NCBI GenBank assembly: GCA_020444175.1
Contig: JAHLLM010000006.1
Coordinates: 4,204-68,203, forward strand
Origin: Desulfobulbaceae bacterium
GTDB lineage: Bacteria; Desulfobacterota; Desulfobulbia; Desulfobulbales; SURF-16
Reading direction: 5' to 3'
DNA length: 64,000 nucleotides
In this document: piece by piece, positions 1 to 64,000 of the stretch
How the letters are laid out: each line of letters opens with the position of its first letter
How positions within the stretch are numbered: position 1 is the first letter of the stretch
The notes under the pieces: model-generated
What the model was told of the DNA's origin: nothing
What the model saw: the letters and a program-made list of their open reading frames with translations, nothing else
Databases searched by the model: none
Made by a program: the position numbers and the translations under genes

Positions 1-2372
1 GTATCATTCCCGCCCCCTCCCTGGAGCACATCATTGCCAAAACCGCCAAAAAGGATGTCATCTCCCGATTCCGGGGCATCAAGTACATTGAAATTTTCAA
101 GAGTTACGGAAGTGGCATACCCTTCTACGGCATACACCATCTGAAAATGAAGTGAGGAGATATCTCCGGGGCTCATCACTCCCAAATCAAGATAGCCGTC
201 ACCGTAGAGCAGATCGTTTCCGGCATGTCCAGAGAGCATGTCATTGCCGGCAGATCCGGTGACCACATCGTTTCCGGAGTCGCCGCATGCCGTGTCGTTG
301 CCTACACCACCAGCCAGGAAATCATTATCTGCACCACCGGAAAGGATATCGTCGCCATAACCACCACTTATGACATCCATGCCGGTGTCGCCTTTGAGAA
401 TATCAGCCATACCCGTGTTTCCCCAGGGATTGAGCAAGGCATATTCCGTAGGGTCGCTGCTTGTCCACTCGAATTCGCCGGAAATCAGGTCATTACCGCT
501 GCCGCCGATAATATAATCACTGCCTGCCAGTCCGATAAGCTGGTCATTGCCTGCTCCGCCATCGATCTGCAAATTTGGCGGCACCGCTCCGGTCATGGCA
601 AATTCATCATTGTTAAACACATAGTACCCATCGATCAAAGCATAGGCGCTGGTAACATCGTCGCCTTCCATGCCGGTAAGGACTCGATCGGCGGCGGCTG
701 CTTCGTAAAGACCGATGCCGAAATCACTGCTTACGAAATCTGCCGCACTGGTCTGCAGCTCAAAGGTGATGCTGTCAGTGTCATTCAGCACCAGGTGACC
801 AGGGGAATTGAAGGTCAGGGTGAAGTTGCTGTCGCTCAGGGATCTGTAAACATTGCTGGCTCCATCACGGACAAAAGGGCCGGCAAGGGTTTCCCCCTGG
901 TAGACAATATAGTTGAGGCCTGTGTCCACAATGGTGTCGTTGCCTTCGATGATATAAGTGTCTACACCATCACCGCCAACCATAATGTCGTTGTCCGCAC
1001 CACCGGTTAGAATATCGGCTCCCGCGCCTCCTTCGAGGTAGTCAGCTCCTGCTCCGCCGATCAAAACATCATCTTTTTCTCCGCCATAGATATGATCAAC
1101 TTGAGCGGTTCCTGTGATGGTGTCTTTCCCGTCACCGCCTTTGATGCAGTCGATATTACTGACAGTGACGCCGCTCAGGTCGATGGTGTCGTCCCCGTTT
1201 GTTCCGGCGATGATGTTTATGCCAGCCCCACCGTCGATGACTTCAATACCATGGTTGGTGAAATTATGGACGCGGATAGTATCGTCAACACTGCCTGCGA
1301 TATCGGCGCCCTTAATAGTGTCGGTTCCGTCGCCACCCTGAAAGATGTCGTAGGCAGTGTCGGTGCCTTCAATAATGAAGGTATCGTTATCGGCTCCACC
1401 GTCCATGGTGTCTTGGCCTTGGCCACCGATAAGGGTGTCATTGCCGGAGCCGCCTTCGAGGGTGTCGTTGCCTGCGTCAGTATTCTGCCAGTCACCATAA
1501 AGAAGATCGTTACCTGTGCCGCCGGTAAGATGGTCATTCACATTCGTGTTCGCGTCAACTTTCTCAGTGCCGGAGACGATGTTATTTCCACTATCACCAT
1601 CCCGCGCTTCATAAACCCACGTTCTATTGGTACCGTTATCGTCAGTGAATGTGAACTTATGATTCCCGTTTGCCAGCAGTTCAGCGGACTGCAAGGTTTG
1701 GTCAAATGGCTCTAAAAAAACTGGAATATCATCACCATATGTCTCTTCAAGGCGATCCTCCCAGCGATTTGTATCAGTACGGGGCCTGGTCAGAAAATTT
1801 TTACCCCAAATATCTTCGGCTATTTCCGAGGCTAGCCACCAGCAGTCATCTATGCTCATGGTTGAAGTCACCTGACTGCCGAAGGTTGCTTGCAGGTGGG
1901 CCAGTTCCGCGTCCTGCCCTCCCTGTAGTTCAGTGCCGTCAGGCAGAAATCTGCCGATGCGGTTGGATATTCCGATATCCGTGCCGGTACTCGTTAAAAT
2001 TTGTTGCCTGACAATGAAACTCATTGCCGTAGCCTGAGCTTCATCCATATCATTATTTATAATGTCATCGAAGTTGTTACGAGTGTCTGTAAGGTGATAT
2101 TTTTTTTGATCATAAAAATGGGTCAACTCATGACCAAGGAGGCGAACAAAGTCGGTGCCAGTAGCCCTTATTCCAATATCCTCACTATCTGGGTTATAAG
2201 CATTTGAAACTGGATCATACTCAATCAATCGAGATCCATTGTTAAACATATGCAGCAAAGAAATGAGCAAATTTGAGCTGTTTATCAGGTCAAGTTCGCT
2301 CTGGGTAAAATTAACTCCCCGCACATCGTCAAACAATGTGTCATTGAAAACAAAAGGTGTAGTAGTAGCCAT
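1..2372 (-). CDS. RTX-type calcium-binding repeat protein (GGxGxD nonapeptides) with an N-terminal HExxH zincin-like region; C-terminus lies outside the window
   Basis: Absent from the ORF track because it runs off the window. The reverse strand has ATG at 2372-2370 (MATTTPFVFNDTLFDD...LLGHELTHFYDQ). The same frame at bases 80-3 reads ...DDILFGGFGNDVLQGGGGND. Plus-strand ORFs 225-1010 and 1092-1715 are antisense shadows of the repeats. Confidence 0.8.
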   Translation of the reverse strand, partial: MATTTPFVFNDTLFDDVRGVNFTQSELDLINSSNLLISLLHMFNNGSRLIEYDPVSNAYNPDSEDIGIRATGTDFVRLLGHELTHFYDQKKYHLTDTRNNFDDIINNDMDEAQATAMSFIVRQQILTSTGTDIGISNRIGRFLPDGTELQGGQDAELAHLQATFGSQVTSTMSIDDCWWLASEIAEDIWGKNFLTRPRTDTNRWEDRLEETYGDDIPVFLEPFDQTLQSAELLANGNHKFTFTDDNGTNRTWVYEARDGDSGNNIVSGTEKVDANTNVNDHLTGGTGNDLLYGDWQNTDAGNDTLEGGSGNDTLIGGQGQDTMDGGADNDTFIIEGTDTAYDIFQGGDGTDTIKGADIAGSVDDTIRVHNFTNHGIEVIDGGAGINIIAGTNGDDTIDLSGVTVSNIDCIKGGDGKDTITGTAQVDHIYGGEKDDVLIGGAGADYLEGGAGADILTGGADNDIMVGGDGVDTYIIEGNDTIVDTGLNYIVYQGETLAGPFVRDGASNVYRSLSDSNFTLTFNSPGHLVLNDTDSITFELQTSAADFVSSDFGIGLYEAAAADRVLTGMEGDDVTSAYALIDGYYVFNNDEFAMTGAVPPNLQIDGGAGNDQLIGLAGSDYIIGGSGNDLISGEFEWTSSDPTEYALLNPWGNTGMADILKGDTGMDVISGGYGDDILSGGADNDFLAGGVGNDTACGDSGNDVVTGSAGNDMLSGHAGNDLLYGDGYLDLGVMSPGDISSLHFQMVYAVEGYATSVTLENFNVLDAPESGDDILFGGFGNDVLQGGGGND

Positions 2373-2407
2373 GATAAGCTCCGTATATCAAAAAAATTAT
2401 AAATGTT

Positions 2408-3163
2408 TTAACGAAGGCGACTTAATCGCAAAGTCAAAGCCAAAAAATCTTTGTGATTAGCAAAATTTTTACGCCGTTTTCTTTCTTGTCTTATCTGTTC
2501 TACGGTCTGGCTCCTACGCTGTTTGCGTAACTCTGGTTCATTATCACCCTTGGCAAGAAAAGGTATGCTAAGCTCGTATCTTCCAAAATTATAATAGTAT
2601 CTAAGGTAGTATCTACCGGAGGAACGCTCATACGTAGGAGATGTGACATCAATTTTAGTTGGTGTCCCTAACATCTGTTGCACTAACGCTGGGGTCATCT
2701 CACATGTCATATTTGTCATAAGGCGTTTGCGTGTTTGAAATGAAATACTTATATCCATAAAATGGCTATTTTCTGCCACCACTTTCATATCATTAACAAA
2801 ATATGGAGTTGGCAATGTTCTTTTTGCTGTTCGGTAAGAGTAAGGACAATTGCCACACAAAGGGGCATATGATTTATACAAAACATTCTTATTGTACCTA
2901 AAATCATTTCCTTCGCTTTCTGGCCCCCAGTACTCCCGATCAATCCCGGAAACTCTCTCCCCAAACTCATATCCATTCATACTGGGGTTATCCATAAACT
3001 CCTTGATGATTTTGAGCAGAGCTTCCGGCGTTTTCGGTGCTTGGTCAAATATCTTCTGCGCCCGTGGAGTCATGACAAATTCCTTTGGCTCCCCACCAGC
3101 AAAAAGCAACTGCGGCAACAGAAGGCAGCAGAGGGTCATTACATTCACAAAGATTATTTTCAT
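2408..3163 (-). CDS. hypothetical secreted protein, probably co-transcribed with the RTX gene
   Basis: 251-aa ORF with a signal-like N-terminus (MKIIFVNVMTLCCLLLPQLLFAGG). It ends 35 nt upstream of the RTX start on the same strand. No family recognised. Confidence 0.55.
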   Translation of the reverse strand: MKIIFVNVMTLCCLLLPQLLFAGGEPKEFVMTPRAQKIFDQAPKTPEALLKIIKEFMDNPSMNGYEFGERVSGIDREYWGPESEGNDFRYNKNVLYKSYAPLCGNCPYSYRTAKRTLPTPYFVNDMKVVAENSHFMDISISFQTRKRLMTNMTCEMTPALVQQMLGTPTKIDVTSPTYERSSGRYYLRYYYNFGRYELSIPFLAKGDNEPELRKQRRSQTVEQIRQERKRRKNFANHKDFLALTLRLSRLR

Positions 3164-4169
3164 AGAGTTATCCTTCTTGAAGAGAATTAGGAATTAGGAT
3201 CTTGAAATATCAGATTTTGAAAATTGAAAACCTGGACCTTCATTTTTCTAGCCCCTTTTTTTAATGCCCACTTCAGCACCGGGTTATCAATTCACTCCAG
3301 ATGGAACTGCCCCTTTCCCCCGTTCAATTTTCAGTGAGATTTCACCCAGATCAAAATGGACTTCATTACCAACACAATACCTAACATATATTTGACATAA
3401 ACTCAAGGAGAATAAGGGTCACCCATTAAAAGGCCCCCGTCAAGAGAAAGTACTACCCCATTCTAGAAAACATCTGTTTTCTTGCGAGGACAACTGTCCG
3501 ATTTTGCAGTATTTTGCCAGTGACTCGAATATGTTGCCCACGCCCGTTATTTCGAGTAAGTGGTGTCGTTTCAATTACCGCACCAGTCACCCATCAGGTG
3601 ACCAGCGTCAATTATAATTCCCCCCTAACATAATTTGGCCCCACCACAAGCTTTTCTTCAATTTCTTCATTACCCCAAAAAGACAGAAATAAAATATGCC
3701 CTTCACTGTTGGATCACCAATTAGCAAAATAATGATTTCCATTTTGATTTGGTCTAAAAATAAAAAACAGTGTTAGCTTGTCAGGGAAAAATTTTGCTTT
3801 GCAGGGATATTTACAGGCAATGCAGACTCATGAGAATGATGATGAAACTCAGAAATGTAGTAGATAGCCGGAAAGTGATCAGCTTCTACTTCAATTACAC
3901 CTCTTTAATATGATCTTACTAAGATATGCCCTACAAAGCAACAATTACGAAAATATCGTAATAAATTGGAATTATAAGAAAAAAACTCCAACAACAGCAA
4001 GACATGCTCATTCTGCGTCATCACGGTGTGTTGAAATTTTTTTTCTCCAAAAAAATAGATAACCTCCTCCTGCCAACCTCAATCATTTAAGGATTTCTGC
4101 AACTTAATCTTTATCGTAAATATACGTAACAACCCTCGACGATGGACTCAATGTCAAAACTGAGCCACT

Positions 4170-4354
4170 ATTCACTTCCCGGCATTTACATGCAATATCT
4201 GCACCGGCAACTATTTGTTATGGTGATTGTCTGTTTTGCCGCATGATTACAGATTGTTAGGTTGATTTGGTCCTGTTTGGCAAGTCAGGGAGAAATGATC
4301 AGATTCCGGGAATATGAACAGAAACTGACCAGAAATACGGAATTTTGTAAAAAC
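4170..4354 (+). repeat. non-coding repeat D, copy 1 (paralogue of 53474-53657)
   Basis: By-eye alignment with 53474-53657 gives the same length within 1 nt and shared anchors (attcact, gcaatat, atgattaca). The last ~55 nt are nearly identical: gattccgggaatatgaaca...acggaattttg. Confidence 0.8.
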
Positions 4355-4378
4355 TGAAGGAAGGTGAGGTTAAAATGT

Positions 4379-5494
4379 CTACAAATTTTTATACAACAAC
4401 CAGGCCCGGAAAAAGGGATTGGTAAACCGGTATTCATCTTCAAAATAAAAAACGATCTTTAAATCCATTAAGCGCTCAATCGCCTTTTGGATTGAAGAAG
4501 TAGCAATACCACCAAGACCCTTGGCAAATTTGGCAGATGTAGGAGCCTTCCCGCCCATCCGGGCGAGACCTGTGAGAACTTTCAATTGTTGTCCAGAAAT
4601 GATTTTAAGTGTTGTTTCGTAACCTTTAAATTCATGGGCAAAAATCGACTCAAGAGCCTTTGGGAGATGTTCAAGAGTAATATGTTCTTTTTCTGAAGTA
4701 ATATCCCACAAGGCGTCACAAAATTGCTGAATGTCACCAGGTACATGAGCGCTAATTTCAAAGATCTTTTCCCATACCTCTGGGGCAATCTCTCTTTTCC
4801 CTTTGTTAAATTTCTTTTTGAGAAATGCACGAAAATTGTCTTGGTCGAGTGGGCCAACATCGAGCGATGTTGCCGATTTATAGAAAGGGCTATCAGGATA
4901 GGTAAAGATCTCTACCATCTTGTTCCGGACGCTGCCACTGAAGATATATGATACATCAGAATGAAACTGAACTTTACTCCTCAGAACCGCCAATATTTCC
5001 TTTGCATCTTTGAGGTTGAGAATATCCTGGAACTCGTCAAAGACAACAACAATTGATCTTTGCTTTGTATGATATGAGTAGATTAAATCCAGAACCCCAT
5101 GAATTGAATCTTGGGAAAAGGCAATAGTTTCATCAAAACCAATGGTAGGCATACCTGTCAAAGGATCAAATGAGATGGTTGGGCGGATGTGAGCAAGTTT
5201 TTTGAGGATTCGCTCGACCATACCTCCTTTTTGTTCCATTGACACTATTGCAGAGATGATCCTCTTGATGAAATCGTCTGTTTCCTTAACTTCAAGCAGA
5301 TCAATGTAGATTAAGCGATGTTTTTTAAGTTGCCGGACGCACTCACAGATCAACGATGTCTTGCCAATACGTCTTTCCCCCTGAACGTATACGTTCTGTC
5401 CTTTTGTAATAACTTCGGAAAGACGTTTAATGAGATCAGGTCGCTGACAAAAGTCCTTATCTTGAACAACTTGTCCATATTTGAATGGATTCAT
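4379..5494 (-). CDS. P-loop ATPase, archaeal-ATPase/ATPase_2-like
   Basis: 371-aa ORF. N-terminus is NPFKYGQVV..F.QRPDL. Walker A is GERRIGKTS and the Walker B-like motif is VVVFDEFQ. The C-terminal part looks like a winged helix. Confidence 0.75.
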   Translation of the reverse strand: MNPFKYGQVVQDKDFCQRPDLIKRLSEVITKGQNVYVQGERRIGKTSLICECVRQLKKHRLIYIDLLEVKETDDFIKRIISAIVSMEQKGGMVERILKKLAHIRPTISFDPLTGMPTIGFDETIAFSQDSIHGVLDLIYSYHTKQRSIVVVFDEFQDILNLKDAKEILAVLRSKVQFHSDVSYIFSGSVRNKMVEIFTYPDSPFYKSATSLDVGPLDQDNFRAFLKKKFNKGKREIAPEVWEKIFEISAHVPGDIQQFCDALWDITSEKEHITLEHLPKALESIFAHEFKGYETTLKIISGQQLKVLTGLARMGGKAPTSAKFAKGLGGIATSSIQKAIERLMDLKIVFYFEDEYRFTNPFFRAWLLYKNL

Positions 5495-5715
5495 GAGGGA
5501 ACCGTGCAGGTTGATATTTCATCATATAGGGTTACACAAAACAGTGTAATGCTGTATTATGTAAAAAACAAGAGGGAAGGGAGTTAGTGGAGAGTTCTTT
5601 TCGAAGTTTTTATTTGTCCTAACTACCAGTTTGTGAGCGCAAAGAATTAAAAAAATTGGGTAACACTCTGCAAGAGAGAATTCCATGAGAATTCATGGGA
5701 AAAGGAGTGTTATAG

Positions 5716-7347
5716 ATGCCCCAGAAAAGAAAGAAGACAAAAAGAAAACCTTCCGAAAAATCACCCGGATCTTATTCGTTTGAATTCCGTCTTCGAGTTG
5801 TTCGGATGCGCTTGGAAGAAAAGTATTCTCCCAAACTCATATCGGAAACGACAGGCGTTGGTCGCAGCACCATAAATGCCTGGGTAAGGCGGTATCAACA
5901 ATTTGGCGAAGAAGGTTTGAAGTCAAAGCCCAGGTCGGGACCAGGCCCATCCCGTGTTGACAAGGTAGTTAAAGACAAAATCATTGAGATGAAAAAGTCG
6001 AATCCTGTTTTTGGAGTTCGGCGCATTTCTGATTTTTTGAAACGTTTTTTTCTGCTCAAAGCAAGTCCCGCAACAGTTCACAAAACCCTTTCCGAAGCAG
6101 ACCTGTTAGAGAAGAAACGGCCAAAGCAAAAGAAAAACCCTCCCAAGCCCCGTTTCTTTGAGCGCTCCACTCCCAACCAGCTCTGGCAAAGTGATATCTG
6201 TACATTTCGGTTGGCAGGTAAGAATGCTTATCTGATCGGCTATATCGACGACTATTCCCGGTATATCACCGGCCTTGGTCTTTATCGGAGCCAGACAGCA
6301 GAACATGTGCTGGAAACCTACCGGAGAGCTACTGGAGAATACGGTGTTCCCAAGGAAATGTTGACCGACAACGGCAGGCAATACGTTAACTGGCGAGGGA
6401 CAACCAAGTTTGAAAAAGAACTGCAGAAAGATCGCATCAAGCATATCAGAAGCAGGCCTCATCATCCCATGACCCTGGGGAAAATCGAACGTTTCTGGAA
6501 AACGATTCTGCAGGAGTTCCTGCTGCGCTGTCAGTTCGACAGCTTTGAGGATGCAAAAGAGCGGCTTAAAATGTGGGTCAAGTATTACAACCACCGCCGC
6601 CCGCATCAGGGGATCTGCGGTCTATGCCCTGCCGACCGCTATTTTGAAATCCAGCACGAATTGAAACAGACCATTGCCCGTGGGATTGCCGACAATTGTC
6701 TGGAATTGGCCTTGCGCGGCAAACCTCAGTCCCCATTCTACATGGTTGGCCGTATGAATGGACAGAATGTGGTGATCCGTGCGGAAAAAGGCAAAGTCAG
6801 AATGATGGTTGATGAAGATACAGTGAGCAAAGAGCTTGTTTATGATATGCAAAAGGAGAATAGTGCCCATGACAACCCAGAAGAAAACCAGAACCAGACG
6901 AACCTTTACAGTGGAGGAGAAACTCAAGGCAGTCCTTTCGGTCTGGACGGAACGGCGGACAGGCATGGAGATCTGCCGGGAGATGAACTTGACCTGGTCC
7001 CTGCTGGACCGCTGGCAGAATCAGGCAATGGAGGGGATGTTGTCTGCGTTGGAACAGAAAAAGAAGGAAAAATCCCCAGCTCTGAACGACCGGCTGGAGA
7101 AACTTCTGGAGAAAAAATTGTCTTCCAGGAAAGATGGACTTGGAAAATTGGAGAATCGCTTGGAGGCTGTGCAGCAGAAACGGCGCAGCAAAACTTCTTC
7201 GTAACTCAAACAGAGGATCATGAAAAAGAAGAAGAAAAACCAACTGCAGGAGACAAAGGCACGACAACGGGCGGAGGTCATCATGAAAGTCCGTTCCGGT
7301 CTTATGACTGCTACGCAAGGAGCAGCCGCATTAAGTATATCCCGTAA
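5716..7347 (+). CDS. DDE transposase, integrase-core (rve) type, IS481-like
   Basis: 543-aa ORF. It has an N-terminal HTH (TGVGRSTINAWVRRYQQFGEEGL), DDE-core signatures (WQSDIC, YIDDYSRY, LTDNGRQY) and YYNHRRPHQG. The last ~170 codons are low complexity and overlap better ORFs in other frames, so the true end is uncertain. Confidence 0.8.
   Translation: MPQKRKKTKRKPSEKSPGSYSFEFRLRVVRMRLEEKYSPKLISETTGVGRSTINAWVRRYQQFGEEGLKSKPRSGPGPSRVDKVVKDKIIEMKKSNPVFGVRRISDFLKRFFLLKASPATVHKTLSEADLLEKKRPKQKKNPPKPRFFERSTPNQLWQSDICTFRLAGKNAYLIGYIDDYSRYITGLGLYRSQTAEHVLETYRRATGEYGVPKEMLTDNGRQYVNWRGTTKFEKELQKDRIKHIRSRPHHPMTLGKIERFWKTILQEFLLRCQFDSFEDAKERLKMWVKYYNHRRPHQGICGLCPADRYFEIQHELKQTIARGIADNCLELALRGKPQSPFYMVGRMNGQNVVIRAEKGKVRMMVDEDTVSKELVYDMQKENSAHDNPEENQNQTNLYSGGETQGSPFGLDGTADRHGDLPGDELDLVPAGPLAESGNGGDVVCVGTEKEGKIPSSERPAGETSGEKIVFQERWTWKIGESLGGCAAETAQQNFFVTQTEDHEKEEEKPTAGDKGTTTGGGHHESPFRSYDCYARSSRIKYIP
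6869..7204 (+). CDS. small HTH/coiled-coil transposase accessory protein
   Basis: AAGGAG at 6853-6858 precedes ATG 6869. The sequence TFTVEEKLKAVLSVWTERRTGMEICREMNLTWSLLDRWQ resembles IS3-type OrfA HTH proteins. Lys/Glu-rich coiled-coil tail. Confidence 0.5.
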   Translation: MTTQKKTRTRRTFTVEEKLKAVLSVWTERRTGMEICREMNLTWSLLDRWQNQAMEGMLSALEQKKKEKSPALNDRLEKLLEKKLSSRKDGLGKLENRLEAVQQKRRSKTSS

Positions 7348-7603
7348 AACGTATTACAAGTGGGAAGACCGGGCGCTCGGAGCCATGCTTGGCGGACTTG
7401 AAGACAGAGATTGCGGCAGGCCCGAGCTTCCGGAGCCTTTGCAGGATGAGATTGATCTGAATAGGAAAATTGAACAGCTTCAGCGGGAAAAGGAAATGCT
7501 GGAGCAAAAAATAGAGCTCAAAGACCTTATCCATGAATTTGAACTCGACCGGGTAAGGAAGAACGGATCAAAATCCGTTAAAAAAAAGAAACGACTCAGG
7601 TGA
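7220..7603 (+). CDS. small HTH/coiled-coil transposase accessory protein
   Basis: 127-aa ORF with an HTH-like segment (TATQGAAALSISRKTYYKWEDRA) and a coiled-coil tail. Its stop overlaps the next start (GTGATG at 7600-7605). Confidence 0.5.
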   Translation: MKKKKKNQLQETKARQRAEVIMKVRSGLMTATQGAAALSISRKTYYKWEDRALGAMLGGLEDRDCGRPELPEPLQDEIDLNRKIEQLQREKEMLEQKIELKDLIHEFELDRVRKNGSKSVKKKKRLR

Positions 7604-8658
7604 TGAAAATTATAGAGAAGATGGAGCAAATCAAAAAGGCCTGCCAGGTGAGCTATGAGATGCTTTTCTGCATGGCCGGAATATGTGCCGCCACCTTCAG
7701 GCGCTGGAAATGCAGAATCCAAAATGGACTCGAACCTGTTGCCCGGCCAGGGCCAAAGCCGATTAACCCGCAAGCTATGAAGAAAGCCAGGGAAGAAGTA
7801 AGAAAACTTGAACATCGAACAAAAAGAAGCCATGGCGTTGGTGAGTTGCGCAAAAAACTGCAGAAAGATGTCTCTCGCCGAGACCTTGACCGGTTGATTG
7901 CTGATGCCCGCCAGGAAGCTGCCAGACTCTCAAGGGAGAACCAGTACAAAGTGGATTGGCACCAGATTGGATCTGTCTGGGCAATGGATATCTTTGAAAC
8001 CAAAATGCCGGGACTCCCGTGCAAAGCCTTTGTCCTTACCATTCAGGATCTGGCTTCAGTATATAAATTCCCGCCACTCTGTTCGGAAAAGCAAATCCGT
8101 GGCCAGGAGGTTGCGGCACACCTTGAGCAACTCTTCCGACAATTCAAGAAGCCTTTGTTCCTGAAAATCGACAACGGTGGCAACCTCAACCATAAAACTG
8201 TTTCCGATCTTCTTGACCGGTATTTTGTAATCCCAATTAACAGCCCGGCTTACTATGCACCCTACAATGGTGCTATTGAACATACCCAGGGCGAGTTCAA
8301 AAAACTGCTTCTCGCCCCTGGATACTATGTCTCTTCTTTTAAGGAGTTTACGCTCAGGGTGAAAATTGCTGCCCATGACCTCAACCATCAGGGCAGAAGA
8401 AAATTACACGGCCTCAATTCTTGCCTGAGTTATTTCGGCAAACCGAAAAACAGCTACTCCAACAGAAAGCGAAAGGAGGTGGTCGAATGGATCTCGCAAC
8501 TTGCAGTTGACATCATCGAAAAATCAGGACAAATGAAAAATGAGATCGATGCCTGGCGCATCGCGTGCCGAATATGGCTTGAAAAAAATGGTCTCGTCTC
8601 AATCACAAAACCGCAAAAAGTGTTACCCGGTTTTTTTGAAAATTTCGCTCATAATTAG
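7600..8658 (+). CDS. second DDE (rve-like) transposase
   Basis: 352-aa ORF with N-terminal HTH-like CAATFRRWK. Candidate catalytic residues lie in WAMDIF, KIDNGGN and AIEHTQGEFK. Start is coupled to the preceding ORF. Confidence 0.6.
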   Translation: MMKIIEKMEQIKKACQVSYEMLFCMAGICAATFRRWKCRIQNGLEPVARPGPKPINPQAMKKAREEVRKLEHRTKRSHGVGELRKKLQKDVSRRDLDRLIADARQEAARLSRENQYKVDWHQIGSVWAMDIFETKMPGLPCKAFVLTIQDLASVYKFPPLCSEKQIRGQEVAAHLEQLFRQFKKPLFLKIDNGGNLNHKTVSDLLDRYFVIPINSPAYYAPYNGAIEHTQGEFKKLLLAPGYYVSSFKEFTLRVKIAAHDLNHQGRRKLHGLNSCLSYFGKPKNSYSNRKRKEVVEWISQLAVDIIEKSGQMKNEIDAWRIACRIWLEKNGLVSITKPQKVLPGFFENFAHN

Positions 8659-8780
8659 GCATGCTGCACAATTAGGCCGATCACCAGGTGGCTCTATTAG
8701 GCCGAACATGGAGTGGCTCCATTAAGGCGATCACAGGGTGGCTCTATTAAGCCGAACATGGAATGGCTCTATTAGGGTGG
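8654..8780 (+). repeat. tandem 25-bp repeat array (4 full units plus partial units), probable transposase-binding end
   Basis: Units:
- 8671: attaggccgatcaccaggtggctct
- 8696: attaggccgaacatggagtggctcc
- 8721: attaaggcgatcacagggtggctct
- 8746: attaagccgaacatggaatggctct
- Partial units at 8654 and 8771.
The 25-nt period is not a multiple of 3. Confidence 0.85.
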
Positions 8781-9314
8781 AAATTAACAACCCTTCAGAA
8801 ACAAGCCTTTGAGAATACATTTTTTAATTTGTTGAGGCTTCATACCGATAACCTTGAAGCTGTTGAACAATCATCGATTGAAACACATCCAGGGGGAGTT
8901 GAAACTGAAACCAAAATAACCAGAGGGAAAAGTGCTTTTAAAATTTTATATGAAGACTTTAAGCTAATCCTTGGTGGATATTCAGGAGGTATACATCATA
9001 CAACGTATGATAGGCACTATCAGGATATGTACGACCAGCATCAAATGGGCCTGGAACAATATTTCACAACGATTCAAAGTATAATTAAATTTATTACCGA
9101 TAATGATATCGATGATAAAAACTTCTATGTTAATCTATATAAAGCCCATTTTTCAAAATATGAACTTTTGTTGTTTTTGTACTACGAGACGAGTATTCAC
9201 GCCAACCCCTCTTTCAATAAACTATTAGTTGATTTTCAATTTTTCAATTCTCTACCGACTAAAGACTTGATAAACGAAGATGATGTTAAGGATCTAGATG
9301 GGAACTTTCCCTAG
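8763..9314 (+). pseudogene. putative abortive-infection protein (putAbiC-like), N-terminally truncated
   Basis: FENTFFNLLRLHTDNL, GKSAFKILYEDFK and YVNLYKAHFSKYELLLFLYYE...FNKLLVDFQFFNSL match my memory of the putAbiC family core. The usual N-terminal transmembrane part is missing, and the ORF begins inside the repeat array. Confidence 0.55.
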
Positions 9315-9435
9315 AGTGCATGTATATTCCTTTGTGAGGTGTTCTGACAAAATAAAAGGAATTTCTGAGGTGGTCCCTGTCCGAACAACTGGGGCCACCT
9401 CTTCACCTAAACTGAAAAAATACCCAACATCAAAT

Positions 9436-12400
9436 TTAGGAATCGAGAATTATTTCTTCGTAAATTTTTGTAGCTGCTTCAAAATTTGGAGCTAAAGGAT
9501 GCTTGTTTTCATCATCAAAACTTAAAAGTGTCTTATTTAAAATGTAACGGACTTTATGCATCTCACTTGCGCCCCAGGAGCTCCACGTATTGTCATTAAT
9601 AATCTCCAAGGCTTTTTTGTGGTAATAATCAGGAAGGGAGATATCTTCCCAAAAAATAAGCTTTTCCTTGAGCATGATTTTTCTTAAATCTTTTGCATAT
9701 TTACGGCATTTTCTATCAATTACTGAAAAATCATCGTCTTCATAGCTCGCTGTTTTCATTATTAACCAGTTAACCAATGAAAAGTGCCACCAATTAGCAT
9801 TTTCATTGCATGGGTCTGAGCTATCATTTTGTAAATAATCTAAAATTTTTCTACCGGATAAATCCTTAGGTTTCCCTGAGAAATTTAACAGCTCAGCCAT
9901 TATTTCAATGCTTCTCGATAAGTAATATAATGTTTGCACTGGTCGCACATAGGATGCTTCAGTTGCAGCTGTACCGCTAACGGATATTATTCTATGACAA
10001 ATTGTCAAAAATTCTCCCATAGTAACTGACGTTACATTCTCGAGATTGTACCAATCTGAAAACCTATCAGGGCTATCTGTAATTGTTTCATCTCTATCTA
10101 TATAAAAATTTACTTTTTCAGTATCAATTTGATAATCAACCATATCACTAAATTTCTTTAAAGCTTTTCTGTTGGAAAATAAAACATTTATATGGACTTC
10201 TCCCATCTCAATTAGTTTATTCAATAAGCGAAAAGACCACTCCCACTCACTACTACGACTGCCAGGCAGAAAACCGTATACTGGAGAATCAACCTTACTG
10301 TCTAATCGTCGATCAACAATGCTAAATATTTCGTTTAGTTCTGAATAGAGATTATAAATCTGAGGAAATGATATTCTTTTAACAATAGGAGGAGAGATAT
10401 TATTCTTTTTTAAAAGCTTATCTAAGCATTGTTTGTACAATTTTTGTTGGTAATAAGTGATTGTAAAAATATAATTGCAATTTTCCAACACTCCACAAAT
10501 TCTATTATCATCCAAATAACTATATAATTCGGCTTGAGGTGGCACATAGTATATAACAGGAATTTGCGGAAAGTATTTTTGGGTAAACTTCGATAACTCT
10601 GTATTTGTAAATGAGGAGTCTGAAAGAACAATTAGGTCAGGCTGTAACCTTAGAATTTTATTTACAGGATAAAGTTTAACTAATTGCTTGATCATTTTAG
10701 GGACAGTATCTAAAATTCCAATAGCAGCCCCGGATTCTTCTTTGTCAGAGTACAAATATGGAACACCTTTTCGAGAAAAATGGTGTCCCCCGTTTAAGGC
10801 TACAAATCTTAAATGAATCTTTCCTGAATATTCTTGATTGATTGATCCGCTTGATGAAGTGCATTCTATTAGATTAGTAGCTAAATCGACTAGTTTCTCT
10901 TGACCAGCAACGGAATCGCTTGATAATAGGACTGTTATCTCATGAGAATTTTCTGTTTTTATTAAATTACTCGAATGAATTGCAGTATTTGAAAAAAGTT
11001 CTGCTCGATTTCGCCATAACTTTTGTGGTTGGCCTAATTGGTCATAAATTGCAGATAATTCTCGGAACCATGGAGTCAATAATAGGGACCTTATACCCGT
11101 AATCAACAAATTGGACACATCAAAGTATCTAAATCTAGAAACTAAAATATTATTATCAGCATTGACAAGGTCGGGAAACATGCGTCTTGTAGAGGGTAAC
11201 AAAGATTTATGTTCGATGTTAAAAATCTTTAAAAGGCGTTGTTTTAGAAGTAGTATAAAACTTTCATCAATATTTTCTCTTAAGACTCTTAGCAACACAG
11301 GTTGGATAGTCTTGTCATGACCTTCTTTTGCTCTATTGTGTAAAAATGAGCATATAAACTCGCCTTTCACACCATGCTTTTCTAATGATTCAAAAATATG
11401 ATTGATCTCAGAGTCTGCTTTTTTCCCCTTGAAAATACTGTCAACTAGTAAGTGCATGCCTTGGAATTCAGTCTTCCATGCCGATGCAAACAAAAGCTCC
11501 GTCTGAAATAACAAACAGCTAAGAGAGCTAAATATCAAAACAGTTACCAATAGATAAAAAATGAAATTAGGCTCTATTCCTCTTAAAAGGGGGTAGCTAA
11601 TTAGGATAATTATTACAATTTTAATGAAAGAAAAAACTTTTTGTTTTGACCTATCAATTCTAAATTTAATTTTGGGCCAACGCTTGAAGCTAAAGTTAAT
11701 ATCTCTAGTAAAATCAGTATAATCAAAATAAAAAAACCATGAAGAAATGCATATAAAAAAGGTTATTATTGAAGAGATAAACAACAAAATGAGGTTAATC
11801 AGAGGGATAGGCTCCTTGTGTAAGAGGAATAATAAAGTTTCAATATTGAGACCTAAATCTCCGGGTAAGAGTACTCTGTTTGAACTATACATATCGTAGA
11901 CTAATTGACCACCCACGATTTTCGCCATTACTCCTAGTAAAATTACTGGAATAGTAAAAAACAAAACATCTAATATTGAAAAAGCTTTTTTATATCGACG
12001 AAAAATGAAGTTATAAGCGAGAAAAAAGACCAATGGAACGAAAATTAAAACGACCCACGGAATAGGTGTAAATAGATCTGATGAGAGAGAAAAAACGTAA
12101 GAAAATATAAAACCCAAAGCAATTGAATGCCAATGGCCGAATTTATTCTCACCTTTGAAATATGAAAAATATGAAAAGAAAAGAAATGTTAGAAAACAAA
12201 AGGTTAGTGTGAATGGTATAAAACCGTTCATAACATTGAATAACGAGAAGCTCAGTGGCAAGAGCAATGCCGCACTAGTAAAAATCCGCCCAGCAACCTT
12301 TTTTTTCATAAAAAAAATTGTGTATATGACAATCACAATTAACGGATACAAGAGAGGAACGAATACGCTTATCGATTCGAAATTTAAATTAAAGTAGATT

Positions 12401-13734
12401 AAAGAATTATCGATGAATTTGTCGAGACCCTCTTTGTAGTAAAGTAATAACTTTCCTTTTAAATTATCCAGGTGGATTATTGAGTAGCAAAAAAAAGAAA
12501 AAACCAACCAAAGGCACATATAAACTTTATATTTCTTTCTTTTTTTTATTTCGTTATTAACGAGATATATTTCTTTTACTTTAAAACTAATCAAACCAAG
12601 CATAATGATACTGATAGTTTCTAAGTAATACAGGTCAAAAGATAAAAATGAGAAAATTGCAAAACACATACTTATTAAAAAGTATGTTGAAATCATAAGG
12701 CTAATCAAAAAGTTGCTAATGAGATTAACCTTGTTAAACACATACATCTCTCCATCAAAAAACATATTGTTAATTGATGCTATGAGATAAAACATTATAA
12801 AGTAAGGCATGGCGCTTGCTATAATTAATGCAATATCATCAATTATAGGGATGGTTACTTTTGAATACCATTCAAACTTGTAAATTATCGAAAAAAGAAT
12901 AACCAGAAAGCACAATAATGTACTCCAAAATAAATATGTTCTATTTTTAACAACATAATTGACTATTGATTTTGGTGGTAAATTCCCCGTGGGTGATTTT
13001 GTCATTACTGGAACAGGGTTTTCTGGTGATACGATTCGGGACTCAACAAGTGGCGCAAAAATTGTTAATATTTTTTTTTCTAAAATCCATAATGCCAATA
13101 CTAACTCCAATAAAAGTCCAGTAATTGCCTGATAGAGAGAAATTCCATCGATTTTATTCCAGTAGAAATACGTAGATAAAATTGGAATAAAAGACGCTAT
13201 TATCATTCCAACAACTAATGAGAATTCATTTCGAGTTGTCCAGTGGGGGATAAAATATTTAACGGCCTTTCCAATTGATCGAGACCGAGTGAACAACTTT
13301 ACATTTTGTAGAGCTAGTAAATAGTTAAATTTAGAACTGCTCCTGTGAGTTGCTTGATTTCTAATGTGATGTGTAGCAGTTAATACTTGATCTGTATAAA
13401 AATTAACCCCTAGTATTAAAATGTAATATATAATGAACCCTAAAATTATTACCCCAAAACATAGTTCATTAGTAATTAACTTATCATTATTAAATGACAA
13501 TATATAAAGACCGAAAAAGGAAACTATTGTTGACGAAATAGCAACGATATATTTATGAAGAAATGACCTATAATCGCTCCTTATTTTGCCTGATTGATTG
13601 AAATCTGCTGAAATAAACGGATCATTTGCTTGTTCATCGATTATTTTTTTAATTAAATCTATACTAGGATTCATCTGATCAGATGAATTTTTCTTTTTTT
13701 CTTCCCAAAACATTATTAAATCCCTATTTTCCAA
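9436..13734 (-). CDS. giant polytopic membrane protein with a C-terminal LpxB-like (GT19-like) glycosyltransferase domain
   Basis: 1432-aa ORF. The first ~750 aa are almost continuous hydrophobic segments. The C-terminal part carries PDLIVLSDSSFTNTE...IPVIYYVPPQ, GFLPGSRSSEWEW and VSGTAATEASY, in the same order as the LpxB motifs (PDVFVGIDAPDFN, LLPGSRxxEV, ASGTAALE). The gene is visibly far more AT-rich than its flanks. Confidence 0.7.
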   Translation of the reverse strand: MENRDLIMFWEEKKKNSSDQMNPSIDLIKKIIDEQANDPFISADFNQSGKIRSDYRSFLHKYIVAISSTIVSFFGLYILSFNNDKLITNELCFGVIILGFIIYYILILGVNFYTDQVLTATHHIRNQATHRSSSKFNYLLALQNVKLFTRSRSIGKAVKYFIPHWTTRNEFSLVVGMIIASFIPILSTYFYWNKIDGISLYQAITGLLLELVLALWILEKKILTIFAPLVESRIVSPENPVPVMTKSPTGNLPPKSIVNYVVKNRTYLFWSTLLCFLVILFSIIYKFEWYSKVTIPIIDDIALIIASAMPYFIMFYLIASINNMFFDGEMYVFNKVNLISNFLISLMISTYFLISMCFAIFSFLSFDLYYLETISIIMLGLISFKVKEIYLVNNEIKKRKKYKVYMCLWLVFSFFCYSIIHLDNLKGKLLLYYKEGLDKFIDNSLIYFNLNFESISVFVPLLYPLIVIVIYTIFFMKKKVAGRIFTSAALLLPLSFSLFNVMNGFIPFTLTFCFLTFLFFSYFSYFKGENKFGHWHSIALGFIFSYVFSLSSDLFTPIPWVVLIFVPLVFFLAYNFIFRRYKKAFSILDVLFFTIPVILLGVMAKIVGGQLVYDMYSSNRVLLPGDLGLNIETLLFLLHKEPIPLINLILLFISSIITFFICISSWFFYFDYTDFTRDINFSFKRWPKIKFRIDRSKQKVFSFIKIVIIILISYPLLRGIEPNFIFYLLVTVLIFSSLSCLLFQTELLFASAWKTEFQGMHLLVDSIFKGKKADSEINHIFESLEKHGVKGEFICSFLHNRAKEGHDKTIQPVLLRVLRENIDESFILLLKQRLLKIFNIEHKSLLPSTRRMFPDLVNADNNILVSRFRYFDVSNLLITGIRSLLLTPWFRELSAIYDQLGQPQKLWRNRAELFSNTAIHSSNLIKTENSHEITVLLSSDSVAGQEKLVDLATNLIECTSSSGSINQEYSGKIHLRFVALNGGHHFSRKGVPYLYSDKEESGAAIGILDTVPKMIKQLVKLYPVNKILRLQPDLIVLSDSSFTNTELSKFTQKYFPQIPVIYYVPPQAELYSYLDDNRICGVLENCNYIFTITYYQQKLYKQCLDKLLKKNNISPPIVKRISFPQIYNLYSELNEIFSIVDRRLDSKVDSPVYGFLPGSRSSEWEWSFRLLNKLIEMGEVHINVLFSNRKALKKFSDMVDYQIDTEKVNFYIDRDETITDSPDRFSDWYNLENVTSVTMGEFLTICHRIISVSGTAATEASYVRPVQTLYYLSRSIEIMAELLNFSGKPKDLSGRKILDYLQNDSSDPCNENANWWHFSLVNWLIMKTASYEDDDFSVIDRKCRKYAKDLRKIMLKEKLIFWEDISLPDYYHKKALEIINDNTWSSWGASEMHKVRYILNKTLLSFDDENKHPLAPNFEAATKIYEEIILDS

Positions 13735-13839
13735 GATAATTATTTAGCAGGGTGTTGAAAAAGTCCTATTAAAAATGACAATTAAATCCTTATAGTGTAA
13801 AATATAACATATTGATAATACACCATAAAGGGTAACTAT

Positions 13840-14040
13840 ATGCGCGGTTCAGATGTTCAACAACAAATGTTGTTCAGTTATATTTCTCCAGAAGCGAGAG
13901 TCCCACAGAATCATCCGTTAAGGTCGATTCGAGAAATGACAAATAAGGCACTTGAAGAATTATCGTCTTTGTTAAAGGAAATGTATTCAGAAGTAGGCCG
14001 TCCGACGATATTTCAAAATCGAGATAGCTTTTACATATAA
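13840..14040 (+). pseudogene. IS5/IS1182-family transposase N-terminal fragment
   Basis: QQQMLFSYISPEARVPQNHPLRSIREMTNKALEELSSLLKEMYSEVGRPTI matches the conserved N-terminal (DUF772-type) segment of IS5/IS1182 transposases. The ORF stops after 66 aa. Confidence 0.7.
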
Positions 14041-14389
14041 GGGCCTTCTTGACTGACAAAAAGAGTCAGCACTTTTTAACGGCAAAAAAATGTTACGTCA
14101 ATATATTACTTACAAGCTTGATTAGCATAGACGGAGGAGAAAGCCAGAAACAATAAGCACTATCAATGCGTTATGAATAATGTTAGGGAATATTTTTTTA
14201 TGTTTAAGCTGAGGAGGCATTTGCCTCTGTAGTGATAATGCTGCAGGACTCAATCTCCTTCCCGTCTTCAGGGTTCCTCCAGTTCTCCCATGCCGGCCAT
14301 GGCAAAGAGTCTTCCATTCTTCATTTTGATAAAGTGGGGGGGGCTTTCCTTCCTGTTTCAATTCATAAAGCTAACTGCTTGGTTAGCTT

Positions 14390-16105
14390 TTAGTCTGCAT
14401 CTAGTTCCGTAGAGAAGGAAGTCCAAACCGGTACATGATCAGAATACCCGTCTAAGTAGGTGCCTATATTTTCTGGTTTATATACAGTTGTGCTTTTTTT
14501 AATTAATTCCAAAGTATTTTCAGGACGCAACATTATGTGATCGATGAGTGAGGCAAAATTGCCGATCAAATAAGAAACATCGTTGGAACCGGCGGAGAGT
14601 CTGGTTTTCCATGTTTGAGTGAAAAAACGCCCTTTGCGATATATAGAATCGATAGAATCGTCCGTAGCCTCGGCGTTAAAGTCTCCGATTAGAATGATAT
14701 CTTGTTCTCCGGATTCTGAAATGAGATTATCGATGGCATCCAGTAGTTCACGTGCTTGCTTGGTGCGCACATAATCGGAGTCATCTCCTCCTTTTTGTGA
14801 TTTGAGATGCACAGCAACAACCCAAAAGTCGAATTCACCTGCTTTGAATTTAGCGGCCAATGGCTTGCGTAAATAACCAGTACTACTTGAACTTTCAAGT
14901 TCTCGAGCTTCCGAAAGAAGTGCAACTTCATCAGCATCGTAGGCGATTACTATGTTCTGCTTGCCTCCGGACTCGCCGGGAAGAAATACATAACCATCGT
15001 CTTCCATATATCGTTTGAGCCATTTATATTGCTGGTCCGATATTTTTCGCTCTTTATCATCATATATAAATGTTCCATTCATGCTTGTGTTGACTTCTTC
15101 AAACGCTACAATCTCTATGTCTAGGGCTTCTGTCACAAAATCTGCAATCCGTTTTACATCATCTTCTTCACGCAACTCCTGACGATAACGCATTTCACTC
15201 CCCAACCAATAAAGGTTGTAAGTCCCAACTTCTATTTTTGACGGAATTTCAGCTTCAGCTTCTTCAGCTTCGACCGATTCGAATAGAGGGCTCGGCGAGT
15301 CCGTGGTTCCCCAAATAGCCGCAACGAATTCTGGGCGATCTATAAAAGGGTTCCGGTTATGTTGATATGCTTCATAAATTAGATCGTTACGCCGACGTTC
15401 GTCGTCGTCAACTGGGTCATCTTCGTGCCATTGTAAGATCTGTGAGCGTATTCCAAGAACAGGATCCTTGTCCGAGTGGTGTTGACCCGTTTCAACTAAT
15501 TCAAGATCTGGTACTCCATTATCACCTTCGTAACGCGTGGCCATATAAAGAACCATACGTGCTACATCTCCTTTAGCCGCATCCCTCGGCTCCCAGGTCC
15601 AGACATTATTACCTTTTTTACATTCTGTATGACCCTTATAGTTTCCATGTGTGTCTTCAAACAGTTCGCCTCCCTCAGCAAAGGAACGGTTATTGCGATT
15701 GCTATTAGTCGAAACGTCAGAAGCACGTAGATGATGCAGATCAGTTCCTGCACCTTTACTTGTCCCAAAATTTCCGAAGGATTTCGGCCAAACATGTTCT
15801 CGATTCCAACCTTTTCCATCATCATATTTTTTGGCAGCATCCATTTTGAAGTTACTATAAATACCAATAACCATATCTGGATTATCAGGATCCCGATCCA
15901 ATATTTTTAGGGCTTCATAAGCCTGTGAATAACTCAATTCTTCATGGTCATCGATGATCTCGTGTAGTACTTGTTTTAATGTTTCGCCGACTTTTCCTTC
16001 TGCAGAGCTGTAGTAACCAACTGGCGGCTCGGCAAAGGCCAAAACTTTTAAATGAAATAGAAAAGCAACAGTCATACAAATTGAAATTCTCTTGAATAGA
16101 ACCAT
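14390..16105 (-). CDS. secreted bifunctional nuclease: Endonuclease I domain plus endonuclease/exonuclease/phosphatase (EEP) domain
   Basis: GGAGGG precedes ATG at 16105, followed by a signal-like MVLFKRISICMTVAFLFHLKVLAFA. Endonuclease-I motifs are NREHVWPKS, DLHHLRASD and NRNPFID. The C-terminal EEP signatures are VGTYNLYW, EEVN, LIGDFN and YSDHVPV. Confidence 0.85.
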   Translation of the reverse strand: MVLFKRISICMTVAFLFHLKVLAFAEPPVGYYSSAEGKVGETLKQVLHEIIDDHEELSYSQAYEALKILDRDPDNPDMVIGIYSNFKMDAAKKYDDGKGWNREHVWPKSFGNFGTSKGAGTDLHHLRASDVSTNSNRNNRSFAEGGELFEDTHGNYKGHTECKKGNNVWTWEPRDAAKGDVARMVLYMATRYEGDNGVPDLELVETGQHHSDKDPVLGIRSQILQWHEDDPVDDDERRRNDLIYEAYQHNRNPFIDRPEFVAAIWGTTDSPSPLFESVEAEEAEAEIPSKIEVGTYNLYWLGSEMRYRQELREEDDVKRIADFVTEALDIEIVAFEEVNTSMNGTFIYDDKERKISDQQYKWLKRYMEDDGYVFLPGESGGKQNIVIAYDADEVALLSEARELESSSSTGYLRKPLAAKFKAGEFDFWVVAVHLKSQKGGDDSDYVRTKQARELLDAIDNLISESGEQDIILIGDFNAEATDDSIDSIYRKGRFFTQTWKTRLSAGSNDVSYLIGNFASLIDHIMLRPENTLELIKKSTTVYKPENIGTYLDGYSDHVPVWTSFSTELDAD

Positions 16106-16324
16106 AATCCCTCCGTATCTATATTTGATAAAATCTACAACAACCTTAAGGTCCATTTCCTGTCTCAATTTCCATCCATTTAATTTTCTACGGCAGCAAA
16201 CTCATTTATTGGGATGAAGTCCTCATATGTGCCAAATTGCCACATTTGCATCCATGCACACAAATGAAATACTTCTATTTGACAGGATTATCAATGATGA
16301 AATAAAAAAATGAGGGAGGTGAAG

Positions 16325-16453
16325 ATGAAAAAATATATCTTGGTCGTTTGTCTTATGTGCTTATGTGGCTTTATGGTTCCCGAACAGCCAGAAGCGGCCA
16401 TCATCCCGACAGAAGAGTATGGCCTTATTCTTTATGATGATGTGAAATTGTAA
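16325..16453 (+). CDS. possible 42-aa signal-peptide-bearing small protein
   Basis: GAGGGAGG lies upstream of the ATG. The product is MKKYILVVCLMCLCGFMVPEQPEAAIIPTEEYGLILYDDVKL. It is too short for the ORF track and is unsupported otherwise. Confidence 0.25.
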   Translation: MKKYILVVCLMCLCGFMVPEQPEAAIIPTEEYGLILYDDVKL

Positions 16454-16583
16454 TCATCACCCGCTTTGCTCTTCAAAAAAAATCATCATGACCTTCTGAA
16501 TCGTTTCCTCTGTTATATTCGTACCAGGAAAACCTTTAGTTAAGTGAATCGTTAAATGCTTGAGATTGGTAACACCAAGATAA

Positions 16584-16635
16584 AGATTTTTCCTAATTCT
16601 GTTTCAAATCTTGAGCCGTAGATACAGTAGACTCT
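16584..16635 (+). repeat. non-coding repeat E, copy 1
   Basis: agatttttcctaattctgtttcaaatcttgagccgtagatacagtagactct aligns with 48545-48593. It lies immediately 3' of the helicase stop. Confidence 0.7.
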
Positions 16636-16636
16636 G

Positions 16637-18844
16637 TTACCCAGAGTGATGATTGACTATCGACTCAACCAACTTCTTCGCGCCATTAGAATTCAGAAAT
16701 TTGGACGCATAGTCGATGGTTAGAAGTTCCTCCGCCAAAAAGTGGTCATATTTTTCGGTTATTTTGTTACGAACACGGCTGGCAAGGTATTTTTCGTCTG
16801 ATATGCCAGAGGCAAGGATTTCTTCCAATATGTTGAACACTTCCTCTTCGCTTTTGTTCTCAATTGAAAGGACGAAATTGCTCTTTTCGACACGAAATCC
16901 TTCGTTCATCAATTGGAGCAACAGGGTGTAGATGCTTTGGTCGCCATCCCAGCAAAACAGCAGCACATCCTCGCCAGCCTGGACCACCGAGCGCCTTGCA
17001 AGACCCATCGAGTGAAAGTTCTGGCGACCTTCCAAAAGAAGTTTTCTTGACTTTGCATCAAGGAACGAGAATTGGTCTGCCCCAGAGTAAATATCTAGCA
17101 TGGCTGATCGTATGCGCTTATGGACACGTGCCCCATGGCCCCCGAACATAGGCGGTTTGCCAGCTTTTGTAGGGGTGAGTTCTATGACTTTACGTTGGCT
17201 ATCTACCGCTACCACAACCCAGCGTCTTCCTGCGAATATTAGATAGCTTCCCTCTGTTACAGGGTATTCGATGGGAAGGCTCCCAAGCGTTTTGTTGCCC
17301 GAAATCAACTTGTATTCTTCTGGAGTTTTGAACGCCGAAAAGAACTCGTAATGGTTCACTATCCGCTCGCCTTTATCTCCAAGAAATAAGGTTCCGTCAG
17401 AGGCTTGAGAAATGAGGTCTTCGGCTGCTATCGCCCGCAGGAGGTCACCATAGGTAGCTTGTGTGATTTTGTCGAAAGATCCGCCTTTGCAGAGAAGTTT
17501 CCAGAGTGGTAGAGGGCGGCCCCCGCCACGCTCTGCCAGTACTGAGAGGGTTTGCTGAACGAGGGTTGAAAAGTCGAGCGCATCCGCCTGCGGCGGTTCA
17601 TACCATTTCTCTAAAAGCAACTGAACCATCGCAATCGACTGAAAAAGCTGGGCTCTTAGCCTGTCGATGACAGAACTTTTCGGCGTCAGTTTCTCTTCCC
17701 TGACGTATAGCCGCATTATGCCAGCCTCGCCAGCCCTTCTGCCGGAGCGCCCTAAGCGCTGGCGCAGGGCTGCAACGGAGGGAGGGGAGTCCAACTGGGC
17801 AATGCTAGAAACATTGCCCACATCGATGCCAAGTTCTAATGTGTTTGTACAGACGATAGAAGTCGGGCGGCTTTTGTCCTTCAGACGGATTTCGGCTTCT
17901 TCCCGAATCTCTTTCGATAAGCTGCCGTGGTGAGGGAGAAATTCATTTGGAACACGGTCATCTTCAGAAAGCCTTCTGAGGATGTCGGCGCATATTTCAA
18001 CATCTCGACGGCGGTTGGCGAAGATAAGGTTGTCCGAGCCCCGCAACACCTTAAATATGTGTGCGCAGATGTCTTTCAGGTTCCCATCGCCGACATCCTC
18101 ATTTTGACCGTTAAGCTGTGCTTCATCGCCAGAGACAACGCAGCCCCTTATTTGGAGGCGTATCTCCTGGGCGTCGTCATCGGATTGGATCTGTTTTACG
18201 AAAGGTCCCCCTTTGGGACGCATGAACTCAGCAGCAAGTCCCATGTCGCCCAGGGTGGCGCTGAGTCCGATTCGAGGGATACTTCGCCCGGTTGCCACCT
18301 CTGTCCTGTGGAGGAGAGATTGGAGTTGCCGGCCACGTACGCTGCCGATAAAAGAGTGCAGCTCATCAATCACTACGTGAGAAAGACTGCCGAACAAGCG
18401 TCCGATCTGGTGACCTCTGATTACGAACAATGCCTCCAGCGATTCGGGGGTGATGATCAGAATTCCTGAGGGTTTCTTTAGGACTTTGTGTTTTCTGTTT
18501 TGGGCTACGTCACCATGCCATTTGTGTACGGCTATCTTCAGCCCTTCGCACATCTGCTCGATGCGCCGGAATTGATCGTTTATCAGCGCCTTCAAGGGGC
18601 TCACACAAAGAACGTCTATCCCGGTTGAAGACTTGTCAACCAGCTGGGAACATAGCGGAAGGAAGACAGCCTCCGTCTTTCCACCGGCTGTCGCCGCGCT
18701 GATAATCAGATCACCTCTACCGCACAGGACGAAGCGGATGGCTTCCTCCTGGATGTAGTGCAGTTCCTCCCATCCCTCACGCCAGATCCACTTGCGGACC
18801 TTCTCGTGGAGGAGATCAAAAGAGCTGGAGCTATCTTCAGTCAT
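16637..18844 (-). CDS. sngC: Shango-type DEAD/DEAH (Lhr-like) helicase
   Basis: 735-aa ORF with helicase motifs AATAGGKTEA (I), VIDELH (II), SATLGD (III) and QRLGRSGRR (VI). It starts 6 nt after the preceding ATPase gene ends. Confidence 0.8.
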   Translation of the reverse strand: MTEDSSSSFDLLHEKVRKWIWREGWEELHYIQEEAIRFVLCGRGDLIISAATAGGKTEAVFLPLCSQLVDKSSTGIDVLCVSPLKALINDQFRRIEQMCEGLKIAVHKWHGDVAQNRKHKVLKKPSGILIITPESLEALFVIRGHQIGRLFGSLSHVVIDELHSFIGSVRGRQLQSLLHRTEVATGRSIPRIGLSATLGDMGLAAEFMRPKGGPFVKQIQSDDDAQEIRLQIRGCVVSGDEAQLNGQNEDVGDGNLKDICAHIFKVLRGSDNLIFANRRRDVEICADILRRLSEDDRVPNEFLPHHGSLSKEIREEAEIRLKDKSRPTSIVCTNTLELGIDVGNVSSIAQLDSPPSVAALRQRLGRSGRRAGEAGIMRLYVREEKLTPKSSVIDRLRAQLFQSIAMVQLLLEKWYEPPQADALDFSTLVQQTLSVLAERGGGRPLPLWKLLCKGGSFDKITQATYGDLLRAIAAEDLISQASDGTLFLGDKGERIVNHYEFFSAFKTPEEYKLISGNKTLGSLPIEYPVTEGSYLIFAGRRWVVVAVDSQRKVIELTPTKAGKPPMFGGHGARVHKRIRSAMLDIYSGADQFSFLDAKSRKLLLEGRQNFHSMGLARRSVVQAGEDVLLFCWDGDQSIYTLLLQLMNEGFRVEKSNFVLSIENKSEEEVFNILEEILASGISDEKYLASRVRNKITEKYDHFLAEELLTIDYASKFLNSNGAKKLVESIVNHHSG

Positions 18845-18850
18845 CTTGCC

Positions 18851-20167
18851 TTATAGCGTGAAAGAAGTGAGTTCGTCGTCCTCATCTCCTTCATCCTCCA
18901 TCCCTAATAAAGTGCTGGGATCGATGTCGGCTTTGAATTCGAGACCCCCCAGATGGTTCTCCCATCTTTGGTCTGGATGCTGAAGCAAAATCACGAGCAG
19001 GTCCAAGAAATATTTGGCAAAGTTCCTTGGTGTAGCGAAGTGAGAGGCCCCAACCTTGTTGTAGCAATAGTCCATAAAGGCTTGAATCCCTTGGTCGCTT
19101 ATAAGCTCTCTACCCGAATCCGCCGAGGCGACAACGATTCTTAACTTTTGAAGGAGGACGAAGGTCTCTTCTTTAGACAAAGTCGTAAGACGGATCACTG
19201 GGCCGCTCATATCCACAAGCCCGTTTTTAGCGAAAGAATTCTCCGCAAGCCTCGATTGGAGGGCTTCATAGCTGAAGAGACCTCTTCGGGTATCTGTGAG
19301 AAACTCAGGTGTGCCTCCCATCAGGAACCCCAGGCCCTCGGTAGAGCCCTGCAGGCAGTCGTTCAGGATGCGCAGAATCTGTTCGTAGTTGGCATTGCGG
19401 GACTGGGTATGGGAAAGCTTGTAAAGGTTGACCATCTCATCGAGGCAGACTAGCAATCCATCGTAACCTGCGAGTTTGACAAATCGTGCCATAAGTTTCA
19501 GGTAATCATAGAAACCAGCGTCATCGACAAAAGTGCGCACACCTAAAGCTGCCCTGGCGTCTGTTTTGGTTGTAAACTCACCCCGTAGCCACCGCACGGC
19601 ATCAGCCTTCAACTGATCGTTACCGGTGTCATGACCACGCCAGTATGCCCCGATAACATCTGCAAAATCGTAACCACCCACCATCTCGGATAGCTTCTCC
19701 AACCGTTCAGCGATTACTACACCAGGATTGGTTCCATTTGCCTTGGCTTCACCTAAGGCCGAAGAAACGAATCGCTCCACCACTGAAGCCAAGGCATTGC
19801 CTTCCGGCTTGGTGCGAGTAGACATGTTGCGCATCAACTCAGCGAAAAGGCTACGCGCCTGCCCGCCCGTACCATGTAGCCGTCTATTCGGATCAAGGTC
19901 AGCATGTGCTGTCACGAGTTTTTTGTGTAATGCGACTGTACGGACAAGTGAGAGGAAAAAGCTTTTCCCCGAGCCGTAGTCTCCGATTATCAGGCGGATT
20001 CCGGAGCCGCCATCTATGATTCTGTTGATATCGTTTATAAGAGCTTCTATCTCTCGAACACGTCCCACCTGTACGTGTTGCTGGCCAATTCTAGGCACCA
20101 CGCCGGCACGCAAAGATTGTATGATAGCGTCTCTCTCTTTTGGTCTAATCTTCGTTGCGTTGCTCAT
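18851..20167 (-). CDS. sngB: Shango-type P-loop ATPase (DUF2791-like)
   Basis: Walker A is GDYGSGKSFF and Walker B-like is LLVCLDEM. The start was moved to the ATG at 20167-20165, which overlaps the upstream TGA (ATGA). The longer ORF-track start would overlap sngA by 61 nt. Confidence 0.8.
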   Translation of the reverse strand: MSNATKIRPKERDAIIQSLRAGVVPRIGQQHVQVGRVREIEALINDINRIIDGGSGIRLIIGDYGSGKSFFLSLVRTVALHKKLVTAHADLDPNRRLHGTGGQARSLFAELMRNMSTRTKPEGNALASVVERFVSSALGEAKANGTNPGVVIAERLEKLSEMVGGYDFADVIGAYWRGHDTGNDQLKADAVRWLRGEFTTKTDARAALGVRTFVDDAGFYDYLKLMARFVKLAGYDGLLVCLDEMVNLYKLSHTQSRNANYEQILRILNDCLQGSTEGLGFLMGGTPEFLTDTRRGLFSYEALQSRLAENSFAKNGLVDMSGPVIRLTTLSKEETFVLLQKLRIVVASADSGRELISDQGIQAFMDYCYNKVGASHFATPRNFAKYFLDLLVILLQHPDQRWENHLGGLEFKADIDPSTLLGMEDEGDEDDELTSFTL

Positions 20168-22425
20168 GCTGTCATCTCTCCCAGAACCGCGTGGTCCACT
20201 TCTATTGGATCTTCCCCCTCGCATAGAGGCATATCTGCGATTTCAAATGCCGCTTCGTTTATCATTTCAATGGCACCATCCAACATCAGCCCCAATTCGT
20301 CCACCAAACTCTCCAGTTCCTGGCGCGCCCAGGATGTTTGCTCTTTCAGCCGTTTTAGAAGTGTTGAATGTGCGTGATCCAATCCGGCAACAGTATCTCC
20401 AGTCTCAACTATTGTATGAACTGGGATTGTCTCTTCTTCCTCTGAGAAAATGTCACTAAGTAGCGTGGACACAGCAGCGGTCTCGGCCAAAGTACTTTGA
20501 ATCCTCTCCATATCCAGCGTGACTGCAGCCTGAGGCGGTTGCTGCTTCTGATGGGGGATTTTGTATCCTTGTGGTACGGTGCTGGCGGTACGTACTGTAA
20601 TAGGTTCAGAGGCAGCGGGAGAAGCTATGCTCATGGATGAATGGAGTTGGCTGTGAAGAGCCGTCTCGGGAAAGCCGAGCATATTGTACATTTTGTTCAA
20701 CACCTTGATTTCTTTAGGATCTACCTTCCCATCAGCGCAAGCTACCGAAACCAAGAAGCGACCTACCTCAATCCGCTGATGTTCGCCAATTCCCTCAAGT
20801 TTTTTCTTCACCCCCGCAAAACCAGGCTGAGCGACAAGAAGCCACTTAATATGAGCACGAAGTCTCACTCGCTCAGTAGAAGAAAGGTGAAGAGAAGACT
20901 CCAAATGCTCTTCCATGCGCTGCTTTTCTTCTTCGTCTATGTGACCGTCAGCGCCGGATACCATTGCAGCCAAGTGCAATACAAGCATTGCCGCTGAATA
21001 CTCTCGGCTGGGAGACGAGATTTTTTCCCCTTCCATGCGGAATAAGAGCACCTTGTCGCTTTCTGAAAGAGACTTGCCGCCAAATCGAACATCGGGTTCC
21101 AACCCATAATTCCACCGTTCAAGCAACTGCGCGAACTGCACGGTTTCTTTTTTTGTAAGTTTGCCGGGATTATTTGATGGCCAGAAGTGCAGCAGATCGG
21201 TAGCATCCAATATTGATTCATTGGATTCAGATAGCGTTCGCTGAAGTAACGCCTTCAACTCTCCAGCTTTGGCGCCTGATGTTTCCCCAGCCAATTCATC
21301 CGGCACGAGAGAAAGGGCTGCTAACGATCCTCTGGAATCTGGATTTCTCCCTAAATAACGGCTGTAGGCGTCAAGATCGTCACAGCAGGCGTAAGCAATT
21401 TCTAGAAATTTGTTCAATGGGCGAACTACCTTCGAGACATCCGGAAGGTCAAGTTCATGACTCCAGCCAGTCCCACTGAAGGAGCCACTTGCCGGACGAT
21501 AATCGAGAGTCAGGAGGCTTTTGTTGGGTTTTATCTTTATCCCTTCGCCATACTTTGCCTGATAGCGGATCTTGAACAGTTTTGCGAACTCTTCTGGGCA
21601 ACGTTGTGCTGGTGTCCTAAGTCTTGTCTCTGGGTGCATCTCCATCCAAGCGAAAGCCCAATCAGCCGGTATCGGCCTGCCATCTTTAACAATTTGCCCA
21701 AGGCCGGCTTTCAAGGCAAAGGGCAAATCCCATCCATGTTTTTCCAGGGGCAGCGGAGCACTATCGAGAGTTTGGGAGATATACTCGTTTGCTCGGCAAA
21801 ACGATAGAAAGTTTCCGGCGTAATTGCGGAAAGACCCTCTATTGCCATAAATGGAAAGCAGTCGTTCAACTTCGGAGAGGATCGCAGGTACGTTAGAGGC
21901 TGCACCTGGTGAGCGTTTAGCATCGGCAAGGACTCTTCGTTCAAGCCCGTAAAAATAGAGAAAGACGTATCCAATGTCCGCCTGGGGATCGGATTTTCCG
22001 TTAGCAAGCCAAGATAGATAGGCAGCGCGCGCATCCGGTGAGATGTTAGAGTAAGAAGGCCAGTAATCGGTAAGTCGCTCGCTGAGGTCGGGGCAATTGC
22101 TGGCAATTTTTAGTTGCGGATTTATCAGTGCAGGTTCAATGTTGTAGTTACTACTTACACTCGGCAAGTTTTTGCCGACATAGAGCATCCCTCCCGGAAT
22201 GACATACTGTTCAACCTTAACCTCTTGTCCAGGAGGCACCCAAAGATTGTCCGGATTAGCAGGGTTCTTTATTCCATCCCATGCTTTTTCGTCTGAATAT
22301 GAGACATGAATCTCAAAATCTTCTGCTGTGATTTTAGGTTTTTGCGAAGTCCCGGCAATGAACTTTATGATCTTGTAAATAATGTAAATGAACACTAAAA
22401 GCCAGAAGATATCGGCCATCTGCAA
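20164..22425 (-). CDS. sngA: Shango-type TerB-domain protein (N-terminal TM helix, TerB-N-like, TerB and TerB-C-like regions)
   Basis: 753-aa ORF with N-terminal TM segment IFWLLVFIYIIYKIIKFIAG. TerB-like helices carry acidic motifs (LAAMVSGADGHIDEEEKQRMEEHL, VACADGKVDPKEIKVLNKMY). Gene order TerB-ATPase-helicase. Confidence 0.8.
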   Translation of the reverse strand: MQMADIFWLLVFIYIIYKIIKFIAGTSQKPKITAEDFEIHVSYSDEKAWDGIKNPANPDNLWVPPGQEVKVEQYVIPGGMLYVGKNLPSVSSNYNIEPALINPQLKIASNCPDLSERLTDYWPSYSNISPDARAAYLSWLANGKSDPQADIGYVFLYFYGLERRVLADAKRSPGAASNVPAILSEVERLLSIYGNRGSFRNYAGNFLSFCRANEYISQTLDSAPLPLEKHGWDLPFALKAGLGQIVKDGRPIPADWAFAWMEMHPETRLRTPAQRCPEEFAKLFKIRYQAKYGEGIKIKPNKSLLTLDYRPASGSFSGTGWSHELDLPDVSKVVRPLNKFLEIAYACCDDLDAYSRYLGRNPDSRGSLAALSLVPDELAGETSGAKAGELKALLQRTLSESNESILDATDLLHFWPSNNPGKLTKKETVQFAQLLERWNYGLEPDVRFGGKSLSESDKVLLFRMEGEKISSPSREYSAAMLVLHLAAMVSGADGHIDEEEKQRMEEHLESSLHLSSTERVRLRAHIKWLLVAQPGFAGVKKKLEGIGEHQRIEVGRFLVSVACADGKVDPKEIKVLNKMYNMLGFPETALHSQLHSSMSIASPAASEPITVRTASTVPQGYKIPHQKQQPPQAAVTLDMERIQSTLAETAAVSTLLSDIFSEEEETIPVHTIVETGDTVAGLDHAHSTLLKRLKEQTSWARQELESLVDELGLMLDGAIEMINEAAFEIADMPLCEGEDPIEVDHAVLGEMTA

Positions 22426-22710
22426 TCCCTCAACAAACTAGTTTCATTGACATTTTTTTCACACCTAGGCGGAGTACGCAGTTAGTTCTAGAGGCCTAGT
22501 TTCGGTGTGATATTAACCCATGAGTATTTCCTTTAGAACAAGCTGTTCTCAAATTTCTTGGAAAGTTACTCCATCCTAACATTGTTGCCAATGAAAAATA
22601 AAGCATTCTTCGCATTTCTAACTTGATATCATTACTGTCGAGGGGGGGAGAGATACGCGGAAGATTAATAACATCATCAGAACCATTGCTAACTTACGTA
22701 ATCCGATAAT

Positions 22711-22800
22711 CTGTCAATTGTTACGTATACTCTGCGAGAAGGTAAAATTTGAACGTGGCAGGTGATTTCTGGAAATTGTCTGCCACTTATGTTTGAACTT
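22711..22800 (-). repeat. non-coding repeat F (inverted orientation), upstream of sngA
   Basis: The reverse complement reads ...tggcagacaatttccagaaatcacctgcca...tcgcagagtatacgtaacaattgacag. Its core tcgcagagtatacgtaacaat is identical to 48701-48721. Confidence 0.75.
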
Positions 22801-23431
22801 CAACCTGCCAACCTTAACCTGTCCGGTGCCTACCCAAACTTATAGACTGATTCGTTTATTGGTTTCCGAATGTGAGGATGAGGAAAAACATTTTGGTCTG
22901 AAAATTGGCTCCCTGCGGGTGATGATTATTGGTAGCCCCCCTTATGAAGATGAAGAGGGCCAGCGCTGTGAACAAGGAGGAGAATTTGTAATCTTCACCT
23001 CGTTGAAACTAAGTTTGGCCCTCAGAATATGCCCTTTCAGCTTGATTAATCAATCACCTGCTTTACTTTTCAAAATGAAAAGCAAAGAAAATCCTGACAA
23101 AAAAACTTGCATCATTGCACGCTAATGGAGTAGGAGAAAATATAAAGGAATTACTCCAAAAATCATTTTGGGGTACTCGACAACATCATGATTCCAATAC
23201 TATGCGTCGTTTCCTTTCTCCTCCGTAATTTATATTCTCTCCTTTACTTTTCTATTACGGGTGTAAAAGAATGAAATTTACCATCTTTAAAAGGGCAAAA
23301 GTGGCCCGTTGCAAGTCTTTTAAAAGATATTTAGCCGTTGCCTTGCTTATAGAGTTCCTATTTCTCGCCGTTTATACCCCTTATACGAGTTCTGCCTTAA
23401 ATATTGCGGAAAACTTAGCAAGCCATATGCA

Positions 23432-23683
23432 TTATTGGGTTCGGCTAAAAGAGGACCGTTTAATTGACTTTTTAAAGGGGACACCTTGTCTCCTTTCTGG
23501 AATATGTACAGAGGACTTACACCCTATAAAATCATGCCCATGCCGGGCACACACAAGAAAAATAATTCCCAAAGACTTCATCTTTAGAAATATCAATATT
23601 ACACCACACCAAATTACTAAAAAAACAACTGTGCTAATACCTGCGCCCTTGAGCTTTTTCTCAATATCTTTATCAATCTTCAT
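23432..23683 (-). CDS. possible small two-TM membrane protein
   Basis: 83-aa ORF 26 nt downstream of the Gly-rich ORF, with hydrophobic segments ISTVVFLVIWCGVILIFL and LGIIFLVCA. No clear SD. It competes with the overlapping plus-strand ORF 23271-23726. Confidence 0.3.
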   Translation of the reverse strand: MKIDKDIEKKLKGAGISTVVFLVIWCGVILIFLKMKSLGIIFLVCARHGHDFIGCKSSVHIPERRQGVPFKKSIKRSSFSRTQ

Positions 23684-23709
23684 AGATTATAAACTACAGC
23701 AAGGGTTAA

Positions 23710-23952
23710 TTAATCTTTACAAATGAGTGTGTCGAAGCATGTGATCGCTCCCCCTGCTTCTCCGCTACCTAAACCATACGCAATTTTAGACAGGCTCATC
23801 CCTGTTCCATCTGTTAATACTGCTCCACTTGCAGCAGCGCCGGAACCACCTTCGGCAAAAACACCAGTTGACTGTGTTGTGCCGGATTGAAGTGTCCCTG
23901 CTCCTGTGCTAAAACTTGGGCCTAAATTGCCATATTTTCCAATCCAGTGCAT
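23710..23952 (-). CDS. small Gly/Ser/Thr/Ala-rich protein with a C-terminal Cys pair (bacteriocin/microcin-like composition)
   Basis: GAGGT lies 8 nt upstream of the ATG. 80-aa product: ...GAGTLQSGTTQSTGVFAEGGSGAAASGAVLTDGTG...GLGSGEAGGAITCFDTLICKD. No competing ORF on the other strand. Confidence 0.4.
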   Translation of the reverse strand: MHWIGKYGNLGPSFSTGAGTLQSGTTQSTGVFAEGGSGAAASGAVLTDGTGMSLSKIAYGLGSGEAGGAITCFDTLICKD

Positions 23953-24256
23953 TTTCTTACCTCAATAAAAAATGCCGAAACTGATCCTACCCAACGACGG
24001 GCGGGGGCCTCACGGCTACCCCACAGTTTCGGCAAATTATATTTTCGGCAAAAAAAAAGAGCATTATTTAAGGCGGAGCTCAATAGCCGCCGTCGTTGTT
24101 AGGAATTTAAGGTTATATGAGTTTGTGGCATGGTGTCTAGGGGAAGGGGGAATGGAAAAAGGCAGCGCCAGGGCGATCAAGGAAGGAGCCCGTGATGTGT
24201 CACAAGTCACAAGGATTCCGAGGAAGGCATTTTAAAACCATAATAATGTTGTTGGG

Positions 24257-25720
24257 TTATTTGTTGGGGTGTTTCACTGCGGCGGCGAGTTCAAAAGCCT
24301 CCGGGTATCGCTGACAAGTATTTGGTGGGGAAGAGAATTTAAGTTCATGGCTAAATGACTTCGCTAGGCGTATTATTCCGCGTACAACTATTTGTTCTCG
24401 GGACCGGTTCTCTTCGTAAAAGCCAGCGGCTATTGAGCGATTAAGTCGTTCAGCAATATCTCTGTTGTTGAGAAGAATACATGCGGAACGATCTGTGTAG
24501 TCTCTGGCGAAGTAAACGGCACTATAAGCTGCCAAAAGTGGGGCTACAGTGTCGTCATCGATACTTCTTGTGTCTTGCAAGTGAAAGATAGCACAAGCTT
24601 TTTCGCAGTCGCATGAATTACTGTCATCAGAAAATGCACAGACTACGAGACCCGCCTGAGTGTTTCCAATTGTTCCCTTGTTGACCGCAATAACTGTAAT
24701 ATGGGGAAAATCGTAGGGTTGAGCTCTTAAGTCCAATGAGCCTAAAAGCATTGACCACGCGAAACCTAGTGAGATTGCCAAAGCGGCAATAAAGTAAGCC
24801 ATTTGAGCCCAACCAACAGGGCTAGCTAGAAAGTTTGCATTAATATTAGCCGGGAGAACAAGGATAGCCGCTCCCGCCAGGCCTAACAAGGTTACAGTGA
24901 GCCAAATTCCCATTGAGGGCATGAATCGACGACGATGTCGAAGGCTTGTAAATGCATTGGCTGCCCAGAGTGGTCCGACAAGCAAGAATGATACTGCCAC
25001 CGTAAAAGAGATTCCGAGTCCGTAACCTGTTCCTACGGGAGTGCGAGCACTTTGCAGGACCATAATGCCTCCCAGTATTGTGGCACTAAGAAATAAGACC
25101 CTTGAAACCGGAACGGAGGCATTTAACTGTGAGAGGCGGAAGAGTGGCACCAATGCACCAAAGAAGAGAAGCAAAGCAAGATAGAAGCAAGCTGATGACA
25201 AAGAATACAGAATTGCGGCAGACGTTAGGTCGACACGACCCTCAACGATGCTATATCCAAGTGTCGCAATAGTGAATGCGAAGAACGCAATTGAGTGCAT
25301 TGAGACGGAGATGTCTCGGATAAACTTAAGCCCCGGCATAAATGGGTGGTCTCGTTTACCAGAAGAAGAACGTCTTAGTTGAGGACTTTGGATGTCTTGA
25401 GCTGCACTGTGTAGCCAGTTTGTTCCCATGTCTGTGAACAAAAGCACGATGATGGTCACTGCGAATCCTGCGAATGTGCCTGAGGTCTGTGCGAGATTTG
25501 GAGCTACTTTTAGAAAGCCTAAATCGGATATTATTTGGATTTTTACCGACGCGATATCCTCAATTAGCATCCATGGAGGTTCATAAACCATCCAGCTTGC
25601 AAGGAAAGCGAGCCATAACGTAAGGCCTGCTATGCGAGTGAGGATTACTCTGGCTCCTGAGCCGCGTTTTAAGCGAACTCTGAGCAGCCACCATATATAG
25701 TCTACAATAGAAGCCTTCAT
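24257..25720 (-). CDS. polytopic membrane protein (about ten hydrophobic segments) with a ~110-aa soluble C-terminal domain, family unknown
   Basis: Start placed at ATG 25720-25718 (MKASIVDYIWW), which overlaps the TGA of the upstream gene (ATGA). The longer track ORF would overlap that gene by 200 nt. Confidence 0.65.
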   Translation of the reverse strand: MKASIVDYIWWLLRVRLKRGSGARVILTRIAGLTLWLAFLASWMVYEPPWMLIEDIASVKIQIISDLGFLKVAPNLAQTSGTFAGFAVTIIVLLFTDMGTNWLHSAAQDIQSPQLRRSSSGKRDHPFMPGLKFIRDISVSMHSIAFFAFTIATLGYSIVEGRVDLTSAAILYSLSSACFYLALLLFFGALVPLFRLSQLNASVPVSRVLFLSATILGGIMVLQSARTPVGTGYGLGISFTVAVSFLLVGPLWAANAFTSLRHRRRFMPSMGIWLTVTLLGLAGAAILVLPANINANFLASPVGWAQMAYFIAALAISLGFAWSMLLGSLDLRAQPYDFPHITVIAVNKGTIGNTQAGLVVCAFSDDSNSCDCEKACAIFHLQDTRSIDDDTVAPLLAAYSAVYFARDYTDRSACILLNNRDIAERLNRSIAAGFYEENRSREQIVVRGIIRLAKSFSHELKFSSPPNTCQRYPEAFELAAAVKHPNK

Positions 25721-26142
25721 TTGAAAACCAGCACCAAGATTGAAATGAGCGAAATGAGAGATTGGATAGCTATACCCGGAACTTTCTTGCAGACTCCGTG
25801 CGGGAAGCATGTCCAATGGCTTGGAAAGATCCGCCACCGTCGGTCGGTCGGAAGTAGAGCATTTAGCACATCTAAGTCCGGTGCCGCAGATACGATTCCA
25901 GCTACAATTATTTTCCAATCCAGCCCAATCATTGTGTGTGCCACAAGCAGTACCGAGGCGGAGAGGAGAACATCAGCCATTCCCCAGTACTCATCGTTCG
26001 GGTTGTGCGTGTAGTCCCAGTGGGGAACGAGATCAAGCAGGACGTGAAAAAGTAGGGACGCAGTAACAATCACCGTGTAGCTTTTGTTAAGAATGAGAGA
26101 TCCTAGTGCCATCCCTGTTAGAGTGTGAACTATCACCCACAT
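25717..26142 (-). CDS. membrane-bound metal-dependent hydrolase-like protein (YdjM/DUF457-like)
   Basis: 141-aa ORF with hydrophobic helices and His/Asp motifs (HTLTG, HVLLDLVPHWDY, APDLD) of the YdjM/YbcI type. Confidence 0.55.
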   Translation of the reverse strand: MWVIVHTLTGMALGSLILNKSYTVIVTASLLFHVLLDLVPHWDYTHNPNDEYWGMADVLLSASVLLVAHTMIGLDWKIIVAGIVSAAPDLDVLNALLPTDRRWRIFPSHWTCFPHGVCKKVPGIAIQSLISLISILVLVFK

Positions 26143-26449
26143 ATGACGTGTTCTTCTTGCTGCATAAATTTTCCCCCCATAGTTATTGGTATGCGCCTAG
26201 CACGACCTTGTCTGTCAGTTAAAGAGTAGAATAATGAGATTCTTTTTGCCGTTTTCTCAAAAAGGCATTTAAGAGTTGTAGAAGTATTTTTTTGGGGACC
26301 TGTGCTTTTTGTTTGTTATATGCAAGACATTTGTTGTTGTCAACTATTGTTTGCTAGGAAGAGATGGGGTATAATGCAGCAGACCAGTTAAACATTACCG
26401 TGGCACCACCTATTAAGTGAGTTTGATAGAGACAATTCAGGAGGGAAAT

Positions 26450-27142
26450 ATGCCATTAGATGATGGTTACGGAGTTTTGATCGGCACATTGCATTCTTTT
26501 GATAGAGATCCTCCTGATGACTATGGAAATTACTATCACGGATTCATAAAAATAAATACCCCTAATGGTATCTCTACTTGTGCAATTGATGTTGATACTC
26601 ATAGTGAATCTGTTGGCGTAGAATATAAAATTATTTCGCTATCGTCGAATGATGTTGCATTAATCTCATCTCTTGCTGATGGATACCATGAGCTTCAATC
26701 AGTACCGGGTACGGGGGCCATAGACTACTCTCGAAGCCCATACCTTCTTCCTAGAATCCCTAGCAACATAAAAAGACTTTTTAAAAATTTATTTATGGGG
26801 CATATCGTTCGATTGATCGAGTTTTTAATGTTGAAAAAAGGTTATGGCTGGACTAGCAACACAGGAGACAGAACTTTAGATGCTTTGGAAAATGTCATAA
26901 ATACTGGCACGGTAAGAAAGGTGTATGTATTTGGTGAACCATTTAACGATAATGGCAATTTGGGAGTCCACAACGTACATCAAAACCAAGGGGATCCTTT
27001 AAACTCACAGTGGGCATCCGCCAATGGGATATGGCAAGACGGCGCAACTATTTTTGAAAAAACTGATGGGTCTTTTACCGCTTTTATCAATAAATTCACA
27101 AGTCAAAGCTATATAACAGACAACGGCGGGAACCCTGTTTAG
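26450..27142 (+). CDS. DUF2278 (YukJ-like) family protein
   Basis: AGGAGG precedes ATG 26450. YGVLIGTL, YYHGFI, GAIDYSRSP, GVHNVHQNQGDP and NGIWQDGATIF resemble DUF2278 signatures. Confidence 0.65.
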   Translation: MPLDDGYGVLIGTLHSFDRDPPDDYGNYYHGFIKINTPNGISTCAIDVDTHSESVGVEYKIISLSSNDVALISSLADGYHELQSVPGTGAIDYSRSPYLLPRIPSNIKRLFKNLFMGHIVRLIEFLMLKKGYGWTSNTGDRTLDALENVINTGTVRKVYVFGEPFNDNGNLGVHNVHQNQGDPLNSQWASANGIWQDGATIFEKTDGSFTAFINKFTSQSYITDNGGNPV

Positions 27143-27250
27143 AGGGCAACAGTGCTTAAATTCACTTAAAGAGCCTGATGAAATCACATAAATTTCATTG
27201 TTAGAATGTTGATGAGATGTGATTTGCTAGCAAATTTATAGGAGGGAGTC

Positions 27251-28588
27251 ATGAAAAAGAGGTGGGGGCCTATAATAGTGTTTTTTTCGATTGTCGTGTG
27301 CCTTATTGCAAGTGGGATCTCAAACGCTGAAGATCGAAGGACGAACCCTGACAATCTGACGATAATGACCCTTAACGCCCAATTCCTTTGGGACGGAGTG
27401 GAGCCCGAGGAAGGCCGGGTTGATTTCCCTTGGAAGAACTCAAAAACTGAAGCCGAAGAGCACATGTCGGAAATCGCCAATATAATAATTCGCAATAATC
27501 CAGATATTGTTAATTTAGTAGAAGTGGAAAACGAAGAAGCACTTAATGCCTTGAATAATGGATTTCTTAACGGCCGTGGCTATGTCCCTTATTTCATCCA
27601 AGGTAGGGATTCATACACCGGAGAGGACGTGGCCCTATTAACAAGAATAGATCCTGAGAGCGGAACCATTGCGCGGGATGATCGAAAAGGTAAAAGCGGC
27701 GAAATAGAAAAATCAGTCTCTAAAAACTATTTCGCCAAGTTTGATTTCAATGGGATCAAGGTTGGCGTAATTGGGCTTCATTTTCTGGCATACCCCAACA
27801 GAGAAGACAGGATAAATAAAAGGGAGGCGCAAGCAGATGCTATCCGGTCCCTTGCTGTGGAGCTACATGGACAAGGGTATCAAATTGTTGTTTTGGGTGA
27901 TTTTAATGACTATGACGCTGATGAGCTCAGCCGGGATCATATAGATAGCATGCCAATAACCAACGTGCTGAAAAATATCAAAGAAATGAGTTCTTCCACC
28001 TTCGATGATAATTTGGTTAATGCCGCACAATATGTCCCCAAGGCCACTAGACACACTGCTTTTTATGACGAAAACCGCAACGGATACGTTAATCCGCCTA
28101 ATGAGTTTACTTCAATTGACCACGTTTTACTTTCCCGTGAATTGGCCGAAAGCATAGAAAGTGTTGCAATTCCCCATAATCATGATCCCAGGGAGGTGAC
28201 TGACCATTTCCCTGTTGTTGTTCGGCTAGAAATCTCCTCCAACTCTTCAGGAGGTGGCACTTCGGGTCTTATCAAAATCACTAGCCTCATCCCTAATCCG
28301 GACGGCGATGAAAATCAGAATGAAAAAGCATCTCTCAAAAATACAGGAAGCACTGCTATTAATATGGCAGGCTGGAAACTCCGTGATCTAGTAGGAACGC
28401 ATTGGGCTTTGGATTCTCTTGGTACTGTTAACCCCGGGCAAGAGGTGACGATCCTGAGGCATGGTCAGTCGATGGCCATGAACAACGGAGGTGATACTAT
28501 TGACTTGGTCGCTCCAAATGGGCGCGTTATTCAGTCGGTTTCGTATTCACGCGTAGAAGAGGAGGAGGTTGTTTTTCCAGCAGATTGA
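27251..28588 (+). CDS. secreted EEP-family nuclease/phosphatase with a C-terminal lamin-tail (LTD) domain
   Basis: Signal-like MKKRWGPIIVFFSIVVCLIASGISNA. EEP signatures are IMTLNAQFLW, NLVEVEN, VLGDFND, IDHVLLS and VTDHFPV. The C-terminal ITSLIPNPDGDENQNEKASLKNTGSTAINMAGWKLRD is LTD-like. Confidence 0.8.
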   Translation: MKKRWGPIIVFFSIVVCLIASGISNAEDRRTNPDNLTIMTLNAQFLWDGVEPEEGRVDFPWKNSKTEAEEHMSEIANIIIRNNPDIVNLVEVENEEALNALNNGFLNGRGYVPYFIQGRDSYTGEDVALLTRIDPESGTIARDDRKGKSGEIEKSVSKNYFAKFDFNGIKVGVIGLHFLAYPNREDRINKREAQADAIRSLAVELHGQGYQIVVLGDFNDYDADELSRDHIDSMPITNVLKNIKEMSSSTFDDNLVNAAQYVPKATRHTAFYDENRNGYVNPPNEFTSIDHVLLSRELAESIESVAIPHNHDPREVTDHFPVVVRLEISSNSSGGGTSGLIKITSLIPNPDGDENQNEKASLKNTGSTAINMAGWKLRDLVGTHWALDSLGTVNPGQEVTILRHGQSMAMNNGGDTIDLVAPNGRVIQSVSYSRVEEEEVVFPAD

Positions 28589-28872
28589 TGTTTAGGCAGG
28601 TTTGCATTCAGTCGGTAGGGATACAAAATATATCCTCACCCAGAAATTTACAACGAACAACTTTAGTAAAATTGAAACAAAAGAAAAGGGAATTGGTCAT
28701 AATTGTCTAATCTAATCCCTTGCTCATTCACAAAGCTTCTTTATGACTTATGTTCTTGGCTCCAGGGGCCGAATACTTATAAATATTTTCAACAAGTTTC
28801 AATCAACTTACCACATATTTACCAGGCCATGTTTCCGATCATGTTTCACGGATAGTTTATAAGTTGATAAGT

Positions 28873-29640
28873 TTAATTTGAAATATTTAGAAAACCACTA
28901 AGTTGTTCATGAGTCACAACAAAACGGTCGTCTGTAACTTGATTTAGCCTCCTCGCTCCACCTGGCAATAATTTCCCCCCACGAGTTGAGAATGAAACAT
29001 TCACAATTCGTTTTCCACTATCTTTTAAATGTTTTACTGCTGGAACATAATCCTGATCTCCAGATACAATGATTGCTATGTCATAAATTTCTTGTAGCAT
29101 GATCATATCAACAGCCAATTTTACATCAACAGCCTTTTCATTTCCAAGTTCTTGAGTAAACAGATTATACCGAATAGCTCCTTCTCGCCTAAATTCAATA
29201 GCCGAGTGATTTATACCGATTGACGCTTGAACCTCAGCCCATCCTCGTGCACGAGCAAGCATACGAGATTTTCTATGATTAAGTATTTCGCTATATTCAC
29301 GCAATTTAATTAACAGCGCTTCTGGGTCGCTATTCAACGAGACAATTTCATCCGCCCAATCTTGATTTCTTTTAAAAAGCCGTGATGCCGTATCTTTTTC
29401 ACGGTCAACATTTGGTATTCTATATGGCCAACAATCGATATGTTCTATGACATACCAATAAGTCCTAACTCGTTCGCATTCATCGCATCCACAGGCAATC
29501 TCCCCAACTAACCAATTAAAAAAATCACCCCACTTCGCATCTTTGGGGAGATAATCTGATTTATCGAAATTGTTGAAAAGGTCCGTGATGGCATGCCTAA
29601 AATTTTCTCCATCAACAAAAACGCAGCATCTTTTATACAT
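28873..29640 (-). CDS. NYN-domain (LabA/DUF88-like) protein
   Basis: Start placed at MYKRCCVFVDGENFRH (ATG 29640-29638). Other motifs are AVDVKLAVDM and IIVSGDQDYVPAVKHL. The ORF-track extension reads through the homopolymer tract and is unlikely. Confidence 0.8.
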   Translation of the reverse strand: MYKRCCVFVDGENFRHAITDLFNNFDKSDYLPKDAKWGDFFNWLVGEIACGCDECERVRTYWYVIEHIDCWPYRIPNVDREKDTASRLFKRNQDWADEIVSLNSDPEALLIKLREYSEILNHRKSRMLARARGWAEVQASIGINHSAIEFRREGAIRYNLFTQELGNEKAVDVKLAVDMIMLQEIYDIAIIVSGDQDYVPAVKHLKDSGKRIVNVSFSTRGGKLLPGGARRLNQVTDDRFVVTHEQLSGFLNISN

Positions 29641-29646
29641 TTCTGT

Positions 29647-29661
29647 CCCCCCCCCCCCCCC
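29647..29661. repeat. C15 (G15 on the coding strand) homopolymer 6 nt upstream of the NYN start codon
   Basis: Direct count gives c at 29647-29661, followed by a9 at 29662-29670. Confidence 0.95.
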
Positions 29662-29692
29662 AAAAAAAAAGCGGAGAACCGTGGTTCTCCGC
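29662..29692 (-). terminator. Rho-independent terminator of the 299-aa gene
   Basis: The minus strand reads GCGGAGAACC-AC-GGTTCTCCGC followed by T9, about 125 nt after the stop at 29818. Confidence 0.7.
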
Positions 29693-29817
29693 ATCGCTAT
29701 ATTGCCCAGGAAGCACCCAGGCGGTTCTCTATGCTAATTTTATGACAAATAAAATATGTGTCAAGTTCACTTTATTTATAATCAATCGTCGGGTTCGATT
29801 CAAGTAAAAAAAATCTA

Positions 29818-30717
29818 CTATTTTCCGTATGCTTCACGGGCAATACTTGGATCCCCGAGGTCTGGAGTCTCGTCTATGCTGCAACCAAAAAGTTTATGAT
29901 ATTTGTCATCTCCTATCACTTTAGCAATCTGTTTAAAAGCTGCTCTATTAATTTTATTGGCATAGACAATATAATCTTCTCCAGTCAAATTTCCTTTTTG
30001 CATTTCTTTAAAATTTTTATCAGTCTTAAAGTTTGCCTGTTCGAGAATTGATACTATCTTCTCTTTTTCAGATTGCGGAATAGCATCTCCAAGGCGTTCC
30101 TCAATCATAAGAAAACGCTCTCTTCTTAAAATCTCTTCATCATCCAATTCCTCGAGATAGGCTGTTTCCATGAGGTGCTCAAGTTTTTCCATGTAAGTAG
30201 CTGATTTCATATTGCCAGCTCCTTTCGAATGAGGGGGGGGAGGGTTATTTGTGCTTACTGCACACCCTTTTGCAATCTGCAAGAATTGAGCCTCTTTCCT
30301 TCCGAAATGACCGTACAGGCCATATGAGTTTCCGCTTCCCTTAACGCCCGTGACTTCTATCCGGGGGGTGGTCATGTACAAAATTTGGTTTGAAACTTGA
30401 TGGCACACTCCATCACGCAGATAACTTATCACAGTTCCATTATATCTCTTATCGTTCGACTTGCATAAACAATTAATTTTTTTTATGTTTCCATTTACAG
30501 TAACATTTTGACATTGCGGGACTAATTGTGAATTGTTGGAGTGAAAGTAGCCGTGACAGTACCAAAAATTAGAGCTATTTTTCACTACATCCCCTATTGC
30601 CACAAAAGTTGATTCAGGGGAATAATCAGTTACATATGTATGGTCGAACCCTTTCAATGGTCCACTGTCAATTTTTCTAGCCCAAGCATAAATTTGTTTT
30701 TCCATATTCTCCTCCAT
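29818..30717 (-). CDS. hypothetical protein (Cys-rich N-terminal half, acidic helical C-terminal half)
   Basis: 299-aa ORF with no recognised family. It contains a G8 tract (30233-30240) encoding PPPP. Confidence 0.55.
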   Translation of the reverse strand: MEENMEKQIYAWARKIDSGPLKGFDHTYVTDYSPESTFVAIGDVVKNSSNFWYCHGYFHSNNSQLVPQCQNVTVNGNIKKINCLCKSNDKRYNGTVISYLRDGVCHQVSNQILYMTTPRIEVTGVKGSGNSYGLYGHFGRKEAQFLQIAKGCAVSTNNPPPPHSKGAGNMKSATYMEKLEHLMETAYLEELDDEEILRRERFLMIEERLGDAIPQSEKEKIVSILEQANFKTDKNFKEMQKGNLTGEDYIVYANKINRAAFKQIAKVIGDDKYHKLFGCSIDETPDLGDPSIAREAYGK

Positions 30718-30729
30718 TTCACTTTTCGT

Positions 30730-31197
30730 TTAATTTTTTTTCATAAAATCAAAATCTTCCTCATAAATTTTATCAGTTTTAGGGTGGTCATAATGATCGA
30801 GTATGCGCTCATTCTCATGGCCGGTGCGGGTTTTGGCGTGGCGTTTTGGCACTCTGGAGTCGAGCAGCCGCATCTTTATGCCGCAGAGCCCCGGAAGTGC
30901 CGGATAATTGTTCTGGACGGTATCTTTGTGGAATTTTGGCAGGATAAGACCTTTCTCGCCTTTGCATTTTTCAAGGATATTAAACAGCCGCTTGCCTGTT
31001 TTGGTTTCGGTAATCCGCAGGGTTCTTTTGTCCCAATCAAAATTTTCCAGTCTGACCAGCATCGCCTCTTTTCTCCGGAGGCCACAGTCGAAGATCATGA
31101 GCAGGAACAATGTCAGGTTGCCGCCCAGGAGCGGTCTTTTCTTTTTATCCTTTACCTCTGTAGCCTTTATTACCTCAGAAATTTCTTCTATTGTCAT
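30730..31197 (-). pseudogene. tyrosine recombinase fragment
   Basis: LLMIFDCGLRRKEAMLVRLENFDWDKRTLRITETKTGK matches the box-I region of phage integrases. No N-terminal SAM-like domain is present and the HxxR/Y region is degenerate. Confidence 0.5.
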
Positions 31198-31658
31198 GAC
31201 CTTGGGGGATATTTTTTCCGAGTATTAATTTTTAGTCCTTCGCCGCTTTGACTTTGTTGGGTGCCACACTGATATTATTTTTTGGGCTTTTACCCCAATC
31301 ATTTGGCTTTTTGCCCGTTTAGGCTTGGCGAAAGTCATTGATTGAGCTATCCGCCCTTTCGTCTCTTATTAATCCTTACTCATATATAGTGCATTTTGGC
31401 AAGAGAAGATAAAAACATCCTTCATCTTTTTGTTTAATAGCAGTTTAGTATTCTGGATTTGAGAACGAAGATGGGGGGAGTCAAAACCTTATAATCTTTA
31501 ATTTTAAATTTCCTCTGAAAAGTTAAACTTACACCTGCCAATCCTCAAAACTTTCTTTCATTATCCATACATATTTCTGATACTCTACATGAAGACTCAA
31601 ATTTGACTGAATATTCCATACCTTTCGTCCCTATCCGTAAAATAGTGTAAATTTTGCA

Positions 31659-31844
31659 GTCTGAAAGTTTGACCTGATTACGAAGGGATTGAGACTGAAC
31701 ATATATAACGCCAATGCTACCAGCGATTGCCACATCTGAAAGTGTGACCTGATTACGAAGGGATTGAGACAGAGATATCCTGCTTGCAAGGGGAGAGAGT
31801 TGATCTAGTCTGAAAGTTTGACCTGATTACGAAGAGATGAAATA
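31659..31844 (+). CRISPR. orphan CRISPR mini-array: three 37-nt repeats and two spacers (38 and 37 nt)
   Basis: R1 at 31659-31695 is gtctgaaagtttgacctgattacgaagggattgagac. R2 at 31734-31770 has 2 mismatches. R3 at 31808-31844 matches for 28 nt and then degenerates. The repeat ends in attgagac (a 5'-handle-like tag), so the plus strand is assumed. No cas gene is in the window. Confidence 0.7.
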
Positions 31845-31993
31845 ATTAAGCTGACAAGCTGTTGAGCTCCTGAAGACAAGGAAAGGAGTCGACTAGAATA
31901 GCTGGACAGGTAGGAATGATGGAGGCGTGATGATTATTCAGTGAACCTTTTGCTAAGAGACAAACAGCCAAAACTTAAGATTATTATGAATAA

Positions 31994-32416
31994 TTACCAC
32001 CACGCTTGTTGTCTGCTTTTAAATTCTGCTCCTGATATATATGCCTCCAGTTCTAAAATTTCTTGAACTATATAATCCTCATTATCCCCACAAATAAACC
32101 CCAAGCTTCTGAAAGCAGGAATCATCCTGAATTCTGAGAACAATCTTTTCATTTTGTTAATGAATTCTTCGTCTTCAATGTAAAAGTCGCAGCGCACACT
32201 ATTTTTTCTCTTGTCAGTCCTTAAATTGATTAGGAAGCCTACCTTTTTTTCAAGTGGAGCCTCTGAAGAACTTATCTTTATCGACTCTCCACAGATATTG
32301 TCATAAACAGGAATTCGCGGTCGCTCATTAATGAAATCCCTAATAACGCTGTCATAGAAATAAAATTTATCTTCAGTGTCACTTAGGTCAAATAGTACTT
32401 TTTCTATTATTTCCAT
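31994..32416 (-). CDS. hypothetical protein
   Basis: 140-aa ORF with no competing ORF and no family recognised. Confidence 0.45.
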   Translation of the reverse strand: MEIIEKVLFDLSDTEDKFYFYDSVIRDFINERPRIPVYDNICGESIKISSSEAPLEKKVGFLINLRTDKRKNSVRCDFYIEDEEFINKMKRLFSEFRMIPAFRSLGFICGDNEDYIVQEILELEAYISGAEFKSRQQAWW

Positions 32417-32752
32417 AAGGTTAAATCAGTTTAAAATAATAAATATCCCATTCTTCTGGCACAAAATGTCGGAGACAGTTTTCCGGCAGGAGCGGCTATG
32501 CTCGATTGGTTAAATTTTTCTTGTTCATATAAACCGAAACAAGGACGGCGGCAATCAAGAATACGACAGAAATCATGTGGGCGTAAGATGATTATGAACA
32601 ATTTTGACCTTGTTGTTGCCAATCTCAAAAATTTCAGAATTCTGTTTAATTTGAGATGCTTCCTTACTCATTAAGCCAAAAAAATGTCAGGTTTGATTAG
32701 AATCAGATTCTTATAATTCTCAGAGCAAATATGCTTTTTTACATTTTTCATG

Positions 32753-33919
32753 TCAGGGATGTTGCGGTTGTGATTTACATTGAGCTATTACATCACCAGC
32801 CAGAAAAATGCCATTACTCAATTCCCCAGAAATTGAAATCACATTTTCTCCATCCACCAAGTATGGCATTAAATCGGCTTTGTTAAATTTAACTGTAACG
32901 TCTCCAATACCATCTTCATCACGATCACCATATATGTAATGGTCATCTGGAAAAATATGGTGTATTTCATGGCTATTAATTTGAGAAATTGACACAGAAG
33001 TAATCTCAGTATAATCAAAGGTTTCATCCTCATTTTCTATTGATAGATGAATTTTACCTTTTCCTTTGTTGAGTATAATTTTTTTCGGGTAATATTCTAC
33101 TGAGACATGAACTACAGGAGATACCAAAAAACCGTATCTGGTACTATCTCCTTCTTTCTTATAATATCCCGCAATTTGCCCTAAATTGTTTATTGCTTGG
33201 AGTGAAGTTTGCTCTGCACCGGAAAAATTTATTGGCTGGAAAATTCCAGCTTCCCATAAGCCACTAATAGTTCTGCCCTCATCATTTTTCCCGGACCCGA
33301 TACTTTGTCCAACATCATTGATACCAAATGTTCCAATTTCCTCATTATAAGTAAACACCCCATCTACATAGATAAATTTTTCCAAACCATCGTCTGCCAA
33401 AGAAAGACCAACAACTTCATCGAAATTATTGATAGCGCCAAATGTAGTCAAATGATAGTTCAACCCATCATAACCTGGGTAATCTACCGATTGAAATTTA
33501 TCATCTTTTATAATGAAAGCGTGCCTTCCCCACGGATAATCATAGTCGTGGTATATTCCTACAATTGTGCCATCATCGTTTATGTCATTTGCTGTAGCAT
33601 GTCTGCTGTCCGGAATGTCTAATGTATGAATTTCTTCGCCATCATATAAATAACTACCACTGCCATTCCACAGAATAATGTCGCCGTTATTGTTAATTCC
33701 ACTAGGATATTTATACGAGGCAAATATTTCTATAACGCCATCTTGAAGTATTGCAGCGTAATCATTTCTATAGACGCCTACCATTGTCCCATAATCATTT
33801 ATACCATAGGGTACAAAATAAGCTGGAGTAGGTACAAATTTGTATTCAATAGCATGAGATGGCGAAGTAGAGACTAATGCTAAACAAGCACCCAAAAGAA
33901 TCGCCTTATTTCTTTTCAT
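32753..33919 (-). CDS. secreted HAF-family extracellular repeat protein
   Basis: Signal peptide MKRNKAILLGACLALVSTSPSHA. Repeated motifs: GINDYGTMVG, GINNNGDII, ANDINDDGTIVG, AINNFDEVVG, GINDVGQSIG and AINNLGQIAGYY. Confidence 0.75.
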   Translation of the reverse strand: MKRNKAILLGACLALVSTSPSHAIEYKFVPTPAYFVPYGINDYGTMVGVYRNDYAAILQDGVIEIFASYKYPSGINNNGDIILWNGSGSYLYDGEEIHTLDIPDSRHATANDINDDGTIVGIYHDYDYPWGRHAFIIKDDKFQSVDYPGYDGLNYHLTTFGAINNFDEVVGLSLADDGLEKFIYVDGVFTYNEEIGTFGINDVGQSIGSGKNDEGRTISGLWEAGIFQPINFSGAEQTSLQAINNLGQIAGYYKKEGDSTRYGFLVSPVVHVSVEYYPKKIILNKGKGKIHLSIENEDETFDYTEITSVSISQINSHEIHHIFPDDHYIYGDRDEDGIGDVTVKFNKADLMPYLVDGENVISISGELSNGIFLAGDVIAQCKSQPQHP

Positions 33920-34254
33920 ATTTCCTCCTCCCTCAATAATTTTTCATTAGAGATTATATAAATTTTAGGTACCAATACCCTCTATTTAAGTCGTTACCAT
34001 CTAACAATTAGAAGTATTTCATTGTAGACGCAGAATGTAAATGTGGCATATTGTCTCATTGGAAATATCTGTTCTGTGATACTCATGAATTTTCAAGGGA
34101 ATCCTCACTACGGTATGAGGTCTCAATGTGGTTAGTCGGCTTATGCCGCACTGACTCTTCTTATCCCCTATCCCCCATGGGGGAACGAGACAAGAGAACA
34201 AATCCCCTTTTCTCGTGCTCTTTTCCCCGTAATTTTTTTGCTATTTCAACATCA

Positions 34255-34509
34255 GGCCGCGCTCTGCGTCCAGAGTCACGCCACCAGGTTAGACAAAAAC
34301 ATCCTGGTGTCATGCCGCCGGACAGGTGCAGAGCCGGAATTTTCTTCATTAGTTTATCGCTCTTTCATAACAGCAATAAGGATGCGCTTTTAGGTTTCGC
34401 GCTCTTGATTCTTTTTTTCGCCTTCCCTGTGCCCAGTGAAGGGAAGGACGAAAAAAATGGTTTTTAAGAAGATAGATCAACAAATAAACCTAACGATGAG
34501 AGGTGTGAA
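34255..34509 (+). promoter_or_regulatory. structured leader A, copy 1 (upstream of ardC)
   Basis: Aligns along its whole length with 63402-63645. It has a long imperfect hairpin at 34261-34334 and a T7/A7-armed hairpin at 34412-34457. The gagaggtgtgaaATGag start context is identical in both copies. Confidence 0.6.
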
Positions 34510-35088
34510 ATGAGCGTGAAAATTTACCAGATGATTACCGACAAAGTTTTGGAGCTTTTAGAGGCTGGGGTCATTCCTTGGGCAAAATCATGGACAGGAG
34601 CTGAACCCCAGAACGTAATTACCGGGCGGGAGTACAGGGGCATTAATGCTTTTCTTTTGGGCTGCACAGGTGCTACCCCTTACTGGTTGACATTTAACCA
34701 GGTGAAAAAGGCCGGTGGTATAGTTAAGAAGGGCGCAAAATCAATGCCTGTTATTTTCTGGAAGTGGTTGGAGAAGGAAGACCAGGAAACCGGAGAAAAA
34801 CAGAGTCACCCAATTTTAAGATATTACCGTGTTTTTAATCTCCATGATGTTGAAGGAATAGAGGCCCCGGAGGTTATCAAGCACGAAGAAGGCGAAAAGC
34901 CTGTTCCATTGTTTCAATGTGCCGCAATTATCGCCAATATGCCTCATCCGCCTGCACTGTATCATGGCAGCGCAAAGCCCTTTTATCGTCCTTGTGAGGA
35001 TGCGGTTTATATGCCTGATTTTGAAAATTTTATAAGTGCAGAAGAATATTACAGTGTGGCTTTTCATGAATTTGGCCATTATGCCTGA
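34510..35088 (+). pseudogene. ardC: ArdC-like anti-restriction protein, 5' part (interrupted)
   Basis: N-terminal ssDNA-binding-domain signatures (IPWAKSW, REYRGINAFLL, WLTFNQVKKAGG, RYYRVFN). The reading frame ends at AFHEFGHYA*, inside the HExxH motif, where the RIT inverted repeat begins. Confidence 0.8.
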
Positions 35089-35264
35089 CTTCGGATTATG
35101 CCGAGCTAATACTCTAAACTGCGCAAAAATGTTGGGTGGCTGGTATGTTTTTCGGCATAATCAAAGTGCTCCTCGGGCATCCACAAGTTGTAAGCCAAAT
35201 TTAGATTGAAAAACTCTGTCGTGAGTCCCATTCATAAGAATTTCACCTAAAACAAGGAGGACTT

Positions 35265-36515
35265 ATGACATCGGGAAAAAAATTTGGCAACACAACCACA
35301 CAAAAAGTAGAGTGGCTGGCACCTCATCGACAAATATTCATAGAAAAGCTCAAGGCACAGGGCTACGTGCTCTGTTCAATTCGCCATTATGATAGGATAG
35401 TCCGCCGATTCTGCGAGGAGATTGAACAACGCGGGCTCAGCGCCAAAGATCTTGATGGATCTGCTTTAGAAGCCATTCATGAGGCAGTATTGAGCAAAAC
35501 AGGTAAAAGCATTCACACCTATACTATGTTTTGCTTAAAGCGATTCATCAATCATCTTATTGATACTGGAATTGTCGTCCTTCCAGAGCCACAAGCTAAG
35601 GAATTGACAGCCATGGACCATCTGCGTGAGGACTATGAAACATACTTACGCAAGCAGCGTGGATTGAGTGAATCTACAATTTATCATTGCATGCGTTTTC
35701 TAGAAAGATTCATGAGTTTCCGCTTTGGTGATGTGTTAGGAGACCTGAACTCCATTACAGCGGCTGATGTTGTATCCTTCCTGTGTCAGCGCATGGCCGG
35801 TTCACAGCCTTATCGTGACAAAACACCTCCAACACATCTACGAAATTTGTTTAAGTTCCTGTTCTGGAGTGGAAAGACCAAGCGTAATTTGGCTCAAAGC
35901 ATTCCGCGTGTCGCTCAACCCAAGCACGATAATCTGCCCCGCTATCTGAAGCCGGAAGAAGTTCAACAATTACTTGAAGCGGTCCGAACAAATGATGCGA
36001 TCGGCCGCCGCAACTATGCAATGTTGCTACTGCTTGCCCGCCTTGGACTACGTGCGCCAGAGGTCATCGCAATTCAGCTCGATGATATCGACTGGCGGTC
36101 TGGTGAAATTTTGATTCGTGGCAAGGGTAAATTGCATGATCGTATGCCTCTTGTAACCGATGTTGGTGAAGCCATAGTTGATTACATCACAGACGGGCGG
36201 GTAGGAACTTCTCGTACCTTGTTTGTCACCAGTAAGGCACCTTACCATCCTTTTAAGGACGCCCAGATTCTGAACTATATCCTGAAAAAGGCACTTGTAA
36301 AAACGAAGATCAAACCGCCGCAGAAATATATTGGTTCTCATATTCTTCGCCACAGCCTTGCTACTGACATGCTTCGTCAGGGAGCTACACTTGGTGAGAT
36401 AGGTATAATACTGCGACATCGATCTCGAATGACAACAACGATCTATGCCAAGCATGATATCGATTCATTGCGAGCAATTGCCCAGACCTGGCCAAAGCAG
36501 GGAGGTGCTCAATGA
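35265..36515 (+). CDS. tyrosine recombinase, first gene of the trio
   Basis: 416 aa with LGLRAPEVIAIQLDDIDW, HILRHSLATDM and LRHRSRMTTTIYAK. The stop overlaps the next start (ATGA). Confidence 0.85.
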   Translation: MTSGKKFGNTTTQKVEWLAPHRQIFIEKLKAQGYVLCSIRHYDRIVRRFCEEIEQRGLSAKDLDGSALEAIHEAVLSKTGKSIHTYTMFCLKRFINHLIDTGIVVLPEPQAKELTAMDHLREDYETYLRKQRGLSESTIYHCMRFLERFMSFRFGDVLGDLNSITAADVVSFLCQRMAGSQPYRDKTPPTHLRNLFKFLFWSGKTKRNLAQSIPRVAQPKHDNLPRYLKPEEVQQLLEAVRTNDAIGRRNYAMLLLLARLGLRAPEVIAIQLDDIDWRSGEILIRGKGKLHDRMPLVTDVGEAIVDYITDGRVGTSRTLFVTSKAPYHPFKDAQILNYILKKALVKTKIKPPQKYIGSHILRHSLATDMLRQGATLGEIGIILRHRSRMTTTIYAKHDIDSLRAIAQTWPKQGGAQ

Positions 36516-37459
36516 CATCACTTACCACTCACCTCGAAAATTATCTCAATGTTCGGCGTAACCTTGGCTATGATCTCTCTACAGCAGAACGAGTATTACG
36601 AAGATTTACTTGTTTTGTGGATGATCAGGGTGCTGACCATATCACCGTCGATATGTTTCTACGATGGAAAGAACAATTTGGGTCAGCGAATAACAATACC
36701 TGGTCCAGACGTCTTGGGATGGTACGTTTATTTGCTGCCTGGCTCCAAGGCATTGATCCCCGCAATGAGGTACCACCCGTTGGGCTGATATCGGGAAAAA
36801 ATCATCGGCCACGGCCCTATATCTACACTCCTGAACAGATAGCAAATATTGTTTCTGCAGCAGCCAAGCTTCCTTCACCCTACGGGCTGCGGGGAAAGAC
36901 CTGTTCAACGATGTTCGGGTTGATAGCAGTCACTGGATTGCGTGTCAGCGAAGCGATCGGGCTTGACGAAAAGGATGTAGATCTCGATAACGCTGTTCTC
37001 ACCGTCAGATGTGGAAAGAACGGTAAATTCCGATTCGTACCTATTTCGTCATGTGCTGTAGATCGCCTTGGTGTTTACCGTGCTGAACGGAATAGGCTCC
37101 TTGGCACCGGTAGGTCACCGTTTTTTCTCCATGAGAGTGGTCAGCGCCCCGGAGACTGTAGTGTCAGGTATAACTTTGCACGAATCAGCCAATTCATTGG
37201 CCTTCGTGACCGTCAAGTGTTCCACAAACATGGTCGAGGTCCACGTATACATGATTTGAGGCATACGTTTGCAGCCCGTACGATCATTGACTGGTACAAG
37301 AAAGGGCTTGATCCAGATCGCGAAATGATCAAGCTCAGTACTTATCTGGGACATTCAAAGCCTGAGTACACATACTGGTACATAGAAGCAGTTCCGGAAC
37401 TGTTGCGACTTGCTTCTATGCGGGCAGAAAGATCCATAACTGCAGGGGGTGAGGCATGA
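36512..37459 (+). CDS. tyrosine recombinase, second gene of the trio
   Basis: 315 aa with TGLRVSEAIGLDEKDVDL, HDLRHTFAARTI and LGHSKPEYTYWYIE. There is an ATGA overlap at both ends. Confidence 0.85.
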   Translation: MTSLTTHLENYLNVRRNLGYDLSTAERVLRRFTCFVDDQGADHITVDMFLRWKEQFGSANNNTWSRRLGMVRLFAAWLQGIDPRNEVPPVGLISGKNHRPRPYIYTPEQIANIVSAAAKLPSPYGLRGKTCSTMFGLIAVTGLRVSEAIGLDEKDVDLDNAVLTVRCGKNGKFRFVPISSCAVDRLGVYRAERNRLLGTGRSPFFLHESGQRPGDCSVRYNFARISQFIGLRDRQVFHKHGRGPRIHDLRHTFAARTIIDWYKKGLDPDREMIKLSTYLGHSKPEYTYWYIEAVPELLRLASMRAERSITAGGEA

Positions 37460-38454
37460 AAATTTACTCACTACCCATTTATGTACAGCGGTTCTTCACC
37501 GAACGTCTCGCTACTCAACTAAAAGCCAGCCCAAATACGGTAGCAAGCTACCGAGATGCTTTCCGTCTTTTGCTGAAATACGCATCCGATCAGATTGGAC
37601 GTGCTCCTACCGATCTTCAGGTCGCCGACATAGATACCACTATCGTCGGAGGTTTTCTCGTTTTTATAGAAACCGTACGTGGCAATGGTGCCCGAAGCCG
37701 AAACACGCGACTTGCGGCTATTCGGTCATTTTTTAAGTATGTAGCAGTCAATGAACCTCAGCTCCTGCACCATTGCCAGCGTATCCTCGCTATGCCGTCA
37801 AAGCGGTATAATAAGCGTACGATAGACTATTTAAATCCTGCCGAAATCGATGCACTCCTCGCTGCACCCAATTTGACGACCTGGTACGGTCGCCGTGACC
37901 ACACTCTACTTCTACTTGCCTTACAGACTGGTCTCAGGGTGTCAGAATTAATCAACCTGACATGCGGTGATATCGTTCTGGGAACGGGGGCTCATGTTCG
38001 ATGTATGGGCAAAGGACGGAAAGAACGTTCCACGCCACTCAGAAAAGACTGTGAAGAAGCTCTACGCAATTGGCTAATGGGACATGCTGATGATGATCAA
38101 CCCAAGCCTCTCTTCGTTAGCAATCGTGGAGGACAGCTAAGTCGTGACGCCATTGAGCGTATTGTTCATAAATATGTAAAGTTGGCCTCCAGCGAGTGCG
38201 CGACGCTGAAAGATAAGAGGGTAACACCACATGTACTACGTCACAGTGCAGCAATGCAGCTTCTCCAGAACGGTGTAGATCGCACTGTAATTGCACTTTG
38301 GCTGGGCCACGAATCAGTGGAAACCACTCAGATGTATATCCACGCCAATATGGAAATGAAGGAGCAAGCCATGGCAAAAACGAAACCAGTAACTGCACCT
38401 GCTGGTCGATATAAGCCCAATGACAAGTTACTTGCCTTCCTGGAAGCACTTTGA
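37456..38454 (+). CDS. tyrosine recombinase, third gene of the trio
   Basis: 332 aa with TGLRVSELINLTCGDI, HVLRHSAAMQLL and LGHESVETTQMYIHA. Confidence 0.85.
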   Translation: MKIYSLPIYVQRFFTERLATQLKASPNTVASYRDAFRLLLKYASDQIGRAPTDLQVADIDTTIVGGFLVFIETVRGNGARSRNTRLAAIRSFFKYVAVNEPQLLHHCQRILAMPSKRYNKRTIDYLNPAEIDALLAAPNLTTWYGRRDHTLLLLALQTGLRVSELINLTCGDIVLGTGAHVRCMGKGRKERSTPLRKDCEEALRNWLMGHADDDQPKPLFVSNRGGQLSRDAIERIVHKYVKLASSECATLKDKRVTPHVLRHSAAMQLLQNGVDRTVIALWLGHESVETTQMYIHANMEMKEQAMAKTKPVTAPAGRYKPNDKLLAFLEAL

Positions 38455-38567
38455 TTATGCCGATAACCAAACCGACCAACCGGTACTGCTGGCAGTATCA
38501 ACAGTACCGGCTCGGCATAATCCGAAGTCAGGCATAATGCATGTTATGCCGATATCGGCATAAGGCT

Positions 38568-38852
38568 CATGCAACCGGCCACCAAAGCCGGTTAAGCAGG
38601 GCAGGTGTTATAGATGATATTAATTTTGGCAGTGATAAATACTCTCAAGAAGAGCTTGTGGCGGAAATGACAGCCGGTTTTTTGTGCGGTATTGCCGGGA
38701 TTGACAACAAGACTCTTGAAAACAGCGTTGCCTATATCCAGGGTTGGGTGCAACGTTTCCAGGATAAACCTAAAATGGTTGTTTTAGCTGCTGCCCAGGC
38801 GCAAAAGGCTGCAGACTATATTGTCGGTAATTTTCAGGGAGACGAAGAATAA
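38568..38852 (+). pseudogene. ardC: ArdC-like anti-restriction protein, 3' part
   Basis: The frame reads H-ATGHQSRLSR...FGSDKYSQEELVAEMTAGFLCGIAGI...NSVAYIQGWV...AAAQAQKAADYI. This is the metalloprotease-domain continuation expected after HEFGH. Confidence 0.8.
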
Positions 38853-39034
38853 TATCAAAAATCCCCCGGGTTTCTATGACAGAGATACGGGGGAGGGGAG
38901 GGAAGATGAAAAAGAAATTTTTGATGCAGCGCATTTTGAATGCCTTATACAAAAGGAGGACCTTCATAAGAGGCTCTTTCTGTCAATGGCCACATTCTAA
39001 AAAACGCAGGTCACATTTTGCAGGAATGTGGCCG

Positions 39035-39081
39035 GGTCCCCTTGCTCCGCAAGCCGCTTACCCCACCCGAAACCACTTCCC
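39035..39081 (+). repeat. 47-nt direct repeat C, copy 1
   Basis: ggtccccttgctccgcaagccgcttaccccacccgaaaccacttccc versus copy 2 at 40816-40862 (5 mismatches by eye). Confidence 0.8.
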
Positions 39082-39166
39082 AACGGTAGATCCGGAGGAC
39101 CCCATAGCATTTGAGACAATTTTGGTCTTTAATTGTTTGAATGAGTTTTCAGGGGTAAAAATTTTT

Positions 39167-39442
39167 TTAACCGAACTGGTAGTGTTTCCTGATTGGTTTA
39201 GTCACTTTCCAGTGGCATGACATACCTGCTGGAAATGTTACGAGATCACCGGCTTTAATAGATACTCCTTGACCGTCGTCAGGAGTGACAATAACTTCAC
39301 CTTCCAAGATCAGGCAGGTCTCTTTGGCATCGTAAGTCCAGGGAAACTCGGATACCTCGCAGGTCCAGATGGGCCAATTCTTTATACCCATAGTGTTTAC
39401 CTTCGATTCTGTCGGGTTGCTATCTATCTGTATTTTACTCAT
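39167..39442 (-). CDS. small cupin (cupin_3/DUF861-like) protein
   Basis: 91 aa with WTCEVSEFPWTYDAKETCLILEGEVIVTPDDG...GDLVTFPAGMSCHWKV. Confidence 0.7.
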   Translation of the reverse strand: MSKIQIDSNPTESKVNTMGIKNWPIWTCEVSEFPWTYDAKETCLILEGEVIVTPDDGQGVSIKAGDLVTFPAGMSCHWKVTKPIRKHYQFG

Positions 39443-39842
39443 TTTGAAATTCCTTTCTTATTTCTTCCATTCGCCGGCGGTTCTTTCCAAAATCCCAGTA
39501 CCCTAGTCGTGAAGCTGATCGGACATGAATGACTTTGTTTTCTGAGTCCACCATAAACATTCCGTCATCAACAAATCCCAGGAGAGTTCTGAATTCCACT
39601 CGGATAGTATTATCATCAGCGGATATAATGGTTGTATCAGGCCGCTTTTCAATAATTCCCTTCAATCTTTCAAAGGCTGTTTTTGTATCATCCACAACAG
39701 TAAATGCATCAATATGGTGATTATCTGCCGCCTGACTAGAAACACAATTGGGGGAGGATGGACATGGTTCAAAATAGTGCATGGGTGTTCCCCCCATTAC
39801 TGCCGCCATAATCAACAGGCTTAACTGATTTAACCAGAGCAT
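39435..39842 (-). CDS. DUF1499-family protein
   Basis: 135 aa with CPSSPNCVSSQA...HHIDAF and FVDDGMF...IHVRSASRLGYWDFGKNRRR. Confidence 0.65.
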   Translation of the reverse strand: MLWLNQLSLLIMAAVMGGTPMHYFEPCPSSPNCVSSQAADNHHIDAFTVVDDTKTAFERLKGIIEKRPDTTIISADDNTIRVEFRTLLGFVDDGMFMVDSENKVIHVRSASRLGYWDFGKNRRRMEEIRKEFQNE

Positions 39843-39924
39843 TTTTATTGTTTAACAAGATCATTAACAAGTTTTAAGGGGCGTCACGAAGAGCCGTCCA
39901 ACTTTACCGCTGAGTATACGATGC

Positions 39925-40482
39925 TTATTCAAAATATGAAATTAACGGTGCATCTATTCGTTGGTATAGAGGATGGACTGGGGAGCCGTTTTTATTCTTA
40001 CCAAAGCAAAATACTTTTCCTTGATCGCAAACCTCCCGCAATATTGTTTCTACTGCGGGCCCCCGGCCTGATTTGTGACCGGAATTTCCCCAGCTCACAA
40101 CAACCAATCGTGCTTTGGCTGCGATTTGTCTAATCCATTCATCGTTTTCAGGAAGGTTAACTACCACAGTTTTTGCCAAATCAGATGAATACGTACCTCG
40201 AATGGACATGACATTGAGCTGGTAGTAAGCACCTACGCCCCAGTGCCCTCGGGCTCTACGAACCATACCAGCCACAGTTGGATCGCTGACATTTTCTGCT
40301 GCCCCAGACGGATTCATACTAATGCCGCAAGCATAATCTTCTGGGTTTCCCCAATATCGAAACAATGTAAAACGGTGGGATCTATCGTTGTTAAAAACAG
40401 TACGGGCGGCGATGAGGGGATCTACAGACATATCAGGTAACGGGGCTGATGATCCGATAGCTGCAGTGGCGAATTTAGACAT
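39925..40482 (-). CDS. DUF1643-family protein
   Basis: 185 aa with HRFTLFRYWG...ISMNPSGAAENVSDPTV...YYQLNVMSIRGTYSSDL. Confidence 0.65.
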   Translation of the reverse strand: MSKFATAAIGSSAPLPDMSVDPLIAARTVFNNDRSHRFTLFRYWGNPEDYACGISMNPSGAAENVSDPTVAGMVRRARGHWGVGAYYQLNVMSIRGTYSSDLAKTVVVNLPENDEWIRQIAAKARLVVVSWGNSGHKSGRGPAVETILREVCDQGKVFCFGKNKNGSPVHPLYQRIDAPLISYFE

Positions 40483-40815
40483 TAAATAATACTAAGTCGG
40501 CTGTTTGAAATTAACATTCACGTAATCGTAATGCCCATCATTGAAATAATTGGGGAAAATCCATTTTCGATAAGACTTGCCACGTTATCTCATTGTCAAA
40601 CGTAAAGTGGAAGTACGTCCTTACCCAAATACGGAAACAGCTTACAGTAGCTTTCTTGTATCAAATAGTTGCCACTGTTTCCAGTAGAAAGGTTACCTAA
40701 AACCTAAAAACCGACACTTAATGTGATCCCGCGTAGCACAAAAAAGACATCCTTATTTCTGAAAAATTCTCTGTATCATATCAAAACAGAAAATATGCAC
40801 CCGAATTTTGAATCT

Positions 40816-40862
40816 GGACCCCTTGCTCTGCAAGCCGCTTACCCCACCCGAGACCCTTCCCC
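40816..40862 (+). repeat. 47-nt direct repeat C, copy 2
   Basis: ggaccccttgctctgcaagccgcttaccccacccgagacccttcccc. Confidence 0.8.
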
Positions 40863-41279
40863 TCAACCCCGCTTCACCATTTCCCGTCGTCCAGATTGTA
40901 ACCTGTGTTTGGCTATCTTTCTCCAGCCCTCATGGCTGTGCGGTTCGTTTCATACATGCATCAAAAAACATCCGGCTGCCTCTATTCAGCTTGCACTATT
41001 CTTCTTTCCAGATCAGCTTTTTCTATTCTCAGTCTTGCTCCTGCAGAATTTCTTAAAGCCATTCTAAGCCCCTCTCTTTCGTTTGCCGGCTCGCTGTTTT
41101 TAATGTGGCCACTGTAGCCGGGCGTCTCGAAAAACAAGGCCAAGCCTTTTGGAAAGATATGAAAAAATGACGGAAGGGGAGTTATTTTTTAAAATCTTTG
41201 CCATGTTTTTGTTCCTCTTGTTCCTGCTGAAAAACGTGTCACAAAACATCAACCCATAACTCAAAAGGAGGAACAAGAA

Positions 41280-41465
41280 ATGGCTAAAAGAATAATGCAA
41301 ATCGTTGGAGCAAAAAAAGTTGAAGGTCAGAAACACGCAATCTGGACCAGGATTGGAACAGCTTTTGAAAACTCGGATGGCAGCATGAATCTGGTTTTTG
41401 ATTACTTTCCGTTAAATCGTGAAATTTCTCTCCAGGTCCGAGAGCTGGATAAGAAATCGGACTAG
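41280..41465 (+). CDS. small conserved-looking hypothetical protein (61 aa)
   Basis: A strong AAGGAGG lies upstream and a terminator follows. The product is MAKRIMQIVGAKKVEGQKHAIWTRIGTAFENSDGSMNLVFDYFPLN.... Confidence 0.6.
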   Translation: MAKRIMQIVGAKKVEGQKHAIWTRIGTAFENSDGSMNLVFDYFPLNREISLQVRELDKKSD

Positions 41466-41474
41466 CCAAACAAC

Positions 41475-41507
41475 AAGCCGTCCTGCCCGGGCGGCTTTCT
41501 TTTTGTT
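41475..41507 (+). terminator. Rho-independent terminator
   Basis: AAGCCG...CGGCTT stem around a GC-rich loop, followed by TCTTTTTGTT. Confidence 0.55.
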
Positions 41508-41540
41508 CCGCGTTTCATTTAGGGAAAGGGGGGAAGGGAT

Positions 41541-41679
41541 AAGGATGACACTCTCCCTGGCGGGCAGGGTGTCTGCTTGCAGCTCCCTAACCCTCACTGC
41601 GCGGTGAGGGAATCAAGGTGGACAGTCGATAGCCGCGCTGTCTCTTCATCAGAAGCCCCCATCCCCGGCAGCCCGCCCT
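41541..41679 (+). repeat. structured repeat B, copy 1
   Basis: aaggatgacactctccctggcgggcagggtgtc...ccctcactgcgcggtgaggg...gacagtcg..gcgctgtc...cccggcagcccgccct. Differs from copy 2 at fewer than ten positions by eye. Confidence 0.85.
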
Positions 41680-41809
41680 TGCGCATTATTGCGTAACGCA
41701 TGATAGAGTAAAATTATTTATGACGCCTTGATGTATAACGGTGTTTAATCGGTTGACTTTTGATGAAATGGGTCATATTTTATCCGTAAAGTTAATTAAG
41801 GGGTAAATT

Positions 41810-42151
41810 ATGTCTCGTAAGAATTTGTCACAACAAAGTCTCCCTCCTTCAATTTTACATTCCATTGTACAGTTGGGTGAACGTGTTCGGATCGCTCGAA
41901 AAAGACGAGCAATGACCATGGAGGACATGGCCTCACGAATGTTTGTCACTCGGAAAACACTGGCACGACTTGAGAAGGGTGATCCAGGGGTTTCATTTGC
42001 TGTATTTGCTTCAGCACTCTGGGTTTTGGGTCTTGAAAAAGATCTTTTGAGTATTGCTGCTCCGGAACAGGACAAGATCGGGATTTTCCAGGAACGCAAA
42101 CGATTACCTGAGCGGGTTCGCAGGCCCCGTTCTGATGATTTGGATTTCTGA
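41810..42151 (+). CDS. hipB: XRE-family HTH antitoxin HipB-like
   Basis: 113 aa with the HTH segment LGERVRIARKRRAMTMEDMASRMFVTRKTLARLEKG. It ends 2 nt before hipA. Confidence 0.75.
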   Translation: MSRKNLSQQSLPPSILHSIVQLGERVRIARKRRAMTMEDMASRMFVTRKTLARLEKGDPGVSFAVFASALWVLGLEKDLLSIAAPEQDKIGIFQERKRLPERVRRPRSDDLDF

Positions 42152-42153
42152 TT

Positions 42154-43371
42154 ATGGCTGAGCAAAAACTTGTAGTTTTCATTTATTTGCCCGAAGAGAC
42201 GGTTGCTGTTCCGGCAGGAATTTTTACTCACGATAGTGAGGCAGGAATCGGTTCCTTTGCCTATGGACGGAAGTATCTGGAAAGAAGTAATGCTCTTCCT
42301 GTTGATCCTGTCGCTTTACCTTTGGGTGAAACTCCTGTTTTGGTCAGAAGCAATGGTGGGTTGTATGGCGCATTTCGTGATGCCGCTCCAGATTATTGGG
42401 GCAGGCTTGTTATAGCTGCAGAAGCAAAGCTTGCTCCAGAGGCTCTTTCAGAAATAGATTTTCTTGAGGCAGCTAACGCCACTCGGGTGGGCAACCTTGA
42501 TTTTCGTGACTCGATTGAAACTCCTGAACCTGATCTTGTTCCTCCTCATTTTGACCAGTTGGAGCGGATAATTGCTGTTGCCGGGCAGATTGAAGCAGGG
42601 GAGGAAGCTGAGAGTCATCTTGTTCAGCTCCTCCGTCAGGGAACCAGCATGGGTGGGGCACGTCCCAAATGCACAGTCGAGTGGGATGATGCTTTGTGGA
42701 TTGCCAAATTCCCGGCAAAAGATGATACATTGAATATTTCTTGTATTGAATATGCAACCATGAAGCTTGCGGAAAAATGCGAGATTAATATACCAGAGAT
42801 ACGTCTTGTTCAGGTAGGCGGGAAGGATGTATTTCTTTCGAGGCGATTTGATCGGGGAAAAACAGGAAAGAGGTGGAAGAGAAAAGGCTTTATCAGCTCA
42901 TTGTCGTTTATGCAATGGGATGAGAGTGATCGCTTGCAGTGGGATTATTCAGCTATAGCTGCCAATATGCGACGGTACATGGAACCGGCTTATATTCAAG
43001 AGTTTTTCCGCCGGATGGTATTCAATATTCTTGTGCGCAATACAGATGATCATCCCAGGAATCATGGCATGTTGATTGATGGAGATAAAATGTATCTTTC
43101 TCCAGCTTATGACATAGTTCCTTCAATTACTCGGAAGGGAATCGGAACCAGCTTCAGGCTTGCCATGTCGGTTGGAAGTCAAGGGCGTGAAGCTAATATT
43201 GAAAATGCTCTTAGCCAATCCGCCAGCTTCGGCTTCCCGGCAGAGGATGCAGCTGATGTTGTGGAAAAGATGATAACCGCCATCAACAATTGGCAAGAGT
43301 TATATCGAGAGAGTGGGGTTTCCGAACGCGATCTTGAGGTAATTGCCCCTTCCTTTGGTTTTTGTGACTAA
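42154..43371 (+). CDS. hipA: HipA-family kinase toxin
   Basis: 405 aa with GTSMGGARPKCTV, WIAKFP and RNTDDHPRNHGMLIDG...LSPAYDIVP. Confidence 0.85.
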   Translation: MAEQKLVVFIYLPEETVAVPAGIFTHDSEAGIGSFAYGRKYLERSNALPVDPVALPLGETPVLVRSNGGLYGAFRDAAPDYWGRLVIAAEAKLAPEALSEIDFLEAANATRVGNLDFRDSIETPEPDLVPPHFDQLERIIAVAGQIEAGEEAESHLVQLLRQGTSMGGARPKCTVEWDDALWIAKFPAKDDTLNISCIEYATMKLAEKCEINIPEIRLVQVGGKDVFLSRRFDRGKTGKRWKRKGFISSLSFMQWDESDRLQWDYSAIAANMRRYMEPAYIQEFFRRMVFNILVRNTDDHPRNHGMLIDGDKMYLSPAYDIVPSITRKGIGTSFRLAMSVGSQGREANIENALSQSASFGFPAEDAADVVEKMITAINNWQELYRESGVSERDLEVIAPSFGFCD

Positions 43372-43440
43372 AGTCCCTACCTTAACGGGGTAAAGCTATC
43401 CCTGGAAAGGGCGTAGGTAGTTTCTTTTCTTGCAAAATTG

Positions 43441-43580
43441 AAGGATGACACTCTCCCTGGCGGGCAGGGTGTCTGCATTCAGCTCCCTAACCCTCACTGC
43501 GGGGTGAGGGAATCAAGGTGGACAGTCGATTCCCCGCGCTGTCTCTCTATCAGAAGCCCCCATACCCGGCAGCCCGCCCT
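43441..43580 (+). repeat. structured repeat B, copy 2
   Basis: Same element as 41541-41679, in the same orientation, 70 nt after the hipA stop. Confidence 0.85.
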
Positions 43581-43688
43581 GTTAATCTTTTATAGCAATT
43601 TTTTGTTGATAATTGTTTTAGATTTTAACTTTTCCCGTAGGCGGTGTGTTATATTTTTGATCGCTTAAAACAAACTGGAGATAACAAA

Positions 43689-44213
43689 ATGGATTATTCC
43701 GATATCATAGAATTTCACGGTCATGAATGTCCTGGACTTGCAATTGGTTACAGGATGGCTTGTGCAGGAATGGCAGCCCTCGATTCAATAAGGTCCGAAG
43801 ATGAGGAAGTGATTGCTATAGTTGAGAATGATGCCTGCGGAGCTGATGCTCTGCAATGTGTAACCGGCTGTACTTTTGGGAAAGGGAATCTCTTTTTCCA
43901 TGATCATGGAAAACAGGTTTATACACTTTATTCCAGAACAACACGAAAAGGTGTCCGTATTGTCTTTCATAGGAAAGGTGCACCAGAAGGCATAAGTGAG
44001 GACAGAGCTGCCTTTGCGAAATGGATACTTTCTGCTCCTGAAGAGAGCATAATCACCATAACCGAAGTAATTATTTCTGAACCTGAGCCGGCAAGAATTA
44101 TGAAATCTCAACCTTGCTCCTTATGTGGTGAACAGGTTATGGAATCACGATTGGAATGGGTGAATGGAAATCCTTTATGTATTCCGTGTTCGGCGAAGAA
44201 GAAAAACGGATGA
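43689..44213 (+). CDS. FmdE-family protein with a C-terminal zinc ribbon
   Basis: GGAG precedes ATG 43689. Motifs are FHGHECPGLAIGYRM, NDACGADALQCVTGCTFGKGNL and CSLCGE...CIPC. Confidence 0.75.
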   Translation: MDYSDIIEFHGHECPGLAIGYRMACAGMAALDSIRSEDEEVIAIVENDACGADALQCVTGCTFGKGNLFFHDHGKQVYTLYSRTTRKGVRIVFHRKGAPEGISEDRAAFAKWILSAPEESIITITEVIISEPEPARIMKSQPCSLCGEQVMESRLEWVNGNPLCIPCSAKKKNG

Positions 44214-44710
44214 GCCGGTCATTTCCACAGTAATCTTAGATAATAATACAGGAGTAAAATCCATGGAGCAGTAGTAGCCGGTTTCGGTCTCATTCAAATG
44301 TTACTCTTATTTGCCGGCATTATGCAATACTCATCCCATTCTTCGTGTTTCGGATTCGGAGTGAAAGCATAAAAACAAAACAAAAACTTGATGAACTGAT
44401 CAGCCTTTTGAAAATGTCCCAAAATCTGCCAGTCAATACGGTGCCGTGCTTGCGAGTGCCTGTCCGCCTGCCTGGTGATACTGGGCAAAGTCTGTCAAAA
44501 CAGGAAAACACAGCGGCAGAATCAATCGATGAAAGACAGTTGTGCGAAGATAAAAATTGTCTCGGAAAATTGGGTCTGAGGGAAAGTGCGAGTCCATTTA
44601 CAGCGTATTCCACCTGTTTTTAAATACGTTTAAGAGCCTTCAAATCCATCTTTGACAATTAAAATTCGTCAAATATATTTTTTCATTTTTCTTCTTGACA
44701 AATGTTACTT

Positions 44711-44751
44711 CACTCTTTATCCTATGTCCTAAGGACATAGGATAAAGAGTG
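44711..44751. promoter_or_regulatory. 41-bp perfect palindrome (20-bp arms), candidate AbiEi operator 1
   Basis: cactctttatcctatgtcct-a-aggacataggataaagagtg. Confidence 0.6.
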
Positions 44752-44815
44752 ATTAAACCCTTTTCTATTCTGGCATTTTGGATTTATCTATAAATAAAAC
44801 TTGAAAAATTTATGC

Positions 44816-44856
44816 AAGCATGATATGTGAATCCTTAGGATTCACATATCATGCTT
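44816..44856. promoter_or_regulatory. 41-bp perfect palindrome (20-bp arms), candidate AbiEi operator 2, overlapping a putative promoter
   Basis: aagcatgatatgtgaatcct-t-aggattcacatatcatgctt. TTGAAA at 44801-44806 lies 17 nt before tatgtg, which is inside the palindrome. The palindrome ends 13 nt before the abiEi ATG. Confidence 0.6.
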
Positions 44857-44869
44857 ACCAAAACATCTC

Positions 44870-45787
44870 ATGAAATCATCTCAACCAATCCTATTAAGTA
44901 AAGCCATCGCTCTCTCCTTAGGCGAACTGAACCAACCAGTAGTATCAAAATATCAACTAGGAGTATTGATTTACCATCTCTACTTATCAACAAGTTATCA
45001 CGGAAGTCCAATTGGAAATTTGAAGTTAAACTCGCCAGACCTACCGGCCTTTAATTACCACCTTAAAAAGTTATTAGAGTTAGGAATAATCACCCCTAGT
45101 ACTAAATTAAAGTCATCTGTTTTTAACATTTTAGGAAAAGAATCCAACTCCCCAGCTGAAATTGCTTGTTCTATAGACCCCTTCGCATATATCTCGCACC
45201 TCAGCGCAATGGAATATCACGGCATCACAGACAGGCTTCCAAAAATACTCTTTTTATCCACACCAGAACAGAGAAAATGGAGAGAATTCGCGCAAGATCG
45301 AATGCTAAAAGACTTAAAAGAAAACTTGGATGATTACCTTGAAAGTAGGCTTCCAAAACTTGCACGAATTAATTTTGAAAAAATTGGGGCCACTAACATT
45401 AATAGATATTCTAGCCTTCACTATGGGGCATATAAATCTGTCAAAGATAGCCCTTTAAGAGTTTCAACCATTGGGCGCACATTTTTAGATATGCTCCGAG
45501 CCCCTAATCTATGTGGAGGGATATATCACGTCATTGAGGTCTACCAAGAATATACCCCTTCTTACCTCAATTTAATTACTGATGAGATTGATAGGCACGG
45601 GAAATCAATAGATAAAGTCCGCGCTGGTTACATTTTAGAAGAAAAATGCAATGTCCAGAACAACCCCGCGATCGAATCTTGGCAAAAATATGTCCAACGA
45701 GGAGGCTCTCGAAAACTGGACATAACCCAAGAGTATAGCCCAAACTACTCAGAACGGTGGTGCCTTTCATTAAACATTTTTGAGTGA
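44870..45787 (+). CDS. abiEi: type IV TA antitoxin AbiEi-like
   Basis: 305 aa. The segment FAYISHLSAMEYHGITDRLPKILFLSTP is typical of AbiEi-family proteins. It lies immediately upstream of an AbiEii-type gene. Confidence 0.7.
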   Translation: MKSSQPILLSKAIALSLGELNQPVVSKYQLGVLIYHLYLSTSYHGSPIGNLKLNSPDLPAFNYHLKKLLELGIITPSTKLKSSVFNILGKESNSPAEIACSIDPFAYISHLSAMEYHGITDRLPKILFLSTPEQRKWREFAQDRMLKDLKENLDDYLESRLPKLARINFEKIGATNINRYSSLHYGAYKSVKDSPLRVSTIGRTFLDMLRAPNLCGGIYHVIEVYQEYTPSYLNLITDEIDRHGKSIDKVRAGYILEEKCNVQNNPAIESWQKYVQRGGSRKLDITQEYSPNYSERWCLSLNIFE

Positions 45788-45797
45788 CTAATGAAGT

Positions 45798-46658
45798 ATG
45801 GAACAATATGATATTGGCAAATGGGTCAGTCTTGAAGAAAACCCAGATCACAAAACCCTCAGAGAAGCAATTCATACTGTATTAGTTGCTATATCAACAG
45901 GACATTGGCTTAACTGTAACATGATAATAAAAGGTGGTGTCCTTCTTGCAATTCGCTACGAAAGCGTACGCTTCACTGAAGATATAGATTTCTCAACACG
46001 AATAACTCTAAAAGATTTTGATCAAGATTCTTTTTTAAAAGAACTTGGTCAGAGTTTAGCAACTGCGGTTGAAAAACTAGATTATGGCCTTGATTGCAGA
46101 ATCCAATCGTATCAAATGCAGCCATCTAACAATCCTGAAGCAAGCTTTCCAACTTTTAAATTAAAAATTGGATACGCGTACAAGCATGATTCAAATAGTC
46201 ATAAACGTTTATTGAAAAGACAGTCTTCGAAGGTGTTGAAGCTAGATTACAGCTTGAATGAAGAAACTCAGGATATTGAATCGTTCGAGATTTCCGACGG
46301 AGGGACTCTTTCTGCATATAGTTTATCAGATTTAGTTGCTGAAAAATATAGAGCAATTCTGCAACAAAAAGTAAGGAATCGGGTTAGAAGGCAAGACGCC
46401 TATGATTTATTTGCCTTGATGAAAAAACTTCCTATTACTGATCCTGCCGAAAAGAAACATATACTTGAGACACTCATAAAAAAATCTGCTGCCCGAAACT
46501 TAGAAATAAATTTTGAATCCATTTCAGTTCCGGAAACGTTCAAGAGATCAAAAAATCAATACGAAATGCTTGCCTCTGAAATTGGAGGAGAACTTCCAAA
46601 ATTCGAAGAAGTATATACGTTTGTGGAAGATTTTTACAAGTCCCTCCCCTGGGGGTGA
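45798..46658 (+). CDS. abiEii: nucleotidyltransferase toxin AbiEii/AbiGii (DUF1814) family
   Basis: 286 aa with IKGGVLLAIRYESVRFTEDIDFS, DLVAEKYRAILQQ and RRQDAYDL. Confidence 0.75.
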   Translation: MEQYDIGKWVSLEENPDHKTLREAIHTVLVAISTGHWLNCNMIIKGGVLLAIRYESVRFTEDIDFSTRITLKDFDQDSFLKELGQSLATAVEKLDYGLDCRIQSYQMQPSNNPEASFPTFKLKIGYAYKHDSNSHKRLLKRQSSKVLKLDYSLNEETQDIESFEISDGGTLSAYSLSDLVAEKYRAILQQKVRNRVRRQDAYDLFALMKKLPITDPAEKKHILETLIKKSAARNLEINFESISVPETFKRSKNQYEMLASEIGGELPKFEEVYTFVEDFYKSLPWG

Positions 46659-46732
46659 ACTTCACCAAAATCCTGGACAGACCAAATGTTAAGCAGGCTC
46701 TGTGTTTCTGGGCAAGCAAAATACGGTTTTGT

Positions 46733-46930
46733 CTACTGAAGAGCCTCGAGCATTTTTTCCCGGTAAAATTTTTCGACCGCTTTAGTGATAACTTCATCCT
46801 CAGGAAGTTGTAACTCGATCTGCAGTATTTTTATCATTTTCTGCAATTCCTCTGAAGCGTTGATCCGTATTCTCTTCATCCCTGAAGTTTCGTATTGTTT
46901 TTTTAATTTACCTTGTTTTTCTCCTGCCAT
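46733..46930 (-). CDS. small ribbon-helix-helix-like protein
   Basis: 65 aa with GAGGAAG upstream of the ATG. RIRINASEELQKMIKILQ is compatible with an RHH strand-helix. Divergent from the integrase gene. Confidence 0.4.
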   Translation of the reverse strand: MAGEKQGKLKKQYETSGMKRIRINASEELQKMIKILQIELQLPEDEVITKAVEKFYREKMLEALQ

Positions 46931-47037
46931 AGCTTCCTCACGGTCTAAATATTAAATTTCACAATTTTGAACAAGAATAGCCAAAATTTATCCAAAAGTA
47001 CATTTTTTTGTTTTATACGTTTAGCAAGTTGTTTTAC

Positions 47038-47125
47038 TGCGCAATACCAAGAAAGGCTATTTGGGTAATTTATGAACTCGTCTATGCCTGAACATGGTCA
47101 AAAAAAGTAGTTTTACTGCGCAATA
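47038..47125 (+). promoter_or_regulatory. two direct copies of aagtNgttttactgcgcaata, 68 nt apart, in the RHH/integrase divergent region
   Basis: gttttactgcgcaata occurs at 47042-47057 and 47110-47125. An imperfect inverted repeat, gtgtagtaaaata/tattttatactacac, follows. Confidence 0.55.
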
Positions 47126-47305
47126 TATTGTATATTGTGTAGTAAAATAGTTTATTTTATACTACACTAATTAAAAAAGGTGTGAAAATTGGCTCTGTAG
47201 GAATGAAATGGGGCATCTCTGTTGTTCTTGTTTTTGAGATTTTCCTGTTATTAGAGATGAAAATTAAACTTTTGTATAAATAGTTACAAAAAACGTAAAA
47301 ATTGC

Positions 47306-48220
47306 ATGAAAGAGCTCGTTAATTCACATTGGAGTTGGGAAAAATCTGTTTCGGAATACAAGCTTTATATGGATGAGTCCGGACAATATTCCCCTGAGAC
47401 CATTAGAAACAGAGGGTATCTCCTGGGTTCTTTATCTCAATATGCGATAGAAAAGGGTATTCATACTGCTGGGGAAATGTCAAAAAAGTTGCTTCACAAC
47501 TATTTAATGTCAAAAAGGCTCTCAAATAGCTCAAAAAAGATAAGAATTCAAGAATTAGTCAATTTTTGTGATTTTTTGATAGATAATTTCGTTATTCTCG
47601 ATAATCACGCAAGATTGCTGGATATGCCCAAGGTTCCCAAGAAAGTCGTACAGACTTTAACGCGGGAAGAAGTGAAACGTGTTTATGAGCATATTTATAA
47701 AAATAAGCGGGAGGACATTCTCTGTCGTGACCTGGCGCTTTTCAACTTGCTTTTATTTCCTGGTTTGAGGGTCAGTGAGGTGATCAGGATTAAGTTCAAG
47801 GACATTTCGTTTTCCGAGTTGGTTGTCATAGTTAAGAGGAAAGGGGGCAAGGAGCAGAGGTTGCCTATTCAGCAGGAAACAGCTGATCATATTCAGGAGA
47901 TTCGTGAGCATAGGCAGTGTGGCTCAGAAGATTATGTTTTTATTGCCAGTAAAAGTAAGGAGAAACTCACTCAGCGTGGGGCGCAGTATATTGTGAATAC
48001 GTATCTTGAGAAAAAGGCTGGCATTTTGAAGTCTCGTCTCGGACCGCATCTTCTACGTCATACTGGGGCGACCATCATGTTGCAGGAAGGGATGGATATA
48101 AAGAGCCTCCAGGATATTTTGGGTCATGAGGATTTGCAGACGACTATGATTTATTCTCATACTGATCTTGAGACACAGAAGAAAAAGATGCAGCAGATGC
48201 CTGTGTTTGGGAGGGATTAG
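47306..48220 (+). CDS. tyrosine recombinase (XerC/D-like integrase)
   Basis: 304 aa with [30 protein letters not shown] and [15 protein letters not shown]. Confidence 0.85.
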
Positions 48221-48259
48221 ATCAAAGTTTTTTCTAGCACTTAAAGGGGAGGTTTTCAG

Positions 48260-48493
48260 ATGAAATACAAGGTTTATCTCGAAAGTATTGACCCTAAGTG
48301 TAACCGTGCTCGGTGGTATCGGTTAACAGCAACGATTACTTTGTTTGGTGGCGCTGTTACCCGTGAGTGGGGAAGAATAGGACAGAAGGGACGGTGTCAC
48401 ACCTTGCAGGTTGGTTCTTTTACTGAGGCAAAAAGGCTGGTTCAGAGGATTTTGCGTGTGCGGGAGCGACATGGGTATGTGGTGGTTGGTTAA
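48260..48493 (+). CDS. WGR-domain protein
   Basis: 77 aa with NRARWYRLTATITLFGGAVTREWGRIGQKG...FTEAKRLVQRILRVRERHGY. Confidence 0.75.
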   Translation: MKYKVYLESIDPKCNRARWYRLTATITLFGGAVTREWGRIGQKGRCHTLQVGSFTEAKRLVQRILRVRERHGYVVVG

Positions 48494-48544
48494 ACTTTTT
48501 TTTCTACAGACTAATTATATTTAAAAACCCAAACTTGATCTGAC

Positions 48545-48593
48545 AGATTCCCTTATTCTGTTTCAAATTTTGGTGCGTATATATAGTAGATCT
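48545..48593 (+). repeat. non-coding repeat E, copy 2
   Basis: agattcccttattctgtttcaaattttggtgcgtatatatagtagatct aligns with 16584-16635. Confidence 0.7.
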
Positions 48594-48635
48594 ATTAAGT
48601 TTGGGAAGGCACTCTGACGATTAATATTGGCAAAT

Positions 48636-48726
48636 CGAAGTTAAAATAAAATTGGCAGGCAATTATGAAAAATTACCTGCCTCATTCAAACTTAATAGCG
48701 TCGCAGAGTATACGTAACAATGGACA
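48636..48726 (+). repeat. non-coding repeat F, forward copy
   Basis: aagttaaaataaaattggcaggcaattatgaaaaattacctgcc...tcgcagagtatacgtaacaatggaca aligns with the reverse complement of 22711-22800. Confidence 0.75.
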
Positions 48727-48783
48727 ACTGTCAGTGCTAAAAAATTCATAATCAATATTAGATTTAGAAATCTGCACGTTCAT

Positions 48784-48823
48784 TAAAAAAGAAAAAGGCA
48801 AAGCCATGTTCATGGCCTGCCTT
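48784..48823 (-). terminator. Rho-independent terminator of the PEP-CTERM gene
   Basis: The minus strand reads AAGGCAGGCCATG-AA-CATGGCTTTGCCTT followed by TTTTCTTTTTT. Confidence 0.6.
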
Positions 48824-48868
48824 TATTATCATATAAATTTTCAAGCATAAAAATAATCTTAAAAACGA

Positions 48869-49459
48869 CTACGCCTTCTTTTTTCGTTTAATTCTAGAGC
48901 CAACAAAACCAGCTAATCCGGTGCCGAAAAGGAGCATAGTGGCAGGCTCAGGGACAGGCGCAGAGTCAACAGTAAGTGAACTGTTGGTGAAATTCACAGC
49001 TGCGAAAGACCCAGGCAGAGCAGGGAATGGTAAAGGGAAACCCTCTGTAAAATCATTAGGGGTCATGCTGGCAGCCAATGTAGTTGTGCCAAAATCCACT
49101 GCTTGAAAAGTCAAAGTAGCCAATGTGATGCCGCTACCAGACAGTTGTGGGCCAAAAAGTGTGAATGGAGCAAACCCAGCCAGACCGTCGCCGTCAGGTG
49201 CTATAGCTGGCAGCCAGGAAGAGCCGATAGCTGGCAGGCCGATCAGGGAAAGAATGCTGGTATCAAAGGACACGTCTAAGCCGAAGCCGCCTACGGGATC
49301 AGTAATATCTGCCATAAGGTCAACAGTGAAGGTGTTGCCTATGTTTAGCGAGGTTGTTGGCGTATTGAAATAAACCTCTACTGGTGTTGCCCAAGCGGCA
49401 ATGGGCAATAGGCAACAAATAGTTAAAGCGATTAAAATTTTTCTCATTTTTATCCTCAA
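48869..49459 (-). CDS. PEP-CTERM-anchored secreted protein with a cohesin-like domain
   Basis: Has a signal peptide. The C-terminal VPEPATMLLFGTGLAGFVGSRIKRKKKA is a PEP-CTERM sorting signal. Confidence 0.8.
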   Translation of the reverse strand: MRIKMRKILIALTICCLLPIAAWATPVEVYFNTPTTSLNIGNTFTVDLMADITDPVGGFGLDVSFDTSILSLIGLPAIGSSWLPAIAPDGDGLAGFAPFTLFGPQLSGSGITLATLTFQAVDFGTTTLAASMTPNDFTEGFPLPFPALPGSFAAVNFTNSSLTVDSAPVPEPATMLLFGTGLAGFVGSRIKRKKKA

Positions 49460-49551
49460 AAGGTTATGTGAATTTTTGGTAACTGTATTGTAAAATTATA
49501 GAATCTAAAAGGAAGTAGAGGTAGGATTTGCCCTACCTCTACTTGATCAGT

Positions 49552-52500
49552 TTATTGGTTCATGTAGTACCCGTACCAAATTTGATAGTCGACGAAGGTG
49601 ACGCAGGTGTCGGTGTCGTAGTTGGCTTCTTCCAGATAACCTACCTGCCCCTCACATTTCCCGAAGGAACCTATAAAAAGATTATAGTCAGCTGGACCGA
49701 TAGTACCATCACCGTCGAGGTCACCTTCTATCCTTTCTTGTTCCGTGACTAGAATGCTAACGGTATCCTCATCTATAGCCCCATTTTTATCGGTCACTCT
49801 GAGTGTTATTTTATGTTCTCCTGCATTTAAAGGTGTTTGCACAATTTCTCCTTCAGCAAGTAAATTTCCTTCCTCTAACCATTGAAAAGCTACTATGTCA
49901 TCATTAGTATCTGGGGTAGATCCAGAATCAAACGAACCTGATCCGTCAAGAGAGGCTAAGGCGTAACCAGTATTATCTGCCTCTATTGCTTGATCTATAC
50001 CGGCATTTGCGGTGGGGGTTGCATTGATAAAGAGGTTGGTTACCATTGGGGTATTAACAATGTCAGATATAGGTCTATTTTCAACAATAATTGTCGTAAT
50101 GCCATCTTTCTCCATTTCAAGGGTAAATGTTTCGTTCGGATCAGCATTGTCTAATGGTGAAACAGTTATTTTATAACCACCTTGCTCTGGATATGGTATT
50201 TCGATGATTTTATCAAGACTGCCGTTGAAATCTACATCTATTTCCTTATAGACTGCTCCGAGAATCCCAGCATGCGTACCTGACTGTTTCTTTCCAGACG
50301 GAGCTTCAACTTCAATGTTCACTGGACATTTTGCGGTAATTGTCAGTATTTTTACTGTTTCGAGAGCTTGAAATAAACCATTATAGTCCTTTAACTCCGA
50401 CAAGTGGCTATATCCTTGTCGAACAACATCACTAGATGGCAAAAAAAATGTTTTTTTAAGGCTTTGGCTTCTCCAATGAATAAAACCATCACCACTTATA
50501 TCTGGTGCATCTGGACCAGTACCAAGATTTAAGCTTTGATAGGCATCACTATTGAACATAAATTTGTTTAAAAATGATGTCTTGACCGCACCAAAAAGGG
50601 GATTGTACCATGGAGAAATGTTAACATCTCCAGGATTTACATAAACAAGAGATTTTACTATTAATTCAGAGGGGAATGCTCCATACTCTTCAGTGTAACT
50701 TGATGATGTTTCTTTTTCATTGAGATCTATTAAGAAATTGCTATCAGCTAAAACATCTTCCATTAGTGCTTTTCGGGAATAATCCCATCCTCCAGCAAAT
50801 CCCAGTATTCCGTCTCTCAGATACTCCATCATTCCTCTAATTTTGTTTTGCATGTCACAGGCATCCCATCGACAATTCATAGCATCAATACCAAATCGTT
50901 CTGGTTCATTGATATATCCGCCTGAAAACCAATAGTTTGTGTTATCAGCGAGAGTAGGTTCACAAACGCATATTACTTTGGGGTCTTCCCAGAAATCATC
51001 TGTATCCTCGGGGGCATTCCCAAGCATAGTCCTCCAAGCCCCGTACACATCATCACTTTGATAATCTTTGTGATCAATCAAAACACCATCATTTGGGGTT
51101 CCTACGGTAATCAATCTTTCAACTTTTTCTAAAACATTTTCATCTCCGGAGTCCCTGAATATTTTTTGAGCATACACTCTGGCTCTTAGCCCACCAAGAC
51201 TTTGCCCAACCAAGGTTAGTTTTCTATCTTCGCCTAATTCTCTTTTTTCGAGTTCTCGAATCTTATCCACAAATAACTTTGTTGGAAGATAATTTTTTCC
51301 TATAGGGCCGCATGGGTGAAAAATAATATTTACTCCATTAGTATGGAGGGTTTTATTGTAGTTACAGGTATAAAAATCACCAATTTTTTCATTTTTCCAT
51401 ATGGCAATAAGCTCATTATTATCATTGGTTGTTAATTCTAACTCCCCTCCCTGCACGAGACCAAAATCATTTAGGTGTGATTTCATGTCATCCCACTTGC
51501 CACCACCTGTTCCAGGGATAAATAAAATTGGGCTATGACGGATAATATTATGCCCAGCAGGCGCGTTCACTGCTAGTAACCCCGCCGCAGCATCACGTAT
51601 CTCGTCTGTTTCATACTCAGTTCCATTATAAACGGCAATAACCTTGTAATGGTATACTCCACTACTAGACGCTGAAGCTGGCGTCGGGATAACAGCCTCT
51701 AGTTGGTTAAATTCAATTATCGAGTTGTCAGTATTTCTTATATAATCAAATTCATCATCATTCTTAGACATTTTGATTCGAAAAAACAGATCATCACCTG
51801 TTTGATAAACTGAGTCGTTATAATCCCAAGAAAGATATACTCTTTCATCTCCTATAGATATCCGAACATTCTGAGGACGAATCTCGCGGATATCAGTATT
51901 AATTTCACCAAACGACATGCCGCCGGGATATCCATATGAATCATAACTCGCAAAACCATATGAATGAATTGCAAAAATATTAGGCGCTGCAATCGTATGT
52001 GATCCTACAGATATTGGAATCTGAGCACCTGAAAAATCACTGTCCCCAATTGGATTAAAACGTACTGGGTCAATATATACACCGTCTAAACTAATCTCTG
52101 TATCGATAGATGACGGAGCCATTATATTAAGATAATTGATATTAAATGCACTACCAGGAGTTGAAATTGTATAATGAGATAAAGTTTGCTCTAGAGGTGG
52201 GATTACCATCATAAAAGGATCTGATGTCACACCATCGTAGTTTGATCCATTAGAAAATTGAGTAACTAAACATGGTTCGCTAGTTTCTATAAGTGAAGGT
52301 TGGGCAATTATTTGCTCATGAAATTTTCCTTTATCGATAGTAGCAACGTGAATACCATTGATAGATATGTCTGTTGAATCTATGTTTGATAAAATACGAA
52401 AAGTATCCCCATATCTCCTAGTTGCAAGAGGCATTGTGGTAAAAACTTTCCCCCATGTGTCTAATGGTGGAACTTGCTCAACGATATGGTCACACGCACT

Positions 52501-53169
52501 ATACCCAGTTGGAATGTTAGTACATTCATTACCGCTGAATACCGCTATTGGCTTGTCAGACTCAATGAGTGTGCCAGTTATGTCAACCTTTTCATTATAA
52601 AAAAACACTTCACCGGCATCTAGGTTAATTCTTTGCTTAGTAAGTGAATTTGGAATTTCGTACTCAAGCGTTGTATTGTTTGTCGATGCGACTATTGCGA
52701 ATTCTCCTCGTATTAATGGCGTGTAACCTATTACATAATACCGTAATCCTAGAACATCCGTTGGTAGTCCCAAATAAGCATCGGTTGTAGCTTGTCGCTG
52801 ATTTAAGCCATAAACTGAAATATCTTCTTCTGCAGTAATATGGATACCTTTATTATGTATACCGGTTCCATCCAGCGTTGCAGTTAAAGGAATATTAATA
52901 GTGGTTGTGGTATCAGCAGTGACACTAAAAGAACTACTCCACGATAGACCTGAAATTTCGATATTCCCATTTGTGTCAACTTCTGAAGTTATGAATAATT
53001 GTAATTTTCCTGAATAGTCATAATTCTTCATGAAAGATAACCAAAAATCTTTGCCCTTACTGTCAGAAGCAAAAATGCTACCGCAATTAATTAGAGCAAA
53101 AAGTCCAATTATGACTGGTACGATTAAAAATGACATTTTGCTGCTTTTTCTTGTACAACGTTCTTTCAT
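49552..53169 (-). CDS. large secreted multidomain protein: IgGFc-binding-N-like beta region, GxSxG lipase/alpha-beta hydrolase core, PKD-like domain and dockerin-like C-terminus
   Basis: 1205 aa with a signal-like MSFLIVPVIIGLFALINCGSIFA. Motifs in order: GKDFWLSFMKNY, LVGQSLGGLRA, then a PKD-like VAFQWLEEGNLLAEG...HKITLRVTDKNGAIDEDTV, then GDLDGDGTIGPADYNLF. Confidence 0.75.
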   Translation of the reverse strand: MKERCTRKSSKMSFLIVPVIIGLFALINCGSIFASDSKGKDFWLSFMKNYDYSGKLQLFITSEVDTNGNIEISGLSWSSSFSVTADTTTTINIPLTATLDGTGIHNKGIHITAEEDISVYGLNQRQATTDAYLGLPTDVLGLRYYVIGYTPLIRGEFAIVASTNNTTLEYEIPNSLTKQRINLDAGEVFFYNEKVDITGTLIESDKPIAVFSGNECTNIPTGYSACDHIVEQVPPLDTWGKVFTTMPLATRRYGDTFRILSNIDSTDISINGIHVATIDKGKFHEQIIAQPSLIETSEPCLVTQFSNGSNYDGVTSDPFMMVIPPLEQTLSHYTISTPGSAFNINYLNIMAPSSIDTEISLDGVYIDPVRFNPIGDSDFSGAQIPISVGSHTIAAPNIFAIHSYGFASYDSYGYPGGMSFGEINTDIREIRPQNVRISIGDERVYLSWDYNDSVYQTGDDLFFRIKMSKNDDEFDYIRNTDNSIIEFNQLEAVIPTPASASSSGVYHYKVIAVYNGTEYETDEIRDAAAGLLAVNAPAGHNIIRHSPILFIPGTGGGKWDDMKSHLNDFGLVQGGELELTTNDNNELIAIWKNEKIGDFYTCNYNKTLHTNGVNIIFHPCGPIGKNYLPTKLFVDKIRELEKRELGEDRKLTLVGQSLGGLRARVYAQKIFRDSGDENVLEKVERLITVGTPNDGVLIDHKDYQSDDVYGAWRTMLGNAPEDTDDFWEDPKVICVCEPTLADNTNYWFSGGYINEPERFGIDAMNCRWDACDMQNKIRGMMEYLRDGILGFAGGWDYSRKALMEDVLADSNFLIDLNEKETSSSYTEEYGAFPSELIVKSLVYVNPGDVNISPWYNPLFGAVKTSFLNKFMFNSDAYQSLNLGTGPDAPDISGDGFIHWRSQSLKKTFFLPSSDVVRQGYSHLSELKDYNGLFQALETVKILTITAKCPVNIEVEAPSGKKQSGTHAGILGAVYKEIDVDFNGSLDKIIEIPYPEQGGYKITVSPLDNADPNETFTLEMEKDGITTIIVENRPISDIVNTPMVTNLFINATPTANAGIDQAIEADNTGYALASLDGSGSFDSGSTPDTNDDIVAFQWLEEGNLLAEGEIVQTPLNAGEHKITLRVTDKNGAIDEDTVSILVTEQERIEGDLDGDGTIGPADYNLFIGSFGKCEGQVGYLEEANYDTDTCVTFVDYQIWYGYYMNQ

Positions 53170-53473
53170 TTACTCTACCTCCTAATTCTTCATTTGGTTA
53201 TCACGTAAAATTACGCAAATTCAGCATTAATGGATAAATAGATAATTTTTTAAAAAATGAATCTTCATTCACCATTGAGACCCAACTCACACAAAAGTAA
53301 CAAGAGGCATTCCTGTTTTTGAAATAAATTAAAATGTAGACAGGATCGTGCAGCTTGTTTTTTAATATCATAATGATATTACAGCACTAATGAACCATTC
53401 GACGAAGGGGGCTTCAGTTTAATATGTATCGTAACAGCCCTTGAAATAACCTCAAGAATAATAATGAGTCGTC

Positions 53474-53657
53474 ATTCACTCTCCGAGTGATAACAAGCAA
53501 TATGTGCGCCATCATTTTTTTGTTAGGGTATTTTTTTTAATTCCTGAATGATTACAAAATATTACGTTGACTTGGTGCCGTTAGTAATTTTAAGAGAAAG
53601 AGTCCGGATTCCGGGAATATGAACAAATCTGAACAGAAAGACGGAATTTTGAAAAAA
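53474..53657 (+). repeat. non-coding repeat D, copy 2
   Basis: See 4170-4354. Confidence 0.8.
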
Positions 53658-53769
53658 GAGAATAGGATATAATATTGCCCGATGTAATCTCAAAAATTAA
53701 AAGGCAAATGAGAATTGAAGATGTTTCCTGATTATGGTACGCTTTTTTAATTACTGAGGAAAACAGAGA

Positions 53770-54654
53770 TTATTTGTCTTTGGAAAATTTATCATCCAGA
53801 CACTTTCTACATTTTACTGGATTGAACGTAGCCCATTCATCAGTATAATCGCCACAAATTGAACATGTTAAATATTCCGGCAAATCAACAAATGAGCTGG
53901 GTTTTTCATGTTTTTTAAATGCCGAGCCAATCATTTTTATCTTCTTATTTTTCTTCTGGAGAGAAGAGTTTAACTCATCACGTGTGTCTCTTAATTTCTG
54001 CTCTTTAATTTTTTCTTGCTCGAATATTTTTTTCTTTTCAGAAAACCTCTTTTTTTGAGCAGCAGTGAGACACGGTAAAACTCTGTCCTGGTCATTTTTG
54101 GACATATTTAGCAATGACCGGAGATTCGATTTGCCTTTGAGGAGAACTTTGTAGAGTGTGGGGGCAAATTCGATATCAAAATTTTTCATAAGCCCAAAAA
54201 GGTTAGCCAGGTCTTCAGGGTAAAAAGCATTTTCCCGCTGGTAGCACTTCACATAATACTCAATTAAACTTTGGTCATAGGAGCTCGCTTTTTTCCATAG
54301 CGACCTGACTTGATCCAGCATTACTTCCTGTTTCTTTTCATCAATTTTCTTTTTTAAAAAATAATCTCTTTGTTTTCCAAAAATTTCTTCTCCTGATTCA
54401 TCATAAACAGTTATGTCAAACTTTTTAATACAACTTGATCCTACCATCAACGAGTTATGTTTCTTGACTCTATTTATAACCTCGAAATGGTATCTGAGGT
54501 TTTCTCCTTCGCATAGTTGGCAAATTTGATTTGACACTATATGGTCAGTCACACTCCCAGAGAATTCCCATTCGTTGGCTGCTTTTTTATAATCCTGACT
54601 TTCATTGCTATGTTTCAGCAAGTTAATTTTTGCTTTATTCCGCCATCGAGTCAT
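53770..54654 (-). CDS. hypothetical Lys-rich protein with CxxC pairs at both ends
   Basis: 294 aa with CQLCEGENLRYHFEV...VGSSCIKKF near the N-terminus and CSICGD...CRKC at the C-terminus. No family recognised. Confidence 0.55.
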   Translation of the reverse strand: MTRWRNKAKINLLKHSNESQDYKKAANEWEFSGSVTDHIVSNQICQLCEGENLRYHFEVINRVKKHNSLMVGSSCIKKFDITVYDESGEEIFGKQRDYFLKKKIDEKKQEVMLDQVRSLWKKASSYDQSLIEYYVKCYQRENAFYPEDLANLFGLMKNFDIEFAPTLYKVLLKGKSNLRSLLNMSKNDQDRVLPCLTAAQKKRFSEKKKIFEQEKIKEQKLRDTRDELNSSLQKKNKKIKMIGSAFKKHEKPSSFVDLPEYLTCSICGDYTDEWATFNPVKCRKCLDDKFSKDK

Positions 54655-54911
54655 TGTTAGAAATTGGATGTAATATTATTGGGGATAGAAATAGCGAATA
54701 TTGCTTATTTTCATTTATTAATTTAATCCGCTGTTCTGTTTCAAAACCTGGGGCGGAAAGAAGATTTTTTGACTTCGAATGAATAGTAGGGGGAATGAAA
54801 ACATAGCTGCGATTTCGTCCCGTAGGACTTCCGTTCTTTCAAAATGGCACTGGATGTAATTTTTTCCCGTTATTGAATTAGAAAGTCATCCATCAGCAAG
54901 TTATCGTGGTC

Positions 54912-55361
54912 CTATCCAGACCTTATCTTTGCCGGCTTTAATGATTTCAGTTTGCTGTTCCAATATTCGATGTAGGCGACATAAGCCTTTTTACTGGTCA
55001 GGAATTTCATATGTTGTTCAACATTCAGTCTGTACGCGGGCATGCTGCTTATTCCCATCCTCCGCGCTTTCTCCATTCTGTGGTTGCCATCAATCAAGTT
55101 ATATTGACCAGGAGAAATTTCTGCCAATATTACCGGGCGAGAAATCTCAACTGAATCCATATGAGACTTGTTGATATATGAAAATTCTTTGAAGAAATCG
55201 CTCACCTTTACTTTTTGAAGGGTAATGCCATCAGGATTCTTTTTAATATATTCGAGTATTTTTGTGATATTAAACACGAAAATTCCATTCGGAAACAGCT
55301 CATCCCCGGAGGAAACGGGGCATGGGATGAAATCATTATCGACTTTTAAGATTTTGGCCAA
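54912..55361 (-). CDS. ParB/sulfiredoxin-like nuclease-domain protein
   Basis: 149 aa with RPVILAEISPGQYNLIDGNHRMEKARRMG. Confidence 0.65.
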   Translation of the reverse strand: MAKILKVDNDFIPCPVSSGDELFPNGIFVFNITKILEYIKKNPDGITLQKVKVSDFFKEFSYINKSHMDSVEISRPVILAEISPGQYNLIDGNHRMEKARRMGISSMPAYRLNVEQHMKFLTSKKAYVAYIEYWNSKLKSLKPAKIRSG

Positions 55362-55625
55362 TTAGAACTCCCTCTGTATCAATAGATCATCCTATTAAAT
55401 CCTATACTTTTCGCAGCTTGTGTCTTAAATCCTACTTTGCTAACCAGAAGATATGATCGTACGAACCACCGTTTTTTTTCACAGGCCTACCCCAGTGGGC
55501 TCTTAGCCTTTACCATCTGCGACCCCATTTATCGCGGTTACTTTGCGAAGAGAGGAGATCTCATCAGGCTCCTCCGCTCTCCCTGCAATGAAGGTCAGTG
55601 ACAGGGGCCTTGTCATTATTTGTTA

Positions 55626-56642
55626 TCAGGCTTTCACATAAACCCCATGGGACTTATTCTTTATTATCCCCTGTTGTTTTAATCTGTGCACTATGCCGTA
55701 AAGCTTGGATTTCGAGTATCCGGTTTTTTTAACTAATTTTTCTATGTCGACACCTGACTTACTGGAAACAATTAACTCGGCAACAAAGCCTGTAGCAGTT
55801 TTTAGAGTTTTTTGTTTATTTTTCTGCTTCCGGTGCAGATCAATGGGCTTGGTTATTCTTTTTGCAGCCGACTTCTTTTTAATCGCCTCTGTTCCCTTTC
55901 TGGCAAAGTCAGGTTTACTGTCCATGTCAATACCAAAAATGCCTGATAGGTCGGCATCTTCAATAACCTTGGCGCTCTTCTTTCTTGTTTTTGCCAGCAG
56001 TTCGCCTGTTTTATCTTTTACTGCTCGGGCAATAAGATCACCAGTATCTGCATCCCGTAATTTGAAAAACAGGGAAGAATCTTCGTCAAATCTGGCGCCA
56101 ATACCATAGAGAGCTGCTGCAACATGCTTGCACATAGAGGCCCAGTCAGGGCAACTGCAATTAAAACTGATCGCATGCGGCCGTGGAAATAGCCCTTTCT
56201 CTTTAGAAAAAAAGATCTCTCCCAAGGCCTTGGGAAACTTTCCGGCAAGTAAATCCTGCAATGATTTCAATTGCCCTTCACATTGCTTTTTTATTGCTCT
56301 CCAATTGGTCTGACTGATAGCCTTTATGTTAATTACCACTTCATAGGGTTTTGATGTTGACCCCTGAACTAGTGCGGTCACTTTCCCGGAATCTATCTTG
56401 AGGTCAAGGACTGCCCCGTGGCGTACATAACTCCTGCCCCTGCCGATACGATTGCTATAGTCTGCGTATCGTTCAAGGTTTTTGTTCCAGGACTTCCCCC
56501 ACCATGTTCGAGCCAGGGCCTTGCCTTCAATAACGACTGGCTTGATATCCGGCATTTTCTTCTTAAGTTGCTTTAATTTTTTCGCTGCCTTTGCCTTTTT
56601 CTCGGCAACGGAAACATATCGTGGATATTCCCAATAGCCCAT
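55626..56642 (-). CDS. SWIM zinc-finger protein with a C-terminal winged-helix-like tail
   Basis: 338 aa with the CSCPDWASMCKHVAAALYG SWIM motif. It starts 18 nt after the SNF2 gene ends. Confidence 0.8.
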   Translation of the reverse strand: MGYWEYPRYVSVAEKKAKAAKKLKQLKKKMPDIKPVVIEGKALARTWWGKSWNKNLERYADYSNRIGRGRSYVRHGAVLDLKIDSGKVTALVQGSTSKPYEVVINIKAISQTNWRAIKKQCEGQLKSLQDLLAGKFPKALGEIFFSKEKGLFPRPHAISFNCSCPDWASMCKHVAAALYGIGARFDEDSSLFFKLRDADTGDLIARAVKDKTGELLAKTRKKSAKVIEDADLSGIFGIDMDSKPDFARKGTEAIKKKSAAKRITKPIDLHRKQKNKQKTLKTATGFVAELIVSSKSGVDIEKLVKKTGYSKSKLYGIVHRLKQQGIIKNKSHGVYVKA

Positions 56643-56660
56643 ACTGTTCTCTTAAATAAA

Positions 56661-59339
56661 TTATAGTCTCAAAGTGAATAGTTCAAACAACTCTTCATTG
56701 CTCATCTCTGTAATCCAGTTTTCACCGGACGCCGTGACAACTTCATTGGATAATTTTGCCTTCTGGGTAAGCATTTCGTCAATTTTTTCTTCTATAGTAC
56801 CCTTGGTCAGGAACTTATGAACCATGACATTTTTTTTCTGGCCAATACGAAAAGCCCTGTCCGTTGCCTGGTTTTCCACAGCTGGATTCCACCACCTATC
56901 AAAATGAATCACATGATTGGCCGCCGTCAAGTTAAGCCCCACCCCCCCTGCTTTTAGAGATAAAACAAAAAACGGAACATAGTCATGGCCTTGGAATTTT
57001 TCAATGAGTTCTTTTCTTTTTCCAACAGGAACGCTGCCATGGAGAACCAGGCCTTCCCTCTTGAATATGGTTGCTAAAAATTTAGATATAGGTCCGGTCA
57101 TTTCCTTAAATTGGGTAAATATCAAGACTTTTTCCCTTTTTTCATAGATCGTTTCACAGATCTCGCGCAGTCTCTGAAACTTACCACTCTCTTTTTCCTC
57201 AAACAGGTTCAGACCAAGATACTGATCTGGATGGTTACAGAGCTGCTTGAACTTCATCAGGGCAGATAAGATGAGGCCTTTTCTTTGGATCCCCTCTGAA
57301 TTTTCAATGATCTCCCTGATTCCATTTATGACTTTGCTGTAAAGTACAGTCTGTTTTTTACTCATTGCAGCCCAGGTCTTCACTTCTACTTTGTCGGGAA
57401 GATCGGAAATGATCGCTTTATCGGTCTTTAAACGCCTGAGGATGAAAGGGCTGACTACTTTTCGCAAGCCGGCATAACCATTGGGGTCTTTGGCAAGTTC
57501 CTTTGTAAAGCCGCTAAACTCCTTTGAGTTGCCAAGAAGTCCTGGGTTCAAAAAGTCGAAAAGGCTCCAGAGATCTGACAACCTGTTTTCAACCGGAGTG
57601 CCTGTCATGACAATTCTGTTGTTGGCTGACAGCTTCTTTACGGCCTTAGTCTGCTTTGTCCCTGGGTTTTTAATGGCCTGTGCTTCATCCAGAATAACAT
57701 AGTTCCAGGAGTACTCCTGCAGCCATGCATATCTCTGGGCCAAAGCGTAAGTCGTTATGACCAAATCCAATGCATCTAGTTTTTCCGGACTGAGCTCAGG
57801 CACCTTGCCTGGTTTATGGAGGTCGGGATGGGCGGCAAAGTATGCAAGACGAGGGTAAAACAACTCAATTTCATTGATCCAGTTTGAAAGCAGTGATGCA
57901 GGGATAATCAAAAGAGATGGGCCAGTTGCTTTGCCAACTTTCTTTGACTCTGTCTTGAGGGCATTGAGAAAAGCAAGTACCTGCACAGTCTTTCCCAACC
58001 CCATGTCATCGGCCAGGCAAGCGCCAAACTTCAACTTATGCAGGTAAAAAAGCCATTTCAAACCATCCTGCTGATAGCCACGGAGTTTGGCCTTGAATGT
58101 CTTAGCGATTTTGACAACGCCAATTTTTTCAGGATGGTGTAATTTTTCAAAAACTGATTGGAACCATTCACCATTTGAAACACCAGAAAGAACTTCATTA
58201 TCTTCCACGCCTAGCAGCTTCTGGGGGGTGATTGAGAGACGCATGGCATCGAGAATGCTGATCCCTTCATCTACATTTAGTTTCCGGGCCTTTTCATATG
58301 CATTAAGAGTCTGCTTTAATTTTTCTGGATCAACAGCAATCCACTTATTTTTTAAAAAAGCCAACCCCTCGGACTCATCAAGCAGGCGTCGAGCTTCTCT
58401 CTCTGATATTTCCACATCACCAATCATGAGACGGGGCCTGAAATCAAGCAGTGCATCCATGCCAACCATGGAAGGCGTTTTTTCCCCTATATTGATATTG
58501 AGGCCAATACTGGCTGCCTTTGCCTTCCACCAGTTGGGAATACGGCAGAGAATGCCGGATTCTTCATAAAGAGGTATCTCCTGCAAAAACGTAAAAGCTT
58601 CTTTTGTCGACCATGCCAGTGGGTAAAACAACTCGCCGGTATCCAGCAGATCCGCCACCAGCCTGCTCTGCTCTGCAGCATCATGAACGGTAACAAGAAG
58701 TTCTAGAAGCTTCTCATTATCGCCTTCATATTCTTCCAGGGCATACTTTAACGGCAGATGCTTGGACTCCCCCTCTTCGTTTAGCATTGTCGAATAGGTG
58801 GCAAGAAAAGCAAATGGAGCTTCACTATTTTTATTTTCAACTAAGTGGAAATAAATTCGGCCAACCAGGTGTACTTCGGGGCTGCATTCTTTGACAAACT
58901 CTGCAACAGAGCCATCGTAGGCTTCAATTTTTTGAGAAAATATCTCACCAAGCGCATCCCACAATGCGAGAAACACATCTTCATGCAAATACTCCCCCCC
59001 GGGCATCAAGGGAACCGTTTCTTGCAGAGCTGTGAGTTCCTCATCAGCAATGGGTATGACAATCTTGCCGCGCTGTTCTTCTATATCAGGGGTTAAGCTG
59101 AGTTTGCGTATGAAGAAACCCGAGAATCTGCGCCAAAAGCTTAAGGAGGGAGATAATGTTATCTTTTTATTGCAAAAGCCAAGGAAAAATAACCAGCTAT
59201 CCGGGGCTGCAGAATACTGCTCATAGATTTCATTTTGCAATAATTCACTGTGCTTATTGATCCTTCCGGTAGCAGGTAACCATTCAAGCTGTATTGTGCC
59301 ATCCAGCATCATTACCGCATTAAGTTCAGTGTATGCCAT
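56661..59339 (-). CDS. SNF2-family helicase/ATPase
   Basis: 892 aa with LADDMGLGKTVQ, VILDEAQAIKN, MTGTPVEN and QATDRAFRIGQ. Confidence 0.85.
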   Translation of the reverse strand: MAYTELNAVMMLDGTIQLEWLPATGRINKHSELLQNEIYEQYSAAPDSWLFFLGFCNKKITLSPSLSFWRRFSGFFIRKLSLTPDIEEQRGKIVIPIADEELTALQETVPLMPGGEYLHEDVFLALWDALGEIFSQKIEAYDGSVAEFVKECSPEVHLVGRIYFHLVENKNSEAPFAFLATYSTMLNEEGESKHLPLKYALEEYEGDNEKLLELLVTVHDAAEQSRLVADLLDTGELFYPLAWSTKEAFTFLQEIPLYEESGILCRIPNWWKAKAASIGLNINIGEKTPSMVGMDALLDFRPRLMIGDVEISEREARRLLDESEGLAFLKNKWIAVDPEKLKQTLNAYEKARKLNVDEGISILDAMRLSITPQKLLGVEDNEVLSGVSNGEWFQSVFEKLHHPEKIGVVKIAKTFKAKLRGYQQDGLKWLFYLHKLKFGACLADDMGLGKTVQVLAFLNALKTESKKVGKATGPSLLIIPASLLSNWINEIELFYPRLAYFAAHPDLHKPGKVPELSPEKLDALDLVITTYALAQRYAWLQEYSWNYVILDEAQAIKNPGTKQTKAVKKLSANNRIVMTGTPVENRLSDLWSLFDFLNPGLLGNSKEFSGFTKELAKDPNGYAGLRKVVSPFILRRLKTDKAIISDLPDKVEVKTWAAMSKKQTVLYSKVINGIREIIENSEGIQRKGLILSALMKFKQLCNHPDQYLGLNLFEEKESGKFQRLREICETIYEKREKVLIFTQFKEMTGPISKFLATIFKREGLVLHGSVPVGKRKELIEKFQGHDYVPFFVLSLKAGGVGLNLTAANHVIHFDRWWNPAVENQATDRAFRIGQKKNVMVHKFLTKGTIEEKIDEMLTQKAKLSNEVVTASGENWITEMSNEELFELFTLRL

Positions 59340-59366
59340 AGGAGTTTAGCGTTTTGTTAAATAGTG

Positions 59367-59639
59367 TTACTTAACTGCATCTGCCAAAGCTTTGCCTACT
59401 TTGAATTTGGCAACTTTCTTGGCAGCAATTTTTATTTCTTTTCCGGTTTGTGGATTACGACCAGTGCGGGCTGCTCTCTCTAATACTGAAAATGAGCCGA
59501 ATCCAACCAAAGTAACACTATCACCTTTGGACAGGGTGTCAGAAATCGCATCCATCATCCCCATGAGGGCTTTTTCTGCTGCAGCTTGCTGATATCTGCT
59601 GAATCTGCCATTACTGCGACAAGTTCTGATTTTGTTCAT
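59367..59639 (-). CDS. HU/IHF-family DNA-binding protein with an aberrant N-terminal helix
   Basis: LVGFGSFSVLERAARTGRNPQTGKEIKIAAKKVAKFKVGKALADAVK is canonical HU. Residues 4-18 are not, although an alternative frame of the same DNA is (see findings). Confidence 0.8.
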   Translation of the reverse strand: MNKIRTCRSNGRFSRYQQAAAEKALMGMMDAISDTLSKGDSVTLVGFGSFSVLERAARTGRNPQTGKEIKIAAKKVAKFKVGKALADAVK

Positions 59640-59779
59640 GTTTTTATCTCCTTGAAATATTGTTAATAATTGGATTATTCCTTAATGATTAATAAGTAGA
59701 CAGACCCAATACCAGTAAAACTGGTACAGCAGCCACATTTTAAAACTGCTAATGCTTTCTCACTCAACTTTCTGAGAAG

Positions 59780-60110
59780 ACTTAACGCGCTAAAATTACT
59801 GGATTATATCCAGCCGATCTCCTGCCTGATTCAATAAAGGAGATTGCTGCACCCATAATTGCATTGACCATGGCTGTTGTGGCCCTTGAGGAGTGGCCCA
59901 TAAGATCGACAAGAATATGGAGAGGCTCATGCTCCAAAGAAGAGGAGGCAGGTAAAGACTACAAAATAATAGCGAACCAGGCTTTTGAGCGGAATTTGGC
60001 GGCCAGCTTCCCACTGATCTTTGTCGGTCAGTCCTGAGATTGCCAACCCAGCCTCAGGAATTTCTCAATTCACCCCAGGTTGAACTTCTACAACCCAACA
60101 ACCACCTCAA
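59780..60110 (-). pseudogene. decayed tyrosine recombinase remnant, paralogous to 62070-62698
   Basis: A minus-strand frame reads ...EPLHILVDLMGHSSRATTAMVN, compared with LPLHILADLMGHSSTATTEIYT in the 62070 gene. Upstream frames give GLAISGLTDKD, compared with GCRISEALELTDRQ. Broken by stops. Confidence 0.45.
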
Positions 60111-60173
60111 ACTTGAAAATTGTGCTAAAAAAAGCACCATTTTTAGTCTATCGGCAATATGTCAATACTACCC

Positions 60174-60374
60174 CTAATCTTCCGGTTCCATTTTTCTTCC
60201 TTTCGGTTCTTTTGATTCGGGCCTAGTTCCGCGACGGGTTTCACCAGCAAGAGCAATTTTTTTATTTTTACCTATGTGGGGTGCCAGTTTGTCAAAAATC
60301 TTTTTTATTTCGTCGCGTGTTGGAGGTGGTGCAACTTGAGGCTTATCGTTGATAATATATTTTTTATCAGGCAT
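60174..60374 (-). CDS. small basic hypothetical protein (66 aa)
   Basis: A strong AAGGAGGG lies upstream of the ATG. No family recognised. Confidence 0.5.
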   Translation of the reverse strand: MPDKKYIINDKPQVAPPPTRDEIKKIFDKLAPHIGKNKKIALAGETRRGTRPESKEPKGRKMEPED

Positions 60375-60509
60375 AGCTTATTCCCTCCTTATAACTTTGG
60401 GTCAACACTTCATGATTTTTATCTATTCACGTTTAGGGGGGGTGTTCCATGTATTTCTCAAAATAAGCCGGGTTAAGGAGCCCCCCTGGATGTTTTCCAA
60501 AATTTAAAA

Positions 60510-60929
60510 TCACTTATTAATGAGCTTCTCCCTTTCCAAGAAGTCGCCAGCTTCATTAAAAAGCTCCGTCATAAACGCACTAGAAACCCCACTGGGTTTT
60601 GGATCCACCCACTCAATATCACCCATGGAACCATCGCCATTTATCTGCACAGAGAAACGGGGGAAAATATTACGCTCTAAGATATGATGCTCATCTTTTT
60701 CTTTCAGTGACCACGGTGATGAACATTTACATGGCCAAATGTAGTTATCTCGCAAGGAAGTTTTGAGTTCCTGTAACAGCCTTATCCCCGTTTCTGCAGA
60801 TAAGCTTCTTTTTATTGACACCTCATCACCGCTTCCATCTTGCTCAAGTGTAAATAGTATCAAATTTCCTTGATCATCTCTGTAAAAAGACGGAGATTTT
60901 GGGTGGTTAATTTTTGTCATGGTTTTCAT
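60510..60929 (-). CDS. hypothetical protein (139 aa) immediately downstream of a HigA-like gene
   Basis: The ORF starts 23 nt after the HigA-like stop on the same strand. No family recognised. Confidence 0.5.
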   Translation of the reverse strand: MKTMTKINHPKSPSFYRDDQGNLILFTLEQDGSGDEVSIKRSLSAETGIRLLQELKTSLRDNYIWPCKCSSPWSLKEKDEHHILERNIFPRFSVQINGDGSMGDIEWVDPKPSGVSSAFMTELFNEAGDFLEREKLINK

Positions 60930-60952
60930 TGCTAATTTGGTGGCATTGCGAT

Positions 60953-61252
60953 TTAGGCGACAGCCAAAGTTTTTATTTTTTTCACCTCTTGCCCCTCATT
61001 TTCTTTCACAAGGTCGATATCGTATTGTAGCTGTAGGCGTGAAAAATACCCTTCAGACACGCCAAAATACTTTGACAGCCGAATCCCGACCCTTGGAGTA
61101 ATGCTTCTGATACCCCGCAGGATTTCACTTAAGGCCATGCTTGAAATACCAGTGTCCTTTGCCACATTGTAGGCCGACAAACCTAAGGGCTCGAGAAATT
61201 CTTCTTTCAAGAAAACGCCAGGGTGTTCCAGAGGAATTAAATTTTTAGCCAT
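60953..61252 (-). CDS. HigA-family HTH antitoxin-like protein with no HigB partner upstream
   Basis: 99 aa with HPGVFLKEEFLEPLGLSAYNVAKDTGISSMALSEILRGIRSITPRVGIRLSKYFG. Confidence 0.75.
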   Translation of the reverse strand: MAKNLIPLEHPGVFLKEEFLEPLGLSAYNVAKDTGISSMALSEILRGIRSITPRVGIRLSKYFGVSEGYFSRLQLQYDIDLVKENEGQEVKKIKTLAVA

Positions 61253-61421
61253 TTGGGTTCCTCCTAAAAGCTTCCAGATAATTTAAAGGTGGTATTTTCA
61301 AATCGTTAATTCATTCCGAAAATCGCAAGAAGCTTTCTCCATGCCCGGCCTTGAATTTCAGGAGGAAATTTTTTTTGGTTATTTTATTGAGGTTTGGGGG
61401 TAAAGCATCCCCTACATCATT

Positions 61422-61718
61422 TCAAACAGCAAAAAGAAGTGCTTCATAGCTGTTCAAATCTATTTCTTTCCTTACCTTCCAAAGATTGTAGTTGTCCTGC
61501 ATCAACAACCAGCTTTCGGGAGATCGGCCCAAAACTTTTGATAGTTTCAACGCCATCGCCGGGGATACATTCGTTTTGCCATTGAGCAAACGGCTGACCA
61601 GTCCTGGGCTTACTTGCAGTTTGCGAGCCAGCTTATTTGAACTTACATTAAACGGTTCCAAATAAACCCTTTTTATAAATGCGCCTGGGTGCATAGGGTT
61701 GTGTTGTTGAATAGTCAT
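61422..61718 (-). CDS. higA: HigA antitoxin (XRE HTH)
   Basis: 98 aa with HPGAFIKRVYLEPFNVSSNKLARKLQVSPGLVSRLLNGKTNVSPAMALKLSKVLG. It follows higB by 18 nt. Confidence 0.8.
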   Translation of the reverse strand: MTIQQHNPMHPGAFIKRVYLEPFNVSSNKLARKLQVSPGLVSRLLNGKTNVSPAMALKLSKVLGRSPESWLLMQDNYNLWKVRKEIDLNSYEALLFAV

Positions 61719-61736
61719 TTTATACCCCCCAGTTCT

Positions 61737-62015
61737 TTAATGATAATCTTCATAATTGACCACATAGGCGTGACCGTCTTTAAATTCAAATATAAGCCTC
61801 CAGTTTCCGCTTACATTGACCGCCCACAACCCGGCGTGATCGCCTTTTAGTGAGTGGAGTCTCCATCCCGGTAAATCCATATCTTCTATTGTAAAAGCCG
61901 TATGGAGAGCTTGTAAACGTTCCTCCAATCTCGCAGCGTGATCAGGATTAATTCCCGCCGTACTTCCTGTTGTGAAAAAACTTTTCAAGCCTTTGTGCTT
62001 AAAGCTTTTTATCAT
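61737..62015 (-). CDS. higB: HigB (RelE/ParE superfamily, plasmid-maintenance killer) toxin
   Basis: Start taken at MIKSFKHKGLKSFF. Other motifs are LHSLKGDHAGLWAVNVSGNWRLIFEF and VNYEDYH. Confidence 0.8.
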   Translation of the reverse strand: MIKSFKHKGLKSFFTTGSTAGINPDHAARLEERLQALHTAFTIEDMDLPGWRLHSLKGDHAGLWAVNVSGNWRLIFEFKDGHAYVVNYEDYH

Positions 62016-62069
62016 AACCAATATATTATCAAGGTATTTACTGTTGCGCAACAGTAAATACCTTGGATG

Positions 62070-62698
62070 TTAAACCTTCCAGGCCTGCAGAACCATCTTT
62101 TGTTTTTCGCCAGCAAGCACGCGAGTATAGATTTCTGTTGTTGCTGTTGAAGAATGGCCCATGAGATCAGCAAGGATATGAAGAGGCAGAGGATTATCGC
62201 TTGTGACCATCGCAACTCCGAAACCATGGCGAAGGCCTTTCGGTGTAGCTTGTGGGCCTTCAATCTCTGCATTGCGCATAACCCTTTTTACCATCCTCCA
62301 TGCCGTTGTACGGCTCATGCTCCAAAACGGTACTGCAGAACCCTTTTGGGGCCCCCTACGACGTAGATCAAAAACAAGGTCAAAATATTCAATCACTTTT
62401 GAAGGCACCGGCACCGAGCGAAATTGAGGTTTTCTCTCTCTCTTCCCTGTTTATCGTGCTTTCTTTTTTTGAGGGTTCTAAAAATTATCGCTTGATCTTG
62501 GATAGAAATTTGCCGGTCCGTAAGTTCGAGGGCTTCAGATATTCGGCAGCCGGTGAAGTGAAGAACAGCGCAAAATACACGATTTTCCCTGTTCTCACTC
62601 TTGGAAGCTTCGAGGAAGCGGCTGCGCTCTGACTCGGAAAGATAAAGTCTTTTTCCGTGTTCATCAAAAAGGGTCATTTCCGGAAAGAATTTCGTCAT
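62070..62698 (-). pseudogene. small tyrosine recombinase split by a frameshift in a (TC)5/T4 tract
   Basis: ORF 62393-62698 (..FTGCRISEALELTDRQI..) and ORF 62070-62414 (..LRHGFGVAM..LMGHSSTATTEIYTRV) are consecutive halves of one recombinase. The frames switch around 62430-62446 (ttttctctctctcttcc). Confidence 0.7.
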
Positions 62699-63266
62699 GG
62701 TATCACCTGAAACAGTTCATATGTTTTGTTTCAAAATACATTAAAAAATGAGCAGGTCCAGGACGAAAAAATGGTGGATTGCGGGGGAGTCAAGGAGGCG
62801 GATGCAACAGATTCGGGGAATCCGAGAAAGAGACGTGTTGTTTGAAAATAACCTGAATTTTTAGAGATTCGGTGAAACGGAGGTGAGCCCTGCTGGGAAG
62901 CAACTCTCCAAGGGATAACCGGATGAGCGGCGAATGCCGTGGTGTCGGGGGAGTCTTCGGGATCCCCAATTTTTTAGGGGCAGAATATTCGCTGCTCCTT
63001 ATGCCTCAAAAAATCCCGGGGTTTGGGGCAGAGCCCCATAAAACAAAACTCTCAACTCTAAACATTATTTTTCGTGAATAGCTGTCATCATTCATCGCGA
63101 ACAGGCTCACCCTTCAAATGTACCGAAATCAACACTTCATATTGACTTGTACTTTCTATAAATTTCTTTTCTGACATAGCACACACACAATTACCCTCCC
63201 AAATTAAAATAACCTCCCATAGTAGGACTAGCGGGGACACTTGAACGACCCTTGCATTGCTCCATT

Positions 63267-63369
63267 AAGGTTGACACTCTCCCTTCGGGCAGGGTGTCTG
63301 CTTTCAGCTCCCTAACCCTCACTGCGTGGTGAGGGGATCAAGGTTGACAGTCGGCTGAGCCGCGCTGTC
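63267..63369 (+). repeat. structured repeat B, copy 3 (3' part replaced by leader A copy 2)
   Basis: aaggttgacactctcccttcgggcagggtgtc...ccctcactgcgtggtgaggg...gacagtcggctgagccgcgctgtc. Confidence 0.8.
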
Positions 63370-63401
63370 GTCTGTTTCGCCTTCAATGGCCATCACTTTT
63401 T

Positions 63402-63645
63402 GGCCGCGCTCTGCGTCCAGAGTCCCGCCACCGGCAAACTACCCCCGGTGTCATGCCGCCGGACAGATGCAGAGCCGGAATAATCTTTTGGTGGGCACCG
63501 TTTGTTTTACACAATAAGGATGCGCTCTTAGGTTCCGCGCTCTTGATCTTTTTTTGACCTTCCCTCGGTCGAGTGAAGGGAAGGCCAAAAAAATGGTTTT
63601 TATGAAGGAAGATCAACTAACTAACCTTACATGGAGAGGTGTGAA
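63402..63645 (+). promoter_or_regulatory. structured leader A, copy 2 (upstream of the methyltransferase)
   Basis: See 34255-34509. Confidence 0.6.
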
Positions 63646-64000
63646 ATGAGTGCAATAGTCGCCAAATTGAAAGAAAAAGATCAAGATTTTGAGTGGTACC
63701 CAACAACTCATGAAGTTCTTGAATGCGTTAAGTCTGATATGCGAAATCATTTTTGTGATTATGATGGATCGTTAAAGGCGGTTAGTATCCTTGATTGTGG
63801 GGCGGGTGATGGTCGTTGTCTTGATTATCTCACTCAGTACGGGAAAAAATACGCTATCGAAAAAAGCCAAGTTCTCTTAACACACATGGACCCGGATATT
63901 TTTATTGTTGGGACTGATTTTGAGCAATCAACTTTGATTGATAAAAAGGTTGATATGGTGTTCTGTAACCCGCCTTATTCTGACTATGAAGCATGGGCAT
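63646..64000 (+). CDS. SAM-dependent DNA methyltransferase (NPPY motif), 3' end outside the window
   Basis: The product reads MSAIVAKLKEKDQDFEWYPTTHEVL..., with motif I ILDCGAGDG and motif IV VFCNPPYSDY. It runs off the window, so it is absent from the ORF track. Confidence 0.75.
   Translation, partial: MSAIVAKLKEKDQDFEWYPTTHEVLECVKSDMRNHFCDYDGSLKAVSILDCGAGDGRCLDYLTQYGKKYAIEKSQVLLTHMDPDIFIVGTDFEQSTLIDKKVDMVFCNPPYSDYEAWA

Follow-up and report, generated by a model that had tools for sequence, protein, structure and literature searches.

The hipBA toxin-antitoxin pair examined here lies between two nearly identical, hairpin-rich direct repeats in a 64,000-nt stretch of DNA (the window, from whose first letter all copy positions are counted), which raises the question of what the repeat does. 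A first-pass annotation of the sequence had offered a small RNA or untranslated-region element, a recombination or cassette-junction site, and a MITE-like repeat as candidate roles.

Copies of the module and the genes around them

The three same-orientation copies reported earlier were all recovered on the + strand (copy 1, 41541-41679; copy 2, 43441-43580; copy 3, 63265-63373), but the tally of three misses a decayed copy at 34083-34159, also on the + strand (copy 4). A covariance-model scan of the 64 kb returned no copies beyond these four, all of which are found within conjugative-element modules and co-oriented with the genes. The pattern CCTCACTNCGNNNTGAGGN{2,3}TCAANGT matches four times in the window (0.00 expected), and the internal box pointed out previously, AAGGNKGACA, seven times (1.04 expected), with six of the seven matches inside copies. 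Copies 1 and 2 differ by eight mismatches and one indel across 139/140 nt, in keeping with the earlier count of fewer than ten differences, and their homology has a sharp 5' edge at AAGG and an equally sharp 3' edge at ...GCCCGCCCT.

Each of the three copies contains the three local stems that had been described. The core module of copy 1 (41541-41646, 125.5 bits with the covariance model) opens with the box AAGGATGACA (41541-41550) and continues through stem-loop 1 (41547-41573), a mini-hairpin (41575-41583), stem-loop 2 (41591-41610, with a CCT/AGG extension to 41586-41618), the box AAGGTGGACA (41615-41624) and stem-loop 3 (41621-41642). Copy 2 has a core at 43441-43547 (116.9 bits), with stem-loop 1 at 43447-43473 and stem-loop 3 at 43521-43543, while the core of copy 3 (63265-63380, 117.7 bits) comprises a stem-loop 1 with a cTTCGg loop (63273-63298), stem-loop 2 (63316-63335) and stem-loop 3 (63346-63369), the last followed by GTCTGTTTCG; copy 3 also retains about 40 nt of a 5' flank common to the copies of relatives. 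Copy 4 scored 14.7 bits, with E = 5.5e-4 for a search of 301 nt: its stem 1 is gone, stem 2 is weakened (34103-34120), and stem 3 (34131-34155) shows changes of A-T to T-A and of C-G to T-G.

Copies 1 and 2 end in a short-form tail (41647-41679 and 43548-43580), which in copy 1 contains four C-tracts at 41656-41678, equivalent to a G-quadruplex-type motif on the - strand, and in copy 2 the same C-tract motif at 43557-43579. Four-G-tract motifs of this kind number 4 in the 64 kb (0.4 expected). All four variable positions of the tail fall outside the consensus tracts, a pattern that is suggestive only, its chance probability being (14/28)^4 or about 0.06. The GGCGGGC/GCCCGCC pairing proposed to close the unit end to end can form in copies 1 and 2, but uncompensated mutations break it in two relatives (GACGGGC/GCCCGCC in L001 and GACGGGC/GCCCACC in L005), and the closing helix or pseudoknot was dropped on this account. 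A - strand small RNA starting from the tail was likewise discarded: the scanner found a promoter-like site beside copy 1 and no equivalent beside copy 2, L001, L005 or L013.

The genes around the copies define two forms of the module. In the short form, the module sits between the terminator of an upstream gene and the promoter-like site of its cargo, and is thus not obviously inside any mRNA. Upstream of copy 1 lie an ORF of 61 aa (41280-41465) and an intrinsic terminator (41475-41507), both on the + strand; downstream are hipB (41810-42151) and hipA (42154-43371), also on the + strand, which have a promoter-like site of their own (41753-41781). Copy 2 is followed by a + strand gene with an FmdE domain and a TraR-type zinc finger (43644-44213). 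The two copies do flank hipBA, though only approximately rather than exactly as had been stated, with gaps of 130 nt from copy 1 to hipB (a stretch that includes the promoter-like site) and 69 nt from the hipA stop to copy 2. The bracket of direct repeats is real, but it is better regarded as two units of module plus cargo operon, element-hipBA and then element-fmdE. Copies 1 and 2 share four derived states (the TGGC loop, the CGAT change in stem 3, loss of the T-run and a common point of 5' truncation) and are sister copies, probably produced by a lineage-specific duplication or by recombination between modules.

In the long form, the module runs without a break into a second conserved segment, leader A, and through it to the ribosome-binding site of either ardC or a methyltransferase gene. 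Leader A copy 2 (63402-63645, + strand) is continuous with copy 3 and extends up to the DUF4942 methyltransferase gene (63646 onward), reaching its ribosome-binding site and start codon. Leader A copy 1 (34255-34509, + strand) directly follows copy 4 and precedes ardC, which is split by a three-integrase element (34510-35088, with the C-terminal part at 38541-38852). Conservation of leader A extends past the Shine-Dalgarno sequence as far as the ATG, in front of two unrelated genes. As a separate observation, a second repeat pair (39035, 40816) brackets another block, and several tyrosine recombinase genes lie nearby in the window.

The family in related genomes

The module is a real family and not a private repeat of the window genome, as 11 distinct copies were found across five lineages (the window and four other uncultivated ones). 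The copies of relatives adjoin type IV secretion, ArdC, DUF4942 methyltransferase and hipBA genes, and each is co-oriented with its downstream genes, while the cargo 3' of the module varies between genomes. L013 has the order VirB10-...-element-leader A-ardC, the context in L001 includes VirB11/B2/B3, ParA and HU genes, and in L023 an AcrVA2-like gene stands beside the methyltransferase. The element-hipBA order recurs in L005/L007/L010, and the 61-aa ORF with its terminator precedes the short form in four lineages (the window, L001, L005/L007/L010 and L008). A homology search with this ORF returned only itself; neither Pfam, NCBIfam nor PDB sequences gave a match, no DNA-binding family was recognized, and a fold comparison of its AlphaFold model (pLDDT 74) gave nothing significant.

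No copies were detected with the covariance model upstream of distant ArdC homologues (54-57% identity; L014, L015 and L020-L022) or of DUF4942 homologues (57-64%; L016-L019), which indicates that the family is narrow. It also matches no catalogued family in the collections searched: Rfam 15 at gathering thresholds gave 0 matches over the whole 64 kb (STAXI, RF01728, included); relaxed Rfam searches (E <= 10 or E <= 5) of the copies, leader A and L013 gave hits at chance level only, with E > 0.01 and scores well short of gathering; in a blastn search at word size 11, neither the element nor the element plus leader A matched any of 72,556 PLSDB plasmids, and blastn against phage records found none either; three IMG/VR pattern scans were negative; and a tRNA and tmRNA search returned nothing.

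The multiple copies, the assemblies that terminate within the element (L006, L008 and L012), the weakened appearance of copies 1 and 2 and the decay of copy 4 could all be expected of a selfish or decaying repeat (MITE, PATE or REP-like), or of duplicated intergenic remnants with no function of their own. We nevertheless consider this reading, and with it the MITE-like repeat proposed at first, very improbable. No inverted repeat pairs the module ends and the flanks hold no duplicated target; the 64 kb contain only four copies, all co-oriented in conjugative-element modules; variation is concentrated in the loops; and the core is far more conserved across the five lineages than neighbouring coding DNA, with 94% identity between the window and L010/L001 as against 73-75% for the flanking ORF and hipBA and 33-48% for the immediate flanks.

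A recombination or cassette junction, that is, an attachment-type site where a site-specific recombinase inserted cargo such as hipBA, or where a relaxase did so at the nick-like ...GCCCGCCCT end, would leave direct repeats like those around the 1.9-kb toxin-antitoxin unit. Such an origin would also suit the sharp edges of the copy 1/copy 2 homology, the differing downstream cargo, the second repeat pair and the nearby tyrosine recombinases. Integron attC sites offer a parallel: they measure roughly 57-141 nt, a size similar to that of the module, and are hairpin-forming direct repeats that separate co-oriented cassettes, among which toxin-antitoxin cassettes are common. However, an attC site is a single bottom-strand hairpin with R''/L''-L'/R' cores, whereas the module, with the ends AAGGATGACAC... 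and ...GCCCGCCCT, is a series of separate hairpins and not one imperfect palindrome, and inspection revealed neither an R'' (RYYYAAC) nor an R' (GTTRRRY) core. The neighbouring tyrosine recombinases were seen only as matches to the generic Phage_integrase domain, a level at which no integron integrase or attI was recognised, and none of them is consistently adjacent in related loci. In addition, the module lies upstream of cargo that has its own promoters, unlike an attC cassette, and the long form is joined to a leader and ribosome-binding site. The element-hipBA and ORF-terminator-element orders are kept in other genomes, which argues for vertical inheritance rather than repeated insertion, and a crossover site would leave the internal hairpin constraints unexplained. 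A site-specific mechanism of this kind thus has, in our judgement, a low probability.

Folding, substitutions and the third hairpin

The consensus fold consists of three to four short hairpins, with stems of at most 12 bp, and can be drawn on either strand. Substitutions largely spare the stems: 9 of 68 paired columns vary compared with 15 of 31 unpaired ones (Fisher p = 3e-4), including 12 of the 19 loop and bulge columns, and spacer or loop lengths differ among copies (3-4, 6-7 and 3-6 nt in the three palindromes). Two of the 34 pairs are compensatory (A-U to G-C in stem 2 and A-U to U-A in stem 3), both contributed by one diverged copy of a narrow family in which stem 1 is invariant; 3 of 500 shuffles reached the observed score and slid registers scored lower, and copy 4 has the same stem 3 change. 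Folding z-scores of single copies are modest (-1.1, -1.5 and -3.2). The adjoining leader A contains one hairpin with four covarying pairs over several different stem sequences (long and irregular in leader A copy 2, which also has a 17-bp A/T-closed hairpin).

The strand on which the hairpins form is a separate matter. The two strands fold about equally (-41.3 versus -39.6 kcal/mol), each with its own G-U pairs, so pairing cannot decide between them and the G-U positions that had been taken as a hint of RNA lose their force. The cUUCGg loops of copy 3 and L013a, together with the T-run described below, fit a + strand RNA.

In the stems and linkers the sequence itself, and not pairing alone, is very strongly conserved, which is what would be expected if the inverted repeats and the AAGGNTGACA / AAGGATGCGC boxes were double-stranded operators through which an element-encoded regulator joined several operons into one regulon. 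The Kor operators of IncP plasmids control several operons in this manner. Several unrelated operons do have the module ahead of their promoter-like sites, and a similar box occurs three times per long unit, one of these occurrences being in leader A. Yet the palindrome spacers vary in length, which would break the half-site phasing of a dimeric repressor, and the compensatory changes alter both half-sites while pairing is kept; four covarying pairs over different stem sequences in the leader A hairpin are, moreover, typical of a folded strand. No regulator candidate is consistently adjacent, the 61-aa ORF being without any DNA-binding family or fold match, and we regard operators as an improbable explanation.

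The annotation had also stated that the element is not a terminator, as no U-tract follows. This is true for the end of the 140-nt unit, but in 8 of the 11 copies counted (seven from relatives, plus copy 4 of the window) the 10 nt after stem 3 contain 6-9 T, L001 continuing, for example, with TCTTTTTTTT. The corresponding values in the window are four T in copies 1 and 2 and five in copy 3, and the degraded T-run of copies 1 and 2 evidently misled the earlier reading. The predicted energy of stem 3 is -9 to -13 kcal/mol in relatives and -7 in copies 1 and 2, which lack the 5' flank, retain little of the U-run and so may be weakened. With its T-rich run, hairpin 3 of most relatives resembles an intrinsic terminator, although a pattern scanner, because of a bulge in the stem, called it in no copy other than L013a. 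L013 has a further + strand terminator about 80 nt 3' of its copy b.

Upstream of the module we found no convincing sigma-70 promoter, and the scanner detected no conserved -35/-10 hexamer pair. The best candidate, picked by eye (TTTACC/TTGAAC-N16-18-CATTAA), is absent from copies 1 and 2 and from both L013 copies; some copies carry TTGACA at the base of stems 1 and 3, but inspection showed no -10 after it at 16-18 nt. Complementarity of 10-mers to possible targets in trans amounted to scattered chance matches, with none identified at ribosome-binding sites, and no alternative (anti-terminator) pairing was found. Several further candidates were rejected on inspection: a 20-aa leader peptide starting from AAGGATG, whose frame is shifted by 1-nt loop indels; a long-range pairing between the 5' flank and the Shine-Dalgarno sequence seen in the fold of copy 3, which is absent in L004, L011 and L013; and CsrA-type GGA, sigma-54, LexA and IHF sites or a MOBQ-like nick similarity of GCCCGCCCT, none of which was convincing by eye.

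Structured RNA or single-stranded DNA

Among the roles originally listed, that of a small RNA or untranslated-region element is the best supported, given the stem-sparing substitutions, the two compensatory pairs, the variable loop lengths, the cUUCGg loop and the continuity with a leader that reaches the ribosome-binding site. We put the chance that the module is a + strand structured RNA of a conjugative element's establishment/anti-defence region, acting as a short terminated transcript or as an attenuating leader, at a little short of even, ahead of any single alternative. Under such a model, a module of about 105-115 nt would form part of a 'leading-region-like' portion of a small family of conjugative elements. 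A + strand transcript would start near the AAGGATGACAC box / AAGGATGAC, run in the direction of the downstream genes, and fold into stem-loop 1, the mini-hairpin and stem-loop 2, before ending or pausing at stem-loop 3, a G+C-rich hairpin with a U-run. The product might be a short RNA that ends by termination, or else the opening part of a long leader on which it has an attenuating effect. In the long form, read-through into leader A would allow the module to set the amount of the anti-restriction protein; in the short form, the terminator-like hairpin would be succeeded by the C-rich tail and by the cargo's own promoter (hipBA, fmdE).

Terminator attenuators, together with the short RNAs that they release, provide a precedent for an RNA of this type, and they share with the module a co-oriented, structured 5' part, a G+C-rich hairpin with a U-run and a leader that continues to the Shine-Dalgarno sequence. 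They differ in that the module has no mapped promoter and no anti-terminator pairing, and in that no gene comes after its short form within the same leader. A second relative by analogy is the STAXI motif (Rfam RF01728; Weinberg et al. 2010), for which UUCG loops were taken as an argument for RNA (PMC2864571). Like the module, STAXI is a conserved, structured non-coding motif of mobile elements, is built of repeated structural units, adjoins antirestriction, integrase and DNA-handling genes, and poses the same choice between RNA and single-stranded DNA. However, STAXI consists of pseudoknot repeats in Enterobacterales, whereas the module has three simple hairpins, the last one terminator-like, in uncultivated genomes labelled as Proteobacteria, and it had no match to STAXI in Rfam even at E <= 10.

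A rival reading is a single-stranded DNA signal, in which the transferred strand would fold into an Frpo-like single-strand promoter or an ssi priming site for the early expression or conversion of anti-restriction, methyltransferase and toxin-antitoxin genes. In the F plasmid, Frpo1 and Frpo2 are 92% identical, are separated by about 5 kb and stand on either side of the flmAB toxin-antitoxin genes (PMC9849209), which have been proposed to guard the intervening segment against loss by recombination between the repeats. The layout of the window is similar: as in the Frpo/ssi systems of F and ColIb-P9, dispersed same-orientation repeats of about 92-94% identity precede establishment and anti-defence genes, and here too a toxin-antitoxin unit, hipBA, lies between two copies (94% identical). 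The gene content also matches the anti-defence islands found in leading regions of plasmids, with ArdC, methyltransferase, toxin-antitoxin and AcrVA2-like genes co-oriented near type IV secretion genes (PMC11541004). Moreover, the - strand folds as well as the + strand, and the short-form tail places its four-G-tract motif on the - strand, the would-be template.

The architecture, on the other hand, differs. Frpo is a single long stem-loop of about 300 nt that rebuilds a -35/-10 pair, whereas the module has three short hairpins with no long stem-loop, folding the 426-nt - strand unit as DNA gave a multi-branched structure, and inspection of both strands found no rebuilt -35/-10 boxes in any stem. 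The blastn search of PLSDB, which includes F-like plasmids, revealed no sequence similarity to Frpo, and neither an oriT nor a relaxase was located in the sequence examined. The T-run of stem 3 and the cUUCGg loops also suit a + strand RNA better than a - strand DNA, and we consider a single-stranded DNA signal unlikely, though ahead of operators or a recombination site.

A bolder version of either idea is that the module and leader A together make up a previously undescribed timing device of conjugative elements, an RNA attenuator or small RNA, or else a non-canonical single-stranded DNA signal with a G-quadruplex-type tail, that would confine ArdC, methyltransferase and toxin-antitoxin expression to a brief period just after entry into a new cell. 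This is a doubtful proposition at present. If correct, the device would be a functional counterpart of Frpo with a different architecture and outside the enterobacterial plasmids in which such control is known. Placed directly ahead of ArdC, a DUF4942 methyltransferase and toxin-antitoxin operons, the module is in any case a concrete candidate for controlling when anti-defence genes are expressed in conjugative elements beyond the enterobacterial F/IncI model. If the module is only a terminator-bearing intergenic block, it would be an ordinary lineage-specific feature. The layout itself shows that directly repeated modules of a putatively regulatory kind can flank a toxin-antitoxin pair.

Copies and fold of the module

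The three same-strand copies reported by the first-pass annotation are present, all on the + strand, at 41541-41679 (copy 1), 43441-43580 (copy 2) and 63265-63373 (copy 3), and copies 1 and 2, said to differ at fewer than ten positions, are separated by 8 mismatches and one indel. A degenerate pattern covering stem 2 and the next box matches four times in the window (0.00 expected). The fourth match, at 34103-34129, is a decayed copy (copy 4) that has no stem 1 but retains stem 3 and a weakened stem 2; it lies directly 5' of the first copy of leader A (34255-34509), a conserved gene leader, just as copy 3 is placed relative to the second (63402-63645). The repeated internal boxes were likewise recovered: AAGGNKGACA has 7 matches in the window versus 1.04 expected, six of the seven inside copies. 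A ten-copy covariance model found no more in the 64 kb.

When the window was compared with L010 or L001, two related loci from other genomes or metagenomes, the module core was 94% identical and its tail 85%, versus 73-75% for the upstream 61-aa ORF, 74-75% for hipB and hipA (L010) and 33-48% for the immediate flanks. The RNAalifold consensus of ten copies has five helices: stem-loop 1 (11 bp with one bulge), a mini-hairpin (3 bp), stem-loop 2 (7-8 bp), a CCU/AGG helix that extends stem-loop 2, and stem-loop 3 (9 bp). Variable columns account for 9 of 68 paired and 15 of 31 unpaired positions (Fisher p = 3e-4), and for 12 of the 19 in hairpin loops and bulges. Two pairs are compensatory, A-U to G-C in stem 2 and A-U to U-A in stem 3, both in L013a (the first of two modules in L013) and the latter also in copy 4; the covariation score was equalled in only 3 of 500 shuffles, and slid registers scored lower. 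Covariation, which the annotation had named as a check, is thus seen in stems 2 and 3; stem 1 is invariant among copies and therefore supported only by complementarity and a variable loop. In L001 and L005, changes that have no compensating partner contradict the proposed closing helix, GGCGGGC with GCCCGCC. Taken together, the substitution pattern and compensatory pairs provide moderate evidence for a folded strand. Loop lengths are not constant among copies, and such variable spacing counts against an operator for a dimeric protein.

RNA or single-stranded DNA

Wobble pairs in stem 1 had been read as a hint of RNA, an argument that fails since both strands fold (consensus -41.3 kcal/mol for the + strand, -39.6 for the - strand) and each has G-U pairs whose counterparts on the opposite strand would be A-C mismatches; informative substitutions are few and divided between the two strands. 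Three other cues favour + strand RNA. The first is a run rich in T, with 6-9 Ts per 10 nt, after stem 3 in L001 (TCTTTTTTTT), L002, L004, L005, L011, both L013 modules (L013a and L013b) and copy 4, which makes stem 3 terminator-like on the + strand; there are five Ts in copy 3 and four in copies 1 and 2. The earlier statement that the element is not a terminator does not hold for the relatives and copy 4, the run having been overlooked because both copies compared have lost it. The second is that copy 3 and L013a close stem 1 with a cUUCGg loop, an RNA-specific stabiliser; UUCG loops were likewise argued as a sign of RNA for the STAXI motif (PMC2864571). The third is the long form, in which the module runs without a gap into leader A, itself conserved through the Shine-Dalgarno sequence as far as the start codon, ATG, of ardC and of a DUF4942 methyltransferase gene, which are unrelated, and forming a long, irregular hairpin in which four pairs covary (CACCGG, CATCGG, CACAAA and CACCAG with their partners) and the internal loops are invariant. 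In L013, a + strand terminator lies about 80 nt 3' of module b.

Two points count against RNA. No convincing promoter was found; a weak candidate, TTTACC/TTGAAC-N16-18-CATTAA, was seen by eye in the ~40-nt 5' flank that L001, L004, L005, L008 and copy 3 have in common, and is missing from copies 1, 2, L013a and L013b. In addition, the short-form module, which is followed by a C-rich tail, has a terminator on one side and on the other a promoter-like site belonging to the cargo itself. The module shares context and repeat pattern with the Frpo/ssi elements but differs in having no long stem-loop, no rebuilt -35/-10 boxes and no sequence similarity to them; that it acts as single-stranded DNA in some other way seems unlikely. 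Overall, the module is a genuine conserved structured non-coding unit of a narrow conjugative-element family, absent from current catalogues, and + strand RNA is its most likely, if still tentative, reading. A + strand transcript would end or attenuate at stem 3, with the long form leading on into the leader of an anti-restriction gene; we infer such transcription, termination and any regulatory effect. The module is a candidate control of anti-defence genes beyond the enterobacterial plasmid models, with few sequences behind it.

The short-form sequence after stem 3, GAAGCCCCCATNCCCGGCAGCCCGCCCT, contains four C-tracts, which on the - strand make a motif of G-quadruplex type. Four-tract motifs occur 4 times in 64 kb versus 0.4 expected, and in each related short-form locus the tail is the sole such motif. 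Its four variable positions all fall outside the consensus tracts (chance probability ~0.06), which is suggestive only; the tail may be Rho-loading C-rich RNA, a single-stranded-DNA quadruplex, or neither.

Among known kinds, attC sites were rejected (no core sites, and the module is not one palindrome), and the MITE-like reading floated earlier, like that of an insertion sequence, finds neither terminal inverted repeats nor target duplications. Rfam has no matching family, STAXI included, although STAXI, a repeated structured motif of unassigned function near antirestriction and integrase genes, is the closest described analogue by context.

Relatives and the hipBA bracket

One scan each of genome and metagenome collections returned nine true loci and two chance ones, and a further three copies, two from L013 and one from L023, were reached through homologues of ArdC and the methyltransferase. 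In all, the distinct copies number eleven and come from five lineages: the window genome, MAG JAHIVT01 with JGI Ga0180007/8, MAG JAZDEG01, JGI Ga0364475, and ENA ORXD01 with JGI Ga0068714. Their surroundings are typical of conjugative elements: L013 reads VirB10, two small genes, module a, leader A, ardC, a small gene and module b; L001 neighbours VirB11/B2/B3, ParA and HU; and in L023 an AcrVA2-like gene adjoins the methyltransferase. The module is absent from loci with ArdC at 54-57% or methyltransferase at 57-64% identity, and PLSDB, phage records and IMG/VR gave no match; the family is real but narrow. Assemblies break inside the module in L006, L008 and L012, as expected of a repeat.

Copies 1 and 2 have in common four derived states seen in no other copy: the TGGC loop, CGAT in stem 3 with one pair lost, CATCAG/TATCAG in place of the T-run, and an identical 5' truncation point. 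They are therefore sisters that arose in this lineage, by duplication or conversion between modules. The order 61-aa ORF, terminator, module, hipBA is retained in L005, L007 and L010; L005 has the single-copy state 5' of hipBA with intact flanks, and the L010 sequence ends 57 nt past the hipA stop codon, which is as far as the region where a second copy might lie is covered. The bracket around hipBA is best read as a local module duplication, not a cassette mechanism. Its layout resembles that of the F plasmid, where Frpo1 and Frpo2 (92% identical, ~5 kb apart) lie either side of the flmAB toxin-antitoxin genes, proposed to guard the segment against loss through recombination between the repeats (PMC9849209). 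By analogy, hipBA might play the same protective role.

Gene surroundings

From 34 to 48.5 kb almost all genes are on the + strand, and this bias and the gene order indicate a repeated arrangement of module plus cargo: module-leader A-ardC, module-hipBA, module-fmdE and module-leader A-methyltransferase. Leader A copy 1 precedes ardC (ArdC N-terminal domain 34510-35088, C-terminal part 38541-38852) and copy 2 the DUF4942-family methyltransferase gene. Module copy 1 comes after the 61-aa ORF, whose intrinsic terminator spans 41475-41507, and before hipBA, which has its own promoter-like site at 41753-41781; module copy 2 begins 69 nt after hipA and is followed by an FmdE/TraR-zinc-finger gene, with AbiE genes and an integrase gene farther 3'.

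Leader A, found also in L004, L011 and L013, is a conserved structured unit in its own right, with a 17-bp hairpin closed by T7/A7 and a pyrimidine stretch able to pair with the Shine-Dalgarno sequence. In L002, a MAG contig (~3640-3770, minus strand of the locus), it stops at its AAGGATGC box, fused to a serine-recombinase gene without its 5' end, to be explained either by rearrangement at this box or by chimeric assembly at a repeat. The AcrVA2-like (anti-CRISPR family) gene (L023 3394-4425; also L011 7050-8099) adjoins the DUF4942 methyltransferase bearing module and leader A. In the window, ardC (34510-38852) is interrupted by a three-integrase 'recombinase in trio' element (35077-38539; Phage_integrase ORFs 35265-38454) ending in 37-nt terminal inverted repeats, 92% and 84% complementary. 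The 61-aa ORF (41280-41465) has no family, PDB or fold match and lies 5' of the short-form module in four lineages; the region upstream of it (41151-41279) is 87% conserved, above its coding sequence.

A second direct-repeat pair (39035-39081 and 40816-40862; 47 nt, 87% identical), each with a small hairpin (CTTGC..GCAAG) and C-tracts after it, encloses a minus-strand block of cupin, DUF1499 and DUF1643 proteins in an arrangement similar to the hipBA bracket. Two neighbouring palindromes (44697-44765 and 44802-44870; 34-nt arms, 82% complementary) immediately 5' of an AbiEi-like gene (44870-45787) may be its autoregulatory operators. A possibly phase-variable homopolymer of 15 Cs (29647-29661) lies ~35-45 nt into a minus-strand NYN-domain ORF (28873-29694), counted from its 5' end. 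Overall, the window resembles a mosaic in which defence genes are mixed with remnants of mobile elements; it also holds four tandem 25-nt repeats (8666-8790) that separate an rve-type transposase-like ORF (7600-8658) from an AbiC-like ORF (8763-9314), and a minus-strand defence-type cluster (16637-22425) of a DEAD-box helicase, a BrxC/BrxD-type ATPase and a TerB-N/TerB-C protein.
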